Shown piece after piece: positions 1 through 64,000 of a DNA stretch of 64,000 nucleotides (within the stretch, counting starts at the first letter, position 1; each line of letters starts with the position of its first letter). A program made the position numbers and the translations under genes. Source of the DNA: an uncultured Chromatiales bacterium (lineage in GTDB: Bacteria > Bacteroidota > Ignavibacteria > SZUA-365). A model generated the notes under the pieces. That model had not been told where the DNA came from and did no database searches. It saw only the letters and a list, made by a program, of their open reading frames with translations. The stretch spans positions 35,314 through 99,313 of the forward strand of contig CAYUWG010000004.1 of the NCBI GenBank assembly GCA_964448285.1, in the 5' to 3' direction.

Positions 1-1
1 C

Positions 2-466
2 GGTTCGTTCGATGTCGTTTTTCACCAAGGCTTGCTTGAACACTTCCGTGAACCAAGTGCAACGCATTTACTCGAAGAGAACGTGCGCGTCCTCAAATCC
101 GGAGGTTTTCTTGTCATTGATGTACCACAACGGTGGCATGTTTATACCATCATCAAACACATCCTGATAGCATTCAATGCATGGTTCGCCGGTTGGGAGC
201 GTGAGTTCTCTGCGTCGGAATTGGAATCGAAAATACGGACGCTGAATTTACAGCATGTCAAGACCTACGGTGAATGGATGGTCCCAAGCCTTTTCTACCG
301 CATGATCCGTGAAGCAGGGCTAAAATTTGGACTGAGGCTACCACTTTATCCAAGACTTTCTTCAGCGACACAAAAACTGCGACTCAGGTTTCGCCAGAAA
401 CTGGAAGGCTCATCCGTGCAAATCAACACTTCGCTTTCCGTTGGAATCATCGCTGTCAAACCGTAG
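2..466 (+). CDS. class I SAM-dependent methyltransferase, C-terminal part (5' end lies outside the window)
   Basis: The frame is open from nt 2 (GSFDVVFHQGLLEHF...LKSGGFLVIDVP), which is typical of Methyltransf_11-type enzymes. It is the same frame as track ORF 32..466. Confidence 0.7.
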   Translation, partial: GSFDVVFHQGLLEHFREPSATHLLEENVRVLKSGGFLVIDVPQRWHVYTIIKHILIAFNAWFAGWEREFSASELESKIRTLNLQHVKTYGEWMVPSLFYRMIREAGLKFGLRLPLYPRLSSATQKLRLRFRQKLEGSSVQINTSLSVGIIAVKP

Positions 467-475
467 TCCGATACA

Positions 476-1606
476 TTGGAAAGAAGAACGCTGAATATCC
501 TCGTCCTGAATTGGCAGGATCGGAGTAATCCTCTTGCAGGTGGCGCTGAAGTTCATCTTCATGAAATCTTTGAACGGATCGCAGCAATGGGTCATCGCGT
601 CACACTCTTCTGCCATGCATTCTCAGGTGCATCGCGTGAGGAGGAGAAAAATGGCATCCGGATTATTCGGGCTGGTGGCAGAAACTTCTTCAACTACATT
701 GTCCCTTGGTTCTACTTCAAGCGTTTTCGCAAAGAGCGCTACGACGTCATTATCGATGATATCAACAAGATTCCGTTCTTCACTCCGCTATTCGTTCGCG
801 AACCGGTTCTTGCCGTCACTCATCACCTTTTCGGTAAGAGCATTTTCCTTGAGACGGCCTTCCCTTTCGCTCTGTACGTTTATCTCTTCGAAAGGCTCAT
901 TAAGCCCGTATATAAGCGGGTACTCTTCGTCATCGGTTCACCGAGTACGCAGAAGGAATACATCGCTTGGGGATTTCCAGAGAGCCAAATCCACGTGATC
1001 AATTATTGCGTTAACAAGCAAACGTACTACCCACCGGAATCCGAACGATTCGAACCCGATCGAATCGCATATTTCGGTAGATTGAAAAAGTACAAATCCG
1101 TTCACCATCTCTTGGCAGCTTTGCAACGGCTCTTACCGTCGCATCCAAACTTGATGCTCGATATCATTGGCGATGGTGATGACAGGGGTCGCTTGGAGAA
1201 TATCGTTCGTGAGATGAACCTCAACCGCTCTGTCACTTTTCATGGGTTCGTTCGCGAGGAGGATAAAACGCCTCTTCTTCACAAAGCGAATTTCGTCGTC
1301 AATACATCCAGCAAGGAAGGCTGGGGTCTCACCGTCATTGAAGCAAATGCCTGCGGTGCTCCAGTCATCGCAGCAGACGTTCAGGGACTACGGGATTCGG
1401 TTAAGGATGGAGAGACAGGGTTGCTCTATCCTTATGGCGACGTAGATGCCCTTTCTGAGAAAATGGATTTCCTGCTTACGAATCCGGATATGAGAAAGAC
1501 CTTAGCAATGAATGCATTGGAATGGGCTGCAGGATTCGATTGGGATATCGCTGCCGAAAAAACGTTGCAGAGAATCTATGATGTCGTGGACCGGGCGAAG
1601 CGCTGA
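476..1606 (+). CDS. glycosyltransferase family 4
   Basis: 376 aa with a TTG start. The C-terminal GT4 signature is EGWGLTVIEANACGAPVIAADVQGLRDSVKDGETGLL. Confidence 0.85.
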   Translation: MERRTLNILVLNWQDRSNPLAGGAEVHLHEIFERIAAMGHRVTLFCHAFSGASREEEKNGIRIIRAGGRNFFNYIVPWFYFKRFRKERYDVIIDDINKIPFFTPLFVREPVLAVTHHLFGKSIFLETAFPFALYVYLFERLIKPVYKRVLFVIGSPSTQKEYIAWGFPESQIHVINYCVNKQTYYPPESERFEPDRIAYFGRLKKYKSVHHLLAALQRLLPSHPNLMLDIIGDGDDRGRLENIVREMNLNRSVTFHGFVREEDKTPLLHKANFVVNTSSKEGWGLTVIEANACGAPVIAADVQGLRDSVKDGETGLLYPYGDVDALSEKMDFLLTNPDMRKTLAMNALEWAAGFDWDIAAEKTLQRIYDVVDRAKR

Positions 1607-1611
1607 CCGAC

Positions 1612-2202
1612 TCAGTCAGGCTTCAGAAGGTTCAACGCGTATTTCCCGATGACGTCGTATTCAACATTCACAATCGAGCCTTTCTTGTATGAGTGAAATA
1701 TCGTGTGCTCGAAAGTGTAGGGGATGATCGAAATGAAGTAGGTGTCTGATTCCTTTTCAGCGATAGTTAAACTTACACCATCGATACAGACGCTACCCCT
1801 GGGGATGATCAATGAACGACTTGCGTCCGGAAGCTGAACTCCAAACCACCAACTCTCCTCACGCTGTTCGATACGAGTAATTGTTGCTGTCTCATCGACG
1901 TGACCGAGTACATAGTGTCCGCCGAGCCTGTCGCCGACTCTAAGCGGGCGTTCTAAATTGACACGACTCCCCTGGTGAAGCTGTCCGAGATTCGTCTTTC
2001 GCAATGTTTCCTCAACTGCTTCGACGAAAAATGCATCACCGTGAAAGCTGACTGCTGTGAGACATACACCATTGATTGCAATGCTGTCTCCAATCGAGAG
2101 CTCCGGTGTGCATCGCGAGGCTTCGATCATCAATCGTGAACCACGACCGAACACCTCTGTGGAACGAATTCTCCCAACTTCTTCAACGATCCCTGTGAAC
2201 AT
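1612..2202 (-). CDS. ribE: riboflavin synthase alpha chain
   Basis: 196 aa with N-terminal MFTGIVEEVG and two lumazine-binding repeats. It is adjacent to ribD. Confidence 0.92.
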   Translation of the reverse strand: MFTGIVEEVGRIRSTEVFGRGSRLMIEASRCTPELSIGDSIAINGVCLTAVSFHGDAFFVEAVEETLRKTNLGQLHQGSRVNLERPLRVGDRLGGHYVLGHVDETATITRIEQREESWWFGVQLPDASRSLIIPRGSVCIDGVSLTIAEKESDTYFISIIPYTFEHTIFHSYKKGSIVNVEYDVIGKYALNLLKPD

Positions 2203-2204
2203 GT

Positions 2205-3299
2205 TTACTCCAGATTATGGATGATAAAATGAGCGTCATTCCCCGAATCCGATATCATAGCTTTTCGTGTGCGGTAGGCATTCTCCAAAGATCGTGCATT
2301 CATTCTGTCGAACGGAGACAATCCCTGACCGATGATGACTGGAGCTACAAATACATCGAAGCGGTCAACATACCCTGCTTGAACGAATGACGAAAAAACA
2401 CTCCTTCCTCCTTCGATCAGGAGTGATTTGATACCTCGCCTGTAAAGCTCCTGCAGAACTCTTGCGATACTGATCTGTCCGGTCCTCTTCAGTGGGACGA
2501 ATTCCGTATTAGAGTTTCTCAGCTCTTGAACGAATTTCTGCTTTGCCCGCAATGCTTCCTCGGTGGTGAGAACAATCGACACTGCATCTTGAGAGAAAAT
2601 CTCGCTCTTCGCTTTGAATTTCAAACTCGACGAGAGCACGACGCGCACTGGATTTTCTCCGATACCATATCGAACCGTCAATGAAGGATTATCCATTCTA
2701 ACTGTATTTGCGCCTACAAGAATGGCATCGACGGATGCACGAAGTTCGTGAACGTGTTTGCGTGAATCTTCTGATGTAATCCACTTCGACTGTCCCTTAA
2801 CCGTGGCGATGAATCCATCCAAAGTTTGCGCGACTTTGAGGATTACATATGGTCTGCTGTGAACCATGTTGACAACGAAGCGTGCATTGAGTCTTCGACA
2901 CTCCTCTTCGAGAACACCGACCTCACATTCGATCTTCGCTTCACGCAATCGCATTATTCCTTTCCCGCTCACGATTGGATTAGGGTCTTTCATCCCGATA
3001 ACGACACGCTTTATTCCCGATGCGATTATGGGATCAGTACAGGGTGGCGTTTTCCCGAAATGATTGCACGGCTCAAGGTTTACGTACAACGTGCTTCCAT
3101 GAGCGGCATCACTCGATCGATCCAACGCTATTTTTTCTGCATGAGGACCACCGAATTTTCTATGCCATCCTGTTCCAACAATGCGATTATCCTTCACTAT
3201 AACGCATCCAACAAGTGGATTTGGCTCTACGCTTCTCCCGCCCTTTGTGGCAAGCGACAAGCACTTCCGCATCATCCGCACATCGAAGGCAGTCACCAT
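2205..3299 (-). CDS. ribD: bifunctional diaminohydroxyphosphoribosylaminopyrimidine deaminase / 5-amino-6-(5-phosphoribosylamino)uracil reductase
   Basis: 364 aa. It has the CMP/dCMP deaminase zinc motif (HAE...PCNHFGKTPPC) followed by a RibD C-terminal reductase domain. Confidence 0.92.
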   Translation of the reverse strand: MVTAFDVRMMRKCLSLATKGGRSVEPNPLVGCVIVKDNRIVGTGWHRKFGGPHAEKIALDRSSDAAHGSTLYVNLEPCNHFGKTPPCTDPIIASGIKRVVIGMKDPNPIVSGKGIMRLREAKIECEVGVLEEECRRLNARFVVNMVHSRPYVILKVAQTLDGFIATVKGQSKWITSEDSRKHVHELRASVDAILVGANTVRMDNPSLTVRYGIGENPVRVVLSSSLKFKAKSEIFSQDAVSIVLTTEEALRAKQKFVQELRNSNTEFVPLKRTGQISIARVLQELYRRGIKSLLIEGGRSVFSSFVQAGYVDRFDVFVAPVIIGQGLSPFDRMNARSLENAYRTRKAMISDSGNDAHFIIHNLE

Positions 3300-4612
3300 G
3301 AATGCGTCGCTCTGCTGCTGTCACGCTCTTCATTGCGAACGACGAGCAATGCCGTCGAGATTTTTCTGCTGAGTCCATTGCCACCCGCATGTGATACGGT
3401 GCGGCCAGCGATGGCCATCGTCGCTGAACTCCCGCCGTCGAGGTTCATTGCCTGATACGCTCCTCGCTCGATCATGAGTTTAGCGAGATCGTTCAGTGAA
3501 ATTCCCTTCCTTCGCCTCTTGCGACTCGTCGGCTCGACGGTCACGATGATTGCGGATGTTCCGTCCTTGTTCACTCCGATCGCTGTCCGTGCATAGCCAC
3601 GCGTAACGAACGTCATTTTTCTCAAGCCCTCTTCCTGCCATTCAACACTCACACGACCGTCGCGCACAAGCCGAGGTGTTCCGGATATCATGTGTACGAT
3701 CGGCTCAGGCACGACAGGCTCCGTGTATGACGAAAGCGAAAACGTATCGCCGACGAAGAGTGAAAAGAACAACGGAAAGCTCCCATGTCCGAATGAAATC
3801 ACTCCTCCATCGTGTGGAATCGCGACGACGCCTGTATCGATGAACGTGACCTGACAGAGCAATCTATCGTTCGTGTTCGGCAATGCTAAATACCGGAACT
3901 GCACCTTCAACGTGCCGCTCTCAGGATTCGAAAGGAGCAGTGAATCGATTGTCGCGTTGATCCCAGCTTCGATTTCGGATTCATCGGTAATCGTATCCTT
4001 CGAGGCGATATAAATTCCCGACGTGTCGATGAACGGAAGACTCGTACCGTAAAAAGGAGTATAGACGACTACGGAGGCGGAATCGCGACGCCAGTTGTAG
4101 TTCGCCACAGGAATGTCCCCATAGCGCGAATGCAACGAATGAACGAACGAGTAATTCCCCATGAACATTTTCTTCGATTCCGTGATCGCAAACGCCGACC
4201 AGTTCCTGTGCTTCTCGCCGATGATGAGTGTGCCGCCGGAAACAGTTGGCCCCATGGGATGAAGTGAACCTGCCCGCCAGAAATTTGCGTTCACTGCAGC
4301 GATGACCGATCCGAATCGGTTCGTACTGTCGTAACGATGCGCGATGCTATGGAGTCTTTCCAAGCCGGCGATGTTCTCAAGCCCCTTTCCCACGGCAAGG
4401 GAGTTCTTCGGATTCTTTAGATCAACATGAAGCGTGTGGACAGACCAACGCTTCTTCGTGTAGTATTTGTATGCGTAAGTGATGCCACTGGAAAGTGTCT
4501 CCCTGGTTTCCTCATCGGGAATACCGACGCCGCTCGATGCGACCGACAAGGGCCATACAGCAAGAGCAAGAACGATCAGCGCATGATGCAAACAGCCGGA
4601 TCGTTTCCGCAT
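3293..4612 (-). CDS. phosphodiester glycosidase family protein (secreted)
   Basis: It has the C-terminal NLDGGSSATM motif of the NAGPA/DUF2233 family. I prefer the start at the internal Met (MRKRSGCLHHALIVLALAV, signal-peptide-like), which removes the overlap with the upstream gene. Confidence 0.65.
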   Translation of the reverse strand: MRKRSGCLHHALIVLALAVWPLSVASSGVGIPDEETRETLSSGITYAYKYYTKKRWSVHTLHVDLKNPKNSLAVGKGLENIAGLERLHSIAHRYDSTNRFGSVIAAVNANFWRAGSLHPMGPTVSGGTLIIGEKHRNWSAFAITESKKMFMGNYSFVHSLHSRYGDIPVANYNWRRDSASVVVYTPFYGTSLPFIDTSGIYIASKDTITDESEIEAGINATIDSLLLSNPESGTLKVQFRYLALPNTNDRLLCQVTFIDTGVVAIPHDGGVISFGHGSFPLFFSLFVGDTFSLSSYTEPVVPEPIVHMISGTPRLVRDGRVSVEWQEEGLRKMTFVTRGYARTAIGVNKDGTSAIIVTVEPTSRKRRRKGISLNDLAKLMIERGAYQAMNLDGGSSATMAIAGRTVSHAGGNGLSRKISTALLVVRNEERDSSRATHSW

Positions 4613-4622
4613 CGGAATGCCA

Positions 4623-5627
4623 TTACGGAACAAGAACTTCCTTTTTCTTCTGTGCCGATTTATACGCTGCATCGACAAGCTTCATCCTCCTCGCTGCTTC
4701 TTCTGCAGTGGAAATGACGGGATGGTGCTTTCGAATCGCGCCTGCAAAATGGCGAAGCTCATGTTCATACGATCGTCGGAAGATGCTCGTGGCAGAATCC
4801 GGAAGTACGGGCGTAACGTTGACCGGCGCGCCTGCGATCAGTTTATGGATTACCAAAGGATTGACGCTCGCACTTCCCTTCGATCCGATGATGTCGAGAT
4901 AGTATTGCTGCTTCTCTAACGTTGCCGACCAACTGACTGAAAGACTGACTGAAGCGTCGTTCTCAAGTCGGAAGAAACAACTTGCGGAATCTTCCACGCC
5001 TTTCGTTTTATGGTGGTAAAGTGTTGACGAGACGGATTGCACTTTCGGAAAATCCATGAGCCAGAGCACAAGATCGATCATGACGATTCCTAAATCGATC
5101 AATACTCCTCCGCCGGCACGTTCGCGTTTCTTCAGCCAGCTCTGCGCTGAACTCTGATAGTTCAACCATCCCGCATTCACCATGTATATCTGTCCCAACT
5201 CACCGTGCCTGATGAGATTCTTCAGAGTTGTGGAATCCTGCCGGAAGCGATGATTCATGCCGACCATTAAAACCCTGTCGATGGTGGCTGATGCGTTTGA
5301 TAACTCCACTGCTTCCTTGTACGTCCGAGCGAGCGGTTTCTCGATCAATACGTGTTTGTTCGCAGCAAGTGCCGCCAGTCCGATAGGATGATGTGTATCC
5401 GTCGTCGTGGCGACGATCACAGCATCGATATCCGGGCGTTCCAGAAACTCGTTGTAGTCGCTTGACACAACATCCATTCGATAGTGCTCGGCGACGCTTC
5501 GTGCTTTCGCTCGGTCCGTGTCACAGATACCGACGAGTTGAAAGTCGGTCATGCGACTGACGACCGGAAGGTGTGCCGTTTGGGCGATGGACCCTGCACC
5601 GATAATCCCGAGACGGATAGGGTTCAT
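4623..5627 (-). CDS. Gfo/Idh/MocA family oxidoreductase
   Basis: 334 aa with an N-terminal Rossmann motif (IRLGIIGAGSIAQTAH) and EKP in the LIEKPLA context. Confidence 0.85.
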   Translation of the reverse strand: MNPIRLGIIGAGSIAQTAHLPVVSRMTDFQLVGICDTDRAKARSVAEHYRMDVVSSDYNEFLERPDIDAVIVATTTDTHHPIGLAALAANKHVLIEKPLARTYKEAVELSNASATIDRVLMVGMNHRFRQDSTTLKNLIRHGELGQIYMVNAGWLNYQSSAQSWLKKRERAGGGVLIDLGIVMIDLVLWLMDFPKVQSVSSTLYHHKTKGVEDSASCFFRLENDASVSLSVSWSATLEKQQYYLDIIGSKGSASVNPLVIHKLIAGAPVNVTPVLPDSATSIFRRSYEHELRHFAGAIRKHHPVISTAEEAARRMKLVDAAYKSAQKKKEVLVP

Positions 5628-5645
5628 TATTCTGATTCCTGCTCA

Positions 5646-7565
5646 TCAAACATGTTCCATCTCCATTGCAAGCTCGATTCCCAAGACTTGTCCAACTTTT
5701 CGCGCAATGCCCAGAGGATCAAGATCGATGCTGCGATACAATTCCTCCTGCGTTCCGTGATCGATGAATTCATCCGGGATTCCGTGAACGTGTAACTCTA
5801 CGTCGCTCAATCGATTCTCGTGAAGACATTCCGCCACGGCGCTGCCAAAACCTCCATGCACGACGTTGTCTTCGACGGTTACGAAATGTCGGTACGATTG
5901 AGCAAGACGCTTGATCAATTCCGTATCGAGCGGCTTGACGAAACGCATGTTGACGACCGCGGCATTGATACCGCTGTGCGTGAGCAGATCTGCAGCCTTC
6001 AGCGCATGCATCACCATGTTTCCAATGCCTATAAGTGCGACCGTCTCTCCTTCCTTCAGAATCTCTCCCTTCCCTATTGAAAGCTTCTGAAATCCGCTGC
6101 GCAATGGAACACCGATCGCATTCCCTCTTGGATAGCGCAATGCAATCGGTCCCTCGCGATATTCGATGCATGTGAACAACATGTCGCGCAGTTCCTGCTC
6201 ATCTTTCGGTGCCATGATTATCATGTGCGGGATCATGCGCATGTACCCAAGATCGAAGACACCATGATGGGTAGGACCGTCAGAGCCGACGAGACCTCCG
6301 CGATCCATGACGAAGACAACAGGCAATTGCTGAAGGCATACATCATGAATGATCTGGTCGAATCCACGTTGAAGGAACGTGCTGTAAACAGCAACAACCG
6401 GGATATAGCCTTCCGATGCCATGCCGGCGGCATAGGTGACTGCATGCCCCTCAGCGATACCAACGTCGAAGAACCGCTCCGGCATCGCTTTCTGGAGTAT
6501 GGTAAGGCCAGTACCGTCTGGCATAGCCGCGGTTATGCCTACGACTTTGGAGTTCGACTTACAGATTTCAACCATCGTATTACCGAACACCGACGTGTAC
6601 GAAGGAGGTCCGGAAGAACTCGGAGACTTGCCGGTGACTTTGTCAAAAGGCGTGACTCCATGCAAACGTGTGACATCTTTTTCTGCCGGTTCGTAGCCTT
6701 TCCCCTTCTCCGTGCTGAGATGGAGAAGTATCGGTCCGGGCAGGTTCTTGATATGCTGAAGTATCTCGACAAGCTTCACAATGTTATGTCCGTTGAACGG
6801 ACCGAAATACCGAAATCCCAACGCTTCGAATAACATCCCCGGGGTGATGATGGACTTGATTCCCTTTTCCAAACTCTGTGCTACGGTGCGCAGCCTGTCA
6901 CCGAATGTATCAAGCTTACCGGTAAGGTCCCAGACATTCGCTTTGAACTTGTTGTATGTCGGATGCGTGAGCGCTTCGTTGAAGTACTCGTGGAGGGACC
7001 AGAGCTTCGGCGTCATCGATGAGAGTGAGACCATCTGGTTGTCGTTCAGGACGACGATCAGGTTCTTCTTCAACAGACCTGCGTTGTTCATCGCTTCATA
7101 GGCCATTCCGCCGGTCATCGAACCATCACCGACAATCGCAACAACCTTGAAATCTTTCCCATCGAAGTCACGAGCCGTCGCAATCCCAAGTGCTGCGGAG
7201 ATCGCTGTACTTGCGTGCCCGGCTCCGAAGGTATCGTAATCGCTTTCCGACCGTTTTAGAAAACCGCTTATCCCACCGAATTGCCGCATCGTGTACATCT
7301 TTTCTTTGCGTCCCGTCAGCATCTTGTGCGGATATGCTTGGTGGCCGACGTCCCAGACAAGTTTATCGTCCGGAGTGTCGAAGACATAATGAAGTGCGAC
7401 CGCTAACTCAACCGTACCGAGACCGGCGCCGAGATGCCCTCCCGTTTGGGACACGGCATCGACAAGATATTCGCGCATCTCAGAACATACCTGGCGCAAT
7501 TGATTGACTTGGAGCTTCCGAAGGTCTTCAGGGAAATGGATCGATTCGAAAAGATTATCGGTCAT
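5646..7565 (-). CDS. dxs: 1-deoxy-D-xylulose-5-phosphate synthase
   Basis: 639 aa. Motifs present are GHLGAGLGTVEL, DVGHQAYPHK and the TPP-binding GDGSMTGGMAYEA. Confidence 0.95.
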   Translation of the reverse strand: MTDNLFESIHFPEDLRKLQVNQLRQVCSEMREYLVDAVSQTGGHLGAGLGTVELAVALHYVFDTPDDKLVWDVGHQAYPHKMLTGRKEKMYTMRQFGGISGFLKRSESDYDTFGAGHASTAISAALGIATARDFDGKDFKVVAIVGDGSMTGGMAYEAMNNAGLLKKNLIVVLNDNQMVSLSSMTPKLWSLHEYFNEALTHPTYNKFKANVWDLTGKLDTFGDRLRTVAQSLEKGIKSIITPGMLFEALGFRYFGPFNGHNIVKLVEILQHIKNLPGPILLHLSTEKGKGYEPAEKDVTRLHGVTPFDKVTGKSPSSSGPPSYTSVFGNTMVEICKSNSKVVGITAAMPDGTGLTILQKAMPERFFDVGIAEGHAVTYAAGMASEGYIPVVAVYSTFLQRGFDQIIHDVCLQQLPVVFVMDRGGLVGSDGPTHHGVFDLGYMRMIPHMIIMAPKDEQELRDMLFTCIEYREGPIALRYPRGNAIGVPLRSGFQKLSIGKGEILKEGETVALIGIGNMVMHALKAADLLTHSGINAAVVNMRFVKPLDTELIKRLAQSYRHFVTVEDNVVHGGFGSAVAECLHENRLSDVELHVHGIPDEFIDHGTQEELYRSIDLDPLGIARKVGQVLGIELAMEMEHV

Positions 7566-7573
7566 ACGTTGAT

Positions 7574-7810
7574 TCAGATTGGGTCTTCAGTTTCCAGGAG
7601 TAAAAAGGTCTTATCGGCGCGTTCCTTCAGTTCGAGAAGTCTCTTTCTTGCACCATTCAACTGCTCCGCGCATTCTTGAAGAAGTGTCAAACCTTCTTCA
7701 TACAGCGTGAGCGTCTTCTCCAAAGTCGTGTGCTCGGCATCCATCTCATCGACGATCGCCTGAAGACGATTCAGCGAATCTTCGAAGCTATTCTTTTTCC
7801 CTTTTGTCAT
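7574..7810 (-). CDS. xseB: exodeoxyribonuclease VII small subunit
   Basis: 78 aa with the FEDSLNRLQAIVDEM...LE motif. It overlaps the xseA stop by 4 nt. Confidence 0.85.
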   Translation of the reverse strand: MTKGKKNSFEDSLNRLQAIVDEMDAEHTTLEKTLTLYEEGLTLLQECAEQLNGARKRLLELKERADKTFLLLETEDPI

Positions 7811-9024
7811 GGTTCGATGGAAGGATCGATTCGTTCAACGGAAATTTCACCGTCATGAAACTCTACTCGCAAGGTTTTTTCGGTTCCCAATTCGGCTTTT
7901 GAATGAATGATCCCTTCGTTCGAACGGATGAGCGTATATCCCAATTTCTTGATGCGTGTCGGATCATGTGCAATGAACCGCTCCCGCAAGATCTCAACCG
8001 ATGACGTTGCGCGTTCGACAGATAATGAACTGCGGTGATGGATATCCGCGGTTAACTGATCGAGTGTTTGAAGCGTGGATTCCAGTCTATCGGCTGGACG
8101 GGTTAAAGATCGGTGCATACGAAGATGTGAGAGATGCGAGCGGGCTTGCTCCATGCGAAAATCTACAAATTTCCGGAGCGTGTAAGAAACATCGCGAAGC
8201 TGTTGTCTGGTCTCCCGCAAAGATGGAACGACAAGTTCGCCGGCAACGGAAGGCGTTGCCGCGCGCAGATCAGCCACGAAATCCGCAATGGTGAAATCGA
8301 CTTCATGGCCGACCGCCGATACGACCGGGATACGGGAATTTGCGATTGCACGAGCGACGCGTTCTTCATTGAATGCCCAAAGGTCTTCAATGCTTCCTCC
8401 TCCTCGCCCTACGATGATGATGTCGATGGAACCATACCTGTTGCATCGTTCTATTCCAAGCGCAATATCTTCTGCTGCTCCTGGGCCCTGAACCTGTACG
8501 GGAACGAGAATCAGTTGCACCGATGCATTTCTCCGCTGAATGACACTCAGCATATCTTTTATTGCTGCGCCCGTTGCTGAAGTCACGAGCGCAACGACCT
8601 GAGGATACTCCGGAAGCGGTTTCTTTCTTTCTTCGTCGAACAGTCCTTCCGAATGAAGCTTCCTTTTTACTCTTTCGAATGCCGCTCGCAACGCACCTTC
8701 CCCACGGGGGTGCATTTCGCGAACGACGAGTTGGTAATTGCCGCGTGGTTCATAAACAGTGAGGCTCCCTCGACAGATGACTTCCATTCCATCGACCGGC
8801 CGGAAGAAAAGCGACGCAGCGTTTCCTCGAAACATAACTGCGGACAACTGGGCGCGTTCATCTTTCAGCGTAAAGTACACATGTCCCGATCCGTGCCGAT
8901 GAACATTGGAGAGTTCGCCGACAACGAAGACGTCCCGGAAGGATTCCTCAAGTACCGTCTTGATCGATCCGGTAAGTTCTGATACCGTGATCGGTGCGAA
9001 GTCGCTTGCGTGATGATCGTTCAT
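7807..9024 (-). CDS. xseA: exodeoxyribonuclease VII large subunit
   Basis: 405 aa with an OB-fold N-terminus (VVGELSNV..HGSGHVYFTLKD) and the catalytic region IIVGRGGGSIEDLWAFNEE. Confidence 0.92.
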   Translation of the reverse strand: MNDHHASDFAPITVSELTGSIKTVLEESFRDVFVVGELSNVHRHGSGHVYFTLKDERAQLSAVMFRGNAASLFFRPVDGMEVICRGSLTVYEPRGNYQLVVREMHPRGEGALRAAFERVKRKLHSEGLFDEERKKPLPEYPQVVALVTSATGAAIKDMLSVIQRRNASVQLILVPVQVQGPGAAEDIALGIERCNRYGSIDIIIVGRGGGSIEDLWAFNEERVARAIANSRIPVVSAVGHEVDFTIADFVADLRAATPSVAGELVVPSLRETRQQLRDVSYTLRKFVDFRMEQARSHLSHLRMHRSLTRPADRLESTLQTLDQLTADIHHRSSLSVERATSSVEILRERFIAHDPTRIKKLGYTLIRSNEGIIHSKAELGTEKTLRVEFHDGEISVERIDPSIEP

Positions 9025-9074
9025 GGAATGTTGTTGTCGGAAGTAAATGGAGTTTAATGAGAACGGAAGGTGCT

Positions 9075-10685
9075 TTAGATGTTCATCCAGCCTGTTGTTT
9101 TAGAACGAACAGTATCCCGAACATATTTTTCATCTGACGCAGGATAGTCCGTCGTGTAATGAAGCCCCCTGCTTTCTTTCCTGAGAAGTGCGCTTTCGAT
9201 AATCAATCGCCCCGCAAGAGTGAGATTTCGCAATTCGAGCAGTTCCTCGTTGATGCGAGTCTTTTTGTAAAAGCGGTCAACTTCGTCGAAGAGCAGTACT
9301 ACGCGGCGATGGGCACGCTCAAGACGCAGCGTGGAGCGAACGATGCCGACGTAGTCCCACATCAATGACTGGAGTTCTCTGCGATTGTGCGAAATGAGGA
9401 TCCACTCTTCCGAGTTATCCGTCCCACTTTCATCCCATTGCCTGACGCGGTCAACAGGCGGCGTCATCGGCTTCGAGCGAAGGGTCGTCTCGGCGGCTCT
9501 CCGAGCAAACACGACAGCTTCGAGAAGCGAATTGCTCGCGAGGCGATTCGCGCCGTGAAGTCCTGTCATCGAGACCTCACCGACAACGAGCAAACCCTCA
9601 AGTGTGGAGTATGCATCCGCATCGCTGACGACTCCGCCACAGCAATAATGCGCAGCCGGAACGACCGGTATCCTTTGATGCGCGATGTCTATTCCTACCG
9701 AAAGGCACTTCTCGTAAATGTTGGGGAATGCATTCCTGATTTCATCACTGCTTCTGTGCGTCATATCGAGATACACGCAGTCGTCACCACGCTTTTTCAG
9801 TTCAGCGTCGATCGCGCGGGCAACGATATCACGCGGTGCAAGCTCTTCGCGCCTGTCATAATGAGGCATGAACCGCTCGCCGCTTTTGTTACGTAGTACT
9901 GCGCCTGCTCCACGCAGAGCCTCAGAAATGAGAAACGAACGCGCAGAAGGATGATAGAGCGTCGTCGGGTGAAACTGGATGAATTCCATATTGGCGATAG
10001 CAGCACCCGCTCTGTGCGCCATTGCGATGCCGTCGCCTGTTGCGATCGAGGGATTGGTCGAGTGACGATACACCATGCCGCATCCGCCCGTTGCCAGAAC
10101 AGTCGTCGATGCGACGCACGTTTTCACGACGTGATTCTCATTATCCAATACATACGCACCCCAACAACATCCGTTCATCGGTGCGCTACCCTTATCTAAG
10201 AGATTTCTATTCGTGATGAGATCGACGGCCATGTGGTTTTCGAGGAGCGTGACGTTCGGGTGATGGCGCACTTGCGAAACCAGTGCATACTCAATCTCTC
10301 GACCGGTCAGATCAAGTGCGTGGACAATGCGGTTGCGTGAATGCCCTCCCTCCCTTCCTAAGTCCAGTTGGTCCTTCTCTATAGTAAACCGGACTCCGTA
10401 TTCGATGAGTCGTTTCACTGCTTCCGGTCCAGAGCGAATTACCATTTCGACAATCTCACGATTGCATAAGCCGTCGCCTGCGTTCAGAGTATCCTGGATG
10501 TGTAAATCGTAAGAGTCGTCCGATCCAAGTACTGAAGCGATTCCCCCTTGTGCATAGTTCGTATTCGATTCGAAGGTCTGCTTCTTCGTTACCAGAATCA
10601 CTTTTCGCTCATCAGCGATCGAGAGCGTGTAGAACAAACCTGCTATTCCACTTCCGATTACAAGGACATCGCTTTGCAGAATCAT
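9075..10685 (-). CDS. nadB: L-aspartate oxidase
   Basis: 536 aa. It has the FAD motif VLVIGSGIAGL, plus YAQGGIA and GLHGANRLASNSLLE. Confidence 0.93.
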   Translation of the reverse strand: MILQSDVLVIGSGIAGLFYTLSIADERKVILVTKKQTFESNTNYAQGGIASVLGSDDSYDLHIQDTLNAGDGLCNREIVEMVIRSGPEAVKRLIEYGVRFTIEKDQLDLGREGGHSRNRIVHALDLTGREIEYALVSQVRHHPNVTLLENHMAVDLITNRNLLDKGSAPMNGCCWGAYVLDNENHVVKTCVASTTVLATGGCGMVYRHSTNPSIATGDGIAMAHRAGAAIANMEFIQFHPTTLYHPSARSFLISEALRGAGAVLRNKSGERFMPHYDRREELAPRDIVARAIDAELKKRGDDCVYLDMTHRSSDEIRNAFPNIYEKCLSVGIDIAHQRIPVVPAAHYCCGGVVSDADAYSTLEGLLVVGEVSMTGLHGANRLASNSLLEAVVFARRAAETTLRSKPMTPPVDRVRQWDESGTDNSEEWILISHNRRELQSLMWDYVGIVRSTLRLERAHRRVVLLFDEVDRFYKKTRINEELLELRNLTLAGRLIIESALLRKESRGLHYTTDYPASDEKYVRDTVRSKTTGWMNI

Positions 10686-11899
10686 GTCTGGCCCGAACGA
10701 GTGTGTTCACTGCTCAACGAGGCAAAGGCTTCGGTTAAAATCCTCACAGCGTCATCAGCATGATCTTCCGTAAAGATGAGCGGCGGAAGCAGGCGGATGA
10801 TTTTTCCCTGCGTCACGTTTACCAGCAAACCCCTTTCAAGTGCTTCCTGCATAAACGGTTCTGCATCGCAATTCAACTCGATCGCCATCATCATCCCCTT
10901 ACCACGCACATCGACAATCGTGTCATCGAAGCGCGCTTTCAGTTTCGACAAAGCCTCGAGGAAGTATTCAGATACACGAACAACGCTCTCCATCAACCGT
11001 TCATTCCGAATCGTGTCAATCACTGCCTTGCCTGCGGCACATGCAACGGGATTTCCGCCAAAGGTCGTACCGTGTCTGCCTAATCCGTACACGTCGGAGA
11101 GATGTTCTTGCACTAAGATCGCTCCCAGAGGTAGTCCTCCACCGAGACCTTTTGCAAGAAGAACGACGTCCGGTTCAAATGACCAATGATCGAAGGCAAA
11201 GAACTTCCCGGTCCGTCCAAGACCGGATTGTATTTCGTCAGCGACGACGAGGAACCCGAATTTCTTCCGGAGATCTTTCAGTGTATCGATGAAATGATTC
11301 GAAGCCGGAATAATGCCTGCTTCGCCTTGAATGAATTCCAGAAAGACCGCACAGGTGTTTTCGTCGATGTTTCGCTCGAGCGCTTCAACGTCGTTGAATG
11401 GGAGGTGATGACAATCATCGAGAAAAGGTTCGTACCCCTCGCGGTATTTCTCCTGAGCCATCAACGAAAGCGCGCCCATCGTTCTCCCGTGGAAGCCTCC
11501 ATGGAAGGCGACGAGCGCGGATCTCCCTAACGCTGTTCCCCATTTACGCACAAGTTTTATTGCGCCTTCCGTCGCTTCCGTGCCGCTGTTACAGAAAAAA
11601 ATCCGATCGAAACCGGAGAATGACTTGAGTGACTCCGCTAATTCTATTTGTGCAGGCTGAAGGAAAAGATTGGAGAGATGCACGTAGTTTCTGATCTGCC
11701 CCTGTATGGCTTCGAGAACATTTCTCTGGCCATAACCAAGAAGATTTACCGCGAGGCCTCCGAACAGGTCAAGATATTTTTTCCCGCTCTGCTCGAACAG
11801 GAATACGCCTTCCCCGCGGGTGATGTGGAGATTCAGTCGCCTGTACGTCGGGATCAATGTCGCTTGTTCTCGTTCGAGAAGATTCATACTTCTCGGCAA
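10682..11899 (-). CDS. argD: class-III (acetylornithine/ornithine-type) aminotransferase
   Basis: 405 aa. Motifs present are CNSGTEATEGAIK and DEIQSGLGRTGKFFAFDHW. Substrate assignment within the family is uncertain. Confidence 0.78.
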   Translation of the reverse strand: MPRSMNLLEREQATLIPTYRRLNLHITRGEGVFLFEQSGKKYLDLFGGLAVNLLGYGQRNVLEAIQGQIRNYVHLSNLFLQPAQIELAESLKSFSGFDRIFFCNSGTEATEGAIKLVRKWGTALGRSALVAFHGGFHGRTMGALSLMAQEKYREGYEPFLDDCHHLPFNDVEALERNIDENTCAVFLEFIQGEAGIIPASNHFIDTLKDLRKKFGFLVVADEIQSGLGRTGKFFAFDHWSFEPDVVLLAKGLGGGLPLGAILVQEHLSDVYGLGRHGTTFGGNPVACAAGKAVIDTIRNERLMESVVRVSEYFLEALSKLKARFDDTIVDVRGKGMMMAIELNCDAEPFMQEALERGLLVNVTQGKIIRLLPPLIFTEDHADDAVRILTEAFASLSSEHTRSGQT

Positions 11900-12525
11900 A
11901 GCTCCTCTATCAACCTGACTATGAACAGTGCGTTCTTCTGCAGCATCTCTTTCGAACCATCATTTTTCAGAACGAAGTCGGCACGTCTCGCCTTTTTGTC
12001 CTGTGGAAGTTGCAGCGCTTTGCGGCGCTCGATTTCACTCTTGGTAACGACGCGGCTCATTCTGTCCACGACAACGTGATCCGGTGCTGTGACGCAAATG
12101 ATATAGTCGAACTCTCCCTCGATTCGCGCTTCGTAGATGAGCGCTGATTCGACGAAAACGAATCGTGCGCCTTCACCCGAAAGAGATTCTGCTTCTCGTC
12201 GAATACGTTCGATAGCAGTCGGGTGGACGATACGATTCAACGATTCCAGCGCACGTTTGCTTTCGAATGCTTTCGATGCGAGTGCAGGCCGGTTCACCTT
12301 TCCATCATTCATAAAAACTTCCGCGCCGAAAACTTCACGCACCTGGGCCTGAACGATCTCATCGCCGTCGAGAATCTCTTTCGCGATGTCATCGCTGTTG
12401 AGAACGGGATATCGGGATCCGATGGCATCACCAACCGTTGATTTCCCAACTCCGATACCTCCGGTAATTCCGATAATGTGGTACGAACGACTGTGCTCTG
12501 ACGCTATCGCATCGTTATTTCGCAT
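11884..12525 (-). CDS. coaE: dephospho-CoA kinase
   Basis: It has the P-loop IGITGGIGVGKST. The track ORF extends to 12657, but that stretch overlaps rny, so the internal Met at 12525 is preferred. Confidence 0.85.
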   Translation of the reverse strand: MRNNDAIASEHSRSYHIIGITGGIGVGKSTVGDAIGSRYPVLNSDDIAKEILDGDEIVQAQVREVFGAEVFMNDGKVNRPALASKAFESKRALESLNRIVHPTAIERIRREAESLSGEGARFVFVESALIYEARIEGEFDYIICVTAPDHVVVDRMSRVVTKSEIERRKALQLPQDKKARRADFVLKNDGSKEMLQKNALFIVRLIEELCREV

Positions 12526-14083
12526 ACGCGATAGAGCGTTTCTCCCGAATGACGGTAACCTTGATCTGCCCGGGGTATTCCATTTCCTTCTGAATTTTTT
12601 CGGCAATGTCGTTTGCAAGTTGATCGGAAAGCGCATCATCGATACGGTCGTGTTCAACCATCACGCGCACTTCTCGTCCGGCTTGAATGGCGTAAGTCTT
12701 CGCTACGCCTTCAAAGCCCTTCGCAATGGATTCGAGCTTTTCGAGACGCTTGATATATCCTTCGAGTGACTCCCTGCGCGCACCCGGCCGAGCGCCGCTG
12801 ATTGAGTCTGCTGCCTGAACGATGGGTGCGTACGGCGACTCCATTTCGATATCGTCGTGGTGCGCTCCGACGGCATTGATGACAATGGGATGCTCGCGGT
12901 ATTTGCGGACAAGCTCCATTCCAAGCAAGGCATGCGGTCCTTCGATATTTCGATCCACACACTTTCCGATATCGTGAAAGAGGCCTGCGCGTACAGCGAG
13001 TTTCGGATCGAGATTGAGTTCCGTCGCCATAATGCCACACAGCCAGGCGACTTCCACCGAGTGCTGCAAAAGGTTTTGCCCATAGCTTGAGCGGTACTTC
13101 ATTCTTCCTACATACCGCTTGATTTCCGCGTGTGCATTATGAATGCCGAGATCCAACAATGTGTTTTCCCCGACGCGGAACAACTCTTCTTCCAGATCCT
13201 TGCGCACCTTCTCCACTACTTCCTCGATGCGTGCCGGATGAATTCGTCCGTCGGACATGAGTGTCTCAAGGGAAATACGCGCGACTTCACGACGAAACGG
13301 ATCGAATCCGGAAAGAATCACAGCTTCCGGCGTGTCATCGACGATGACATCGATACCTGTTGCAGCTTCGAATGCCCGAATGTTTCGTCCTTCCTTGCCG
13401 ATGATGCGTCCTTTCATTTCATCATTCTGCAGGTTGACGACACTCACGGTCGTCTCAACGGAATGATCCGATGCCGTGCGTTGAATCGCTTGCAGGATGA
13501 CCCGTCTCGATTCCTGCTTCGCTACAGCCTTCATTTCGTCACGTATCTCTTTCAGCTGCTGCGCTGCCTGGAGTTTAGCGTCATTGATCAAAGATTCGAT
13601 GAGAAGGTTCTTTGCTTCATCGCGTGACATTCCGGAGATGCGTTCCAATTGCTCGATCTGTTGATCCTTTGCTTTTCTTATTTCAGACTGTTGTTCCTCC
13701 ATCACCTGTGCTTGCTTCTGAAGCTTGACTTCGAGGTCCTTGACCCCGGCTTCTTTTCTACTGAGCACATCGAGGCGCGCGGTGATGGATTCTTCCTTGG
13801 ATGCGAGTTGCTTTTCCTGATTGATGAGCTTGCTGCGCATCTTGTTCAGTTCCCGTTCCACCTCATGCTTTCGTCGCATGATTTCGTCTTTCGCTTCGAG
13901 AACTTTTTCCTTCTTGATGTTCGCGGCGTTCTTTTCGGCTTCTTTCACTATTTCCGATGCGCGGGCTTCGGCGTCAGAAATTTTGTTTTTCCCCATGCGT
14001 GAACTGATGAACCACCCAAGCAGGAGAAAACCAGCACAGAGCAAAGCGATCATGGGGATGAGGAGTGTGAGATCGATATTCAT
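12515..14083 (-). CDS. rny: ribonuclease Y
   Basis: 522 aa with an N-terminal TM helix, a coiled coil, a KH domain (IGKEGRNIRAFE) and an HD domain (LFHDIGK). Confidence 0.93.
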   Translation of the reverse strand: MNIDLTLLIPMIALLCAGFLLLGWFISSRMGKNKISDAEARASEIVKEAEKNAANIKKEKVLEAKDEIMRRKHEVERELNKMRSKLINQEKQLASKEESITARLDVLSRKEAGVKDLEVKLQKQAQVMEEQQSEIRKAKDQQIEQLERISGMSRDEAKNLLIESLINDAKLQAAQQLKEIRDEMKAVAKQESRRVILQAIQRTASDHSVETTVSVVNLQNDEMKGRIIGKEGRNIRAFEAATGIDVIVDDTPEAVILSGFDPFRREVARISLETLMSDGRIHPARIEEVVEKVRKDLEEELFRVGENTLLDLGIHNAHAEIKRYVGRMKYRSSYGQNLLQHSVEVAWLCGIMATELNLDPKLAVRAGLFHDIGKCVDRNIEGPHALLGMELVRKYREHPIVINAVGAHHDDIEMESPYAPIVQAADSISGARPGARRESLEGYIKRLEKLESIAKGFEGVAKTYAIQAGREVRVMVEHDRIDDALSDQLANDIAEKIQKEMEYPGQIKVTVIREKRSIAYAK

Positions 14084-14098
14084 ATTGAGTGCCTTGAT

Positions 14099-14311
14099 AA
14101 AAAAACCGCACTACCCCTGCAGATCAAAGGTTTCAAGAAGAACCCTTACAGACACAGTGGGTAAATGCCTTATCATCTTTTGCTTCCACTGTTGGCAGTG
14201 CCAATCCCGAAGGATGAGGCCTGCAATTGATGAGAAGAGCGAGATTCCCGTTAAGAAAGTGTTGGTTCTTATTTAACGGTGGTCTGTGACAGGAGTAGTG
14301 CGGTTATTTTT
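14099..14311 (-). ncRNA. ssrS: candidate 6S-like RNA (structured ncRNA downstream of zapA)
   Basis: The 241-nt non-coding gap between zapA and rny contains a ~21-bp long-range closing helix (14099-14120 with 14288-14311; core AACCGCACUAC/GUAGUGCGGUU). Inside it lie an ~18/17-nt internal loop, an inner helix (AAGAACC/GGUUCUU) and apical hairpins including a UUCG tetraloop. The 3' end is a U7 run. The position after zapA matches the E. coli zapA-ssrS arrangement. Confidence 0.45.
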
Positions 14312-14324
14312 CAATACGAAGGTA

Positions 14325-14609
14325 TCAGCCTTCCAATAGATCGTCTAACTGTTTCGACAGAGAACGGATGTCCATCTCTGCCTGCTTTAGCACATTTCGG
14401 GAAGCATTCTGTTCGTGAAAAAGCGATTCAGATACATTCAGCGCGGAAAGAACGGCAAGAGTTACCGGAGGTTGATCCGGTATCTGACCGTGCATTTCTG
14501 TCATCATTCTATCGAGATGCTGCGCAGCTTTGTACGTCAATTGCTCGTCGTCGACGCGCAATGGGTACTCTGTGCCATAAATCCGTACGCGAATGCTTTT
14601 CTGATCCAT
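14325..14609 (-). CDS. zapA: cell division protein ZapA
   Basis: 94 aa. The pattern V.IYG.EY.L......Y...AA..LD..M.E...LAVL.ALN resembles ZapA. Confidence 0.72.
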   Translation of the reverse strand: MDQKSIRVRIYGTEYPLRVDDEQLTYKAAQHLDRMMTEMHGQIPDQPPVTLAVLSALNVSESLFHEQNASRNVLKQAEMDIRSLSKQLDDLLEG

Positions 14610-14661
14610 TATTAAGTGGTGCCTTCTGTTATTGTCCTATCTGTGATTCAGCGAAAGAGCT

Positions 14662-14982
14662 TCATCCTAAGTGTGCGTTGATGCGCGTCAGGAGATCATT
14701 GATTTGTCGCTCTAACGCCTCTCGCTCGTCAGGCGAAAGATATAAAAGTCTCTCTCCAACATCAATAAGTCCACTTGCATCTTTTCCCTTGCCAGAACTC
14801 GATCGGGCAGGATCACCTTTTACAGCATGAGCGAGTTGCTCTTTAAGTTCAGCGTTCTCTTCCTTGAGTCGTCGGAGCGCTTCTACCGTCTTTGTCAGCT
14901 TCCTTTTCAACTCATCGAGCGCTTCGAGAAAGCTTTTGAGGGCGGGATTATCTTCTTTGGGAGAGAGTTCCTGAACTTCCAT
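14662..14982 (-). CDS. hypothetical coiled-coil protein (possible ZapB-like partner)
   Basis: 106 aa with heptad-rich, Lys/Glu/Leu-rich termini. It lies directly upstream of zapA. I recognise no family. Confidence 0.55.
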   Translation of the reverse strand: MEVQELSPKEDNPALKSFLEALDELKRKLTKTVEALRRLKEENAELKEQLAHAVKGDPARSSSGKGKDASGLIDVGERLLYLSPDEREALERQINDLLTRINAHLG

Positions 14983-15001
14983 GGTGTGACTCCTTTGGCG
15001 A

Positions 15002-17395
15002 TTAGGTGCGCAAAGATGCGTTGAACACTGTCTGATAGTGACGAAGGATCGTATCCATGCTCGATTGAATATCCAGATCCGTCAGGGTATGCTCATCCGA
15101 TTTGAATACGAACGCCAATGTAATGCTCTTTTTCTCCTCTAATTCTGTCTTCGCATAAAGATCGATGATGCGGACGCTATCAAGAAATTTCGCGCCGGAT
15201 TCCCATGCGGCATCGTTAAGAGTTTTGGCTGGAACGGATTGGTTCACCACAAGAGCTAAATCGCGAAGCACGAGGGGGAATCGTGAGACTGGTTTGTAAA
15301 CGGGTGATACCGCATATCTTCTTTCTAATCCTGAGAGGGACATCTCGGCAAGGAATACCGGTTTGTCGAGTTCGAACACCGAAGCAATAGTTTCCGGGAT
15401 GGTCATACAATAGCCGATGGATTCACCCGCGGCGGATATGCTCAACGAACAATCGCCGTAAGTGCCGGAGCTATCATAGACAAAGTCGATTTCATTATCA
15501 AGTCCAAGAGCACGGAAAAGCGATTCGAGGGCTCCCTTGAGATCGAAGAAATCGAAGGGTCTTTCCGCCGTAAACCATTCACGTTGCTGTGCAATCCCGG
15601 ATAACGCGAATCCGACGTGGATTTCCTCTCGATAACGAGCGAATACATCCGCATCTTTCGATGGACTATCTACGAGTGTGAACACAGAGCCGATTTCAAA
15701 GAGCCGTAAGTCTGATGTTCCGTTACGAACATTGTGATCGACTGCATGGAGTAACGATGGAAGTAATCCCGGGCGTAGAATGGGTGCTTCTTTGCTCACG
15801 GGATTGAGCACTTCGACCAGGCCATCCTTTGTAACTGCTTTCGCATGAGTTCGGGAAATCAAGCTCGGCGAAAGAATCTCATCGAAGCCGAGTGAGAGCG
15901 CTATTCCACGTATTCGTGTGATAAAACTTTCGGCATCGCTGCGCCTCGCGGAATGAATCTGCGTGCGCTCCGGAGTTGGAATATTGTCATAGCCAAAGAT
16001 GCGTGCGATTTCTTCGATCAAGTCAACTTCACGCTCGATATCCGTCGCAAACGAGGGCACGGCGCAATCGAATGTGGGTTCCATCTTCGAGATTCGATAT
16101 CCTAACGCTTCAAGAATCGCTCGCTGTTTTTCTTCCGGGATTTGAACTCCAAGAACACGGTTCACCCGATCCGGTCGCATTGATATCGTTTTTGTCAGAA
16201 GCGTTTCAGGATAAACGTCTGTCAGTCCTTCGTATGTCCCGCCAGCGATTTCGAGGATCAAATCAACCGCGCGTTGTAACGCCCACACCGTTCTTTCCGG
16301 ATCGGTGCGACGCTCGAAGCGATAACTGGATTCCGTCGAAAGCCCCAGATACTTCGCAGTTCTCCTCACGGAAGCAGGATCGAAGAAGGCGCTCTCAAGA
16401 AAAATGTCCGTTGTTCGATCAGAGATGCCACTGTTCACTCCTCCCATCACACCAGCGATTGCAACCGGTTTGATCGCGTCGCAGATGAGAAGAGCGCGCT
16501 CAGGCAACACGCGTTCGATTTCATCGAGAGTCGTGAACCGCTCCTCCTCCCGTGCCTGCCGAATAACGATTTTGCCGCCTTCCAAACTTGTCAGATCGAA
16601 TGCATGCATCGGCTGTCCGATTTCAAGCATGACATAGTTTGTAATATCGACGACGTTGTTGATCGCTCGAATCCCCGCAAAGTGCAGTGCATTGCGAAGC
16701 CATTCCGGAGAGTCTTCAATGCGTACACCACGGATGACTGCGCCGGAGTATCGCGGACAATCCTCGGTCGCAAAATTCTCGATTGCAACAGTCGATTGCC
16801 CTATCGTCGAATCGGACGATACCGACGGAATGCGGAATGTCGTGCCGAGGAGCGCCGCGAGATCACGCGCCACACCGACGTGGGAAAGAGCATCTCCGCG
16901 ATTTGGCGTAATCCCGATTTCGAAGGAAACGTCATCCAATCCGAGGGCTTCGAGGAGTGGTTGCCCTATTTGTACATCGTCTGAAAGAACGAGAATTCCG
17001 CTATGATCAGCGCTCAATCCCAATTCGGATTCAGAGCAAATCATCCCATGAGAAACGACGCCGCGAATCGCTCGCTCTTCGATTGTGATTCCAGCCGCTT
17101 TGATGAATGCACCGACACGAGCGAAGGCTACCTTCTGCCCAGCATCGACATTGGGCGCACCGCAAACGACTACGAATTCATTCGATCCGTCATCGACGAT
17201 GCAGACGGAGAGTTTATCCGCTTTTTGATGGCGGTCCTTTTGCTTCACCAAACCGACAACGATGTTCCGATAATCTGCGCGGTTGTCGATCACAGCTTCA
17301 CACTCGAGACCGACGCGTGTCAACATACTTGCTACCTCTGCCGGAGCGTCGGGAAGGTCGATATACTTTCGCAGCCAACGGAGAGAAATGGTCAT
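15002..17395 (-). CDS. pheT: phenylalanine--tRNA ligase beta subunit
   Basis: 797 aa. It has the N-terminal tRNA-binding domain (MTISLRWLRKY), plus B3/4, B5 and FDX-ACB domains. Confidence 0.95.
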   Translation of the reverse strand: MTISLRWLRKYIDLPDAPAEVASMLTRVGLECEAVIDNRADYRNIVVGLVKQKDRHQKADKLSVCIVDDGSNEFVVVCGAPNVDAGQKVAFARVGAFIKAAGITIEERAIRGVVSHGMICSESELGLSADHSGILVLSDDVQIGQPLLEALGLDDVSFEIGITPNRGDALSHVGVARDLAALLGTTFRIPSVSSDSTIGQSTVAIENFATEDCPRYSGAVIRGVRIEDSPEWLRNALHFAGIRAINNVVDITNYVMLEIGQPMHAFDLTSLEGGKIVIRQAREEERFTTLDEIERVLPERALLICDAIKPVAIAGVMGGVNSGISDRTTDIFLESAFFDPASVRRTAKYLGLSTESSYRFERRTDPERTVWALQRAVDLILEIAGGTYEGLTDVYPETLLTKTISMRPDRVNRVLGVQIPEEKQRAILEALGYRISKMEPTFDCAVPSFATDIEREVDLIEEIARIFGYDNIPTPERTQIHSARRSDAESFITRIRGIALSLGFDEILSPSLISRTHAKAVTKDGLVEVLNPVSKEAPILRPGLLPSLLHAVDHNVRNGTSDLRLFEIGSVFTLVDSPSKDADVFARYREEIHVGFALSGIAQQREWFTAERPFDFFDLKGALESLFRALGLDNEIDFVYDSSGTYGDCSLSISAAGESIGYCMTIPETIASVFELDKPVFLAEMSLSGLERRYAVSPVYKPVSRFPLVLRDLALVVNQSVPAKTLNDAAWESGAKFLDSVRIIDLYAKTELEEKKSITLAFVFKSDEHTLTDLDIQSSMDTILRHYQTVFNASLRT

Positions 17396-17396
17396 A

Positions 17397-18461
17397 TCAG
17401 ATGAACTGTCGGTTTACACGCATGTCATTTTCAAACAGGAGCCTGATGTCATCGATCCCGTACCGCAACATCGCTGTGCGTTCGATGCCCATTCCGAATG
17501 CATAGCCGGTATAGACTTCAGGATCATAGCCGACGAAACGAAAGACATTCGGGTCAACCATTCCGCATCCGAGCACCTCCAACCATCCGGAATACTTGCA
17601 CACACGACACCCTTTGCCTCGACAGAGATAACAGGTGATATCCATTTCCGCTGAAGGCTCCGTGAACGGGAAATAACTGGGGCGAAAACGGTACGAGAGT
17701 GATTCGCCGTAAAACTGTTTCGCGAAGGAAACGAGCGTGCCTTTTAAATCGGCAAAGGTCACATCAGTATCGACATAGAGTCCTTCGATCTGATGAAACT
17801 GCATGTGGCTTCGAGAGCTGACGACTTCGTTACGAAAGACACGTCCCGGCATTATGACGCGAATCGGCGGTTGATGCTTTTCCATCACGCGAATTTGGAC
17901 CGGTGATGTATGTGTACGGAGAACAAGATCCTTTTCGACGAAGAACGTGTCCTGCATGTCACGCGCGGGGTGATTTGCCGGAAAGTTCAGTGCTTCGAAA
18001 TTGTAGTAATCACTTTCAAGCTCGGGACCTATCGCCACGCTGAAACCCATTCCAATGAAAATGTTCTTCACGTCATCCGTCGTGCGCGTGATGATGTGTT
18101 GATGACCGAGTGGCATTCGTCGTCCCGGGAGAGTTAAATCCTCTCTCGGTGTCGGCGCATTCTTTTCCGCCGACGTGCGTTGCTCTGCCGTCTCGTATAG
18201 TGCTTCGGATTCTTGCTTCAGTTCGTTGAGAAGTTTTCCGAGGAGTGGTTTCTCATCACGAGGTGCGTTCTTCAGTTCCTCGAAAAGGGCTGCAATCTTT
18301 CCCTTTCGGGCGAGATAGGTAATGCGAAATCTCTCCAGATCATCGGCACTTGAAAGCAATGAAGCAGCCTCTCGAATTTCTTCGAGAAGCGCTTGAATCT
18401 GTTCTTTCACTGGAATTCCTCTGGAGGGTACAACCTGATCGTGCGAAAGCAGCGGATGCAT
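17397..18461 (-). CDS. pheS: phenylalanine--tRNA ligase alpha subunit
   Basis: 354 aa with class II motifs (FRNE...[16 protein letters not shown]). Confidence 0.95.
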
Positions 18462-18475
18462 GCACGAGGCAGGGT

Positions 18476-18823
18476 TTAGTTCGTAGCGTACCGGACTATT
18501 TCTGCGAAAGCGTTCGTGTCATTCACTGCGATATCAGCAAGCACTTTGCGATTGATATCGATGTTCTTTTCAGAGAGTCCGTGAATGAGTTTCGAATAGG
18601 AGGTTCCATGAACGCGCGCCGCAGCATTGATGCGAGCGATCCAAAGCTGGCGAAACGTTCGTTTCTTGGCTCGACGATCCCGATACGCATACTGCAATCC
18701 TTTATCGACGTGGTGCTTTGCAACAGTGTATATCTTGCTTCTCCCCGCAACCATGCCTTTCGCGCGGTCGAGTATTTTCTTTCGTCTGCGATGTGATGCG
18801 ACTTTATTTTTTGAACGTGGCAT
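18476..18823 (-). CDS. rplT: 50S ribosomal protein L20
   Basis: 115 aa containing [18 protein letters not shown]...YAYRDRR.KKR.FR.LWI.RINAA. Confidence 0.95.
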
Positions 18824-18842
18824 TGAGATTTATCCTTCGAGT

Positions 18843-19037
18843 TTATCCGAGCACGAGTCTTTTCATTTGAGCGGTTTGGGTTGAATCGACCATGGTCGCG
18901 CTGCGGAGATTCCTTTTGCGCTTGGTCGATTTCTTTGTAAGGATGTGGCTGCGATACGCCTTTTCCCTCTTCAGTTTGCCGGAACCGGTAACTTTGAACC
19001 GCTTCTTAGCTCCGGATTTTCCTTTGTATTTAGGCAT
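18843..19037 (-). CDS. rpmI: 50S ribosomal protein L35
   Basis: 64 aa containing [25 protein letters not shown]...H. Confidence 0.93.
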
Positions 19038-19100
19038 GATACCTCTGTTGTGTTATTGCTTTGAAAAAGTATTTCTCACTCATCTGTTTCAATCAAACCG

Positions 19101-19111
19101 TGACAAATATA
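19101..19111 (-). promoter_or_regulatory. candidate FCB-type -7 promoter box (TATATTTGTCA) upstream of rpmI-rplT
   Basis: The minus strand reads TATATTTG, matching the TAnnTTTG consensus. It sits ~66 nt upstream of the rpmI ATG. An identical 11-mer occurs upstream of tRNA-Val. Confidence 0.3.
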
Positions 19112-19118
19112 CGGAATC

Positions 19119-19682
19119 TCAAGAGGCTTCCACTTTCTTCGTCTGCGTTTTGATTTTCTTTTTGTCGGGCGAGAAGATGGCGATCATCGAACGGCCTTCC
19201 ATGTTCGGTTCACGTTCGACTATAGCCAAATCTTCCAACTGTTCTTTGAATTTCTCAAGCAACTTCAGTCCGAATTCCTGATGCGCCATTTGACGACCGC
19301 GAAAAACGACCGATGCTTTCACCTTGTTGCCATCGATGAGAAACTGCCGCGCATGGCGAACCTTGAAGTCGAAGTCGTGTGTGTCTGTGTTCGGATGAAA
19401 CCGCACTTCCTTTACGAGAATGATCTGTTGCCGTTTGCGCTGAAGCTTTTCCCTTTTCTGTTGTTCGTACTTGAACTTGCCGTAGTCCATGATCCGGCAG
19501 ACCGGCGGTTTTGCTTGCGGAGCGATTTCAACTAAATCCAGCTCCTTTTCGCTTGCGATTTTTCGAGCTTTCGATACGGGGACAATCCCAATCTGCTCGC
19601 CGTCCGGTCCTATGAGGCGACATTCCTTGCCTGTAATTTCTTCGTTTGTCCGGACTCTGTTCTGCTTGTTATTCGTGCTCGT
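19119..19682 (-). CDS. infC: translation initiation factor IF-3 (non-canonical start; exact start uncertain)
   Basis: The track ORF (19119..19490) is only the C-terminal domain. The same frame stays open up to the stop at 19695-19697 and encodes the conserved N-terminal domain (RVRTNEEITGKECRLIGPDGEQIGIVPVSKARKIASEKELDLVEIAPQAKPPVCRIMDYGKFKYE). There is no in-frame ATG/GTG/TTG in that stretch. A GGAGG lies at 19688-19692. Confidence 0.85.
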   Translation of the reverse strand, partial: TSTNNKQNRVRTNEEITGKECRLIGPDGEQIGIVPVSKARKIASEKELDLVEIAPQAKPPVCRIMDYGKFKYEQQKREKLQRKRQQIILVKEVRFHPNTDTHDFDFKVRHARQFLIDGNKVKASVVFRGRQMAHQEFGLKLLEKFKEQLEDLAIVEREPNMEGRSMIAIFSPDKKKIKTQTKKVEAS

Positions 19683-19699
19683 GTGACCTCCAGATTATG

Positions 19700-21616
19700 T
19701 TAATGACGATTTTGAATTCGATGATGCAACAGTTCGGTGAATTCCGCAAGAGGCATGATGCCCTGGTCCCCTTCTCTATGCTTGCGTACGGAAACGCTGT
19801 TGCTTGCCCTCTCCTTCTCACCGATAACTGCCATGAACGGAATTTTGTGTGTCTCCCAATCGCGAATCTTATAGCCGATCTTTTCACTTCTCGTATCGAA
19901 GATGCTGCGAATACCGGCATGTTTCAGTTGTTCATGGACGTGGGAAGCATGATCATGAAATTGATCGCTGATCGTAAGAACAGCGACCTGAATCGGTGAG
20001 AGCCAAAGAGGAAAGGCTCCGGCAAAGTGCTCGATGAGCACGCCGATAAAGCGCTCGAACGAACCCATGATTGCGCGATGGATCATGACAGGGCGCTTGC
20101 GGTCGTTTTTCTCATCGATGTATTCGAGTTGAAAACGCTCCGGCATCTGGAAATCGAGTTGGATGGTTGCCAACTGCCATGAGCGTTGAAGGGCGTCTCG
20201 AATGGAGATGTCGATCTTCGGTCCGTAAAATGCACCGTCACCGTGATTCACCTTGTATGTGATGCTATTTGCATCCAGTGCTTCGGCAAGACTTTTTTCG
20301 GCCTGATCCCAGAGTGCCGGATCACCCATGGCGTCCTTCGGTCTGGTTGATAGCGCGTAGCTTGGCTCGAACTGAAAAATCCGGTAAAAGGCATCGACGA
20401 GATGCAACAGGTTCGTTATTTCAGAAAGAATCTGATCAGGTCGAAGGAAAATGTGCGCGTCGTCCATGTGAAACTGCCGCACGCGGAACATGCCATTGAG
20501 CGCACCGGAAAGTTCATTGCGATGATTGCGTCCGAACTCGCTGTAGCGCAATGGAAGGTCCCGGTAGCTCCGCACTTTGTGCCGATAGACATAGGTGCTT
20601 TCCGGACAATTCATGGGCTTGAGGCTATAGGTTTCCTGTTCCGCTTCGATGAGAAACATGTTCTCCTGATAATGATCCCAGTGCCCTGATTGCTGCCACA
20701 ACTGCTTCTTCACGAGTATCGGCGTGAGGATTTCTTCATAACCGGCCGAATCCAGCAACTCCCGAATCAGCTTTTCCATTTCGCGGAAAAGAATCATTCC
20801 GCGTGGAAGCCAGAAAGGCGCACCCGGCGCAATGTCATGGAACGTAAAGAGTTCCAACTCACGACCTAACTTTCGATGGTCACGCTTACGCGCTTCTTCA
20901 AGCAGGTGAAGATGTTCTTCCAAATCTTTCTTCTTAGGAAACGAGATGCCGTAGATGCGTTGCATCTGCTTGTTTTTCGCGTCGCCTTTCCAATAACTAC
21001 CGGAGACATGAAGAAGCTTGACGTACTTAATGCGGCCAGCTGATGGAAGATGTGGGCCGCGACAGAGATCCGTGAACGTTCCTTCAGAATAACAACTGAT
21101 CGTCTCTGTATCCTCGTTGATTTCGGAGAGGATTTCCTGCTTGTACTGGTCTCCTTTTTCCATGAAAAAGGCAAGAGCTTCCTTCTTGCTCATTTCCTTT
21201 CGCGTGAAGGGCGTGTCCTCCTTCGCGAGTTGCATCATACGCTCTTCGATCTTTCGAAGGTCGTCTTCCAAGATGACATGATCGACATCGATGTCATAGT
21301 AGAATCCACCTTCGATAGCCGGACCGACACCAAATTTTGCACCGGGGTACAAATCTTCGACTGCATGCGCCATGAGATGGCTCGTACTATGCCAATAGAC
21401 CGCCTTCCCATCTTCATCTTTGAATGTGACGATTTGAACTTCAGCATCCTCAGCGATAGGACGGTTCAAATCGAATGCTTTGCCGTTCACTTTCACGATA
21501 AGCGCTTCATCCGCGAGTCGCGGGCTGATTGACTGTGCAATCTCCAATCCGGTAACGCCGGACGGGAAGTCTTTTGAGTCGCCATTTGGAAAGGTTATTT
21601 GGACCGTTGATGCCAT
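19700..21616 (-). CDS. thrS: threonine--tRNA ligase
   Basis: It has a TGS domain N-terminus (VQITFPNGDSKDF), an editing domain, a class II core and an anticodon-binding domain. The start at the internal Met (21616) is preferred because the longer ORF runs up to the tRNA. Confidence 0.95.
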   Translation of the reverse strand: MASTVQITFPNGDSKDFPSGVTGLEIAQSISPRLADEALIVKVNGKAFDLNRPIAEDAEVQIVTFKDEDGKAVYWHSTSHLMAHAVEDLYPGAKFGVGPAIEGGFYYDIDVDHVILEDDLRKIEERMMQLAKEDTPFTRKEMSKKEALAFFMEKGDQYKQEILSEINEDTETISCYSEGTFTDLCRGPHLPSAGRIKYVKLLHVSGSYWKGDAKNKQMQRIYGISFPKKKDLEEHLHLLEEARKRDHRKLGRELELFTFHDIAPGAPFWLPRGMILFREMEKLIRELLDSAGYEEILTPILVKKQLWQQSGHWDHYQENMFLIEAEQETYSLKPMNCPESTYVYRHKVRSYRDLPLRYSEFGRNHRNELSGALNGMFRVRQFHMDDAHIFLRPDQILSEITNLLHLVDAFYRIFQFEPSYALSTRPKDAMGDPALWDQAEKSLAEALDANSITYKVNHGDGAFYGPKIDISIRDALQRSWQLATIQLDFQMPERFQLEYIDEKNDRKRPVMIHRAIMGSFERFIGVLIEHFAGAFPLWLSPIQVAVLTISDQFHDHASHVHEQLKHAGIRSIFDTRSEKIGYKIRDWETHKIPFMAVIGEKERASNSVSVRKHREGDQGIMPLAEFTELLHHRIQNRH

Positions 21617-21674
21617 GAGTGGTTCGTGATTTATAATGAAAAAATCGGATGCTCTCCGATTTTTCACTTCGGTG

Positions 21675-21748
<74 letters not shown>

Positions 21749-21757
21749 GACAAAGCT

Positions 21758-21768
21758 TGACAAATATA
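21758..21768 (-). promoter_or_regulatory. candidate FCB-type -7 promoter box (TATATTTGTCA) upstream of tRNA-Val
   Basis: The minus strand reads TATATTTG 12 nt upstream of the mature tRNA 5' end. It is the same 11-mer as at 19101-19111. Confidence 0.35.
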
Positions 21769-21866
21769 CTGCGCCAAGTCCATAAAACAATGAAAGTGAG
21801 GTTTTTTGGCAAGGATGATTCGAATGAATGGACCCGTTCGGCTTTGGTACGGGTAACAACAAGCGG

Positions 21867-22580
21867 TCAGCCCTTAATAATACGTGCCATATCCTCAACA
21901 GCTTTCGGTAAACCGACAAAGACAGCTTTCGCGATGACGGCATGTCCAATGCTTACTTCATCGATCTCTTGGATGCCGGCGATAAAGCGTGCATTGAAAT
22001 AGTTGATGCCGTGTCCTGCGTTAACACCGAGATCGAGAGAGCGAGCGAAGACCGCTGCACTTTTGATTTTTTCAAGGTGCTCCAACAGTTCCTCTTCACT
22101 GCGGGCGCGCGAAAATTCTCCGGTATGGATTTCAATGAAATCAGCATTCACTTCTCTCGCTGCTTCAATCTGTTCATCCAACGGATCGATGAAAAGACTG
22201 ACTTCGATTTCTTTATCATGAAGAAACGCGATCGCACGAGCGATCTTTTCCGCGTTCTTCACAACATCGATTCCGCTCTCTGTCGTAAGCTCTGCTCTGC
22301 GTTCGGGAACGAACGTTGCTAATTCCGGAAGAACTTCTACGCAGATACCCAACAGCTCATCGGTGACGGCCATTTCGAGATCGAGCTTCGACTTCACCGT
22401 TTCCCGTAAAAGTCTCAGGTCGCGATCGTTGATGTGGCGACGGTCTTCCCGCAGGTGGCAGACGATGCCATCCGCACCGTGCAGTTCACAGATGTGCGCG
22501 GCGGTAACGGGATCCGGTTCGAGTCCTCCGCGTGCTTCTCTCAGAGTTGCGATATGGTCGATGTTGATACAAAGTCGCAT
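21867..22580 (-). CDS. pdxJ: pyridoxine 5'-phosphate synthase
   Basis: 237 aa. Motifs present are NIDHIATLREARG, HLREDRRHI and the NAGHGINY-type ending. Confidence 0.93.
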   Translation of the reverse strand: MRLCINIDHIATLREARGGLEPDPVTAAHICELHGADGIVCHLREDRRHINDRDLRLLRETVKSKLDLEMAVTDELLGICVEVLPELATFVPERRAELTTESGIDVVKNAEKIARAIAFLHDKEIEVSLFIDPLDEQIEAAREVNADFIEIHTGEFSRARSEEELLEHLEKIKSAAVFARSLDLGVNAGHGINYFNARFIAGIQEIDEVSIGHAVIAKAVFVGLPKAVEDMARIIKG

Positions 22581-22601
22581 AAAGTTTTTCCTTGTTTGAA
22601 A

Positions 22602-23342
22602 TTAACCGAGCCGCTCGCGTAGAGTGCACGAAAGGTCGATGAAAAGCATGACGCCCCAATGAGTAAGCGCGCAGTACCAAAAGCTCCGCGTCCGAAATGC
22701 CAAGACGCCGAGTGCGATCGCTCCGAGAATCGCACCGAACGTTTCTATCACCGGCTTTCCATTGTGAAGAAGGACAAACGGGATCATTTGAATCAGAACA
22801 GCGAGAGTCTTACCGGTCGCCTTCTCTAAACCGAAGAGAAGATATCCCCGCCAGATGAATTCCCACCCAATGAAATACAGAACGAAAAGCAGTTCATACA
22901 CGATGAATAATCCCCAATCACTCTTGACGATCTGCGCGTGGGGATAGACACGTTGGAATTCCGGCATTCCACTCACGACAATCACGATCGGTAACATGAC
23001 GAGAAGAAACAATCCCGTTGCTCGCAAGCCAAACTTCCAATCACCCAGGCCGAGTCCGAATGCCTTCAGTGGCTTTCGATGAATAATGAGAATAACAAGT
23101 ACAGGCAAAACGAACGAGAGAATGAACTCGCTGAGAAACCAAAACGCATGTTCGTAAAGAGAATACCATTCGAGATGCCCGACCTGATCGAAGAACTCTT
23201 TGCGAAAGAAGCGTTTGCTTCCGTAGTAAAAGGATAAAACAGCGAGAACAGCCGTGGCGAGTAATGCGATAGCGCCGTCCCTGTCTGATTGTCGAACCTC
23301 ACGAATCAGCGAAGTGAGTTCGGCCCGAGCGTTCGGTACCAT
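22602..23342 (-). CDS. CPBP family intramembrane glutamic endopeptidase (CAAX/Abi fold)
   Basis: 246 aa and polytopic. It has the EFIWRGYLL (E..xR) motif and a C-terminal ALTHWG (FxxxH-like) motif. Confidence 0.72.
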   Translation of the reverse strand: MVPNARAELTSLIREVRQSDRDGAIALLATAVLAVLSFYYGSKRFFRKEFFDQVGHLEWYSLYEHAFWFLSEFILSFVLPVLVILIIHRKPLKAFGLGLGDWKFGLRATGLFLLVMLPIVIVVSGMPEFQRVYPHAQIVKSDWGLFIVYELLFVLYFIGWEFIWRGYLLFGLEKATGKTLAVLIQMIPFVLLHNGKPVIETFGAILGAIALGVLAFRTRSFWYCALTHWGVMLFIDLSCTLRERLG

Positions 23343-23351
23343 GATGTGATA

Positions 23352-24293
23352 TTAGAATGTCGTGCTTATTCCAACGCGGTGCAGGGATCCGATTTCACCG
23401 AACGAAGAAAAGGCGTAATCGAATTGATACGACGCGATGTTCAATCCAATTCCGCCGGAAAAGCCCGCGAGTCCGGCCTTCGTTCCGATCTTCAATTCAG
23501 AGCGCATCTCATTGAAATACCCGAAGCGTGCTTTCAGTACTTCAGAGAGGGTAAACTCCCCGCCAATTGAGAATGCCTTGAAGCGCTCGAAGAAGGAATC
23601 GCGGTCTTCATTGAGCTTGTGAAAATTGAGCATGATGTTCAACGGAAGGTGCTCGAGTTTCTTCCCGACTCCAAGTTTGATGTCCAATGGTAACGACTCT
23701 TTGTCCTTTCCGAAGGTGCTGAGCTGTGTCCCGAGATTCAATACACTGAGGCCAATGACGATTTCTTGTTCGGGGATGCTATAGCTTGCTCCAACATCGA
23801 TTGCGATACCAGACGCAGTGAACTCTGCAAGTTGGGAATGAATGTACTTCACGGAGCCACCGTAGTGAAGATTTTCGTAATGATCTCCATACGACACGTT
23901 GATCGCGAGATCCGATGCCCCGAACGAACCGTTGACGTTGCCGGCTTTGTCCGTCCGATCCTGCGTACCGTAGTTCATATACACGACACCGGCGCCGATC
24001 CAACCGATGTTTTCAACCTGCTGAACATAGGTCGCATAGCCTGCATTCACATCGAGTAAGTGCTTGAGAAAGCCTACTGCGACAGAACGTCCCTGAACGG
24101 TACTCAACGCACCCGGATTGATAAACATCGATGCCGGATCGTTTTTTATCGTAAGGAATGTGTTTCCCAAGCCTCCAGCTCGTGCACTCATTGGCAAGCG
24201 CAGAAAATCGAATGCCGTGACATCACCGCCGGCTTGCGCGGTAAAGAGCATGATCGGAAGGATGGAGATGACGAGAGATCGAAATGGTATCAT
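23352..24293 (-). CDS. PorV/PorQ-family outer-membrane beta-barrel protein
   Basis: 313 aa with a signal peptide. The N-terminal motif FDFLRLPMSARAGGLGN......DP....INPGAL is typical of the family. Alternating beta-strand pattern with a C-terminal aromatic residue. Confidence 0.6.
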   Translation of the reverse strand: MIPFRSLVISILPIMLFTAQAGGDVTAFDFLRLPMSARAGGLGNTFLTIKNDPASMFINPGALSTVQGRSVAVGFLKHLLDVNAGYATYVQQVENIGWIGAGVVYMNYGTQDRTDKAGNVNGSFGASDLAINVSYGDHYENLHYGGSVKYIHSQLAEFTASGIAIDVGASYSIPEQEIVIGLSVLNLGTQLSTFGKDKESLPLDIKLGVGKKLEHLPLNIMLNFHKLNEDRDSFFERFKAFSIGGEFTLSEVLKARFGYFNEMRSELKIGTKAGLAGFSGGIGLNIASYQFDYAFSSFGEIGSLHRVGISTTF

Positions 24294-24351
24294 GGCTTTT
24301 TCCTCATTGGCGATACGAATGTAGAAAGCATGAGCGGTGTGTGCAAGGTAG

Positions 24352-25326
24352 TTATTCGTTTCCCCGAGATAAAGGGATCACTCTATCCAATGCATCGCTG
24401 TATCCCCGAATAAGTAGCTTTACGACTTCTTCGGCGGGGAGAATGTCCTTGATCAAGCCAGAGGATTGCCCTGCTTCGAATTCGCCTTCCTCAAGATTTC
24501 CTTCAAAGATTCCCAGACGTTCCCGCCTTTTTCCTAAAAGCATCAATTGCTCTTCTTTCGTCGCACCGCGTTGCTCCGCTTCAACCGCTCGTCGTGCAAA
24601 CGGCGACTGTCGGATCAATCGAACCGGAGCGACTTTCTTCAATGTCAGAACTGTATCGGCATCATTCGCGTCAACAACGAGCTGCTTGTAAACAGCGTTC
24701 GATGATGATTCAATCGTTGCGGCGAAACGGGTTCCAATCTGAACACCTTCCGCACCGAGCGCGAGCGCTGCAAGAATGCCCCGGCCATCTGCAATGCCGC
24801 CGGCTGCTATGACGGGGATTGACACGGCATCCACGACCTGAGGGACGAGACACAACGTGGTGATTTCATCCATGCCGTTGTGCCCGCCTGCTTCGAATCC
24901 TTCTGCTACGACTGCATCGCAGCCTTCCGACTGCGCTTTGAGAGCATGTTTCACTGAAGGAACGACATGAACGACGACGCAGCCAGCCGCTTTCAAGGGA
25001 GCGAGAAGTTTCCCAGGATGCCCTGCAGAAGTGAATACGAAGTGGATGCGCTCCTCTATCGCGGTTCTCGCTAACTCCTCTGAATCGCCACGCATGATTG
25101 GGATATTGACAGCGATGGGTTTATCCGTTTGTGCATGCGCTTTGCGGATATGTTCTCGCAGCAAATCCGGTTTCATCGAGCCGGCGCCGATGCATCCCAA
25201 TACTCCACTGTTTGCAGCCGCGACTGCGAGTTTCCAGCCTGATGTCCAAACCATCCCGGCCTGCACGATCGGGTAATCGATACCGAATAATTCGGTTATG
25301 CGCGTGTGAAAGCGAGGTTTATTCAA
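24352..25326 (-). CDS. NAD(P)H-dependent flavin oxidoreductase (nitronate monooxygenase / FabK-like family)
   Basis: 324 aa. Motifs present are GIDYPIVQAGMVW, a TIM-barrel FMN site and IPVIAAGGIADGRG. Confidence 0.85.
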   Translation of the reverse strand: MNKPRFHTRITELFGIDYPIVQAGMVWTSGWKLAVAAANSGVLGCIGAGSMKPDLLREHIRKAHAQTDKPIAVNIPIMRGDSEELARTAIEERIHFVFTSAGHPGKLLAPLKAAGCVVVHVVPSVKHALKAQSEGCDAVVAEGFEAGGHNGMDEITTLCLVPQVVDAVSIPVIAAGGIADGRGILAALALGAEGVQIGTRFAATIESSSNAVYKQLVVDANDADTVLTLKKVAPVRLIRQSPFARRAVEAEQRGATKEEQLMLLGKRRERLGIFEGNLEEGEFEAGQSSGLIKDILPAEEVVKLLIRGYSDALDRVIPLSRGNE

Positions 25327-25350
25327 TGATCACCGCATGTTGCTGTATGA

Positions 25351-26811
25351 TCAATAATACTCGAAGTGACAAATGCTGATGCCCTGGTTGTTGGGACTGG
25401 TACCGAGTGTTCGCCAGTTCCTGTAGTACAAAGTTTTGTTGTTCGTCTTCACCGAGCCGTATAATCCAGCGCGCACAGCGTCAAGGTAAAGATCGAAAGC
25501 ATTGATCCCGAATGTATTGAGCGCCGGTACAGCAACCGGTCCGGTACCGTCGGTATTATTTGCTCCATGGTCGAACAGAAATATCATAAAGGTATTCGAA
25601 CCTTGTTGACCGCTTCCAGGAGTCGGGGCTGTCCCTGCGTTTATAATGCTTACCGTTCTCTCATTGAGATCACCGATTTCCGCGGTTACGTGAGATTGAT
25701 CACGGCCGTTGTACAAAGCCTGATACGGACTGTGAACAAGTGTAATCGCACTCTTATCGTTCATCACCAACCCTTGCAAAACGCCCTGCACATATGCACT
25801 TCCACCAGATTTCGGCAGCATTCGCACACGCTCGAAGTAGCTGTTCTCTCGCCACGTTTGTTTGTAGATGTGGGTTTCGTGATACCCAGTCGCTACGCCG
25901 TTCACTTCAAGTGAGGAAATCGGTCTTACCGTATCGGCAAAAGAATAGTAGCCGTTAGGATCAGTTTTAACATCTCTCCAAAAGCCATTACTCTGCCTTC
26001 CACCCGTTGCAGGTTCGATATAGAGAAAACGCACCGTGGAGTTCGGTATAGGCGTATTATCGAACATGCTGATGAGACGACCTTTGATAGAATACGTTCT
26101 CAGAAGTTGTGTCGCTGGAATCTTCGTTACTGCAGCATCTTTACCGTTGAAGAATTTGTGGATACCCGCAAATGCTTCACCGGAAGCCAGCAATTGCTGG
26201 TGGTCGAGATTGTTCACTTGCTTGTTGTCGGCACCGGTCAGCGTTCCTTTGTTCGCATCACCGTTTTGTGTGACATCCTGTCCGTTGCTTCTATACGTAA
26301 TGTATTTCACAGGTCCGGGCGTCAATGAGCCATTACGGGTTAAAGATAAATCGAAAACGCCGCCGAGAAACGCAGTGTGCGCGACCCTGTCGTTCCCATC
26401 CAACTTCGTGATATAATACTGCACTGCCTGAGAGCCGATCCCGTGTGAAATAACGTCAACCCGACTGCTGCCCGTCGCCTGTATTACCGCGTTGACTTTC
26501 GCTTGAAGTTGCGTCGCCATTTTCTGCACATCGGCACTTGACCCTGTGATGTAGCTTTCAAAATCGAACGCATGAAGTTGTGTTTCGGTATATCCATTCA
26601 AGAGGAATAATTGACTCATGGGAACCCACGCATCTGCAGCTTCAAGAAATCCATGTGCAAATACTATGGGGCGAACGGCGTCATTTACGGTCGTATCAAC
26701 CGGGTTCGGCGGTGGCGAGACCGGATCATCGTCTTTCGAGCAACCGTTCGTGAACAGGCCGATCGTGACAATGAGAGATGCAATAGTGAATCTGAGTCTG
26801 ATGTGCTGCAT
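25351..26811 (-). CDS. lipoprotein with class-2 (Bacillus LipA-like) lipase fold plus a ~300-aa C-terminal extension; nucleophile position is Gly
   Basis: It has a lipobox (LFTNGC). The N-terminal ~180 aa align by eye to B. subtilis LipA (PIVFAHGF..., RVDVISHGIGSQAVQYYITKLDGNDRVAHTAFLGG versus [35 protein letters not shown]). The internal Met start is preferred. Confidence 0.68.
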   Translation of the reverse strand: MQHIRLRFTIASLIVTIGLFTNGCSKDDDPVSPPPNPVDTTVNDAVRPIVFAHGFLEAADAWVPMSQLFLLNGYTETQLHAFDFESYITGSSADVQKMATQLQAKVNAVIQATGSSRVDVISHGIGSQAVQYYITKLDGNDRVAHTAFLGGVFDLSLTRNGSLTPGPVKYITYRSNGQDVTQNGDANKGTLTGADNKQVNNLDHQQLLASGEAFAGIHKFFNGKDAAVTKIPATQLLRTYSIKGRLISMFDNTPIPNSTVRFLYIEPATGGRQSNGFWRDVKTDPNGYYSFADTVRPISSLEVNGVATGYHETHIYKQTWRENSYFERVRMLPKSGGSAYVQGVLQGLVMNDKSAITLVHSPYQALYNGRDQSHVTAEIGDLNERTVSIINAGTAPTPGSGQQGSNTFMIFLFDHGANNTDGTGPVAVPALNTFGINAFDLYLDAVRAGLYGSVKTNNKTLYYRNWRTLGTSPNNQGISICHFEYY

Positions 26812-26840
26812 GATTACTCCGAATATGTTTTTGTGTAGGA

Positions 26841-27218
26841 TCATTTCTCTTGAATGACAACCAAAGCAGTGACATAGGTTGCAGTGTGGGAAATAGACAG
26901 AAGGACCGTCCTATTTTCAGCGAACTCCTTCATCGCGTTATGCATGACAATCGTAGGCTGACCGGATGGGGCTTTGGTCACCTCAACATCCTTCCATCGA
27001 AAGTTCTTCGCCCATCCCGTTCCAATCGCTTTCCCGAATGCTTCTTTCGCAGCAAAGCGCGCAGCAAAATGCTGAGCCGGGTTTTGTTTGGATGCGCAGT
27101 ACTCATATTCCGCTTGTGTAAAAATGCGTGACGTGAATGCATCACCCCATTGATAAACCATCCGCGATATCCGGGAAATCTCTTCGATATCGATGCCGAT
27201 ACCGTACAAATGACTCAT
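26841..27218 (-). CDS. acpS: holo-[acyl-carrier-protein] synthase
   Basis: 125 aa containing GIGIDIEEISRI and RFAAKEAFGKA. Confidence 0.9.
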   Translation of the reverse strand: MSHLYGIGIDIEEISRISRMVYQWGDAFTSRIFTQAEYEYCASKQNPAQHFAARFAAKEAFGKAIGTGWAKNFRWKDVEVTKAPSGQPTIVMHNAMKEFAENRTVLLSISHTATYVTALVVIQEK

Positions 27219-27904
27219 GCTTCTATCCTGCGATGCATCTCCGCAATGACGATCAACTCGCTGATGTCGTTCAATTCATAGTCAGCGCTCGTTTCCTTCG
27301 TGTCAAATGTATCACCATAGCGCGCGAAGGCGGTCTTCATTCCAACGTTTCGCGCTCCCTTTATATCACGCTCCTCCCAGTCTCCTACCATCAACGTTTC
27401 TTCAGGCTTCGCCGCAAGCAATTCCATGATTCTTTGAAATGGCACCGGACTTGGCTTGCGCTCGCCCGTGTCCTCGAAAGTGACCACCGCGTCAAAAATA
27501 TGATGAAGGTTCAAATAACAGAGTCTCAGCCATGCCTCCAGTTGAGGAGCGTCAGATACGACGCCTAATTTCAGACCCATGCGTGAAAGACGGAACAACG
27601 TCATATGAACATGCGGGTACGTTACAAGCGTCGCTTCCCGTGCGCGTCGATATGCGATGATTCCAGCTGCGAGTATTTTTGGATCGATCCTTCCGGTCAA
27701 CGACTCCAGGAGAGCATTGAACACGCGCTGGTACTCAATCCCCTGCTCTTTGTAAATCTCATTGATGCGAGAGTCGATTTTGCTGTGAGTAAAAGAGAGT
27801 CCAGCATCAATCATAGCGCCGATCCCGGCTTTCACTGCGTTTCTCTTCATAAGCATGAAATCGACGAGGGTGTTATCGAGATCGAACACGACGGCTGTTA
27901 TCAC
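27215..27904 (-). CDS. HAD family hydrolase
   Basis: 229 aa with motif I VVFDLDNTLVDF and motif IV MVGDWEERDIKGA. Confidence 0.8.
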   Translation of the reverse strand: MITAVVFDLDNTLVDFMLMKRNAVKAGIGAMIDAGLSFTHSKIDSRINEIYKEQGIEYQRVFNALLESLTGRIDPKILAAGIIAYRRAREATLVTYPHVHMTLFRLSRMGLKLGVVSDAPQLEAWLRLCYLNLHHIFDAVVTFEDTGERKPSPVPFQRIMELLAAKPEETLMVGDWEERDIKGARNVGMKTAFARYGDTFDTKETSADYELNDISELIVIAEMHRRIEA

Positions 27905-28692
27905 AGGTCATTCGCCCCGTTCGTTGACAATTTCAATCCGTCGTAAAGGAAATCCATTCCTTCAGGCAAGATCTTCCGGTCACGTTCATGGAGAATGTTG
28001 TGCGCAATATGTGTAAAGAATGTTCTTCGTGCATCAATCCTTCTCGCTGTTTCAATAGATTGCCCAAGGTGAAAGTGTGTAGGATGCGGTTCATGACGCA
28101 ATGCATCGAGAATAAGTATGTCTAAATTCTCAAGCAGCGGAAACGATGTATCGGGAATATGATTCGTGTCGGTAACATAGGCAATGTTTCCAAAGCGATA
28201 ACCGAGGACAGTCATACTCCCATGGAGGACGGGAATCGGAAGAATTGGGATGGTGTCGATTACAAGCTTCCCGTGCGGGTCTATATCATGAAACTCAACC
28301 TGTGGAACACCTCCACCGATCGGAGGTGGTTCAATAAAGGCATAGCGAAAGGTAATGCGCATTTCCTCCAGAGTATCCGCCAATCCGAATATCCGCATCG
28401 AGCAATTCTGTATGTAATTATACTGCCGCAAATCATCGAAGCCACCGATATGATCGAAATGATGATGCGTCATCAATACCGCATCGATCCGATCGACGCG
28501 ATGATTGAGCATCTGTTGCCGAAAATCGGAAGAGATATCGATGAGAAATGATTTCCCGTTTACATAGAAGAGAACGGATGGTCGCAAGCGCTTATCTCTG
28601 TAATCCCCGGAAAGGCAAGTTTCACAGGCACATCCAATCGCAGGAACGCCCTGTGATGTGCCGGATCCGAGTACGAGAAGCTCTACACTCAT
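27901..28692 (-). CDS. MBL-fold metallo-hydrolase (PhnP/GPMB-like)
   Basis: 263 aa containing LTHHHFDHIGG. It has 4-nt overlaps with both neighbours. Confidence 0.85.
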   Translation of the reverse strand: MSVELLVLGSGTSQGVPAIGCACETCLSGDYRDKRLRPSVLFYVNGKSFLIDISSDFRQQMLNHRVDRIDAVLMTHHHFDHIGGFDDLRQYNYIQNCSMRIFGLADTLEEMRITFRYAFIEPPPIGGGVPQVEFHDIDPHGKLVIDTIPILPIPVLHGSMTVLGYRFGNIAYVTDTNHIPDTSFPLLENLDILILDALRHEPHPTHFHLGQSIETARRIDARRTFFTHIAHNILHERDRKILPEGMDFLYDGLKLSTNGANDL

Positions 28693-28967
28693 TGTGACGC
28701 TTTTACAAGTTCATCTTCGATATACGCTCGTACAGCGGGTTTGAGAAAGACGGAGTCAACGCCCACGTCAGCAAGAACCCCGGCAATCGTGGCGAGTTTC
28801 CTCTCGATCGTTGATCGTTTGTTGATGACGAGCAGACGCTCTTCATGAAGAATACATGCGCCGCCGTTGAAGTCACCACGCTCGAATCTGATTTTATACC
28901 CGACATGTTCACACGCTTCGCGCATTTCAATCAACAACTGTTCTTTATCCATTTTTGCCATGTTCAA
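28689..28967 (-). CDS. hypothetical protein
   Basis: 92 aa, translationally coupled to the MBL gene (4-nt overlap). I recognise no family. Confidence 0.5.
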   Translation of the reverse strand: MNMAKMDKEQLLIEMREACEHVGYKIRFERGDFNGGACILHEERLLVINKRSTIERKLATIAGVLADVGVDSVFLKPAVRAYIEDELVKASQ

Positions 28968-28969
28968 TA

Positions 28970-29545
28970 CTATGATGATTTATCAGTTTGAGGAACGACT
29001 CGCAACGGACGCAAAACGATGACTGCAACCGCAGTAAAATAGCTGAGTGTTGCGATAACCGGAACCCCGCTGAGCGCCCCGATACGATGCGAGAGCGTTT
29101 CCCGAAGAACGGTACTAAGGTCCGTATAACGTTGTATCCCGTGTTCTCGAATGAGGTCTTTCGTGTTCTCCCAGAGGAGAATGAACTTCAAATCCAAATA
29201 TCCGGTGAAAAACTCCACAGGGATGAATGCAAAGAACAGAATGCAAGCCATGAGAAGCCAGCCATTCTCCTTGAATCGAAAACGGAACTTATGTAAAACA
29301 ATAACGATGGAGATGAGAACGAGGGTGTAACAAATGAGTATGAAAATTGACATTGCCTGAATCAGTTGGAAAAGGAGCAGCTCTTGTTCCATCGTGATAT
29401 TCGGGTCATACTCCAGTGTGCCTGGAATGAAGAACTCATTTGCGATAACGGCTCGCGAAGTAAGTCCGCCTAACCAAAAAAGCGCGGTCAGAGTCAGGAT
29501 GACGAGAGGAATTCTGTGTTTCATCGTTGGGGAGTATTCGACCAT
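28970..29545 (-). CDS. hypothetical membrane protein (about 4 TM helices)
   Basis: 191 aa with hydrophobic segments at roughly residues 12-30, 60-85, 95-115 and 160-180. It lies 2 nt from the next ORF. Confidence 0.55.
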   Translation of the reverse strand: MVEYSPTMKHRIPLVILTLTALFWLGGLTSRAVIANEFFIPGTLEYDPNITMEQELLLFQLIQAMSIFILICYTLVLISIVIVLHKFRFRFKENGWLLMACILFFAFIPVEFFTGYLDLKFILLWENTKDLIREHGIQRYTDLSTVLRETLSHRIGALSGVPVIATLSYFTAVAVIVLRPLRVVPQTDKSS

Positions 29546-29551
29546 GAATTC

Positions 29552-30910
29552 TTAAAGGATGTACCGGCTCAAATCCCTGTCACGAATGAGTGACGTCAGC
29601 TTTTCATCGACCATTTTTCCATCGACGATAAAGGTGTGATTTTCGTTTAAGTCGGGAATTTCGAAGAGGATGGTTTCAAGGAGAGTTGTCAGTATCGTGT
29701 GGAGTCTACGTGCGCCGATGTTTTCGACTTTATCATTCACCTCAGCGGCGATACGTGCTATCAGTCTTATCCCGTCATCCGTGAATGTGATATCCACTCC
29801 TTCAGTCTGGAGTAATGCCGTGTACTGCTTCAGCAACGCATTCTCAGGCTTCGTCAGAATCTGGACGAAATCATCCTCGGTAAGGCTCTGCAGCTCGACG
29901 CGAATGGGAAATCGCCCTTGGAGTTCAGGGATGAGATCGGAAGGCTTCGCGGTGTGAAATGCTCCAGACGCAATGAAAAGAATATGATCGGTCCGGGCAA
30001 CACCGTACTTCGTATTGACCGTACTCCCTTCGACAATCGGAAGCAAATCCCGCTGAACACCTTCCCGCGATACATCGATACCGGCAGCCTTATTCGCAGA
30101 ACCGGCAATTTTATCAATCTCATCGATAAAGATGATTCCATAATTCTCGACTCTCGTAATTGCCAGCTTTGTTACGGCGTCATGATCGATCAACTTTTGT
30201 GCTTCTTCCTGCTGTAGAAGGACCTTTGCCTCCTTAATCGATACTTTCTGACGTTTCGATCGTTTCGGTACCATCGAGCTTAGAAGATTTTGAAGATCGA
30301 CGCCCATGTCTTCAAAACCCATCGGGCCAAACACCTGCATCATCGGAGTAGATGAGGATGTTATATCGATCTCAATCAATCGCTCGTCCATCACGCCTGC
30401 CCGAAGTTGCTCACGAAGTTTCTCGCGCGTTTCGTTTTGTGATGTATCTTCCTCTTGTAGAACCTTTTTTATCGGGAACAGGATGTCGAGAATGCGTTCT
30501 TCGGCCATGAATTCCGCTTTCTCCTGTACTGCAGCGGCCTGCTCTGCCCGTACCTGATTGACTGAAATTTCAACGAGGTCTCGTACCATGCTCTCAACGT
30601 CACGCCCAACGTATCCGACTTCGGTGAACTTCGATGCTTCAACTTTCAGAAATGGTGCATGAGCGAGTTTCGCAAGTCGCCGGGCGATTTCTGTTTTACC
30701 AACGCCTGTGGGACCAATCAAAATGATGTTATTCGGCATGATCTCTTCACGAAGCTTCCCATGAACCTGTTGGCGCCGCCATCTATTTCGCAGCGCAATC
30801 GCAACGGAACGCTTCGCATTCGCTTGCCCGATAATGAATTTGTCGAGTTCTTCCACAATCTTGCTCGGGGTCAGGTCCCCATCAAGTCGGGAATGGTAAA
30901 TCTCTCTCAT
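29552..30910 (-). CDS. hslU: ATP-dependent protease ATPase subunit HslU
   Basis: 452 aa. It has [17 protein letters not shown], Walker A ([15 protein letters not shown]) and [10 protein letters not shown]. Confidence 0.95.
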
Positions 30911-30918
30911 ATATTACT

Positions 30919-31467
30919 TTACAGTTCTTCGATGATGATATTTGTGTTGGTATAAACGCAGATATCGGCAGCGATCTTGAGTGATTCGCGGACGATTTCT
31001 CTTGCAGATAAATCCGTGTGTTGCATCATCGCTCGTGCAGCAGCCAGAGCATACGTGCCACCGGATCCAATCGCAACAATGCCGTCATCCGGAGTAATGA
31101 CATCGCCATTACCTGAAATGAGCATCGACTTCGATTTGCTTACGACTGCAAGCAATGCTTCCAGTCGCCGAAGGTATTTATCAGACCTCCAATCTTTTGC
31201 AAGCTCCACTGCTGCGCGTTCGAAGTTCCCACGATATTGTTCGAGCTTGTCTTCGAATTTTTCGGCAAGAGTCAATCCGTCGGCGGCAGAACCAGCAAAG
31301 CCGGTAAGAACCTGGTCATTGTACATCTTTCGGATCTTGATTGAATTGTGCTTCAATATTGTCTGGCCAACGGTGACCTGTCCGTCAGCACCGAGCACCG
31401 CCTGTCCGTTCCGTATCAGTCCGATAACCGTTGTTGATCGCACTCTCAATGATGGTTTTTCTGTCAT
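30919..31467 (-). CDS. hslV: ATP-dependent protease subunit HslV
   Basis: 182 aa. It has an N-terminal Thr after processing (TTVIGLIRNG), GFAGSAADG and GSGGTYALAAA. Confidence 0.95.
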   Translation of the reverse strand: MTEKPSLRVRSTTVIGLIRNGQAVLGADGQVTVGQTILKHNSIKIRKMYNDQVLTGFAGSAADGLTLAEKFEDKLEQYRGNFERAAVELAKDWRSDKYLRRLEALLAVVSKSKSMLISGNGDVITPDDGIVAIGSGGTYALAAARAMMQHTDLSAREIVRESLKIAADICVYTNTNIIIEEL

Positions 31468-31470
31468 GTG

Positions 31471-32979
31471 CTATATCCTTACTCGTAATCTCGAAACGGG
31501 AATTCCCAATGCTTCTCGGTACTTCGCTACCGTTCTTCGTGCGATTTCAAGGCCCCTGTCCTGGAGAATTTTCATTATCGCCTGATCGCTCAACGGCTTC
31601 TTTGGGTCCTCATCCGAGATGATTTCCTTGATGATGTTTTTTACCTCCGTGTTCGACATCTCCGAACCGGAGGACGTTGCGATTCCTTCCGAAAAGAAGT
31701 AGCGTAATTCAAAAACGCCCCATTCCGTCTGGCAGTACTTCCCATTGACGACTCGCGAAATGGTCGAGATATCCATCCCAATCACGTCGGCGATGTCACG
31801 ATAGATCATCGGTCGCAAGTGCCCGTGACCTTTCATGAACCAATCGTGTTGTTTTTCCACGATCGTGTGCATCACGGCAAGCATCGTCTGCCGGCGCTGA
31901 TTGATCGATTGAATGAACCACTTTGCGGATTCCATTTTCTGTCGGAGGAATTTACGCGTATCCGAATTGATTCCGCTTTTGCGATTCATCAACATCTGTC
32001 GATACGCTTTACTGACGCGGAGCGGAGGTACACCGCGGTCGTTGAGCGTTATGATGAATTCATCCTTCTCTCTCGCGATGAAAAAGTCCGGCACGACATA
32101 GTTGAAGTTCGCGCTGATCGTACCTTCACCCGGCTTCGGATTGAGATGCTTGATCACTTCAAACGCTTTTTTCAACAGGTCTTCAGAGATGTGCAATTCC
32201 TCCTGCAACTTGTCGAAGTGCTTTTTGACGAAGTGATCGTAACACTCCCGAAGTATCCGGAGGGCGATGATGCGTGCCGTGCTGGTGTTCGGCATCATCT
32301 CAAGTTGCACGAGCAAACATTCACGGAGATCACGAGAACCGATCCCCGGAGGATCTAACCGCTGAATGCGTTGAAGGACAATTTCCGCTTCCTCAACGGT
32401 GAAGTCGGTTTCGTTCTCCAGGTTCACATCTAAGAGTAAATCCTCTAAGTCGCGCCTGAGGTAGCCATCATCATCGATATTCCCAAGTATCTCTTTACCC
32501 AACTCAATGAGCCGCTCATCGAGATCGAGCATATGGAGCTGATCCACCAATCGCTCGGTCTGAGTGACCTGATCCGGTGGTGCATACTCATAGTCATCCT
32601 CATTGTCGTACCAGTTTTTTTCTGAGGCGCCCTCGTTGTTCTCTAAAAACTCCTCCCACGAGTATTCATCTTCCTGATGCTCGCGAATTTCCTTTTCGAT
32701 GAAATCTTCCGGCTCTTCGCTTTTCTTTTCCGTTGTAACAGCATCGATGGCTTCTATGACTTCATCCTCTGCGTTATCGGCTTGCTCGGTAACTTCTTCT
32801 GGATCGGCAATCTCCTCCTGTTCAAGCTCCATTCCCTCTTCCAATAACGGATTCAGTTCCAGTTCGTCCTTCACCTTCTGTTCGAGAGCGATAATAGGAA
32901 GCTGAAGTATCTTAAGGTACTGAACCTGAGCTGGGGAAAGTCTCTGTTGGAGTCTGGCTGTCTGAGTGAGGCGGAGCAT
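31471..32979 (-). CDS. rpoN: RNA polymerase sigma-54 factor
   Basis: It has the Gln/Leu-rich region I (LRLTQTARLQQRLSPAQ), an acidic region II and the RpoN box (ARRTVAKYREALGIP). The internal Met start avoids overlap with the upstream gene. Confidence 0.93.
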   Translation of the reverse strand: MLRLTQTARLQQRLSPAQVQYLKILQLPIIALEQKVKDELELNPLLEEGMELEQEEIADPEEVTEQADNAEDEVIEAIDAVTTEKKSEEPEDFIEKEIREHQEDEYSWEEFLENNEGASEKNWYDNEDDYEYAPPDQVTQTERLVDQLHMLDLDERLIELGKEILGNIDDDGYLRRDLEDLLLDVNLENETDFTVEEAEIVLQRIQRLDPPGIGSRDLRECLLVQLEMMPNTSTARIIALRILRECYDHFVKKHFDKLQEELHISEDLLKKAFEVIKHLNPKPGEGTISANFNYVVPDFFIAREKDEFIITLNDRGVPPLRVSKAYRQMLMNRKSGINSDTRKFLRQKMESAKWFIQSINQRRQTMLAVMHTIVEKQHDWFMKGHGHLRPMIYRDIADVIGMDISTISRVVNGKYCQTEWGVFELRYFFSEGIATSSGSEMSNTEVKNIIKEIISDEDPKKPLSDQAIMKILQDRGLEIARRTVAKYREALGIPVSRLRVRI

Positions 32980-32983
32980 ATCC

Positions 32984-33559
32984 TCAGGATGTCGTTTCTT
33001 GGTGATGGAAAGGCGTACGTTCAAGTTCCTCGTAAAATTCCTTCCCGAACACCCGCCTTAGCGGGACTTCTAAGAATGATACGAGTGAAGTGTCGGTCGT
33101 TATTCCGTTTTGTATTGCTGACCGGCATTCGGAAAACTCCTCGAATCGCAACGCGGGCACTGTACGCGGGTTGTATCTCAATGGAAAAAGGTGACACGAT
33201 TGCGGTTTAGGCCAGTCAAACTTCCCCTCCGAATAGGCTCGTTGAATCGAGCAAAACGCAATTCCGCTCTGATACATCACGAACACACACGCACGATTGT
33301 CAACGCATTGCAGTGCGATTGCACCGCTTTGCATTCGCTCGAAAAGACCCTTGTCGCGAACAACTTCTTTGTGCTTTTCTGGAACCGATGCTTGAACAGT
33401 CTCCCATGCTCTTTCAAGTATTCCAACTTCATTTTCATCTATCGGCGCACCGGTACCGCCGGGAAATGTGCAGCAAGCACCTTTGCAGACGGAAAGATCG
33501 CAAGCGAAGTGCGTTTGGAGAATGCGGAATTCGAATGTGTTTTCTAAGGTTTTCTTCAT
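32984..33559 (-). CDS. DUF3109-like Cys-rich protein
   Basis: 191 aa. The motif HFACDLSVCKGACCTFPGG is as I recall for DUF3109 proteins of Bacteroidota/Chlorobi. Confidence 0.65.
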   Translation of the reverse strand: MKKTLENTFEFRILQTHFACDLSVCKGACCTFPGGTGAPIDENEVGILERAWETVQASVPEKHKEVVRDKGLFERMQSGAIALQCVDNRACVFVMYQSGIAFCSIQRAYSEGKFDWPKPQSCHLFPLRYNPRTVPALRFEEFSECRSAIQNGITTDTSLVSFLEVPLRRVFGKEFYEELERTPFHHQETTS

Positions 33560-33676
33560 GGCACAATTTTTCGTGCACGGATGAACATAGAAAAATCAAT
33601 CAGCGTGCACAACCTTCGAAGAATCTTCTGGTGCAGTATTTGCGCTCCATCGCCGGCAAATCTATTTTCAACGAGC

Positions 33677-34795
33677 ATGAGAACGAATTCTCCCTACGAT
33701 GTTCTGAGGGTTTCCTTACTTCCAATGGTCGGACCGGCGCGTGGTCGAGCCTTGCTCAGGACATTCGGCACCTTTGAAGGTATCAGGCATGCCGCGCTAC
33801 CCGATATCCAGCGCATCGATGGTTTCAGCGATGGTATGGCGAAATCACTCTTGGATAATCTTCACAACCAGAGCATCATCGACCAGATCGAACGGATCGT
33901 TGAGGAGAATGAAAAGCTCTCCGGGAAGGAAAACGTTGCGTTCGTCGCTTTCAACGATCCAGCTTTCCCAGAACCGCTCAAGCGTATTTACGATGCGCCG
34001 CTCTTCCTCCATATCAAAGGAGAATTACGTAAAGATGACTCCAACGCCGTCGCAATCGTTGGAACGAGAAAACCGAGTGAGTATGGAAGGCAAGCCGCAG
34101 AGTATTTCGCGCGTGAACTGACACGTTGTGAGGCGACGGTCATCAGTGGCCTCGCGATCGGTATCGATACCGTTGCTCACCAAACGACACTTGCCCACGG
34201 CGGAAGAACGATCGCGGTACTTGGAAGCGGCATCGCGAACATTTATCCATTCACGAACAAGAAGCTTGCAGAAGCGATCAGCGCTCATGGGTGCCTGATA
34301 TCTGAGTGTCACATGAAAGCCAAACCGGATGCTGTGAATTTCCCTCGACGCAATCGCATCATCAGCGGATTGTCAAAAGGAACGCTGATCGTCGAAAGCG
34401 GTGTCAAAGGCGGAGGCATGATCACGGCAGGTTTGGCGCTCGATCAAAACCGGGAAGTCTTTGCCATCCCCGGATCGATCTTTAACAAACACTCCGACGG
34501 GCCGAACTTCCTCATCCGGAAAGGGCTCGCGAAATCCGTAACGTTGATCGACGATATCATCGAAGAGATTCCTTCGCTGAAAAAAGGCTCGGTAGCCAAA
34601 AGACCGCCGGTGCAAATGAGCCTTGTCGAGGAGTCTTTGTACTCGAAACTCCAGCGTGATCCTATCCACATCGACGACCTTTCATCTTTGATGAATCTCC
34701 CAACATCCGACTTGCTCGTTCAACTTCTCCAGATGGAATTCAAAGGACTCGTGAAACAGCTTCCCGGAAAGTTCTTCGTCCTCACGCAGGGATGA
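33677..34795 (+). CDS. dprA: DNA-processing protein DprA
   Basis: It contains the Rossmann-like core VAIVGTRKPSEYG...ISGLAIGIDTVAHQ and a C-terminal winged-helix domain. The internal Met start is preferred. Confidence 0.9.
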   Translation: MRTNSPYDVLRVSLLPMVGPARGRALLRTFGTFEGIRHAALPDIQRIDGFSDGMAKSLLDNLHNQSIIDQIERIVEENEKLSGKENVAFVAFNDPAFPEPLKRIYDAPLFLHIKGELRKDDSNAVAIVGTRKPSEYGRQAAEYFARELTRCEATVISGLAIGIDTVAHQTTLAHGGRTIAVLGSGIANIYPFTNKKLAEAISAHGCLISECHMKAKPDAVNFPRRNRIISGLSKGTLIVESGVKGGGMITAGLALDQNREVFAIPGSIFNKHSDGPNFLIRKGLAKSVTLIDDIIEEIPSLKKGSVAKRPPVQMSLVEESLYSKLQRDPIHIDDLSSLMNLPTSDLLVQLLQMEFKGLVKQLPGKFFVLTQG

Positions 34796-34898
34796 ATCCG
34801 CGCGCGTTGCATTTCCTTCGACCTCGCACTATGTTGATTTCGATGAACCGTTCCAGACGGACATTCACTCTCATTTCAGACTTACTTCAACTCAGGAC

Positions 34899-38335
<3,437 letters not shown>

Positions 38336-38351
38336 ATTGTTTGGAGAACCA

Positions 38352-38693
38352 ATGAACTTCACCGTCACGAAAGAGGAACGACTCGCGATCTTTCACCTGT
38401 CCGACACCCGTGTCGATACGACCAACTCCGCGGAGGTAAAAGCGGAGTTGCTCATCCTTGCTCAAGAAGACATCGACGTACTCATACTCGATCTTACCGA
38501 AGTGACTTTTTGCGACAGCTCCGGATTGAGCGCGATCCTTCTCGCGGAACGCCAGATGCGTGAACGCGGCGGAGGCGTTATGGTGATTGACGTCAACGGG
38601 AAAGTCCGCCAGTTGATGGAGATCGCGAAGCTTTCCGAGATGGTGCCGGTCTTCACAAGTATCGATGAAGCGAAAGCGGCCATCGAGGACTAA
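38352..38693 (+). CDS. STAS-domain anti-sigma-factor antagonist
   Basis: 113 aa from the internal ATG, which is preceded by GGAGA. It has the SpoIIAA-like motif LDLTEVTFCDSSGLSAILL. Confidence 0.78.
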   Translation: MNFTVTKEERLAIFHLSDTRVDTTNSAEVKAELLILAQEDIDVLILDLTEVTFCDSSGLSAILLAERQMRERGGGVMVIDVNGKVRQLMEIAKLSEMVPVFTSIDEAKAAIED

Positions 38694-38722
38694 CCGGCCA
38701 TCCCTCCACCCTCGCCGGTTGC

Positions 38723-40201
38723 ATGAGTTTTTCCACGCTCGACGTCATTATCATTTTCGCGTACCTCGCGGGCATTGCCGCATTCGGAATCCTCTCCGGC
38801 GGCAAGCAAAAATCGACGAAGGATTATTTCCTCAGTGAATCCGCCGTTCCTTGGTGGGCTGTCTGTATCGCAATCGTCGCCACAGAAACTTCTGCACTGA
38901 CGTTTCTCTCGCTTCCCGGACTAGCATACGCGACGAACTTCAACTTCCTCCAACTCTCCTTTGGGTATATCATCGGACGCATCGTCGTCGCGTTCGTCTT
39001 TCTTCCACGATACATCGACGGCAATCTTTCGACGGCGTATGAATTGCTTGGAAACCGATTCGGTATGCTTGCGCGTCGGTCGGCATCGATTGTCTTCATG
39101 GGCACCCGTCTCGTCGCCGATGGCGTGCGTCTTTACACGACTGCGATCCCGCTCGCGCTTTTAGTTACGGGCTTCGGTCTGTTGCCGGGCTTTGGGAGTA
39201 CGGAAATCTATCTGATCGCGTTGATCCTGCTTTCGTCGCTGACCCTCGTGTATGTTTTTCTCGGAGGAGTTCGAGCCGTTATCTGGACCGACGTTGCTCA
39301 ATTGTTCATTTACATTCTCGGCGCTCTCCTCACCTGCATGTTCCTGTGGAAGGATTTTTCCGGCAGCTTTGCAATGCTCTACGACGACACGGTTGGCTTA
39401 GGAAAAATGGAGGTACTGAACTGGGGTTTCGACCTGACTTTTGCGGAGTTTTTTTCGAAGCCATATACGTTATTCGCAAGCCTCATCGGCGGGATGTTTC
39501 TCTCGATGGCATCGCATGGCACTGACCAGATCATCGTTCAGCGCGTGCTTGCAACGAAGGGTGTCCGTAAAGCTCAGGCAGCGATGATCATGAGCGGAGT
39601 CATCGTCTTTTTCCAGTTTCTCCTCTTCCTTATCGTTGGCTCCCTGCTATACCTGTTCTACATCGGCAAAGCGATTCCGTCGAACGAAGTCTTTGCGAAA
39701 TTCATCATCGAGGAAATGCCGACCGGTCTTTCGGGACTAATCATTGCAGGCATACTCGCCGCGGCAATGTCCACGTTGTCCGGTTCTATCAGCGCACTTT
39801 CTTCTTCGACGATGATGGATATCTATCTCCCGCTTCGTAAATCGGCCATATCCGATGCCGATGCGCTGCGACTGTCCCGTCGTTTCTCGATTGCATGGTG
39901 TGTCGTGCTGGTGATTGTCGCAACGTTCTTCATACAGACGCCGCAAACCGTCGTCGAGTTGGCGTTAAGCATCGCATCGTTTACATATGGGGGATTGCTT
40001 GGGATTTTCCTTCTCGGTGTGCTATTCACTCGCGTTCGGCAGCGGTCGGCAATCGCAGGTTTCATTGCCGGCATCGTTGGAATGACCGCGATAATCCTGT
40101 TCACTCCCATTGCATGGACATGGTACACGCTCATCGGAAGTCTCCTCACGATCATCGTTGGATTGCTGCCTGAAGCGTTTACAAGGAAGAGCCTTTCATG
40201 A
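38723..40201 (+). CDS. sodium:solute symporter family transporter
   Basis: 492 aa and polytopic, with an SSF-type N-terminus (...DYFLSESAVPWWAVCIAIVATETSALTFLSLPG). Confidence 0.85.
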   Translation: MSFSTLDVIIIFAYLAGIAAFGILSGGKQKSTKDYFLSESAVPWWAVCIAIVATETSALTFLSLPGLAYATNFNFLQLSFGYIIGRIVVAFVFLPRYIDGNLSTAYELLGNRFGMLARRSASIVFMGTRLVADGVRLYTTAIPLALLVTGFGLLPGFGSTEIYLIALILLSSLTLVYVFLGGVRAVIWTDVAQLFIYILGALLTCMFLWKDFSGSFAMLYDDTVGLGKMEVLNWGFDLTFAEFFSKPYTLFASLIGGMFLSMASHGTDQIIVQRVLATKGVRKAQAAMIMSGVIVFFQFLLFLIVGSLLYLFYIGKAIPSNEVFAKFIIEEMPTGLSGLIIAGILAAAMSTLSGSISALSSSTMMDIYLPLRKSAISDADALRLSRRFSIAWCVVLVIVATFFIQTPQTVVELALSIASFTYGGLLGIFLLGVLFTRVRQRSAIAGFIAGIVGMTAIILFTPIAWTWYTLIGSLLTIIVGLLPEAFTRKSLS

Positions 40202-41973
40202 CAACAGTCGATTGGATCATCATCGCGGGATATTTTGCGTTCAGCATCGCAATCGGTTTGATGTTTTCGAAGCGGGCGGGAAAGAGCACACAGGAGTTCT
40301 TTCTCAGTGGCCGCAATCTTCCATGGTGGTTGGCGGGATTATCGATGGTCGCAACGACTTTCGCCGCCGATACTCCTCTGGCAGTAACGGAGCTTGTCGC
40401 TTCCCGTGGTATCGGAGGGAATTGGCTTTGGTGGAACATGGTCATCGGTGGGATGCTCACCGTATTCTTCTTCGCCAGACTCTGGCGGCGCTCCGGCGTC
40501 ATGACTGACTTGGAGTTTATCGAGAAGCGGTACGACGGAAAGCCGGCAGCTTTCCTTCGAGGCTTCCGGGCGGTCTATCTCGGTTTGTTCATGAACGCAA
40601 TCATCATGGGCTGGGTGAACGTCGCCATGGGATCGATCCTTGAAGGAATGTTCGGCATTCCCTCAAGCGAAGTCTTCTTGTATATCGCAGCGGCGATGCT
40701 GTTTACCGCGCTCTATTCTTCTCTTTCCGGTTTGTGGGGCGTTACCGTCACCGATGCTTTCCAATTCGTGATCGCGATGACCGGTTGCGTCGTCCTTGCA
40801 ATAATCGTTTTGCAATCGCCGGAGATCGGAGGCTTAGACGGATTGCGCAAGGCGCTTCCAGCGGAGTCGCTGAGTTTCTTTCCGAAGATCACATCCGCTG
40901 CAGAAGGAATCACCGGAGTCCTGGCGCTTTCTGCCGGCGCGTTCTTCGCGTATATCGGTGTGCAGTGGTGGGCGTCGTGGTATCCGGGCGCTGAACCCGG
41001 CGGAGGCGGCTACATCGCCCAACGCATGCTTTCCACGAAAAACGAGAAGCACGCCGTCTATTCCGTGCTCTTCTTTCAAGTAGCTCATTATTGCCTCAGA
41101 CCCTGGCCATGGATCATCGTCGGATTCGCCTCGCTTGTGCTCTACCCCGATTTGACGGATAAGAAGCTCGGCTTCATCCACGCGATGAATGATTTTCTTC
41201 CTGCGGGTCTCAAGGGTCTTCTCCTCGCCGCGTTTTTCGCAGCGTACATGTCCACGATCGCGACGCACCTGAATTGGGGTACATCCTATCTTATCAACGA
41301 TTTATGGCGACGCTTCATTCGCGTGGGCGCAAGCGAGAAGCAGTACGTCTCCGCGGGAAGACTGATCACCGTTGCACTCATGGTTCTTTCGCTCGCGCTC
41401 ACCACGATGATCGATTCGATTTCAGGTGCGTGGCAATTCCTCATCGAATGCGGTGCGGGGCTTGGTCTCGTCCTCATCCTGCGTTGGTATTGGTGGCGAA
41501 TCAACGCGTGGTCGGAAATCATTGCGACGGTCACTCCAATCGTCGTGTATGCGCTCATCGTTCTCTACAACCACCTGAATCCATCGTCCGCACTTGTTTT
41601 CCCTGACACGCTTTTTATCATCGTTACGGCGACAACCGTCTCCTGGCTCACCGGCACTTTCCTGACAAAGCCTGTTGCGCTTGCAAAGCTCATTGCGTTT
41701 TATCGGGTGAGTAAACCCGGCGGTAAAGGGTGGTTACATGTTGCCCGTCACTGTCCTGACGTTCGCTCCGGCGCTCCATTCGGCCGGCTCCTTCTTGCCT
41801 GGCTTTCTGGTTGTGTCTTCGTGTACTCCGTGCTTTTCGCCTCGGGCGCTTTTCTTTTCCACACTGTATCGGAAGGCCTGCTTTGGTCCGTCGTCGCATT
41901 CTTTGCTGGAACAGCCCTTGGGTATATTTTACGAGCAATGAGAACAGAGGACTCCGTTGATATCCTTCTTTAA
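40198..41973 (+). CDS. sodium:solute symporter family transporter (second, longer paralogue)
   Basis: 591 aa containing EFFLSGRNLPWWLAGLSMVATTFAADTPL. It overlaps the previous gene by 4 nt (ATGA). Confidence 0.85.
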   Translation: MTTVDWIIIAGYFAFSIAIGLMFSKRAGKSTQEFFLSGRNLPWWLAGLSMVATTFAADTPLAVTELVASRGIGGNWLWWNMVIGGMLTVFFFARLWRRSGVMTDLEFIEKRYDGKPAAFLRGFRAVYLGLFMNAIIMGWVNVAMGSILEGMFGIPSSEVFLYIAAAMLFTALYSSLSGLWGVTVTDAFQFVIAMTGCVVLAIIVLQSPEIGGLDGLRKALPAESLSFFPKITSAAEGITGVLALSAGAFFAYIGVQWWASWYPGAEPGGGGYIAQRMLSTKNEKHAVYSVLFFQVAHYCLRPWPWIIVGFASLVLYPDLTDKKLGFIHAMNDFLPAGLKGLLLAAFFAAYMSTIATHLNWGTSYLINDLWRRFIRVGASEKQYVSAGRLITVALMVLSLALTTMIDSISGAWQFLIECGAGLGLVLILRWYWWRINAWSEIIATVTPIVVYALIVLYNHLNPSSALVFPDTLFIIVTATTVSWLTGTFLTKPVALAKLIAFYRVSKPGGKGWLHVARHCPDVRSGAPFGRLLLAWLSGCVFVYSVLFASGAFLFHTVSEGLLWSVVAFFAGTALGYILRAMRTEDSVDILL

Positions 41974-42829
41974 CCTGAAGTCCCGCCTACAGAACAAGCT
42001 GCGGAATATCCGCCTCGTCGCATGCGACTTAGACGGAACGCTTTTAACGGACGACAACTCAATCCCGACTAACGTTATGTATGCATTGAACGAATTGATG
42101 TCTCTCGACGTGCAGGTGATGATTCTCTCAGGAAGAAATGATGAATTCACGCGTCATTATGCCCGACTCATCAACAGTGTTTTACCGTATTGCTCGTTCA
42201 ATGGCGCACTGGTAAAGAATCCGAACGGCTCGACGCTTCTTTCGGTACCCGTCGGCGAAGAAGCAGGGGAGGTCGTACTCGATATCACGCGGAATTATCC
42301 TTCCGCGAGTATGGTTGCTTTCACGGATACGGCTGTGTACTCGCAGTCTGATGTTCCCGTTATCCCACGCTATCTGCGCGCCGGTATCGACGATTTCATT
42401 CGATTGGAGTTGACGGATGAGGTCTTCCCACATGCGGTACTGTATGTCGTCGGTGGGCCATACGCCGTCATTCAGGAAATCTCTCTTGCACTTGTGGCGC
42501 GTTTTCGAAACGAGATCGAGAAGATCGTCTATCAGAGCAATCAGGGTGGTGATCGGTATTATCTCGAAGTGAAAAAGCGAGGCGTGAATAAAAGTACCGC
42601 GCTTCGTGAAGTCGCATCGCGTCTCGATCTCAGGCCTGCGAACATCGCCGCGATCGGGGACTTCGCGAACGATATCGAGATGTGCAAGTTCGCCGGTGTT
42701 TCGGCAGCGATGAATAACGCCATCGACGAGCTGAAGCGTAAAACGGACCTGACGACTCAGCATACACACCACGACGGAGGCTCAGCCGAGTTCTTTCGGC
42801 TGATCATCGATGCGAGGAACGGAACGTGA
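41957..42829 (+). CDS. Cof-type HAD-IIB family hydrolase
   Basis: 290 aa with motif I (LVACDLDGTLL) and motif IV (AIGDFANDIEM). Confidence 0.85.
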   Translation: MISFFNLKSRLQNKLRNIRLVACDLDGTLLTDDNSIPTNVMYALNELMSLDVQVMILSGRNDEFTRHYARLINSVLPYCSFNGALVKNPNGSTLLSVPVGEEAGEVVLDITRNYPSASMVAFTDTAVYSQSDVPVIPRYLRAGIDDFIRLELTDEVFPHAVLYVVGGPYAVIQEISLALVARFRNEIEKIVYQSNQGGDRYYLEVKKRGVNKSTALREVASRLDLRPANIAAIGDFANDIEMCKFAGVSAAMNNAIDELKRKTDLTTQHTHHDGGSAEFFRLIIDARNGT

Positions 42830-45138
42830 TCAAGCCAGCAATCAATTTCATTTCCGCGCTTCGGTCACTGAATCTTGATCGAAGTATGAGAGTCAAGGTT
42901 CTGTTAGGTGTCGTGCTCGTTCTCACGATTACGATGCTTTTTCCCAAAAGCCTTACAGTGAGCTATGAATATCCTGAAGGCAGCATCTGGAATGAAGACG
43001 ATCTTATTGCACCACTCTTGTTCCTCATATACCGTGATGCCGCAATCATAGAGCATGAGCAGGATTCGGCAAGGGCGAACACACCTCTCAGTTTTACGCG
43101 TGACGACCGCATCGTCGAGGCAGTTCTCGACACGGTTCAAAGTTGGTCGCGAGTGATTATCGGGGCACTCGATTCGATCGCTCAGAAACTTCCGCGCAAT
43201 GTACCCGACGAACTGTATCGTACGCGAGCAAATGAAATCGCACGCGCGACTTCGCGAAACGGTCCAATCCTCAATATGGACGACTGGCATTACCTGCTCC
43301 GGCAGTTTAAAGCATCAGGAAAGTTTGCCGAAAACTTTTCGACCATGCTCACATCGGCGGTCAGCAAGCTCTATGCGAAAGGGCTGCTCGACCAGGAGAA
43401 AGCTTCGTTTACGTTACCACGATTAGCTCTTTCCTACGGTAACGAGGAAGTGCTTCTTCCGGTCAAGCAATTCCTCGACAGAACCGAAATCGCCTCCTTC
43501 GTACAGAACGAATTGACAGCAGACGAAGCGCTCGAGAAGATCGTGACGAAACTTGTTGAACAAGCGGCTCAACCGAATATCCTGTTCGATAACAGTCGAA
43601 CGCAAATCGCGATTCGCGCGGCGGTGGATAAAATTCCACGCACGAACGGAATCGTCAAAGAAAACGAACGCATCATCAGCCGGCACGAGCGGGTTACCGC
43701 AGAGACAAAGGCGAAGCTCGATTCCTATCAGCGAGTGCGCATGAAAAGGATCGGTGATGAAAATGCGCTTCTTCAGTTTCTCGGACGGGCAGGACACACG
43801 ATCGCGATCCTGTTCCTCCTTGGCATCTATCTTCGCACGTTCCGCAAACGCATTTTCAACTATAACAAGAAACTCTCGCTCGTCGCACTGATCATCGCCT
43901 TCCAGGCTGTGCTGGCTTATCTCTCGATGACCATTCCTATTTCGGGATCGATTCAATATCTGATTCTCGTTCCTTCCGCTTCGATGCTCCTTGTGATCAT
44001 CTTCGATTCCCGCGTCGCCTTTTATTCGACCGTCACGATTTCCTTCCTTGTCGGTGCGCTTCGTGGTAACGATTACTCGATCATTCTCGCTTCCCTTCTT
44101 GCCGGTTCGATGGCACTCTATACGGTTCGCGACATCAAGCACCGCACGCAGATCTTTCGCTCCTTGATGTACATCTTCATCGGGTATCTGTTTGCGATTT
44201 CCATGGATGGTATTCAGCGCGGGATTCGCATCGAGGAAGTGGCAGTCTCTCTTTCGTACGCCTTCATCAACTCCATCCTCTCGCCGGTCATTACGTTCGG
44301 CTTGTTGATCTTCTTTGAAAAGGTCTTCGGCATCACGACCGACCTGACACTTCTCGAACTTTCGGATTTCAACCAGCCTCTATTGCGTGAACTCAGTACA
44401 CGCGCACCGGGGACGTTTCATCACAGTATCGTGATGGGTTCGCTCGCCGAATCCGCTGCCCTGGCAATCGATGCGAATCCCACGCTCGCACGCGTCGGAG
44501 CGTATTATCATGACGTGGGAAAGATGCTTCACCCGGAATACTTCGTCGAGAACCAATTGCCCGGCCAGAACATTCACGATTCCCTACGCACGGAAGAAAG
44601 CGTCAAGCGTATCATCGCGCACGTTCCTGACGGCATCGAATTGGCTCGCATGCACAAGCTGCCTGAGAATGTGATTGAATTTATTCCCTCGCATCACGGA
44701 AAAACCGTCGTGGAATTCTTTTACCGTAAAGCCCAGAAGGAAAATGTCGGCGAGGTGCGCATCGAGGATTTTCAATACCCCGGGCCGAAACCCTACACGA
44801 AGGAGACGGGCATCGTCATGCTCGCCGATACGATCGAAGCCGCGACGCGCGCGATGGATGAACCGACGAAAGAAAAAATCGAAGCGCTCATCGAAGGCGT
44901 CGTCACGAAACGTCTTTCCGACGGTGAGTTGGAAAACTGTGCGCTCACATTTCGTGAGCTGACGACGGTGAAGAAGAGTTTTCTCAGTATTCTCACCGGC
45001 ATTCATCACAGCCGCATCAAATATCCGACCGCAGAGGAAGCGGAAGCAGCAAGAAAAATTGCCGAACGTACCGCGAAGCTTCTGAATCTTCCGAGCACGG
45101 CAGAAGCCCTTTCCAAACGCATCAAGAAAATCGTGTGA
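42826..45138 (+). CDS. 7TM-HD membrane phosphohydrolase (HDIG domain, PgpH-like)
   Basis: 770 aa with an extracellular N-terminal domain, 7 TM helices and a C-terminal HD/HDIG domain (HHSIVMGSLAE...YYHDVGK). Confidence 0.85.
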   Translation: MIKPAINFISALRSLNLDRSMRVKVLLGVVLVLTITMLFPKSLTVSYEYPEGSIWNEDDLIAPLLFLIYRDAAIIEHEQDSARANTPLSFTRDDRIVEAVLDTVQSWSRVIIGALDSIAQKLPRNVPDELYRTRANEIARATSRNGPILNMDDWHYLLRQFKASGKFAENFSTMLTSAVSKLYAKGLLDQEKASFTLPRLALSYGNEEVLLPVKQFLDRTEIASFVQNELTADEALEKIVTKLVEQAAQPNILFDNSRTQIAIRAAVDKIPRTNGIVKENERIISRHERVTAETKAKLDSYQRVRMKRIGDENALLQFLGRAGHTIAILFLLGIYLRTFRKRIFNYNKKLSLVALIIAFQAVLAYLSMTIPISGSIQYLILVPSASMLLVIIFDSRVAFYSTVTISFLVGALRGNDYSIILASLLAGSMALYTVRDIKHRTQIFRSLMYIFIGYLFAISMDGIQRGIRIEEVAVSLSYAFINSILSPVITFGLLIFFEKVFGITTDLTLLELSDFNQPLLRELSTRAPGTFHHSIVMGSLAESAALAIDANPTLARVGAYYHDVGKMLHPEYFVENQLPGQNIHDSLRTEESVKRIIAHVPDGIELARMHKLPENVIEFIPSHHGKTVVEFFYRKAQKENVGEVRIEDFQYPGPKPYTKETGIVMLADTIEAATRAMDEPTKEKIEALIEGVVTKRLSDGELENCALTFRELTTVKKSFLSILTGIHHSRIKYPTAEEAEAARKIAERTAKLLNLPSTAEALSKRIKKIV

Positions 45139-46040
45139 TGCCTCCTTCGTTCGATACGCTCCTGCGAAGCTTCTTGAATTATCTGAAATTGGAACGCGGA
45201 CTTGCCGCGAACTCCATCGCTGCATATCACACAGACCTGAAACGCTACATCAGCTATCTCGATGCGAACGATGTCAGTTCACCGGATAGTGTTTCAACTC
45301 CGCTTCTCAGCGCATATCTCAAGAATCTGCGTAACGCGTCACTCGCCCCCGGCTCTATCGCGCGCAGTATCTCGTCATTGCGACAGTTCCATCGCTATCT
45401 GATGTATGAGTCATACAGCGGAACCGACCCGACGGAAAACATAGAATCCCCAGCGCATCCACGCAGGTTGCCGAACGTCCTCACAATCGAAGAAGTGTTT
45501 CGCATTCTCGAACAACCAAAAACCGATACTCCACTCGGCCATCGCGATCGCTCGATTCTCGAAACTCTCTATGCATCAGGCTTGCGTGTCTCTGAACTGC
45601 TCGCTCTGAGGATGGATCAAGTCCTGGCAGAAGCAGGCGCCTTGCGCGTTTTCGGTAAAGGAAGCAAAGAACGTTATGTCCCATTCGGGAATGAAGCCAT
45701 TCACTGGTTTCAAAGCTACACCACTCATATTCGTCCGCAGTTGTTGCAACGAGGTCATTCCACCGATGTCGTGTATCTCAATCACCGGGGTCGCCCGATG
45801 ACGCGCATGAGCATTCTTACCATCGTGAAAAAGTACGCTGCCGCAACAGGGATCGCTCATGACGTTCATCCCCATACGTTGCGGCATTCATTCGCAACCC
45901 ATCTGCTTGAAGGCGGAGCAGACTTGCGCTCGGTGCAGGAGATGCTCGGCCATTCCGACATCAGCACGACGCAGATTTACACGTATATCGATCGGGAATA
46001 TCTCCACGAAGTTCATCGCACGTTTCACCCGAGGGCATGA
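45135..46040 (+). CDS. xerD: site-specific tyrosine recombinase XerD
   Basis: 301 aa containing GLRVSEL, HTLRHSFATHLLEGGADLRSVQEMLGHSDISTTQIYT and the catalytic Tyr. Nothing in the context suggests a mobile-element integrase. Confidence 0.88.
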   Translation: MMPPSFDTLLRSFLNYLKLERGLAANSIAAYHTDLKRYISYLDANDVSSPDSVSTPLLSAYLKNLRNASLAPGSIARSISSLRQFHRYLMYESYSGTDPTENIESPAHPRRLPNVLTIEEVFRILEQPKTDTPLGHRDRSILETLYASGLRVSELLALRMDQVLAEAGALRVFGKGSKERYVPFGNEAIHWFQSYTTHIRPQLLQRGHSTDVVYLNHRGRPMTRMSILTIVKKYAAATGIAHDVHPHTLRHSFATHLLEGGADLRSVQEMLGHSDISTTQIYTYIDREYLHEVHRTFHPRA

Positions 46041-46043
46041 ACG

Positions 46044-46685
46044 GTGTTCATCAGTTTTGAAGGCATCGATTATTCAGGAAAGAGCACGCAATGCCGCAGC
46101 GTCGAACAATGGCTCGCCGGCGAAGGATGCGAGGTTGTCGTTGTCCGCGAACCCGGCGGAACGGAAATATCCGAGCATGTTCGGACGATGCTGTTGGACT
46201 TGCGCAACCACGGGATGGACTCCGTGACGGAGATGCTGCTCTTCTCTGCTGCGCGTTCACAGCTCGTGAAGGAAAAGATCACGCCGTTGTTGCGAGCAGG
46301 AGTCATCGTGCTTGCAGATCGCTTCCACGATTCAACGACGGCCTACCAGGGTTTTGGCCGTGGATTGAATCGGGACGCCATCGAAGCCGTTCATCGTCTC
46401 GCAACACACGGCATCATTCCCGACCTGACGTTTTACTTCGATATCTCATATGAAGTCAGTCTTCAACGGCGTCAGGCCTCGGGACGAAGTCTGGACCGCA
46501 TGGAACAATCGAGCGAGCAATTTTTCAATGCCGTTCGGCAAGGATATCTCGCGCTTTCACGCGAACAATCCGCGCGCTTTCGCGTCCTCGATGGGACACT
46601 CGCTCCTGACTTGCTCACACAAAAGTTAATCACTATGATATCACACCATGATTCGTACAGTCATCGCGTTATCGAAAAGGATTAA
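46044..46685 (+). CDS. tmk: dTMP kinase
   Basis: 213 aa with the P-loop FISFEGIDYSGKSTQ and DRF.DST.AYQG. Confidence 0.92.
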   Translation: MFISFEGIDYSGKSTQCRSVEQWLAGEGCEVVVVREPGGTEISEHVRTMLLDLRNHGMDSVTEMLLFSAARSQLVKEKITPLLRAGVIVLADRFHDSTTAYQGFGRGLNRDAIEAVHRLATHGIIPDLTFYFDISYEVSLQRRQASGRSLDRMEQSSEQFFNAVRQGYLALSREQSARFRVLDGTLAPDLLTQKLITMISHHDSYSHRVIEKD

Positions 46686-46688
46686 TCC

Positions 46689-48344
46689 ATGAAACCGCTA
46701 CGTCGCATCTTCCTCCCGCTTCTCCTTCCCGGTGCACTCCTTCTCACTGCATTTTCAGCGTTGGGAGATGACCTCTATAACATCGGCAAAGGCATCGACC
46801 TGTTTGGCAGCATCTATCGTGAGTTGACCCTCAACTATGTGGAGAAAGTCAATCCGATCAATCTCATGCGCGCCGGCATAAAGGGAATGCTTTCCACGCT
46901 CGATCCATATACTGCCTTTATCGAGGATGAAGAAAAGGCGGACGTCGATATGCTCACGACCGGAAGCTATGGCGGCCTTGGGATTTCTGTCGGAAAGCGG
47001 AATGGTCTGCACCTGATCGTCGGTATTCTCGATGAATCGGTGCGCTCTGAGTCCGGGCTTCTCATCGGCGATGTTCTCCTTCAGATCGATTCCGTGGATG
47101 TCACACAGAATGACTACAACGATCTCAAGAAGCTCTTACGCGGCCGCCCCGGTACGACGGTCGAACTGGTTGTCCGCCGCCCGGGTATCGAAAAACCGAT
47201 TCACCGCAGACTCGAAAGGAAAGATATTCCGATTCGCAGTGTCTCGATCGTCGAAATTCTCGATGGCGGTGTAGGGTATATCAAACTGGACCGCTTTACC
47301 CGGACGGCAGGCGATGATTTGAATTCCGCGCTTCGTGGATTGCTCGCCGATTCATCGACGCGAGCGATCGTGCTCGATTTGCGCGACAATCCGGGCGGCC
47401 TTCTCGATGCCGCGGTCGATGTAACCGAGAAATTCGTCACTCGCGGAAGTCTTATCGTTTCAACGCGTGGACGCCAAAGCAGCTATACTCGTGAGTATTA
47501 CTCGGAAGAACATCCGATATGTCCGACGCTTCCTCTTGCTGTTCTGGTGAATGGAAACAGCGCGAGCGCAAGCGAGATCGTAGCCGGTGCGGTGCAGGAT
47601 CTCGATCGAGGCGTCGTTATCGGAGCGCGGACGTTCGGTAAGGGGCTTGTACAATCGGTCATTCCGTTGAATTACAAAGCTTCGCTCAAGCTCACCACTT
47701 CGAAGTACTACACGCCTTCCGGCCGGTGCATTCAGAAGTCACTCGAGACGGCACGGAACGGCGCCAACGCGGTCGTGGAAATCGAACCGATGGATTCTCT
47801 GCGAACCTTCCGCACGATCAATCTTCAACGCACCGTGCGTGAAGCCGGTGGCATCGAACCGGATTTGACTGTACACACCGACAGTCTCCCGCCTTTCATC
47901 ACGAGCTTTCTCCGAAGCGGTTTGATCACCGCTTTCGTTGCTGAAGCGTTGAACAAAGCGAACCGCAACATCGACGCTTTGACCGATGCGACTCTTCGAC
48001 GAATGATGCGCACGTATCTCGATACGAGCGATGTCGATGGACGAAACGCACTCCTCCAAACCTACACCTCGCTCATCGAACATGCCCGGACTCAAGGTCT
48101 CAGCAAGAAATATCTCGCAAAACTGGAAGCGGTCGAAGGCGGTATTCGAGAACATATCTCGGGTGATTTCGACCGGCACTGGCAAACGCTCGCTTCATTA
48201 CTGAGAGCAGAAGCGCTCTTCCATGTGTATGGGATCAAAGAGCGGTTTCATCATGGACGAAATGAAGACGCCCAACTCACTAAGGCGTTGGACGTCGTTC
48301 GCAATCAAAAAGAATACAGTGTCGTGCTCAACACCGAGCACTGA
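46689..48344 (+). CDS. S41 family C-terminal processing peptidase
   Basis: 551 aa with a signal peptide, a PDZ domain and the catalytic region LDLRDNPGG...VLVNGNSASASEIVAGA. Confidence 0.88.
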   Translation: MKPLRRIFLPLLLPGALLLTAFSALGDDLYNIGKGIDLFGSIYRELTLNYVEKVNPINLMRAGIKGMLSTLDPYTAFIEDEEKADVDMLTTGSYGGLGISVGKRNGLHLIVGILDESVRSESGLLIGDVLLQIDSVDVTQNDYNDLKKLLRGRPGTTVELVVRRPGIEKPIHRRLERKDIPIRSVSIVEILDGGVGYIKLDRFTRTAGDDLNSALRGLLADSSTRAIVLDLRDNPGGLLDAAVDVTEKFVTRGSLIVSTRGRQSSYTREYYSEEHPICPTLPLAVLVNGNSASASEIVAGAVQDLDRGVVIGARTFGKGLVQSVIPLNYKASLKLTTSKYYTPSGRCIQKSLETARNGANAVVEIEPMDSLRTFRTINLQRTVREAGGIEPDLTVHTDSLPPFITSFLRSGLITAFVAEALNKANRNIDALTDATLRRMMRTYLDTSDVDGRNALLQTYTSLIEHARTQGLSKKYLAKLEAVEGGIREHISGDFDRHWQTLASLLRAEALFHVYGIKERFHHGRNEDAQLTKALDVVRNQKEYSVVLNTEH

Positions 48345-48992
48345 TCACGACTTCGTTCTGGGAAGATAGCCGTCGTTTGCGACGAGCTTCTGGATGTCTT
48401 TGTACTCCCGTACGCGGGGAATGATCGCTTCCATGTGATGGATCAACTCATCGAGCCGTTTCGCTTCCGTCTTCATCTCGAGGATGCGCTGTCGTTGCTT
48501 CAACTCTAAGCCTGCTTTCTCCGCGATGTGAAATGACAGGTATTTCCTGTCGGATTCGCTGGGGAATGCCTGCGGTTCGTGCTGCCGCTCATAGAGAATT
48601 TCCATCAACGAATTGTAGAGTGCAATCGCTTTGAGAACCGCGTCCTCCGAGGTTTTTGCCGGAAGCTCTGTGTATTTGCGCACGTTGCCGAGCATGTAGC
48701 CTGTTTCTGTAGTACGGTAATCGACGAGGCTGTACCGCTCGATTCCCTGCACCGTGATATCGAATGTGCCGTCGGCATATCGTCGGGAAATTTCGAGAAC
48801 GCGAGCCGCGCAGCCGATCGGATGCAGGTAATCCTTCTCGAAGAGGTTTATTCCGAAGAGCGATTGATTCTCGATCACTTCCTCGATCATGATGCGATAG
48901 CGCTCTTCAAAGACGTGCAATTCCAAACGCGAATCGGGAAAGAGAACGACATTCAGCGGGAACAGAGGGAGTGGTGAAGGAATCAGTGACAT
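48345..48992 (-). CDS. LON substrate-binding (N-terminal) domain protein
   Basis: 215 aa. The LPLFPLNVVLFPDSRLELHVFEERYRIM segment is the LON_substr_bdg signature. Confidence 0.8.
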   Translation of the reverse strand: MSLIPSPLPLFPLNVVLFPDSRLELHVFEERYRIMIEEVIENQSLFGINLFEKDYLHPIGCAARVLEISRRYADGTFDITVQGIERYSLVDYRTTETGYMLGNVRKYTELPAKTSEDAVLKAIALYNSLMEILYERQHEPQAFPSESDRKYLSFHIAEKAGLELKQRQRILEMKTEAKRLDELIHHMEAIIPRVREYKDIQKLVANDGYLPRTKS

Positions 48993-49000
48993 AGCTTTTG

Positions 49001-49029
49001 AAGAAAAGCCCGGTGCGTTACTTCCGGGC
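49001..49029 (-). terminator. rho-independent terminator candidate after the superoxide dismutase gene
   Basis: The minus strand reads GGCCCGG-AAGTAACGCA-CCGGGC followed by TTTTCTTC. It begins 8 nt after the stop codon. Confidence 0.5.
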
Positions 49030-49037
49030 CTTCATCA

Positions 49038-49667
49038 TTACCGTGAGACATACTTGAGATAGCGTTCATTGATACGGCCCCAATGAAGCGTCGCGAGAAA
49101 GTTATCGATATAGACCGCACGCCCCGGGCCATCTTTGTGGTAGTAAGCATGTTCGAATACGTCGCATGCGATGAGCGGAATGCCGCCCCAGATGGCGCCA
49201 TAGTGATGCTCATCGACGAGGACGTTCAGCAGCCTGCCGCTGTAAAGCTGGTCGAAGACGAGAACGCCCCAACCGCTGAGCTTCGCAGCAAATGCGCAGG
49301 CTTTGAAATCGGCTTTCCATGCATCGAGCGATCCGAAGTTCACCTCGATAGCTTTGACGACATCCGGGCCTTTCGACGTCTCACCGTCGCCGCCCATGTT
49401 TGTCCAATAGATATCATGAAGCAACGCGCCGGCATGATTCCAGGTTGTGCGACGTTTCAATTCGCCGACCTCGCTGTAATTGCCATTCGCTCCGGCGCGG
49501 TCTGCCGTCGTAAGGCCCGCTTCTATTTTGTTCAAAGCATCGACGTAGCCCTTGTGATGCTTGTTGTAATGCCAGTCCGAAGTCTCCGGCGAAATGACGT
49601 TCGCAAGGAGCGTCTTCGCTTCTTCATCCGTGTAGGGACGCGGATTGAATTTCCATTCGTAGGCCAT
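49038..49667 (-). CDS. Fe/Mn superoxide dismutase
   Basis: 209 aa containing HYNKHHKGYV and DVFEHAYY. Confidence 0.93.
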   Translation of the reverse strand: MAYEWKFNPRPYTDEEAKTLLANVISPETSDWHYNKHHKGYVDALNKIEAGLTTADRAGANGNYSEVGELKRRTTWNHAGALLHDIYWTNMGGDGETSKGPDVVKAIEVNFGSLDAWKADFKACAFAAKLSGWGVLVFDQLYSGRLLNVLVDEHHYGAIWGGIPLIACDVFEHAYYHKDGPGRAVYIDNFLATLHWGRINERYLKYVSR

Positions 49668-49711
49668 AATACTTCGTGTTTCCTTTCTCGATGTATGGTT
49701 CTTGATTTGAA

Positions 49712-50065
49712 TTAAACGCCGAACGAACTCCCACAGCCGCAGGTGCGAACTGCGTTGGGGTTGTTGAAGACGAAGCCTCGACCGTTGAGGCCATCGGAAA
49801 AGTCAAGCTCCGTTCCCGTGAGATAGAACAAACTCTTCGCGTCGATGACAAGCTTGATGCCTTTGATTTCACGTTGCTCGTCATTCTCGCGAATCTCGGA
49901 GTCGAAGCCGAGACTGTACGACAATCCTGAACAACCGCCGCCCTTGACGCCGACGCGCAGCGCGTAGCCCTCGGGAATGCTATTCTCTTCCATGATGGAC
50001 TTGATTTCGGTCACAGCCTTATCCGTGATCGTTATTTCCTGTGTTTCTTCCAATACGTCTGACAT
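49712..50065 (-). CDS. iscA: iron-sulfur cluster insertion/assembly protein (HesB/IscA/ErpA family)
   Basis: 117 aa containing GGGCSG and a C-terminal CGCGSSF. Confidence 0.88.
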   Translation of the reverse strand: MSDVLEETQEITITDKAVTEIKSIMEENSIPEGYALRVGVKGGGCSGLSYSLGFDSEIRENDEQREIKGIKLVIDAKSLFYLTGTELDFSDGLNGRGFVFNNPNAVRTCGCGSSFGV

Positions 50066-50085
50066 GTGAGTCCTTTCGGATGATG

Positions 50086-50403
50086 TTATGCTTCTTCTGT
50101 TGCTGTTTCTTTGCTCGGTTGATTGAGGAACTCTTCATTGAAAAGCACCCACGTACCCGAGACTGTTTTCTTGAGTATTCCCTGTGTTTCAAGCCGGTCT
50201 ATCACAACGAGCGCGAGTTCATCCGCTACAAGGGTTCCCGAATCCTTGCCGGTAGTCGTGCGAAGATAATCGCGTACGCCATACTGAAAGTCCCGAACGA
50301 AAACCGGGGACGCGTGATAGATTCCATACCCGGACTGCTTCATGAATCGAAGCAGTTCGATTTCCTTATTCGCCAATGCTTTGTGATAATCTGCTGATTT
50401 CAT
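50086..50403 (-). CDS. hypothetical protein (Cys-free) between iscS and iscA
   Basis: 105 aa. I recognise no family and there are no cysteines. It has an acidic C-terminal tail. Confidence 0.5.
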   Translation of the reverse strand: MKSADYHKALANKEIELLRFMKQSGYGIYHASPVFVRDFQYGVRDYLRTTTGKDSGTLVADELALVVIDRLETQGILKKTVSGTWVLFNEEFLNQPSKETATEEA

Positions 50404-50412
50404 TGTGACCCT

Positions 50413-51597
50413 TCATAAAGTTGAATGAGCAACCTGCCATGCAGGTGACTGTGTGCGAAGTTTTTTCACGGCAGCGACGAGCATCTCTCCTGCGCGTTCA
50501 ACCTCCGCTTGAGTGGTAAAACGCCCGAATCCAAAGCGCGCCGATGCCTTGGCATCCTCTTTCGAAAGGCCGATTGCCTTTAACACATGTGACGGTTCAG
50601 GCTTATGAGAACTGCACGCTGAACCGGTTGAAAAGGCTATGTGACGGGCTTCGCGCATTAACATGTCGGCTTCAATATAACGAAAACAGACGTTTGCATT
50701 TCCGGGTAAGCGGTGGGTCATCGTGCCGTTCACATTGATATCTTCCAATTCAGACATGAGAGCGTTCATAAACCGATTTCGTAATTCGCCAAGCCTCTGC
50801 TGCTCGTGTTCAAGCTCTTGCTGACAGAGTGCAGCAGCAGCACCAAACCCAACAACTCCGGGGACGTTGACAGTTCCTGATCGCATTCCGGCCTCGTGCC
50901 CCCCGCCGTGGATCAGCGGGTGAATTGTATTCCTACAATGCTCCGCGATGAACAACGCACCGCATCCCTTCGGGCCATACATCTTGTGAGCGCTAATCGA
51001 CATGAAATCGACATTCATCTCCGCACAATGGAACGGAATCTTTCCGGCACTCTGGCTTGCGTCTGTATGGAATAGTGCGCCCCGTTCATGACACAGAGCA
51101 CCGATACGCGCGATGTCCTGCACGGTGCCGATTTCGTTGTTCGCATGCATGATCGACACCAGCATGGTATTCTCCCGAAAGGCTTGCTGGAGTTCATCGA
51201 GGTCGAGTGTGCCGTCTTTCCTTACTTGCAGGTAAGTAACCTCGACGCCGAAGTGTTTCATGACCTCGCGACAGGGATCGAGCACAGCGCTATGTTCCGT
51301 CACGGATGTGATTATATGCGCTCGCTTCCCTTTCGCAAACGCGAGGCCTTTGATCACAGTGTTGTTCGACTCCGTGGCACCGCTTGTGAAGAAAACTTCA
51401 CGCGAAGTCGCACCGATAAGGGAAGCGACCTGTTCACGTGCCTTCCCGATAGCATCCTCAGCGACCCAACCGAACGCATGTTGCTTACTCGCCGCATTCC
51501 CAAAGTCCCTCGTGAAAAACGGCAGCATCGCCTCAACGACACGCGGGTCCACCGGAGTCGTCGCCTGATAATCCATGTAGATCGCCTCATCGATCAT
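50413..51597 (-). CDS. iscS: cysteine desulfurase (IscS/NifS class I)
   Basis: 394 aa with the PLP-Lys motif (SISAHKMYGPKG) and the active-site loop STGSACSS. Confidence 0.92.
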   Translation of the reverse strand: MIDEAIYMDYQATTPVDPRVVEAMLPFFTRDFGNAASKQHAFGWVAEDAIGKAREQVASLIGATSREVFFTSGATESNNTVIKGLAFAKGKRAHIITSVTEHSAVLDPCREVMKHFGVEVTYLQVRKDGTLDLDELQQAFRENTMLVSIMHANNEIGTVQDIARIGALCHERGALFHTDASQSAGKIPFHCAEMNVDFMSISAHKMYGPKGCGALFIAEHCRNTIHPLIHGGGHEAGMRSGTVNVPGVVGFGAAAALCQQELEHEQQRLGELRNRFMNALMSELEDINVNGTMTHRLPGNANVCFRYIEADMLMREARHIAFSTGSACSSHKPEPSHVLKAIGLSKEDAKASARFGFGRFTTQAEVERAGEMLVAAVKKLRTQSPAWQVAHSTL

Positions 51598-51859
51598 GGA
51601 TGTAGAATACTGAATTCATGCATGGAAGGAAAGAGTCTGAACTTGGATTTACTTGATTCTTTTGATTACCAGGAATGTCTGAACTTGGATTTTCTCTCGA
51701 TTACCAGGAAATGTCTGAACTGGGATTTACTTGATTCTTTCGATTACCAGGATGAAGGAGCGAATCAATCCTGGAAATCCTTTAATCCCAGAAATCAAGG
51801 TTCAGACAATCCTAATCACAGTTCAGACAACCCTAATCACGGTTCAGACAACCTACAGC

Positions 51860-51976
51860 GTCTGAACTGGGATTTACTTGATTCTCTCGATTACCAGGAT
51901 TCGAGTTCTTTCTTCGAATTCTCGAACGAGAACAATCCAGGAAATCCTTTAATCCCAGAAATCTCAGTTCATACAA
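51860..51976. mobile_element. complete ~117-nt MITE-like unit (A - 33-nt core - B)
   Basis: It has imperfect ~40-nt terminal inverted repeats (GTCTGAACTGGGATT... / ...AATCCCAGAAATCTCAGTTCATAC). The central core is TCGAGTTCTTTCTTCGAATTCTCGAACGAGAAC with an apical TTCGA/TCGAA hairpin. There is no coding capacity. Confidence 0.55.
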
Positions 51977-51984
51977 CCAACAAT

Positions 51985-52102
51985 GTCTGAACTGGGATTC
52001 ACTTGATTTTTTCGATTACAAGAATTCGAGTTCTTTCTTCGAATTAGCGAACGAGAACAATCCTGGAAATCCTTTAATCCCAGAAATCACGGTTCAGACA
52101 AC
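51985..52102. mobile_element. second complete ~118-nt MITE-like unit (A - core - B)
   Basis: Its architecture is the same as 51860-51976, with a few substitutions by eye. Confidence 0.55.
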
Positions 52103-52107
52103 ATGGT

Positions 52108-53301
52108 TCAGACAACCCCAAGTACGATCACAGAAGCTACCGCGCCGGGGCCGCCGATGTTATGCGTCAGACCGAGCCGGGCGTTAGGGATTTGTCTTTC
52201 ACCGGCAGTGCCTCGCAGGTGTTCGGTGATTTCGCAAACCATGCGAATGCCCGTCGCACCGACTGGGTGACCGCAGGAAAGTAATCCGCCGCTCACGTTT
52301 ATCGGAATTTCGCCGTCACGCAACGTCGCACCCGAACGGATAAGCTCCTTCCCTTCACCTGCCGCACAAAAGCCGAGGTCTTCGTAAGTAAGAAGCTCGA
52401 CAATGGAAAAGCAATCATGAACTTCCGCAAGATCAATCTGTTCACGCGGGTTCGTAATGTCCGCTTCATCATACGCCTTTCGCGCAGCAACCTGCGTTGC
52501 TCGAAACGACAGGAGATCATACGACGCATCGAAGTACGGCAAATCCCACCCCGACGAGACGGAAACTCCGAGCCCCTTGAGATAGATCGGTGATCCGGAA
52601 AATTTCTGCGCGTCTTCACTGCGCACGAGTATCACCGCTGCTGCTCCATCGGTTGTCGGGCAAGAGTCCATGACCGTGAGCGGGTCGGCGACGATGGGCG
52701 ATTGCAATACCTGTTCGATCGTAACAGCTTTCCTGTGATGGGCTTTCGGATTGAGGCAGGCATTCGCATGGTTCTTCACGCTGATGGCGGCGAGGTCTTC
52801 GCGCGTGACACCGAATTTTTCGAAGTGCCTGCTTGCGTACATCGCGAACGTCCCCGCCGCTGTGAAGCCTTTCTGATAGAACGGATGCCCCATCTCAACC
52901 ATCATCTTCACGATGCTGTCCTGCGGACTGCGGTCGCGTAGTTTTTCCACACCGAGCGCCAGCGCGACGTTGCATTCACCGGCGAGCAGCGCGTTCACAG
53001 CACCGCGAATGGCTTCGGCCCCCGTCGTACAGTAATTCGAAACGCGAATGATCGGAATATCGAACAGCCCGAGCGGCTCCGCGAGGTCCATCCCTGAACG
53101 CCCTTTGTAAATACCCGCTTCCGGAAATGCAGTGCCGAGCCATGCGGCATCTATCACACTCAGCGGAATCCCCGCATCGTTTACGGCAGCACGCGCAGCC
53201 TCCGCGACGAGGTCATCGTAGCTCTTTTCGAACTGTTCACCGAACTTCGTCCACCCCACACCGACGATGCAAACTTTATCCTTCAAGCGCTTCTCAGCCA
53301 T
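52108..53301 (-). CDS. SCP-x / archaeal-type thiolase (thiolase domain protein)
   Basis: 397 aa with a nucleophile Cys context (RVSNYCTTGAEAI) and C-terminal GGLLSCGHPVGATG and HNIGGPG motifs. Confidence 0.88.
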   Translation of the reverse strand: MAEKRLKDKVCIVGVGWTKFGEQFEKSYDDLVAEAARAAVNDAGIPLSVIDAAWLGTAFPEAGIYKGRSGMDLAEPLGLFDIPIIRVSNYCTTGAEAIRGAVNALLAGECNVALALGVEKLRDRSPQDSIVKMMVEMGHPFYQKGFTAAGTFAMYASRHFEKFGVTREDLAAISVKNHANACLNPKAHHRKAVTIEQVLQSPIVADPLTVMDSCPTTDGAAAVILVRSEDAQKFSGSPIYLKGLGVSVSSGWDLPYFDASYDLLSFRATQVAARKAYDEADITNPREQIDLAEVHDCFSIVELLTYEDLGFCAAGEGKELIRSGATLRDGEIPINVSGGLLSCGHPVGATGIRMVCEITEHLRGTAGERQIPNARLGLTHNIGGPGAVASVIVLGVV

Positions 53302-53351
53302 CTACTCTCCGAAACTGATTTCGTCCCCATCTTCTCTCGTACATCATGTAC

Positions 53352-54761
53352 TCATGCTCCTTTCGTGACTTCAACCGGTCGGCACTTCCAAAAGTAGTTC
53401 GGGAAGTTTCCCGCATCGTGATAGCGCCGAAGGACAAGTTCCACACGGTCTCCGATTTCCATCGGGATGTTTTCGTCCGTGACCTGAAGCGTCAAGCGTC
53501 CTCCTCCATCGAGATCGATAGTCGCCATTCCAAGAGGCGGTTCGGGCGTCGGGAAATAATGCTCATGCGTGATTGCATAGACCGCCCCGTTGCGTTGCAA
53601 AGGGTAGTTCTCAAGTTTTTCACTGCGGCATGAGGGACACGATGGAATAGGTAGCGTAACCACCGCACCGCACGAAGCGCAGCGAAGGGCTTTCAAGTTC
53701 AACCAGAGTTGCCTGTTCCGCTCTGACATGATCTCAGATGTAAAACCGGCGCTGGTACCCTCAGCACCTGCATGAAGCTGATGGAGGCTGAGATAGCGAT
53801 TGTATGAAATCTGATAAGACTGCTTCAGAGCTATCCTGAAGGGCGATCGTTTCGGCTGTTCTTTCATTCGCAGCGCAAAACCATCCGCACCATCGCCATA
53901 ACCGATAACGCACAAGCGCTCATCCGATTTCGAGCGTTCCATTGCCGCACACATCATCAGCAGCGTATGCGGCGCACCGGTCAATCCTAACTGTGAACTC
54001 GCGAGATCGATGTATTGCGTTTTCACATCGAAGCCGCTCTCTCTGAGTATGCCACTCCCGCTCTTCACATCGGGACTGTACACGATAACCTTCGAGACTT
54101 CTTCAGGCTTCCATCCCGTCGCGGTGAGCAACGCCTGGATGACATTCTTCACTGGCTGCTTGTACGCGCCTTCCCTTGCGAAGCGCTGGTCGGCGTTGCG
54201 TGGAAAGCGTTCGAGCGCGAGACGCCATGTATCAGGTTGCGCGGAATTCGATTCCACGTTTGTGATAATCTCCACGAGACAGTCTTCCGTGCTCACAAGA
54301 AGCGCCACACCTGCGTGGCCGAAAAGGATTTCATCTGACGCACCAGGTTTCTGAACGCGCGTATCTGCTGCGACGATGAGAACGTTGCGGCAGACCCCGG
54401 CTTCGATCCAGTCGCGAGCGACGGCCAATGCTTTCGTGCCGCTGCGCAAAGAAGAATTGAGGTCGAGTATGCGCGTTCTCGGATCGAGGTCGAGAATCGA
54501 AGCGAGCATTGTTGCACTCGATTTTTCAGAGAAGGGCGCCGTTGTCGTTGCGAAGATCAGACCATCGATTCGTGTCGATGCAACCTCCTTCAGTGCATCG
54601 AATGACGCATAAGCAGCGAGCGTAATGGCATCCTCATCATGGCCGGCAATTGCGCGCGCGCCTTGCATTGATGGCCGGTTCCAGGCGTTTTGTGTCTCGG
54701 CGTTGAGAAGTCTTCGCCTGCAAAGCGCGACTCCCCACGAGGCAATTCCGGCGCTGTTCAT
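53352..54761 (-). CDS. HMG-CoA synthase/KAS-III-like domain fused to a DUF35 (Zn-ribbon + OB-fold) domain
   Basis: 469 aa. The N-terminal ~340 aa resemble archaeal HMGCS (DEDAITLA, ADTRVQKPGASDEILFGHAGVA, VIGYGDGADG). The C-terminus has CASCGAVV...CPSC followed by an OB-fold (MATIDLDGGGRLTLQV...GDRVELV). Confidence 0.75.
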   Translation of the reverse strand: MNSAGIASWGVALCRRRLLNAETQNAWNRPSMQGARAIAGHDEDAITLAAYASFDALKEVASTRIDGLIFATTTAPFSEKSSATMLASILDLDPRTRILDLNSSLRSGTKALAVARDWIEAGVCRNVLIVAADTRVQKPGASDEILFGHAGVALLVSTEDCLVEIITNVESNSAQPDTWRLALERFPRNADQRFAREGAYKQPVKNVIQALLTATGWKPEEVSKVIVYSPDVKSGSGILRESGFDVKTQYIDLASSQLGLTGAPHTLLMMCAAMERSKSDERLCVIGYGDGADGFALRMKEQPKRSPFRIALKQSYQISYNRYLSLHQLHAGAEGTSAGFTSEIMSERNRQLWLNLKALRCASCGAVVTLPIPSCPSCRSEKLENYPLQRNGAVYAITHEHYFPTPEPPLGMATIDLDGGGRLTLQVTDENIPMEIGDRVELVLRRYHDAGNFPNYFWKCRPVEVTKGA

Positions 54762-55897
54762 TCCGTCATCTCTCTGGCGATGAGGAGTTTGAGTATTTCG
54801 CTCGTTCCCCCGCCGATAAGGGTGAAGCGGATGTCTCGGAGATACCGTTGTATCGGATATTCCATTGCATATCCGTAAGACGCGAAGATGCGCGCTGCCT
54901 TGTCACAGATGTCTAATGCGCATTCCGTTGCGAACAGCTTTGCCATCGCAGCGATGCGTGTGATCTCTTCACCGCTGTCTTTCATCCTCGCGGCATAGCG
55001 AACGAGTTGCGTTGCTGCTTCGAGGTCCGTGCCCATTTCCGCGAGTTTCAGTTGTATCGCTTGGAAGCGATTGATCGGCTTCCCAAACTGCTGGCGCTCA
55101 TTCGCATAGCGCAGTGAATCCGCTAACGCCGCACGTGCAACGCCAAGCGCAAGCGCTCCGGTCATTATGCGAATGTCGGAAAGGATTTCCCGCAGACGCG
55201 ACTCCCCTTCGCCTTCATCTCCAAGTCGATGATCGTCGGGAACGAAGCAATCTGTGAACGACACCTCGGACGTTGGCGAGGCCCACACACCAAGTTTCTC
55301 GATCGTACGACCAACGTGTAATCCGCTGAACTCCTTTTCGACAAGAAAGATCGTCAGCCTCTTGTCGTCACCGCAGCGCGCGAAGACCGTGAAGAAATCC
55401 GCCACGGGCGCGGCTGTGATCCACATCTTCTGGCCGTTCAAGCGATATCCTCCGTCAGCTTTCACCGCAGTCGTCGCTATGGACGAAAGGTCACTCCCGG
55501 CGTTTGGCTCCGTGATGCAGATCGTTCCGATTTTTTCCCCAAGAAGAGCGGGCGAAAAAAGACGCTTGCGGATGTCGTCGTTGCCGAGCGCGAAGAGAAA
55601 GTGCGTCCCCATCAGCGACTGCATCGCGGCGCATGCGGCAAGCGAAAGTGAACCGCGTGCGATCTCTTCGATAGCGAAACAGAACGTGAGGAAGTCCACA
55701 CCTGCACCCCCGACGGATTCGGGATAGCGTAAGCCGAAGAATCCCATATCGGCGAGTTCGATGAACAGTGCGCGCGGAAATTCCTTCGCGTCATCCAACG
55801 CGGCAGCGACCGGCTTTACTCGCTCGTCAGAAAATCGTGCGAATGTCTCCCTGATGAGGTTCTGTTCTTCAGTCAGATGATTGTTCATCCTGATCAT
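54758..55897 (-). CDS. acyl-CoA dehydrogenase-fold flavoprotein
   Basis: 379 aa with the typical ACAD N-, middle and C-terminal domains (CITEPNAGSDL, YPIQRYLRDIRFTLIGGGTSEI). Confidence 0.85.
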   Translation of the reverse strand: MIRMNNHLTEEQNLIRETFARFSDERVKPVAAALDDAKEFPRALFIELADMGFFGLRYPESVGGAGVDFLTFCFAIEEIARGSLSLAACAAMQSLMGTHFLFALGNDDIRKRLFSPALLGEKIGTICITEPNAGSDLSSIATTAVKADGGYRLNGQKMWITAAPVADFFTVFARCGDDKRLTIFLVEKEFSGLHVGRTIEKLGVWASPTSEVSFTDCFVPDDHRLGDEGEGESRLREILSDIRIMTGALALGVARAALADSLRYANERQQFGKPINRFQAIQLKLAEMGTDLEAATQLVRYAARMKDSGEEITRIAAMAKLFATECALDICDKAARIFASYGYAMEYPIQRYLRDIRFTLIGGGTSEILKLLIAREMTE

Positions 55898-56375
55898 TCA
55901 TCCAGAATCTTCTCAGACAGCAGCCTCCACCGGCGGGGAGTGATGTTACCGTTTCAAAATGGAGGCGCGTCCCAAGTGCGGCGTTTACTTCATCGACAAC
56001 CGTCTTCAGCCAGTGGTCACATCCGATTTGGTCTTCGTGCAGGAGTCCTTCCCGTTGATGCCAATGGTACCACGGGCAATCGTTGTGACGTGCCTGGTGT
56101 TTTCCATCCGTTGTCGATTCGAGCAACTCTGCATCTTCGCCCATTGCCTGACTGCTCGAAACGAAAAGCTGCGCAACTTGCGCTGCAACATCTCCCTGAG
56201 GATCGATCTTCCTGAGATAAAACTTTGCAGTGTCCTTTCCGACTTCTTCCCAATACTTCTTCACCAACTCGACCGGATCGAGATCGGGATTCAACGCGAG
56301 CGCCGCACGCCGCCATTCGAAATGCGATGCTCGCATGATCCCCGAAAGAATTTCCAATTTCTTCGCATCATCCAT
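55869..56375 (-). CDS. small Cys/His-rich protein (possibly ATC-hydrolase-like family)
   Basis: About 168 aa from the internal Met. It contains HNDCPWYHWH...IGCDHW...LPAGGGCCLRRF and overlaps both neighbouring genes. The family assignment is from memory only. Confidence 0.5.
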   Translation of the reverse strand: MDDAKKLEILSGIMRASHFEWRRAALALNPDLDPVELVKKYWEEVGKDTAKFYLRKIDPQGDVAAQVAQLFVSSSQAMGEDAELLESTTDGKHQARHNDCPWYHWHQREGLLHEDQIGCDHWLKTVVDEVNAALGTRLHFETVTSLPAGGGCCLRRFWMNDQDEQSSD

Positions 56376-58107
56376 TGTCGTTCCTCCGAAGTGCTGCCGT
56401 CGCTTCTTCATCTACTGTGTATGTCTCCGGATCGATCACCACACCGTAGTCGTTTCGCGCGACATCGAAAGAAAGGACGCCATTACGCACGTCGCGTAAT
56501 ACACGCTCGACGGGGCGCAATCGCGGATCGCTAAATCCTCCCCCACCTCCTGCATGCTGATGATAGATCGTTCCCTTCGGGACGCCGGTAAAGAGATCGA
56601 GCCCGAGCGGTTTTTTCTCCGAGCCATCCGGGAATTTCAGCGTGATGGAATTGAGTGATCCTGCTTCACCTCCGTTGAGTCCGAATGCCGGTTCCTCATC
56701 GCCATCACCAAAGAGGACAAGCTGCGTGTTGTCGTTGCCGATTTCGAATATCGTTTCCACACCGAGGCCGCCCCGCCACTGACCGGCGCCCGCAGAGTCA
56801 CAGAAGTATTCATGCTTCAGAAGTAGATGCGGTGTTTGCTGTTCGAACATCTCATAGTCCTGATCGAGTAAGCCGCCGGAAGCGTCTATCATCCCGATGT
56901 GATCATAGCCATCGACTCCGTGCATCGCGCCGGAGCCACCTTTCAAACCCATGAAACAGATATCGACGTACTTGTCATTCTTGCGCGGATCGATGCCTGT
57001 AGTGAGCGAACAGAGCAGGTGATTCCATCCGGCTGTGATGCGATCCGGAATGACGTTTTGAAGCGCGCGTGAAATTGCGTCGGCGTTGTTCGGGCAGAGG
57101 TGGTTGCCGTATGTCGTCGCCGCGGGATAGGATGCATTGAGAATCGTTCCCTCGGGAATGATGATCTCGATCGGTTCAACCATTCCCTGATTATGCGGAA
57201 TATCGGGATTCACCATTTGGAGAAACGTCAGAACCGTCGCAGAAGCGCTCGATGTATAGGTTCCGTTGACGAACGCATTCGTTTGCGCGTCAGTCCCGGT
57301 GTAATCGAAGCGAATGCGATCGTCGCTCACGGTGATCTCGACACGGATCGTGTAGCGCTTACCGACGTTCCTGCCATCGTAATACACGAGTGATTCGCCG
57401 TGATAAACACCGTTCGGAATTGCAGCAATTTCCGCTTCCATCATTTTGCGCGTCGCGTCGAAGAGTGCGCGCTTGTGTGTCTCGTATCGTTCAACGCCGT
57501 ATTTCTCAAGGAGCTTGACCATGCGCCGTTCACCGACGATGCACGAACCGATTTCTGCACGCATGTCTTCTTCCACCATCGGAAACCGAATGTTCGCGAA
57601 GATCATCTCCCATACGTCCTTGCGAAGCTTTCCTTTCTCGTAGACTTTCACGGGTGGAATGCGCAACGCCTCCTGCCAGACTTCCGTCGCATTCGGATTA
57701 TAGCCGCCTGCGACCGCGCCGCCGATGTCCGCCTGGTGTCCCTTGCAGGCTGACCATGCGACGAGCTTGTCTTCGAAGAAGATCGGCTTATAGACCGCAA
57801 CGTCGTTGTTCTGATTACCCATGCTGAAAACGTCATTATGGAAAATCACGTCGCCGGGGTGGATGTCGTCACCGAAGTAGTTGATAATGTATTTGCAGAC
57901 GGGGCCGAGCGAGAACGAGAGGATCGGGAGGTTCTCAGTCTGTTCGAGCATGTTTCCTCCTGCATCGTAGAGACCCGTGACGAAGTCCTTCGCTTCGCAA
58001 AGGATCGGTGAGCGCGTCGTCTTTTGCAGCGATATGCTCATCTCACTCGTGATCGATTTGAATGCACGCGCAAAGACGGAGAGAAGAATCGGATCGACGT
58101 TGCTCAT
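56368..58107 (-). CDS. hydantoinase B/oxoprolinase family protein (HyuB-like)
   Basis: 579 aa. The N-terminus (DPILLSVFARAFKSITSEMSISLQKT) and overall length match HyuB/caprolactamase-beta-type subunits. Confidence 0.9.
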   Translation of the reverse strand: MSNVDPILLSVFARAFKSITSEMSISLQKTTRSPILCEAKDFVTGLYDAGGNMLEQTENLPILSFSLGPVCKYIINYFGDDIHPGDVIFHNDVFSMGNQNNDVAVYKPIFFEDKLVAWSACKGHQADIGGAVAGGYNPNATEVWQEALRIPPVKVYEKGKLRKDVWEMIFANIRFPMVEEDMRAEIGSCIVGERRMVKLLEKYGVERYETHKRALFDATRKMMEAEIAAIPNGVYHGESLVYYDGRNVGKRYTIRVEITVSDDRIRFDYTGTDAQTNAFVNGTYTSSASATVLTFLQMVNPDIPHNQGMVEPIEIIIPEGTILNASYPAATTYGNHLCPNNADAISRALQNVIPDRITAGWNHLLCSLTTGIDPRKNDKYVDICFMGLKGGSGAMHGVDGYDHIGMIDASGGLLDQDYEMFEQQTPHLLLKHEYFCDSAGAGQWRGGLGVETIFEIGNDNTQLVLFGDGDEEPAFGLNGGEAGSLNSITLKFPDGSEKKPLGLDLFTGVPKGTIYHQHAGGGGGFSDPRLRPVERVLRDVRNGVLSFDVARNDYGVVIDPETYTVDEEATAALRRNDNG

Positions 58108-60227
58108 GAAATCGACTCCTGGAGTTTCGCGTGTTTCGCAATCCGAGCAAGATGTTCATGTCCTTTTTGATAGATGACGAACGAACCGTATTTGTCGCAG
58201 ACGGAATCGTATGAACCGCTCACGAAGATCGTCGTGTTCACCTGCTCGATGATTGCCGGACCGTGAATGCGATTTCCGAACTGTGTCGAATGCCCGTCAT
58301 ACACGGGAATGGTGAGAAATGCATTCTCCTCCGGAATGAACACTGCACGCTCGGTTTTGAGTGCGTTGCTCGCGTCCTCGCCTGCGTATTCTTCTTCACG
58401 ATAGGCTGGCTTTTCCGTAACGCCGACAGCTCTCACACGGATGTTGATCAACTCGATCGGAGTGTTTTCCGCTTCAAGTGAATATCCGAACATCCTGTTA
58501 TGCTCGATATGGAAAGGAGCCATGATGGCGGAAAGATCGCGTCGCCGGATTGTGTCGATCGGCACGTCGAAAGAGACTTCGTGATACTGCTTCACGTAAC
58601 GGCAGTCCAACTTCAACTGGAAGCGCCTGCGATCCTCTTCGATCTTTTCTTCAGCGAGAATACTCCGTCCATCGCTGAGCATCTCATCGATGATCGTACT
58701 GAGTCGCTCCCAGTCGAGTTTGTTCAACGGTGTAACGAATGACCGAACGAAATCATGCTGCAGATCGCTCATGAGCATCCCGGCTGCGCAGAAGATCGAC
58801 GATTCGCGAGGAACGATGAACATGGGGATTTCGAGTTCGTGACAGATCATGCATGAGTGAATCGGTCCGGCACCGCCTGCGACTACCATCGGAAACTCAC
58901 GTGGATCGTACCCTCGCTTGATCGTGATCTCGCGAACGCCTTGCGCCATGTTGGTATTGATGACGCGATACATACCTGCCGCCGTTTCTTCGACTGAGAG
59001 TTTCAAGAGCTTCGCGATGCTTTCGATCGCACTCCTCGCTGACTCAACCTCGAGTTTCATTTTCCCGCCGGCAAAGAATTCCGGATCGAGATAGCCGAGA
59101 ACGAGATCGGCGTCTGTGCACGTCGGGAGGATTCCACCTCGACCATAACAAGCGGGACCGGGTGATGCGCCTGCACTCTGCGGACCCATTCGCAGCAATC
59201 CTCCTTCATCGATCCATCCGATGCTGCCTCCGCCGGCGCCGATCGTAACGATGCCCAGCATGGGAAGTGCGATGCGATAGCGATTGATCTCCCCTTCCGT
59301 TTCCACGATGGGCGAACCATCGAGCACGAGCGCCGCATCGAAGCTCGTCCCTCCCATATCGACGGTTACGCAGCTTTCGTGTCCGTGTGCGCGAACGTAT
59401 TCAAGTCCGGCGCCGGGACCCGCGGCGGGACCGGAGAGTAACGTCATCGATGCATGTCGCCGAGCGACTTCCGGCGAAACGACTCCACCGTTCGACTGCA
59501 TGATCAGTAGCACACCGCGGAATCCAATCGCATGAAGGCGCGATTGAAGGCTTGCGATATACGAATCGAGAATCGGTCCGACATAGGAGTTCAGCACGGT
59601 CGTGCTAACACGGTCGTAAAAACGTACCGACGGCAGTAACTCGGATGACACCGTGAGATACGCATCCGGCATTTCCTTGCGAACGATTTCCGCCGCGCGT
59701 TCTTCGTGTTGTGCATTCGCAAAAGAATTCATGAAACAGATTGCGACCGCATCGATCGCTTCTCTCCTGAAAAGTCGGATTGCCGAAAGAACATCATCCT
59801 CATCTAACGGATGGATTTCTTCGCCGCAATAATCCAACCGTCCCTTCACACCGATGCGCAGATAGCGTTCGACAAGAGGCGGGACGTTCGTGTAGCGATT
59901 GTTGTACTGTTCCTCGCGGATCCCGCGCCTCATTTCCAAAGCATCCCGCACTCCGGCAGTCGTGACGAGGCCGGTCTTCGCACCGGACATCGTCAGTGTC
60001 GCATTCGTCGTGACTGTGGTTCCATGCACGATCGTAGCGATCGTAGGCGCGAAATCTTCCAGCGAAAGATTTCTGCTCACTGCGATTTCGTTCAAACCAT
60101 TGAGAAGTCCGATTGACGGGTCTCCGGGTGTGGAGAGCACTTTGTAAATGCGCGGCTCTTCTCCATCGGCTGTGAGAAGAAAGTCCGTGAACGTTCCGCC
60201 AACGTCGATTCCAATCTTCAATGCCAT
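58104..60227 (-). CDS. hydantoinase A/oxoprolinase family protein (HyuA-like, ATP-binding)
   Basis: 707 aa with ASKHA-fold motifs (IGIDVGGTFTDF, VDMGGTSFD). It overlaps hyuB by 4 nt. Confidence 0.9.
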   Translation of the reverse strand: MALKIGIDVGGTFTDFLLTADGEEPRIYKVLSTPGDPSIGLLNGLNEIAVSRNLSLEDFAPTIATIVHGTTVTTNATLTMSGAKTGLVTTAGVRDALEMRRGIREEQYNNRYTNVPPLVERYLRIGVKGRLDYCGEEIHPLDEDDVLSAIRLFRREAIDAVAICFMNSFANAQHEERAAEIVRKEMPDAYLTVSSELLPSVRFYDRVSTTVLNSYVGPILDSYIASLQSRLHAIGFRGVLLIMQSNGGVVSPEVARRHASMTLLSGPAAGPGAGLEYVRAHGHESCVTVDMGGTSFDAALVLDGSPIVETEGEINRYRIALPMLGIVTIGAGGGSIGWIDEGGLLRMGPQSAGASPGPACYGRGGILPTCTDADLVLGYLDPEFFAGGKMKLEVESARSAIESIAKLLKLSVEETAAGMYRVINTNMAQGVREITIKRGYDPREFPMVVAGGAGPIHSCMICHELEIPMFIVPRESSIFCAAGMLMSDLQHDFVRSFVTPLNKLDWERLSTIIDEMLSDGRSILAEEKIEEDRRRFQLKLDCRYVKQYHEVSFDVPIDTIRRRDLSAIMAPFHIEHNRMFGYSLEAENTPIELINIRVRAVGVTEKPAYREEEYAGEDASNALKTERAVFIPEENAFLTIPVYDGHSTQFGNRIHGPAIIEQVNTTIFVSGSYDSVCDKYGSFVIYQKGHEHLARIAKHAKLQESIS

Positions 60228-60880
60228 GATGCTGCCTCCGTGATGTGCAGCTTTGCCCCGATATCCACGCCGATGCGAAACGTTTTATTGTTCGCTTCAG
60301 CAATATGGGGCGGGGCTTTGTCCTTGACGTATTGCAGAAAGTCCTCAGGCGTATAGGACAATAAGCCTGATCCGAAAACGCAACCGAGCATGATGATGTT
60401 GACCGACTTGACCGCACCGGCTTTCTCGGCGAGTTCCGTTGCCGGCACGATGAAAACATTCTGCGTTACGGCAGTGACGCTGTTTTGAAGTGCTTCCAAC
60501 TCAGGATACTTGCCATCGCCTTTCTTCAGGACGAATTGCTGTGAGAGGACGAATGGAACGACGGAAGCGGTGTTCATGATGACGACGGTGTTGTTCGAAA
60601 TGAATGGAAGCGCACGTACGGTTTCCACCGGTTCGAAACCGATGACGATGTCGGCACCACCGATTGGAATGATCGGACTGTTTCCGCAATCGATCAACAC
60701 CGACGATTGCACGGCGCCGCCTCGCTGGGCCATGCCATGCAGTTGTCCGCTTACAACCTGATGATCGCGATCGACGAAGAACTCACTGAGGAGCTTGGCC
60801 GCTGTGATAACGCCCTGGCCGCCTGTTCCCGCCAGGAGAATTCTTTTACCGGGCATAGGAAAATTGTCATGCATCGACAT
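60218..60880 (-). CDS. iorB: indolepyruvate:ferredoxin oxidoreductase beta subunit (2-oxoacid:Fd oxidoreductase gamma-like)
   Basis: 220 aa containing ILLAGTGGQGVITAAKLL. It is coupled to iorA by a 14-nt overlap. Confidence 0.85.
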   Translation of the reverse strand: MSMHDNFPMPGKRILLAGTGGQGVITAAKLLSEFFVDRDHQVVSGQLHGMAQRGGAVQSSVLIDCGNSPIIPIGGADIVIGFEPVETVRALPFISNNTVVIMNTASVVPFVLSQQFVLKKGDGKYPELEALQNSVTAVTQNVFIVPATELAEKAGAVKSVNIIMLGCVFGSGLLSYTPEDFLQYVKDKAPPHIAEANNKTFRIGVDIGAKLHITEAASWH

Positions 60881-62750
60881 GTGCGGTCACCTGTGAAATC
60901 GCATCGTGATTGCAAACCTGTGCGCACAGATCGCAACCGTCGCACAACGTGGGATCGATGATGTAATCTCCATCCTCGATGTAAATGGCGGGGCATCCCA
61001 ACACGCGCACGCAGAGAGAGCAGCCGTTGCACACCGACATGTCGATCACATAGGGCAGCCGCTTTCCCTCCGGATTGATTTTGTTTTCATACACGACGCA
61101 AGGCGAATTGCAGATGATGACATTGACGCCATCACCCTTCTTCGCTTTCTTCATCGCATCGAGCGTGGCTTCTTCATCGAAAGGATCGACGGAGTAGATT
61201 TCTTTCACGCCAAGACCGAGCACGGCAGTCTTGATCGAGATTCCCATGGGATTGTGTCCGTTCGATGAGAAGACGCCACAGCCATCTTCACGCATCGCAA
61301 CGGTCGGTTGAAAGCCTGTCATTGCCGTGACGTAGTTGTTCAGGATGAAGACGGTGACCTTGTCTTTCGCCTGAACGGCGTTCGCCAAAGCGGGAAGACC
61401 GCTGTGAAAGAACGTCGAATCGCCGATGAATGCGAGCGTGCGTTCGCCAGTCGTTCGTGCAATACCGCTTGCCTGGCTGATACTCGCCCCCATGCACAAC
61501 AACACGTCGCAACAGTCAAGGGGTTCGCCATAACCGAGCGTGTAGCATCCGATGTCGTTGACATAGACGGTCTTCTTTCCAAAGATGCGCTTCGCCAAAT
61601 AATACGTCGTTCGATGGGGACATCCGGGGCAAAGCACGGGAGGCCGCTCCGGCAAATCGGGAACGACGACGACTGGCTTCGGTTTTTCGTCCAAGTTGAG
61701 ATAACGGCGAATGCCTTTCTCGACGATGTCGGGAGTGTATTCGAATTCCAAAGGAAAGTGGTCGGTCTCTTTTCCCATGATTGGAATCAGTCGGCCGGCG
61801 CGAAACGCCGCAAGAGCGACAAGCTCTTCCACATAGGGAGTGAGTTCTTCGACGACCAATACAGAATCGACAGAGAGAAGAAAGTCCTGAAGGATCGTTG
61901 ACGGTACCGGGTATGCGCCGATCTTGAGAACGCTTACTGTTTCCTGCAGTCGAAGCTGATTGACGAGTGACTCGACGTAGGTGAACGCGACGCCGCTCGC
62001 GACGATACCCGCACGGCCGGTTCCCATCCGGGGAAAGAACTCCGACTCTGCGAGGAGTTTTTCCGCGAGCGCGAAATGCTCGATCAACTCCTTTCTCATT
62101 CGGCGTGCATTTCCCGGGATGGGAACATAGCGCGGGGGATTCTTCACGAACTTCACTTCGTTCTTCACTTCCGGCAACGAATCGAATTCCACCATCGAAC
62201 TCGTGTGACACACGCGAGTCGTCGGTCGCATGATGACGGGCAAGCGTGTTTGCTCGGAAAAACCGAACGCATATTTCGTCATGCGACGGGCATCCTCAGC
62301 GGTCGAAGGGTCGAATACCGGATAGTACAGATACTTGCACAGATGGCGTTGGTCTTGCTCGTTCGAACTCGTGATCGCCGACGGATCACCCGCCGAGACG
62401 ATCACCATTCCGCCTTCGACGCCGATGTACGGCATTGTCGCAAGAGGGTCAGCCGCATAACTCAACCCGACGTGCTTCATTCCGCACATCGAACGTGCAC
62501 CCGTGAGACTTGCCGCATATGCAATCTCGACGGCGATTTTCTCGTTCACGGAATATTCGAACAGGATGCCGGCTTTCTTGTGGATGCGTGCGAAGAGATC
62601 GCCAACTTCGGACGAAGGAGTGCCGGGATAGCAGGAAAAGAATTGAACGCCTGCTTCCAGTGCGCCGCGCACGATTGCGTGGTTTCCTAAGAGAATGGAT
62701 TTCGCACCGGGAGTGTTCGAAAGGATTTCGTGTGAAGAAGAAGCGCTCAT
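60867..62750 (-). CDS. iorA: indolepyruvate:ferredoxin oxidoreductase alpha subunit
   Basis: 627 aa with a TPP-binding region (GDSTFFHSG) and a C-terminal 2x[4Fe-4S] motif (CNGCSLCV...CDGCDLCAQVC). Confidence 0.9.
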   Translation of the reverse strand: MSASSSHEILSNTPGAKSILLGNHAIVRGALEAGVQFFSCYPGTPSSEVGDLFARIHKKAGILFEYSVNEKIAVEIAYAASLTGARSMCGMKHVGLSYAADPLATMPYIGVEGGMVIVSAGDPSAITSSNEQDQRHLCKYLYYPVFDPSTAEDARRMTKYAFGFSEQTRLPVIMRPTTRVCHTSSMVEFDSLPEVKNEVKFVKNPPRYVPIPGNARRMRKELIEHFALAEKLLAESEFFPRMGTGRAGIVASGVAFTYVESLVNQLRLQETVSVLKIGAYPVPSTILQDFLLSVDSVLVVEELTPYVEELVALAAFRAGRLIPIMGKETDHFPLEFEYTPDIVEKGIRRYLNLDEKPKPVVVVPDLPERPPVLCPGCPHRTTYYLAKRIFGKKTVYVNDIGCYTLGYGEPLDCCDVLLCMGASISQASGIARTTGERTLAFIGDSTFFHSGLPALANAVQAKDKVTVFILNNYVTAMTGFQPTVAMREDGCGVFSSNGHNPMGISIKTAVLGLGVKEIYSVDPFDEEATLDAMKKAKKGDGVNVIICNSPCVVYENKINPEGKRLPYVIDMSVCNGCSLCVRVLGCPAIYIEDGDYIIDPTLCDGCDLCAQVCNHDAISQVTAHVDA

Positions 62751-62806
62751 GAGTACCTGTGTCGTTTTCCTGTAAGCTTGCGAAACGGTCTGTTACCCAC
62801 AGTCAT

Positions 62807-64000
62807 CTACGCCGGTTGAAGCGCTCCGATTTGCTCTATACCGGCATGGAGTTCCTCGTCGGTGAGATAGTGATCGATGAGTTTGCCGTTGTAGTAATCT
62901 TCGTATGCACTCATATCGAAATAGCCGTGACCGCAAAGGTTGAAGAGAATGGTCTTCGACTGACCCTCTTCGCGCGCTTTGTTCGCTTCGCGTACGACCT
63001 GTGCAATGCCGTGCGTCGCCTCAGGTGCCGGCAGGATTCCCTCCGTGCGTGCGAACTTGACGCCCGCATCGAAGCACTCCAATTGCTGGATTGCCGTCGC
63101 TTCGATCAACTTGTCCTTGAGCAATTGACTGACGATCACACCCGCGCCGTGATAGCGCAATCCCCCCGCGTGAATCGGCGCCGGGACGAACGTATGTCCG
63201 AGCGTGTACATCGGCAGGAGCGGCGTCATCCCGATCGTGTCGCCGAAGTCGTAGAGGAACTCGCCCTTCGTCAGCTTCGGACACGATGCCGGTTCGACGG
63301 CAACACAGCGAATATTCCTTCCTTCGGTGAGTTTGTAGCGAAGGAATGGAAATGAAATGCCGGCAAAGTTCGAACCGCCGCCGAACGGCGCAATGACGAT
63401 ATCCGGAAAATCACCGGCCATCTCCATTTGCTTCACGGCTTCAAGTCCGAGCACTGTCTGATGCATGAGTACGTGATTGAGTACACTTCCGAGAGAATAC
63501 TTTTTATTCTCGTCCATCGCAGCGCGCTCGACCGCTTCCGAAATCGCGATGCCTAAACTTCCCGGTGAATCCGGCGACTCCGAGAGAATCTTTCGACCCG
63601 CTTCCGTTCTATCGCTCGGTGATGCGAGTACTTCGGCGCCCCACGTATTCATGAGCAGCTTCCTGTACGGTTTCTGGTTGAAGCTGATCTTCACCATATA
63701 GACTTCGAGTTCAAGCCCGAAGTGATTACATGCGAAACTCAATGCGCTTCCCCACTGTCCGGCGCCTGTTTCCGTCGTCAGGCACTTCACGTTTTCCATC
63801 TTGTTGTAATACGCCTGCGGAACGGCGGTATTCGGTTTATGTGACCCTGCGGGGCTTACACCCTCGTACTTGTAGTAAATCTTCGCGGGCGTGTCGAGGA
63901 GCCTTTCAAAGCGACGAGCGCGGAACAACGGAGTCGGCCTCCAAATCTTGTAGATGTCCCGAACTTCTTCCGGAATATCGATCCAGCGCTCCTGCGAGAC
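62807..64000 (-). CDS. TrpB-like PLP enzyme, type 2 tryptophan synthase beta (TrpB2); N-terminus lies outside the window
   Basis: The frame stays open to nt 64000 ([32 protein letters not shown]...). The PLP-Lys context is [11 protein letters not shown], and GGGSNFAG is present. The track start at 63928 is an internal TTG. Confidence 0.88.

Follow-up and report, generated by a model that had tools for sequence, protein, structure and literature searches.

A tightly packed operon that probably encodes an indolepyruvate-fed variant of anaerobic indoleacetate degradation in an uncultured FCB-group bacterium

Layout and limits of the operon

The window, the whole 64,000-nt stretch of DNA that we analysed, carries nine intact minus-strand open reading frames that run from position 52,108 to beyond 64,000, as established from ORF calls and from Pfam and NCBIfam models (Table 1). 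Read 5′ to 3′ from TrpB2, the junctions measure 56, −8 or −14, −10, −4, −8, −20 or −29, −4 and 50 nt, the paired values depending on the start codon. Several of the starts are preceded by GGAG-type ribosome-binding sites, and a hairpin followed by a T-run is found in neither of the two positive spacers (56 and 50 nt). Many phyla share this gene order, which puts the clustering far beyond chance. We read the nine genes as one tightly packed operon, presumably co-transcribed. A preliminary description of this DNA had given the same coordinates and spacings, and the Pfam and NCBIfam searches of all nine proteins agree with the family that it named for each gene.

That description also had the operon continuing past the window edge, which holds for approximately the first 58 codons of TrpB2 and for nothing upstream of them. 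In three near-identical contigs (L001, L002 and L087), TrpB2 is complete at 455 aa, and 616 nt of non-coding sequence separate it from the next gene on its 5′ side, an unrelated guanylate cyclase/TPR gene, which makes TrpB2 the start of the unit. At the 3′ end, the thiolase gene is followed by a spacer of 510 nt, filled with MITE-like repeats in units of about 125 nt with inverted ends (TGTCTGAACTGGGATT and AATCACGGTTCAGACA), and then by housekeeping genes (IscS-like, IscA and SOD). The whole analysis rests on MAG sequences; the three contigs above come from independent public assemblies, agree at 97–100% protein identity across the locus and all break at the repeat-filled spacer.

Table 1. 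Features of the operon and its 3′ flank, listed from the 5′ end of the operon
Feature	Coordinates	Strand	Basis
TrpB2, TrpB-like PLP enzyme, first gene	62807..64000 (5′ end beyond window)	−	NF009057, TIGR01415
IorA, indolepyruvate:ferredoxin oxidoreductase (IOR) alpha subunit, TPP-binding, two 4Fe-4S motifs	60867..62750	−	TIGR03336, Pfam
IorB, IOR beta subunit, 218 or 220 aa by start codon	60218..60874/60880	−	Pfam POR
HyuA, ATP-binding alpha subunit, hydantoinase/lactamase type	58104..60227	−	Pfam, NCBIfam
HyuB, beta subunit of HyuAB, putative IaaE equivalent	56368..58107	−	Pfam Hydantoinase_B, 489 bits
Small 168-aa protein	55869..56375	−	Alignment, AlphaFold2 model, Foldseek
Acyl-CoA dehydrogenase (ACAD), IaaF type	54758..55888/55897	−	Pfam, GGG motif
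KASIII/HMGCS-like domain fused to DUF35 zinc ribbon and OB fold	53352..54761	−	Structure matches, Pfam
SCPx/BbsB/PhlC-type thiolase, last gene	52108..53301	−	Thiolase_N, Thiolase_C_1, NF004810
Repeat-filled spacer, ends the cluster	51626..52115	.	Sequence and repeat analysis

Families encoded by the nine genes

TrpB2 passes two equivalog models for TrpB-like proteins (NF009057, 653.8 bits against a cut-off of 366; TIGR01415, 583 against 519) and has the PLP-lysine motif GSHKPN, as expected of the stand-alone tryptophan synthase beta paralogues; unlike that family, it sits in a catabolic cluster and not in a trp operon. It recurs in three arrangements: at the head of the operon, as here; directly 5′ of HyuA (L063 and L071, 79% identity); and beside IorBA and the small protein (L026, L032 and L034). 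Other phyla have it as a pair with SerA beside IOR, the SerA gene adjoining it in L026 and L029.

IorA scores above the cut-off of the IOR_alpha equivalog model (665.8 against 650.9 bits) and has POR_N, TPP_enzyme_C and Fer4 domains, which leaves its reading as a generic 2-oxoacid oxidoreductase unsupported. The best NCBIfam matches of IorB, which public assemblies call in its 218-aa form, are IOR beta models at 157 bits, under their cut-offs of 205–238. In 11 related loci IorAB lies immediately 5′ of HyuA; in Magnetospirillum and Sulfuritalea (L019 and L088) that slot is filled by an AMP-forming ligase. In the gene order, IorAB takes the exact place of the canonical indoleacetate-CoA ligase.

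HyuA, with Hydant_A_N, Hydantoinase_A and Hydant_A_C domains, and HyuB find their best curated models in the caprolactamase subunits CapA and CapB. These lactamase-type best matches argue against a bona fide 5-oxoprolinase. The ATP-dependent CapAB and the hydantoinase/ketone carboxylase family (PMC8453981, PMC5214803) are likewise built of two subunits, with gene order A then B. Both window proteins fall short of the 1000-bit cut-offs (CapA, 686 bits; CapB, 430 bits), which rules out a caprolactamase. With Magnetospirillum and Sulfuritalea as proxies for the Aromatoleum aromaticum proteins, HyuA is 65–67% identical to the HyuA beside the CoA ligase in their iaa clusters, and HyuB is 74–75% identical to the HyuB of canonical-order clusters. 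HyuA is thus a candidate IaaC equivalent, a 2-oxoindoleacetyl-CoA gamma-lactamase.

The ACAD, called as 376 aa with its start at 55888 in public assemblies, contains all three ACAD domains of Pfam. Near its C terminus it reads LIGGGTSEI, with GGG where YEG is usual, and all orthologues of at least 51% identity keep this motif. The substitution is a hallmark specific to the IaaF subclass, a decarboxylating benzylmalonyl-CoA dehydrogenase (PMC8360864). The window protein shares 70% identity with its counterpart in the iaa cluster of Sulfuritalea (Rhodocyclales), an ACAD whose C terminus, IAKEVSS, is the one encoded by the published iaaF primer for the characterised IaaF. In that cluster the order is thiolase, ligase, HyuA, HyuB, ACAD, B12 mutase, Mo-hydroxylase (three subunits), CoA-transferase and binding protein. 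We predict that the window ACAD is a decarboxylating (2-aminobenzyl)malonyl-CoA dehydrogenase.

The small protein, noted in the preliminary description for its Cys and His residues, has invariant His97, Cys100, Cys119 and Cys153 in the alignment and belongs to a narrow family (109 representatives among 1.84 billion proteins), scoring slightly under the threshold of Pfam ATC_hydrolase. Its AlphaFold2 model (pLDDT 94.6) suggests a V4R/Bet3/H-NOX-like fold of ligand-binding type, matching Bet3/TRAPPC3 and the phenol-sensor domains of PoxR, DmpR and MopR with TM scores of 0.5–0.59. The 50 Foldseek matches listed include no carboxylase subunit, all of them being Bet3/TRAPP subunits, phenol-sensor domains, H-NOX proteins or designed proteins; on these matches and the V4R/Bet3-like fold, a subunit of AcxC/Apc-gamma type was rejected. 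The family is a hallmark of these clusters, and a fusion to a PaaK-type aryl-acetate CoA ligase occurs in one relative (P0292). The small protein is probably a conserved accessory with a metal site that would bind an indolic or aryl-acetyl substrate. No homologue was found in the canonical Sulfuritalea cluster, so it is not essential to the chemistry.

The last two genes form a module. The HMGCS-like::DUF35 protein has zf-ChsH2 and OB_ChsH2_C domains, and its HMGCS-like domain matches best, among solved structures, PhlA (5m3k, 9skh) and then archaeal HMGCS (6esq_I). The DUF35 fusion and HMGCS-like fold given in the preliminary description stand, but the protein is no synthase: Leu stands at the position of the catalytic Cys of HMGCS, eight orthologues likewise lack Cys there, and because the nucleophile is absent, as in PhlA, no synthase activity is expected. 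The domain is a probable catalytically inactive PhlA-like scaffold and partner subunit of the thiolase. The thiolase itself passes NF004810 (438.5 bits, cut-off 403), is 63–84% identical in syntenic loci and is proposed to be a 2-aminobenzoylacetyl-CoA thiolase. PhlACB, BbsAB and the archaeal thiolase/HMGCS/DUF35 complex (PDB 5m3k, 7pxp and 6esq) share the three building blocks of the module, namely an SCPx-type thiolase, a KASIII/HMGCS-fold subunit and a DUF35 zinc-ribbon/OB protein. By contrast, the window joins the KASIII-fold and DUF35 parts in a single polypeptide, and the module scores far under the cut-offs of the BbsA and BbsB models (201 bits for the thiolase against BbsB).

Synteny with iaa clusters and the absent second half

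The closest known system is the iaa cluster of A. aromaticum EbN1 and Aromatoleum (Azoarcus) evansii (Ebenau-Jehle 2012; Schuhle 2016; PMC8360864), which likewise has a hydantoinase-type alpha/beta pair and then a GGG-motif decarboxylating ACAD (IaaF). The window differs in that IorAB stands in the position of the absent indoleacetate-CoA ligase, TrpB2 heads the operon, the V4R-like protein lies between HyuB and ACAD, and PhlA-like::DUF35 and an SCPx-type thiolase replace the ordinary thiolase upstream of the ligase. The window copy also lacks mutase, Mo-hydroxylase, CoA-transferase, transporter and regulator genes.

The block is syntenic in other genomes of several phyla. In at least 11 genomes IorAB, HyuA, HyuB, small protein and ACAD, with or without the thiolase module, run on into iaa genes, continuing as iaaC-E-F-GH-IJK-L with a B12 mutase, a three-subunit Mo-hydroxylase and a family III CoA-transferase. 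The continuation into B12-binding protein, mutase, Mo-hydroxylase and CoA-transferase is seen in L003/L083, L005, L013, L014, L015 and L082, and in part only in L008, L009 and L071. By tblastn, mutase, Mo-hydroxylase and family III CoA-transferase are absent from the 64-kb window, in agreement with the preliminary description, which had seen neither of the first two there; the search beyond position 64,000 that it called for finds none of the three within 6 kb upstream. The window thus holds part of the pathway only, and without these enzymes the operon by itself has no way of producing the compound on which its IaaF-type ACAD acts.

It is conceivable, though in our view unlikely, that the operon is a stranded remnant, its mutase, Mo-hydroxylase and CoA-transferase half cut off by a rearrangement at the repeat spacer, leaving an incomplete pathway whose genes are decaying or repurposed. 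The cluster stops exactly where its relatives run into B12-binding and mutase genes: in L007 (proteins 72–82% identical) the B12-binding mutase gene starts 30 nt after the thiolase, where the window has the repeats and then housekeeping genes, and the second half is found neither in the window nor upstream of it. This reading, however, is at odds with nine intact reading frames, with the tight translational coupling kept by all of them except the truncated TrpB2 and with the near-identity of the three assemblies. Moreover, it is common for the genes of a pathway to lie at more than one locus: L011/L085, L019 and L031 differ in how the small protein, Hyu genes and mutase block are arranged.

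Proposed route from tryptophan to 2-aminobenzoyl-CoA

The gene set appears to correspond to the first half of iaa, the known pathway by which the indole ring of indoleacetate is broken down without oxygen. We consider it likely that the operon encodes the entry and the CoA-ester part of an iaa-type anaerobic conversion of the indole side chain and pyrrole ring to 2-aminobenzoyl-CoA. The preliminary description had suggested such a variant, entered through IOR instead of a CoA ligase, and the ACAD motif and its identity to the Sulfuritalea enzyme, the IorAB slot and the genes that directly follow the thiolase in relatives all bear this out.

Family assignments, motifs and synteny lead us to propose the following substrates and order of steps. 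Tryptophan would be transaminated to indolepyruvate, which IorAB would oxidatively decarboxylate to indoleacetyl-CoA, replacing the ATP-consuming indoleacetate-CoA ligase IaaB. A Mo-hydroxylase, absent from the window, would give 2-oxoindoleacetyl-CoA, and HyuAB (IaaC/IaaE type) would open the gamma-lactam at the expense of ATP to (2-aminophenyl)succinyl-CoA. CoA-transferase and B12 mutase, likewise absent from it, would yield (2-aminobenzyl)malonyl-CoA, which the GGG-motif ACAD would oxidize and decarboxylate to 2-aminocinnamoyl-CoA. After hydration and oxidation, the thiolase, held on the inactive PhlA-like::DUF35 scaffold, would release 2-aminobenzoyl-CoA and acetyl-CoA. Aminotransferase, enoyl-CoA hydratase and 3-hydroxyacyl-CoA dehydrogenase genes are absent from the nine-gene operon. 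TrpB2 would most likely capture free indole as tryptophan and feed it into the same route.

Indolepyruvate is the proposed substrate of IorAB, the substrate preference of IOR not being readable from sequence; IOR enzymes accept several arylpyruvates. This, together with HyuAB scores under every curated equivalog cut-off and a cluster content that varies widely across phyla (OYE-type reductases in some, ACADs with FEG and not GGG in some), would also fit a different 2-oxoacid, aryl or N-heterocyclic (a substituted indole, for instance, or some other heterocycle that forms a lactam), the likeness to iaa then reflecting chemistry and not substrate. We regard this as improbable, given that the ACAD shares both high identity and the rare GGG motif with a canonical iaa-cluster enzyme, that HyuA and HyuB are 65–75% identical to those of ligase-type iaa clusters, and that TrpB2 recurs in association with these genes, which points to indole and tryptophan. 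That the last two genes instead form an archaeal-type acetoacetyl-CoA thiolase/HMG-CoA synthase complex, making HMG-CoA and unrelated to the upstream genes, is very improbable: the nearest NCBIfam model of the N-terminal domain is indeed archaeal HMG-CoA synthase and 6esq has the same three components, but the score of 156.7 bits falls short of the 244-bit cut-off, Leu replaces the catalytic Cys, PhlA, which is not a synthase, is the top structural relative, Dxs, which opens the MEP isoprenoid route, is encoded in the window, and in iaa-type clusters the module always lies between ACAD and mutase.

An indolepyruvate-fed iaa route has a reported parallel. In Ferroglobus placidus, tryptophan is said to pass by transamination and IOR to the aryl-acetyl-CoA and, as proposed, through an iaa-like route to 2-aminobenzoyl-CoA, the same logic as put forward here; the host of the window is an uncultured FCB-group bacterium, and here IOR is translationally coupled to the lactamase genes. 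F. placidus also has an iaa operon with an IaaF orthologue (PMC8360864). Although the preliminary description did not recognise the combination as a pathway, the core iaa pathway is already described, so this is not unrecognised chemistry. Because it would be fed by tryptophan-derived indolepyruvate instead of free indoleacetate, the operon would represent a pathway variant and not a new kind of system. The iaa pathway is known but little studied.

Extent and organization of the operon

All nine minus-strand reading frames named in the preliminary description are present, and Pfam and NCBIfam HMM searches confirm the family of each. The junctions are tight, at 56, −8 (or −14), −10, −4, −8, −20 (or −29), −4 and 50 nt, the values varying with the start codon, and GGAG-type ribosome-binding sites stand ahead of several starts. 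Neither of the two spacers in the operon contains a terminator-like hairpin with a T-run, and a scan for consensus promoters and terminators gave nothing usable within the operon.

The unit had been expected to run on past the window edge. Near-identical public contigs, reached by exact matches of the small protein (168-aa start) and the 218-aa IorB (an exact match of IorA gave none), contradict this expectation. The full TrpB2 in these contigs is 455 aa long and is preceded by 616 nt of non-coding sequence and an unrelated guanylate cyclase/TPR gene, so the unit begins at TrpB2; divergent housekeeping genes lie further upstream. At the other end, 3′ of the thiolase, a 510-nt spacer leads to IscS-like, IscA, SOD and Lon-N genes. 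The remainder of the window carries core chromosomal genes (Dxs, NadB, RNase Y, PheST, ThrS, HslU, RpoN and LigA), and the best named relatives of ThrS, from Ignavibacteria and Bacteroidota MAGs (72–75% identity) and from Kryptonia (62%), fit an uncultured FCB-group host. A XerC/D-type tyrosine recombinase gene between the genes for a 7TM-HD receptor and thymidylate kinase looks like a housekeeping recombinase and not part of a mobile element.

Coordinates of features in the window and in related loci
Feature	Sequence	Coordinates	Strand
Operon, in order of transcription: TrpB2, IorA, IorB, HyuA, HyuB, small protein, ACAD, KASIII/HMGCS-like::DUF35, SCPx-type thiolase	Window	52108 to beyond 64000	minus
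Small V4R-like protein	Window	55869–56375	minus
KASIII/HMGCS-like::DUF35 fusion	Window	53352–54761	minus
Repeat spacer between thiolase stop and IscS-like gene	Window	51626–52115	
XerC/D-type tyrosine recombinase gene	Window	45135–46040	
OYE–small protein pair (examples from L022–L068)	L026	7990–10471	
OYE–small protein pair	L037	7725–10468	
OYE–small protein pair	L036	7999–13056	
TrpB2 adjoining SerA	L026	15233–18410	
TrpB2 adjoining SerA	L029	1218–4100	
200-aa protein with NucS_C-type domain	L088	9395–9997	

Relation to the anaerobic indoleacetate pathway

The preliminary description did not recognize this gene combination as a described pathway. That judgement does not stand for the core chemistry, which is already known from the anaerobic indoleacetate (iaa) pathway, and the operon is therefore not a new kind of system. 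What varies is the entry through indolepyruvate:ferredoxin oxidoreductase (IOR), TrpB2 at the head, the PhlA-like::DUF35 fusion scaffold and its thiolase, the small V4R-like protein and a broad distribution among uncultured anaerobes. To our knowledge, the biochemistry of the anaerobic iaa pathway has been studied only in Aromatoleum, and we know of no tests of its Mo-hydroxylase, its lactamase or the electron acceptor of IaaF.

First, the acyl-CoA dehydrogenase (ACAD) of the window has the motif ...FTLIGGGTSEI..., in which GGG replaces the catalytic YEG motif; this replacement, used here as the criterion for the IaaF subclass, is its hallmark (PMC8360864). GGG is kept in every ACAD orthologue of at least 51% identity, and the unrelated ACADs of Bacillota-type loci (32–36% identity) have FEG in its place. 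The ACAD homologues among the matches are environmental proteins only (at least 69% identity), with none from Aromatoleum.

Second, a lactamase pair resembling IaaC/IaaE adjoins the ACAD, the references being two proxy clusters to which HyuA is 65–67% and HyuB 74–75% identical. The cluster of Magnetospirillum sp. SS-4 (L019) encodes thiolase, ligase, HyuA (65%) and HyuB (74%). The cluster of a Sulfuritalea (Rhodocyclales) MAG (L088), with HyuA at 67%, HyuB at 75% and an ACAD 70% identical to that of the window, runs thiolase, AMP-forming ligase, HyuA, HyuB, ACAD, B12-binding protein, mutase, three Mo-hydroxylase genes, CoA-transferase and periplasmic binding protein, an order that fits the published iaaA to iaaM nomenclature. 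The Sulfuritalea ACAD ends in IAKEVSS, matching the C terminus that the published iaaF reverse primer (PMC8360864) specifies; the A. aromaticum iaa gene table used here is a reconstruction from the Sulfuritalea proxy and the primers of that paper.

Other identities for HyuAB were weighed and rejected. The best curated NCBIfam models are those of caprolactamase, CapA for HyuA (686 bits) and CapB for HyuB (430 bits), both far below their cut-offs of 1000. An acetone or acetophenone carboxylase, marked by long alpha and beta subunits and a four-Cys gamma subunit downstream of the beta gene, is disfavoured by Apc model scores of 118–385 bits against cut-offs of 1250–1500. The small protein does not qualify as such a gamma subunit, having a V4R/Bet3-like fold with His and three Cys ligands.

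Third, the entry step is consistent in position with the known clusters. IorA passes TIGR03336 (665.8 bits, cut-off 650.9), and IorB falls short of its cut-offs, at 157 bits against 238 and 147.5 bits against 205.8, all of its top matches being IOR beta models. Pfam searches found no AMP-binding gene in the operon that could encode the indoleacetate-CoA ligase IaaB. In both proxy clusters this ligase lies immediately upstream of HyuA, and in the window and 11 related loci IorAB fills the slot before HyuA. The earlier proposal that IOR replaces a CoA ligase as the entry is thus supported, because IorAB occupies exactly the position of the ligase, its substrate preference being a prediction. No open paper that our searches reached describes an iaa operon with IOR in it; because these searches did not cover the most relevant papers, this is not proof of absence. 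Aklujkar's 2014 study of Ferroglobus is reported to have put forward a pathway from tryptophan through IOR into an iaa-like route.

Conservation of the block and its missing second half

Because it is located mid-block, the small protein was chosen as the search anchor. It has 92 relatives in a large protein collection, and a profile search keeping one genome per species gave 80 related loci from many phyla, onto which all nine window proteins were mapped by tblastn. MAGs with the labels Chromatiales, Phycisphaerae, Fibrobacteraceae, Gemmatimonadota, Proteobacteria, Myxococcota and Krumholzibacteria share the order IorA–IorB–HyuA–HyuB–small protein–ACAD; the block is syntenic in many phyla, which answers the check that had been proposed.

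In a relative labelled Chromatiales, the cluster runs on uninterrupted after the thiolase, first with a B12-binding protein and a methylmalonyl-CoA-mutase-type protein, next with a xanthine-dehydrogenase-type hydroxylase (FAD, 2Fe-2S and Mo subunits) and finally with a family III CoA-transferase; XdhC and a MobA-like gene lie upstream. Comparable continuations past the block occur in L005, L009, L013, L014, L015, L082 and others, and mutase genes come directly after the thiolase or the ACAD in syntenic relatives. Mo-hydroxylase and CoA-transferase are both present in L003/L083, L009, L013 and L014; in L005, L015 and L082 the Mo-hydroxylase genes sit where the available sequence of the locus ends. 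The genes following the block in relatives are exactly the iaa functions that had been listed as missing. Their absence from the window was upheld: tblastn of the 64 kb found no match to the B12-dependent (2-aminophenyl)succinyl-CoA mutase (IaaGH), the three-subunit Mo-hydroxylase or the family III CoA-transferase (IaaL), and none of these lies in the 6 kb upstream of the operon.

The break coincides with the spacer after the thiolase, nearly all of which consists of full or partial copies of a ~125-nt unit whose 16-nt ends, TGTCTGAACTGGGATT and AATCACGGTTCAGACA, are inverted. The unit looks MITE- or REP-like, and two motifs of it that were searched for do not occur elsewhere in the window. 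All three independent public assemblies of the locus end at this spacer, where synteny with relatives also breaks; in the related locus L007 (proteins 72–82% identical), the B12-binding gene begins 30 nt after the thiolase. The second half of the pathway is either elsewhere in this genome or lost. A still working operon is favoured, because the frames are intact, tightly coupled and conserved in several strains.

Relatives also differ within the block. Some have the scaffold::DUF35–thiolase pair and some lack it: in L009, L013, L014 and L016 (labelled Gemmatimonadota, Gemmatimonadaceae or unclassified) the ACAD leads straight to the B12-binding and mutase genes, so the pair is an optional insertion. 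An ordinary thiolase takes its position in L053, L064, L072 and L075. In L053, L060, L064 and L075 (Bacteroidota, Marinimicrobia), a much more divergent 2-oxoacid:ferredoxin oxidoreductase (OFOR) pair, 26–33% identical to the window IorA, lies between the CoA-transferase and Mo-hydroxylase genes, and because of this different placement we conclude that an OFOR has been recruited into these clusters at no fewer than two positions.

Accessory proteins and a candidate indole route

The preliminary label HMGCS-like::DUF35 holds for the fold family and fails for the synthase. The best solved relatives of the HMGCS-like domain are PhlA of the PhlACB acyltransferase (5m3k, 9skh), then archaeal HMG-CoA synthase (6esq), and the DUF35 part matches 6esq_E, PhlB, BbsA and ChsH2. 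Where the synthase has its catalytic Cys (efaCkagt, 6esq_I), the aligned residue is Leu in the window protein and Gly in PhlA; all eight orthologues lack Cys at this position. A mevalonate role as HMG-CoA synthase is excluded because this Cys is absent and Dxs is present in the window; the archaeal synthase model also scores below its cut-off (156.7 bits against 244). Whereas thiolase, HMGCS and DUF35 proteins form a complex in archaeal 6esq, the HMGCS-like and DUF35 parts are fused in the window. The sequence points to a KASIII-like::DUF35 scaffold of the SCPx-type thiolase, as in BbsAB, the predicted thiolase substrate being 2-aminobenzoylacetyl-CoA.

The small protein belongs to a narrow family (109 representatives among 1.84 billion proteins) with invariant His97, Cys100, Cys119 and Cys153. 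Its predicted model (pLDDT 94.6) has a Bet3/V4R/H-NOX-like small-molecule-binding fold, and among the matches listed the nearest bacterial folds belong to the phenol-sensor domains of PoxR, DmpR and MopR, which contain zinc. The small protein probably binds an indolic or aryl-acetyl substrate. Against ATC_hydrolase (PF14196), a family whose name refers to one characterised enzyme and implies no activity here, it scores 25.9 bits (gathering threshold 28.1) and its relative P0292 45.1 bits. P0292 (630 aa) is a PaaK-type aryl-acetate CoA ligase (AMP-binding and AMP-binding_C_2) with the small V4R-like protein at its C terminus, a fusion that ties the family to the aryl-acetyl-CoA-forming step. 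In 38 of the 80 loci the small protein is directly 3′ of a ~650-aa OYE/enoate-reductase-type flavoprotein (Oxidored_FMN and Pyr_redox_2). Archaeal Methanomassiliicoccales have the order OYE, small protein, IorA, IorB and lack further iaa genes in the vicinity, and in a Magnetospirillaceae iaa-type cluster the small protein follows a MarR gene. With such varied contexts and no homologue in the Sulfuritalea cluster, it is a frequent, non-universal accessory. The slot between HyuB and the ACAD in that cluster is filled by a protein with a NucS_C-type domain.

TrpB2, its N terminus cut in the window, passes NF009057 (653.8 bits, cut-off 366) and TIGR01415 (583 bits, cut-off 518.85). It is mostly not upstream of IorA in relatives, and three arrangements recur: it leads the operon in the window, stands immediately ahead of HyuA in two Bacteroidota loci (79% identity), and neighbours IorBA and the small protein in loci with Bacillota and Desulfovibrio labels. 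It also adjoins the gene for SerA (D-3-phosphoglycerate dehydrogenase) in two loci of unrelated lineages, near iaa-type genes, which would agree with serine or phosphoserine being provided for indole capture. By our reckoning, indole and serine passing through tryptophan, IOR and the iaa steps would give 2-aminobenzoyl-CoA, acetyl-CoA and two CO2, a carbon yield no worse than that of direct serine catabolism. Because the contexts recur and the carbon balance is not unfavourable, we hypothesize that the most likely role of TrpB2 is to direct free indole into this pathway.

A wider proposal, which we put forward tentatively and consider doubtful, is that TrpB2, IOR and iaa make up an undescribed anaerobic indole route, with the small V4R-like His/Cys3 family as a dedicated component of the indoleacetyl-CoA stage. 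Indole and serine or phosphoserine would form tryptophan, which after transamination would enter the iaa pathway through IOR; compared with the catabolism of serine this would cost no carbon, and the oxindole–isatin–anthranilate sequence would be bypassed. Members of the V4R-like family are in some cases fused to a PaaK-type ligase and frequently occur together with an OYE-type reductase or IaaF. The route may be marked by TrpB2 leading the operon and, in Bacillota and Desulfobacterota loci, by TrpB2 next to IOR and SerA. According to a 2018 review (PMC6221969), neither enzymes nor genes of anaerobic indole breakdown, including those of the oxindole–isatin–anthranilate sequence, had by then been identified, so the TrpB2 hypothesis would be valuable if true.

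The operon and its relatives offer compact, tightly coupled sets of genes with which the lactamase could be expressed alongside its conserved small partner, and the TrpB2 link would open anaerobic indole removal in sediments and digesters to genetic tests. The IOR-fed version is spread over uncultured Ignavibacteria-like FCB bacteria, Planctomycetota, Gemmatimonadota, Myxococcota and others, with a divergent OFOR inside the cluster in Marinimicrobia and other Bacteroidota; in that case its immediate substrate would be tryptophan released by decaying protein, not plant auxin.

Follow-up and report, generated by a model that had tools for sequence, protein, structure and literature searches.

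An HMG-CoA synthase-like/DUF35 fusion without a catalytic tetrad is most likely the non-catalytic partner of a thiolase in an indoleacetate-type degradation operon

Results

The fusion gene and its operon

The DNA analyzed here (the window) is a 64,000-nucleotide stretch from the metagenome-assembled genome of an uncultured bacterium, an organism that occurs in subsurface, sediment, sludge, and bioreactor metagenomes. It contains a nine-gene operon, whose genes, together with the domains of the protein under study, are as follows.

53352..54761, minus strand: dead HMGCS-like/DUF35 fusion protein, 469 aa (HMMER, Pfam/NCBIfam, alignments, AF2 model)
53787..54755, minus strand: HMGCS/FabH-fold N-domain of the fusion, residues 3-325 (NCBIfam profiles and alignments)
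53610..53696, minus strand: rubredoxin-like zinc ribbon zf-ChsH2 of the fusion, residues 356-384 (Pfam, 26 bits, cut-off 23.2)
53376..53600, minus strand: DUF35 OB-fold of the fusion, residues 388-462 (Pfam OB_ChsH2_C and DUF35 chain matches)
52108..53301, minus strand: SCP2-type thiolase, presumed catalytic partner (NCBIfam PRK06157, 438 bits, cut-off 403)
54758..55897, minus strand: IaaF-type acyl-CoA dehydrogenase (ACAD) of the decarboxylating (2-aminobenzyl)malonyl-CoA dehydrogenase type (GGG motif)
55869..56411, minus strand: small conserved protein, 180 aa (weak ATC_hydrolase similarity, Pfam 25.9 bits, below cut-off)
56368-58107, minus strand: hydantoinase B (Pfam/NCBIfam)
58104-60227, minus strand: hydantoinase A (Pfam/NCBIfam)
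60218-60880, minus strand: indolepyruvate:ferredoxin oxidoreductase subunit beta (Pfam POR, reported for the IorAB pair)
60867-62750, minus strand: indolepyruvate:ferredoxin oxidoreductase subunit alpha (TIGR03336 IOR_alpha, 665.8 bits, cut-off 650.9)
62807..64000, minus strand: TrpB2-like PLP enzyme, first gene of the operon, running past the window end (NCBIfam PRK12391, 602.6 bits, cut-off 366)

The fusion ORF starts with an ATG at 54761 and overlaps the upstream ACAD gene by 4 nt, such that start and stop codons overlap, while the thiolase gene lies downstream after a gap of 50 nt. Domain profiles, matches to PDB chains, and an AF2 model all bear out the original prediction from this DNA that an HMGCS-like domain and a DUF35 domain are joined in one ORF. 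Proteins of this type are presently named HMG-CoA synthase, FabH C-terminal-domain protein, or OB-fold protein in databases.

The N-domain scored 156.7 bits against NCBIfam PRK04262 (cut-off 244) and 114.3 bits against TIGR00748 (cut-off 353), so that the cut-offs of the archaeal-type HMG-CoA synthase family were not reached, and ACP_syn_III was the sole Pfam family reported for it. Its fold is nevertheless that of the thiolase-superfamily HMGCS: the single-chain AF2 model (pLDDT 93.2, pTM 0.92) superposed on chain 6esq_I of the archaeal thiolase/HMGCS/DUF35 complex with a TM score of 0.90 and an rmsd of 1.7 Å. The top Foldseek matches were MucA, 6esq_I, and PhlA, which are the HMGS-type subunits of three solved HMGS/ACAT/DUF35 complexes. 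PhlA (5m3k_A) was also the best PDB sequence match of the fusion (E = 5.7e-19).

The C-terminal part has the DUF35 arrangement of a four-Cys zinc ribbon followed by an OB fold. C361, C364, C375, and C378 of the ribbon were invariant in a 40-sequence alignment, as was the motif NYFWKCRP at the C-terminal end of the OB fold, and the model has beta-strands across residues 357-462. The Pfam match to OB_ChsH2_C (residues 388-444) was marginal, at 26.9 bits just under the cut-off of 27.1. In the HMMER search of PDB chains this part matched DUF35 chains 6esq_E, 9skh_E, 7pxp_A, and 6ok1_B, with PhlB, BbsA, and ChsH2-DUF35 among its matches besides 6esq_E.

Loss of the catalytic tetrad

All four catalytic residues of HMGCS (Glu, Cys, His, and Asn) are substituted in the fusion, at the following codons.

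54543-54545, minus strand: Thr73, former Glu codon (ATTTAPF against GSESHPY)
54447-54449, minus strand: Leu105, former Cys codon (NSSLRSGT against EFACKAGT)
54078-54080, minus strand: Tyr228, former His codon (alignments)
53982-53984, minus strand: Leu260, former Asn codon (alignments)

These columns were identical in four independent alignments: HMMER against PDB chains 6esq_I and 5m3k_A, MAFFT with 90 homologues, BLASTP against the canonical HMGCS encoded in the same genome, and MAFFT of 227 family members, in which that canonical paralogue served as a positive control. The paralogue has E, C, H, and N in the four columns. The original prediction had reported, by eye, that the Glu and Cys positions were substituted; its register was right, and the four alignments extend the loss to His and Asn and hence to the whole tetrad. 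Cys124 (in EAGVCRNV), which had been raised as a nucleophile in case the register was shifted, lies outside the nucleophile column and is unconserved, the position being Cys in 27 and Ala in 69 of the 227 family members. Tetrad loss is family-wide: the approximately 227 full-length relatives that we aligned have it in common, and the relatives fall into no fewer than 326 clusters when grouped at 50% identity.

The partner thiolase

In contrast to the fusion, the thiolase has all of its motifs intact: Cys91 in NYCTTG, whose retention had already been pointed out, HDCF at residues 295-298 (H295), and GHP at residues 344-346 (H345). The pairing of the two genes is obligatory. A thiolase gene directly followed the fusion gene in all but two of the 82 loci searched, and those two loci were short and truncated. 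The Cys and HDCF were kept in 78 of 78 recovered partner thiolases and GHP in 75, the remaining three being gapped at the motif.

The two halves of the pair evolve at very different rates. Between the window and Bacteroidota-type iaa (indoleacetate) clusters, identity was 30.5% for the N-domain, 44.6% for the DUF35 part, and 67.5% for the thiolase. No part of the operon evolves faster than the N-domain, which far outpaces its thiolase partner, and as judged from these identities the constraint on the dead domain is relaxed. A “pseudo-enzyme or scaffold”, one of the roles that the original prediction had suggested, is the reading best supported by the loss of the full tetrad, by the fast evolution of the N-domain, and by PhlA, MucA, and archaeal HMGCS being its nearest solved structures.

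An operon of the iaa type

By sequence similarity and gene order, the operon in the window is orthologous to the anaerobic indoleacetate (iaa) operon. The C-terminal motif of the ACAD is LIGGGTSEI, with GGG in the place of YEG, a replacement by which the IaaF subclass is recognized (PMC8360864). The enzyme and its ACAD counterpart in a betaproteobacterial iaa-type operon share 70% identity. The hydantoinase pair is 67-80% identical to that of iaa-type operons; together, A and B are predicted to be of the ATP-dependent 2-oxoindoleacetyl-CoA lactamase type, a role predicted for such a pair in PMC5214803. The 180-aa protein is conserved at the same position in related loci (47-73% identity). An AMP-binding ligase (IaaB) was found neither in the operon nor in the clusters of close relatives, and IorAB stands at the entry position, which suggests an iaa pathway variant in which IorAB, in place of the CoA ligase, directly produces indoleacetyl-CoA. 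The TrpB2-like gene recurs within iaa-type clusters (8 loci, 71-79% identity), a TrpB-like PALP gene is present in the related L083 cluster as well, and an aminotransferase is attached alongside TrpB2 to the iaa-type cluster of the fusion. The original prediction did not recognize this operon for the degradation of aromatics, from which a concrete role for the pair follows.

The remainder of the iaa-type gene set is on a second contig of the genome, C35, with the genes for a B12 mutase, an XDH-family Mo-hydroxylase, and a family III CoA-transferase in the same order as in a related locus (L001). A Sulfuritalea iaa-type operon encodes HyuA/B, ACAD, mutase, Mo subunit, and CoA-transferase in syntenic order and with 65-80% identity to the proteins of the present genome, and it also carries a GntR regulator and a binding protein. 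The genome also carries a benzoyl-CoA pathway, with Oah/BamA and BcrC above curated cut-offs. Transcripts of the operon were sought in two RNA-labelled runs, one of them a metatranscriptome, from projects that also contain DNA of the organism, and neither gave usable reads.

Using a profile built from 12 closer sequences, we scanned genome contigs for related loci. The 27 fusions from iaa contexts are united on a single branch (support 100/100), and in these 27 loci, from several phyla, the pair is inserted at one and the same site, with the IaaF-type ACAD gene on one side and the mutase genes on the other. The operon with fusions of this clade was found in genomes of uncultured Bacteroidota, KSB1, Calditrichota, Fibrobacterota, and Planctomycetota as well as unclassified relatives. 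The partner thiolases of the clade are 65-84% identical to one another as compared to approximately 40% to the rest.

No indication of a mevalonate role

We rejected a role for the fusion in the mevalonate pathway because the genome (97.9% complete) has no match to the HMG-CoA reductase family PF00368; moreover, a canonical HMGCS is encoded elsewhere. It belongs to a trio of HMGCS, thiolase, and DUF35 genes on the same contig as the fusion (C4:6113-8772) and scores 515.6 bits against TIGR00748 and 513.8 bits against PRK04262. The original prediction had likewise considered a mevalonate role unlikely, on the basis of a dxs gene at 5646-7565. That gene is indeed present (TIGR00204, 832 bits), and the conclusion stands on the missing reductase, although dxs does not serve as the decisive argument. 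For annotation, this means that fusions of this type should not count as evidence of a mevalonate pathway.

Discussion

Proposed role of the pair

The most likely explanation of these data is that the fusion is the non-catalytic partner of the neighboring thiolase in an operon for the anaerobic breakdown of tryptophan and indoleacetate. By analogy with known complexes, it is probably a scaffold and part of the CoA chamber of a terminal 2-aminobenzoylacetyl-CoA thiolase in an iaa-type pathway. We infer the physical complex, the scaffold role, and the aryl-ketoacyl-CoA substrate as parts of this proposal. The HMG-CoA synthase fold without its active site, joined by a flexible linker to the DUF35 zinc-ribbon/OB module, would form a complex with the thiolase whose gene lies 50 nt downstream, as in the archaeal, PhlACB, MucABC, and P. 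fluorescens complexes. Its tasks would be to maintain the solubility and correct shape of the thiolase and to form one wall of a shared CoA-binding chamber, while the thiolase would do all of the chemistry with Cys91, His295 of HDCF, and His345 of GHP. ACAT subunits of related complexes, when isolated, are insoluble or lack activity (PMC12960953).

In the proposed pathway, IorAB would convert indolepyruvate, derived from tryptophan or indole, to indoleacetyl-CoA, on which the Mo-hydroxylase would then act. Ring opening by the hydantoinase-like lactamase would be followed by the CoA-transferase and the B12 mutase, and IaaF would then yield 2-aminocinnamoyl-CoA. After a hydratase/dehydrogenase had acted on this intermediate, the thiolase complex would split 3-(2-aminophenyl)-3-oxopropionyl-CoA into 2-aminobenzoyl-CoA and acetyl-CoA, and these products would enter the benzoyl-CoA pathway of the genome.

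Alternative explanations

One alternative is that the old HMGS pocket has been repurposed, for example for hydration of 2-aminocinnamoyl-CoA or for handling of CoA or acyl groups, so that the N-domain is an enzyme rather than a scaffold. Across this very divergent family Thr occupies the former Glu column in 195 of 227 members and D42-E43-D44 is invariant (in the 40-sequence and the family alignments), and the old pocket is therefore constrained to some degree. This would not be required of a pure spacer, although CoA binding could explain it. The nine-gene operon also has no hydratase gene. On the other hand, the other former catalytic columns vary freely across the 227 members (L/P/T/V/R for Cys, Y/N/A/S/P for His, and N/L/F/D/Y for Asn), the N-domain evolves fastest in the operon, and D-E-D is probably structural because true HMGCS has it too, as seen both in the PDB-chain alignment and in the genome's own HMGCS. 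In addition, beside the half-cluster on C35 is a gene for an 819-aa protein with a 3-hydroxyacyl-CoA dehydrogenase domain, the C-terminal part of which has only weak crotonase-like similarity (23% identity). We therefore consider a repurposed pocket unlikely. The same low likelihood applies to its more specific form, in which Thr73 and Asp42-Glu43-Asp44 serve an active pocket within a channelling complex, either hydrating 2-aminocinnamoyl-CoA or gating aryl-ketoacyl-CoA into the thiolase. If this were true, the approximately 1,000 bacterial HMGS/ACAT/DUF35 loci that a 2026 survey left without a pathway and termed evolutionary intermediates (PMC12960953) would be machines with two activities that act on bulky CoA esters, and not evolutionary leftovers.

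It is similarly improbable that the operon contains the pair by chance and that the pair, as a general thiolase for acetoacetyl-CoA or short-chain substrates, has no specific iaa-type role. The sole assayed relative cleaves acetoacetyl-CoA, many members of the fusion family occur in unrelated gene contexts, and the pair is missing from several iaa-type operons, the betaproteobacterial type among them. The pair is thus an optional module, with its substrate assigned solely from gene position. However, one fully supported clade at the same insertion site in 27 loci of several phyla, the mutual similarity of the iaa-context thiolases, and the overlap of start and stop codons with the ACAD gene all argue against a chance association.

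A third possibility, and a poor one, is that the thiolase-fold protein is a retro-aldolase like Ltp2-ChsH2(DUF35) or Sal-Shy, anchored by the DUF35 part of the fusion, which would cleave 3-hydroxy-3-(2-aminophenyl)propionyl-CoA to 2-aminobenzaldehyde and acetyl-CoA. The C-terminal part of the fusion does match ChsH2-DUF35 (6ok1_B), and DUF35-bound SCP2-type thiolase folds work as aldolases in steroid side-chain degradation (PMC12329534). The operon in the window also lacks a dehydrogenase gene for the 3-hydroxyacyl-CoA step. Nevertheless, the protein keeps the complete thiolase motif set, and the DUF35 of the aldolase systems is attached to a MaoC hydratase while Pfam reported no MaoC domain in the fusion. 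Genes similar to the dehydrogenase-domain gene beside the C35 half-cluster occur in five related loci, which fits a complete beta-oxidation ending in thiolysis.

Finally, a Friedel-Crafts C-acyltransferase like PhlACB or MucABC, moving acetyl onto or off an aromatic acceptor without thiolysis, is very improbable: PhlA is the best PDB sequence match, MucA and PhlA are among the top folds, and the pathway intermediates are aromatic, but PhlC and MucB lack the HDxF motif (PMC12960953) that the window thiolase and all 78 partners keep as HDCF, DUF35 is fused here rather than separate, the neighbors of the pair are catabolic enzymes with no PKS/NRPS genes nearby, and the iaa pathway requires a thiolase and not an acyl shuttle.

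The scaffold reading accordingly remains the preferred one. One well-supported clade of fusions is a fixed module of the anaerobic tryptophan/indoleacetate degradation operon, and this provides a testable physiological substrate for the clade.

Comparison with known systems

PhlA and MucA are known examples of HMGS-type subunits without a catalytic function, and P. fluorescens provides the known example of the fused form. The type of protein described here is therefore already known, since the P. fluorescens architecture was described and assayed in 2026 (PMC12960953, Nat Commun), a precedent absent from the original prediction; the pathway assignment alone is new. The P. fluorescens protein is a fused HMGS-DUF35 without the E-C-H-N tetrad, to which the window fusion is likened on the published description, and its ACAT partner has Cys, HDxF, and GHx; the complex makes no HMG-CoA and thiolyses acetoacetyl-CoA, and an H294Y substitution in HDxF nearly abolished thiolysis (PMC12960953). 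The window pair has the features of this PfACAT/HMGS-DUF35 type: a single-polypeptide fusion, loss of the tetrad, and an adjacent SCP2-type ACAT with Cys, HDxF, and GHx, the motif His being residue 295 here and 294 there. Neither has PKS/NRPS neighbors. Pseudomonadales fusions in our set are approximately 30% identical to the window fusion, and their thiolases approximately 40%. The P. fluorescens complex, a degradative thiolase assayed with acetoacetyl-CoA and not with an aryl substrate, was presented as an evolutionary intermediate and given no pathway, whereas the window clade sits in a conserved iaa-type catabolic operon.

The archaeal complex (6ESQ/6ET9) shares the folds of the N-domain and DUF35 and the SCP2-type thiolase neighborhood. 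Its active HMGCS channels acetoacetyl-CoA in the direction of mevalonate; in contrast, the window protein has a dead site in a genome without HMG-CoA reductase. PhlACB (5M3K/5MG5) and MucABC (9VBO/9VBT) resemble the window pair in that their HMGS-type subunits, PhlA and MucA, are non-catalytic and lack the tetrad, and DUF35 bridges these subunits to the thiolase-fold subunit. Unlike the window pair, they consist of three separate polypeptides encoded in biosynthetic clusters, and their thiolase-fold subunit, without HDxF, carries out Friedel-Crafts acetyl transfer while the window thiolase has HDCF.

With the iaa operon of Aromatoleum aromaticum and Azoarcus evansii (Ebenau-Jehle 2012; Schühle 2016, 2021), the Aromatoleum gene content being deduced from the same-order Sulfuritalea MAG locus and PMC8360864, the window organism shares the GGG IaaF-type ACAD, the hydantoinase-like pair, the B12 mutase, the Mo-hydroxylase, the family III CoA-transferase, and the gene order. 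It differs in having IorAB for IaaB, in the attached TrpB2 and aminotransferase, in the split of its cluster over two contigs, and in the fusion-thiolase pair inserted between the iaaF-like and iaaG-like genes, which is missing from the betaproteobacterial-type operon examined.

The closest functional analogy is the benzoylsuccinyl-CoA thiolase BbsAB (7PXP). Its BbsA is a DUF35 protein alone, without an HMGS-like domain, and its substrate and pathway (toluene) differ. Like the window pair, however, BbsAB combines DUF35 with an SCP2-type thiolase that has HDxF. It serves the anaerobic degradation of an aromatic compound by cleaving an aryl beta-ketoacyl-CoA.

A fused HMGS-DUF35 protein without a catalytic tetrad

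The protein under study joins an HMG-CoA-synthase (HMGCS)-like N-terminal domain to a DUF35 domain.

Fusion gene and its Pfam domains
53352-54761, minus strand: fusion ORF, 469 aa
residues 356-384, minus strand: zf-ChsH2
residues 388-444, minus strand: OB_ChsH2_C

Its start overlaps the end of the upstream acyl-CoA dehydrogenase (ACAD) gene, ATG over stop, by 4 nt, and a thiolase gene starts 50 nt past the end of the fusion ORF. ACP_syn_III was the sole Pfam match in the N-terminal part, while residues 3-325 aligned with the archaeal-type HMG-CoA synthase models of NCBIfam at scores (156.7 and 114.3 bits) far under the curated cut-offs (244 and 353). The closest PDB sequence was PhlA (5m3k_A, 5.7e-19); other top matches were 9skh_A, a second PhlA-type chain, and MucA 9vbo_A, and the HMGCS of the Methanothermococcus complex (6esq_I, 5e-17) was among the best. 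On its own, the C-terminal part matched the DUF35 chains 6esq_E, 9skh_E, BbsA 7pxp_A and ChsH2-DUF35 6ok1_B. The zinc-ribbon residues C361, C364, C375 and C378 were invariant in a divergent 40-sequence alignment, as were the D42-E43-D44 and C-terminal YFWK motifs.

Catalytic positions of HMGCS and their counterparts in the fusion (HMMER pairwise alignment)
GSESHPY to ATTTAPF: Glu replaced by Thr73
EFACKAGT to NSSLRSGT: Cys replaced by Leu105
VFHQPN to VIVYSPD: His replaced by Tyr228
LGNTYS to LGLTGA: Asn replaced by Leu260

Identical columns were obtained for the four sites when 90 homologues were aligned with MAFFT, and again when BLASTP compared the fusion with a canonical HMGCS paralogue from its own genome, which has E, C, H and N at these columns in a 228-sequence alignment. 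Within the family, the Glu column is Thr in 195 of 227 sequences and the Cys column is Leu in 144 of 227. The substitution of Glu and Cys, originally proposed by eye, was thus borne out by the HMMER, MAFFT, BLASTP and 228-sequence alignments; that proposal understated the loss, as the entire tetrad is missing. Cys124, its fallback nucleophile, was ruled out, being neither in the nucleophile column nor conserved.

We built an AlphaFold2 model of the fusion with the 40-sequence alignment (pLDDT 93.2, pTM 0.92), in which low confidence was confined to a linker at about residues 330-345. The top Foldseek matches were MucA (9vbo, 9vbt), archaeal HMGCS 6esq_I (target TM 0.90, rmsd 1.7 Å) and PhlA (5mg5, 5m3k, 9skh), with free-standing bacterial HMGCS and FabH ranking below them. 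This ranking identifies the N-domain as the HMGS-type subunit found in HMGS/ACAT/DUF35-class complexes.

The fusion is paired with an intact thiolase

A word-indexed search returned 92 relatives, nearly all of about 470 aa and sharing the architecture, and an exhaustive search gave 326 clusters at 50% identity (E <= 1e-30). Their source names include HMG-CoA synthase, FabH C-terminal-domain protein and OB-fold protein. Scanning species-representative genomes yielded 80 loci in Binatia, Myxococcota, Pseudomonadales, Bacteroidota, KSB1, Calditrichota, Fibrobacterota, Planctomycetota and others. Across the 82-locus set formed by adding two metagenome contigs, an SCP2-type thiolase gene lies directly 3' of the fusion gene, two short, truncated loci excepted. 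All 78 recovered thiolases keep the nucleophile Cys and HDCF, and 75 of the 78 keep GHP, the other three being gapped at the motif. In the window's thiolase these are C91, HDCF (295-298) and GHP (344-346).

A fused homologue in a Promethearchaeota (Asgard archaeon) MAG, protein P0074, is likewise tetrad-less (T, L, Y, D); dead fusions are therefore not limited to bacteria.

A mevalonate role is unlikely

The original prediction argued against a mevalonate role from the presence of dxs, and the gene at 5646-7565 is indeed dxs. The conclusion holds, on grounds other than dxs: we found no HMG-CoA reductase in the genome (97.9% complete), and a canonical HMGCS lies elsewhere, in the following trio.

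C4:6113-8772, about 27 kb before the window start and outside it, on the same contig: canonical HMGCS, thiolase and DUF35-like protein

This HMGCS is archaeal-type (361 aa, intact E-C-H-N, TIGR00748 515.6 bits, 60% identical to 6esq_I), the thiolase is SCP2-type (387 aa, with CAS, HDCF and GHP) and the DUF35-like protein is separate (133 aa). Judged by eye, the genes next to the trio look AtuA-type (DUF1446).

The operon resembles that for anaerobic indoleacetate degradation

The fusion and thiolase genes close a nine-gene operon in which stop and start codons overlap at most junctions.

Operon genes, in order
Gene 1, 62807-64000, minus strand: TrpB2-like PLP enzyme
Gene 2, minus strand: IorA (TIGR03336, 665.8 bits, cut-off 650.9)
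Gene 3, minus strand: IorB
Genes 4 and 5, minus strand: hydantoinase A, then hydantoinase B
Gene 6, 55869-56411, minus strand: small ATC_hydrolase-like protein, 180 aa (25.9 bits, under the cut-off)
Genes 7, 8 and 9, minus strand: ACAD (54758-55897), fusion, thiolase (52108-53301)

The ACAD carries the motif LIGGGTSEI. A GGG replacing YEG marks the decarboxylating benzylmalonyl-CoA dehydrogenases, which make up the IaaF subclass (PMC8360864). On metagenome contig L001, which encodes a 60% identical fusion homologue, the operon genes are followed by those for both subunits (small and large) of a B12 mutase, an Mo enzyme of the xanthine-dehydrogenase family with three subunits, a CoA-transferase of family III and an aminotransferase. 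These genes encode the enzymes of the anaerobic indoleacetate (iaa) pathway known from Aromatoleum and Azoarcus. The Aromatoleum operon uses the CoA ligase IaaB, whereas IorAB stands in its place here. In a Sulfuritalea (Betaproteobacteria) MAG the order is GntR regulator, HyuA, HyuB, small ORF, ACAD, mutase, Mo enzyme, CoA-transferase and periplasmic binding protein; proteins of the window and of contig C35 of the same genome are 65-80% identical to those of this operon.

Related features elsewhere in the genome
C35:3042-16339, minus strand: second half-cluster (B12 mutase small and large subunits; Xdh FAD, FeS and Mo subunits; CoA-transferase; aminotransferase), gene order as in L001
C35:13880-16339: adjoining, divergently transcribed gene for an 819-aa protein that has a 3-hydroxyacyl-CoA dehydrogenase domain and whose C-terminal part is weakly crotonase-like
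C35:8352-9761: BNR/Sortilin protein of 469 aa that carries a T9SS sorting tail, encoded between the genes for the FAD and FeS subunits
C35:10925-11476: DUF559 endonuclease-like ORF
C25:29047-30180 and 40763-41803: benzoyl-CoA reductase subunit C (class I; 455.5 bits, cut-off 421) and ring-cleaving hydrolase Oah/BamA (545.6 bits, cut-off 464)

The BNR/Sortilin and DUF559 ORFs are foreign-looking insertions. Since subunit C and Oah/BamA score over their curated cut-offs, the organism, which is found in subsurface, sediment, sludge and bioreactor metagenomes, appears to be an anaerobic degrader of aromatic compounds.

Gene 6 overlaps its two neighbours, hyuB and the ACAD gene, and its position is kept in many iaa-type clusters; in the Sulfuritalea-type operon a NucS_C-like ORF occupies the slot. 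The TrpB2-like enzyme (71-79% identical) recurs within iaa-type clusters of several phyla (loci L014, L020, L035, L054, L057, L058, L066, L080 and L083), and at L083 a TrpB-like PALP gene adjoins a RidA gene. We suggest that indole is captured as tryptophan, which then enters the pathway through an aminotransferase and IorAB; if so, this would be a route of anaerobic indole or tryptophan degradation.

Downstream of the operon, the iscS-thiolase spacer (51598-52121) is packed with nested direct and inverted repeats (a 125-nt unit twice, 41-nt units four times), together with termini of the GGTTCAGACAA type; the final one of these shares bases with the stop codon of the thiolase gene. In a related strain from a bioreactor metagenome there is one more 21-nt repeat copy at 52090.

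The fusion-thiolase pair is a clade-specific module

At 27 loci the pair lies between the IaaF-type ACAD and mutase genes, and these 27 fusions group as a single branch (100/100 support) when 80 fusions are placed in a maximum-likelihood tree. Thiolases from these loci share 65-84% identity with the one in the window, compared to about 40% for thiolases of other contexts. Some iaa-type operons, the betaproteobacterial type included, lack the pair, which is thus a dedicated terminal module that such operons may or may not carry. Conservation within this clade is lowest in the dead N-domain (median identity to the Bacteroidota-type group 30.5%; DUF35 44.6%, thiolase 67.5%), as would be expected of a domain that has lost catalysis and keeps a structural role.

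Proposed role and comparison with known complexes

We infer that the fusion binds the thiolase as the DUF35 and HMGS subunits do in 6ESQ, PhlACB and MucABC, stabilizing it and adding to a shared CoA chamber. The thiolase would then carry out the final step, following IaaF and a hydratase/dehydrogenase, by cleaving 3-(2-aminophenyl)-3-oxopropionyl-CoA into 2-aminobenzoyl-CoA plus acetyl-CoA. The 'pseudo-enzyme or scaffold' reading of the original prediction is supported, with the whole tetrad gone.

The tetrad is also absent from MucA and PhlA, and HDxF is lost in PhlC and MucB (PMC12960953, Nat Commun 2026). A Friedel-Crafts acyltransferase is nevertheless unlikely here because the thiolase retains HDCF and the pair lies in a catabolic gene context. 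An Ltp2/Sal-type retro-aldolase is also unlikely, given the complete thiolase motif set, a DUF35 with no MaoC hydratase attached and the 3-hydroxyacyl-CoA dehydrogenase gene accompanying the cluster. That the former HMGS pocket serves a new reaction, as conservation of Thr73 and the DED motif could imply, is improbable: there is free variation at the three remaining positions of the former active site, and true HMGCS also has the DED motif. The linkage to the operon, specific to one clade and one position, contradicts a role as a generic acetoacetyl-CoA thiolase.

Among bacterial HMGS/ACAT/DUF35 loci, 1,001 of 1,030 are without biosynthetic partners, and a P. fluorescens representative combines a tetrad-less fused HMGS-DUF35 with an ACAT carrying Cys, HDxF and GHx (PMC12960953). 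That complex thiolyses acetoacetyl-CoA, an activity nearly abolished by H294Y, and forms no HMG-CoA and no acetoacetyl-CoA; in related complexes the ACAT subunit, once isolated, is insoluble or inactive (PMC12960953). Its authors regard the type as an evolutionary intermediate with no pathway recruitment yet (PMC12960953). The window's fusion has all the sequence-level features by which this type is described and so belongs to a recently described kind of protein; what is new is the pathway assignment for one clade. The nearest functional analogy is BbsAB, in which a DUF35 subunit joins an SCP2 thiolase with HDxF that acts on benzoylsuccinyl-CoA.
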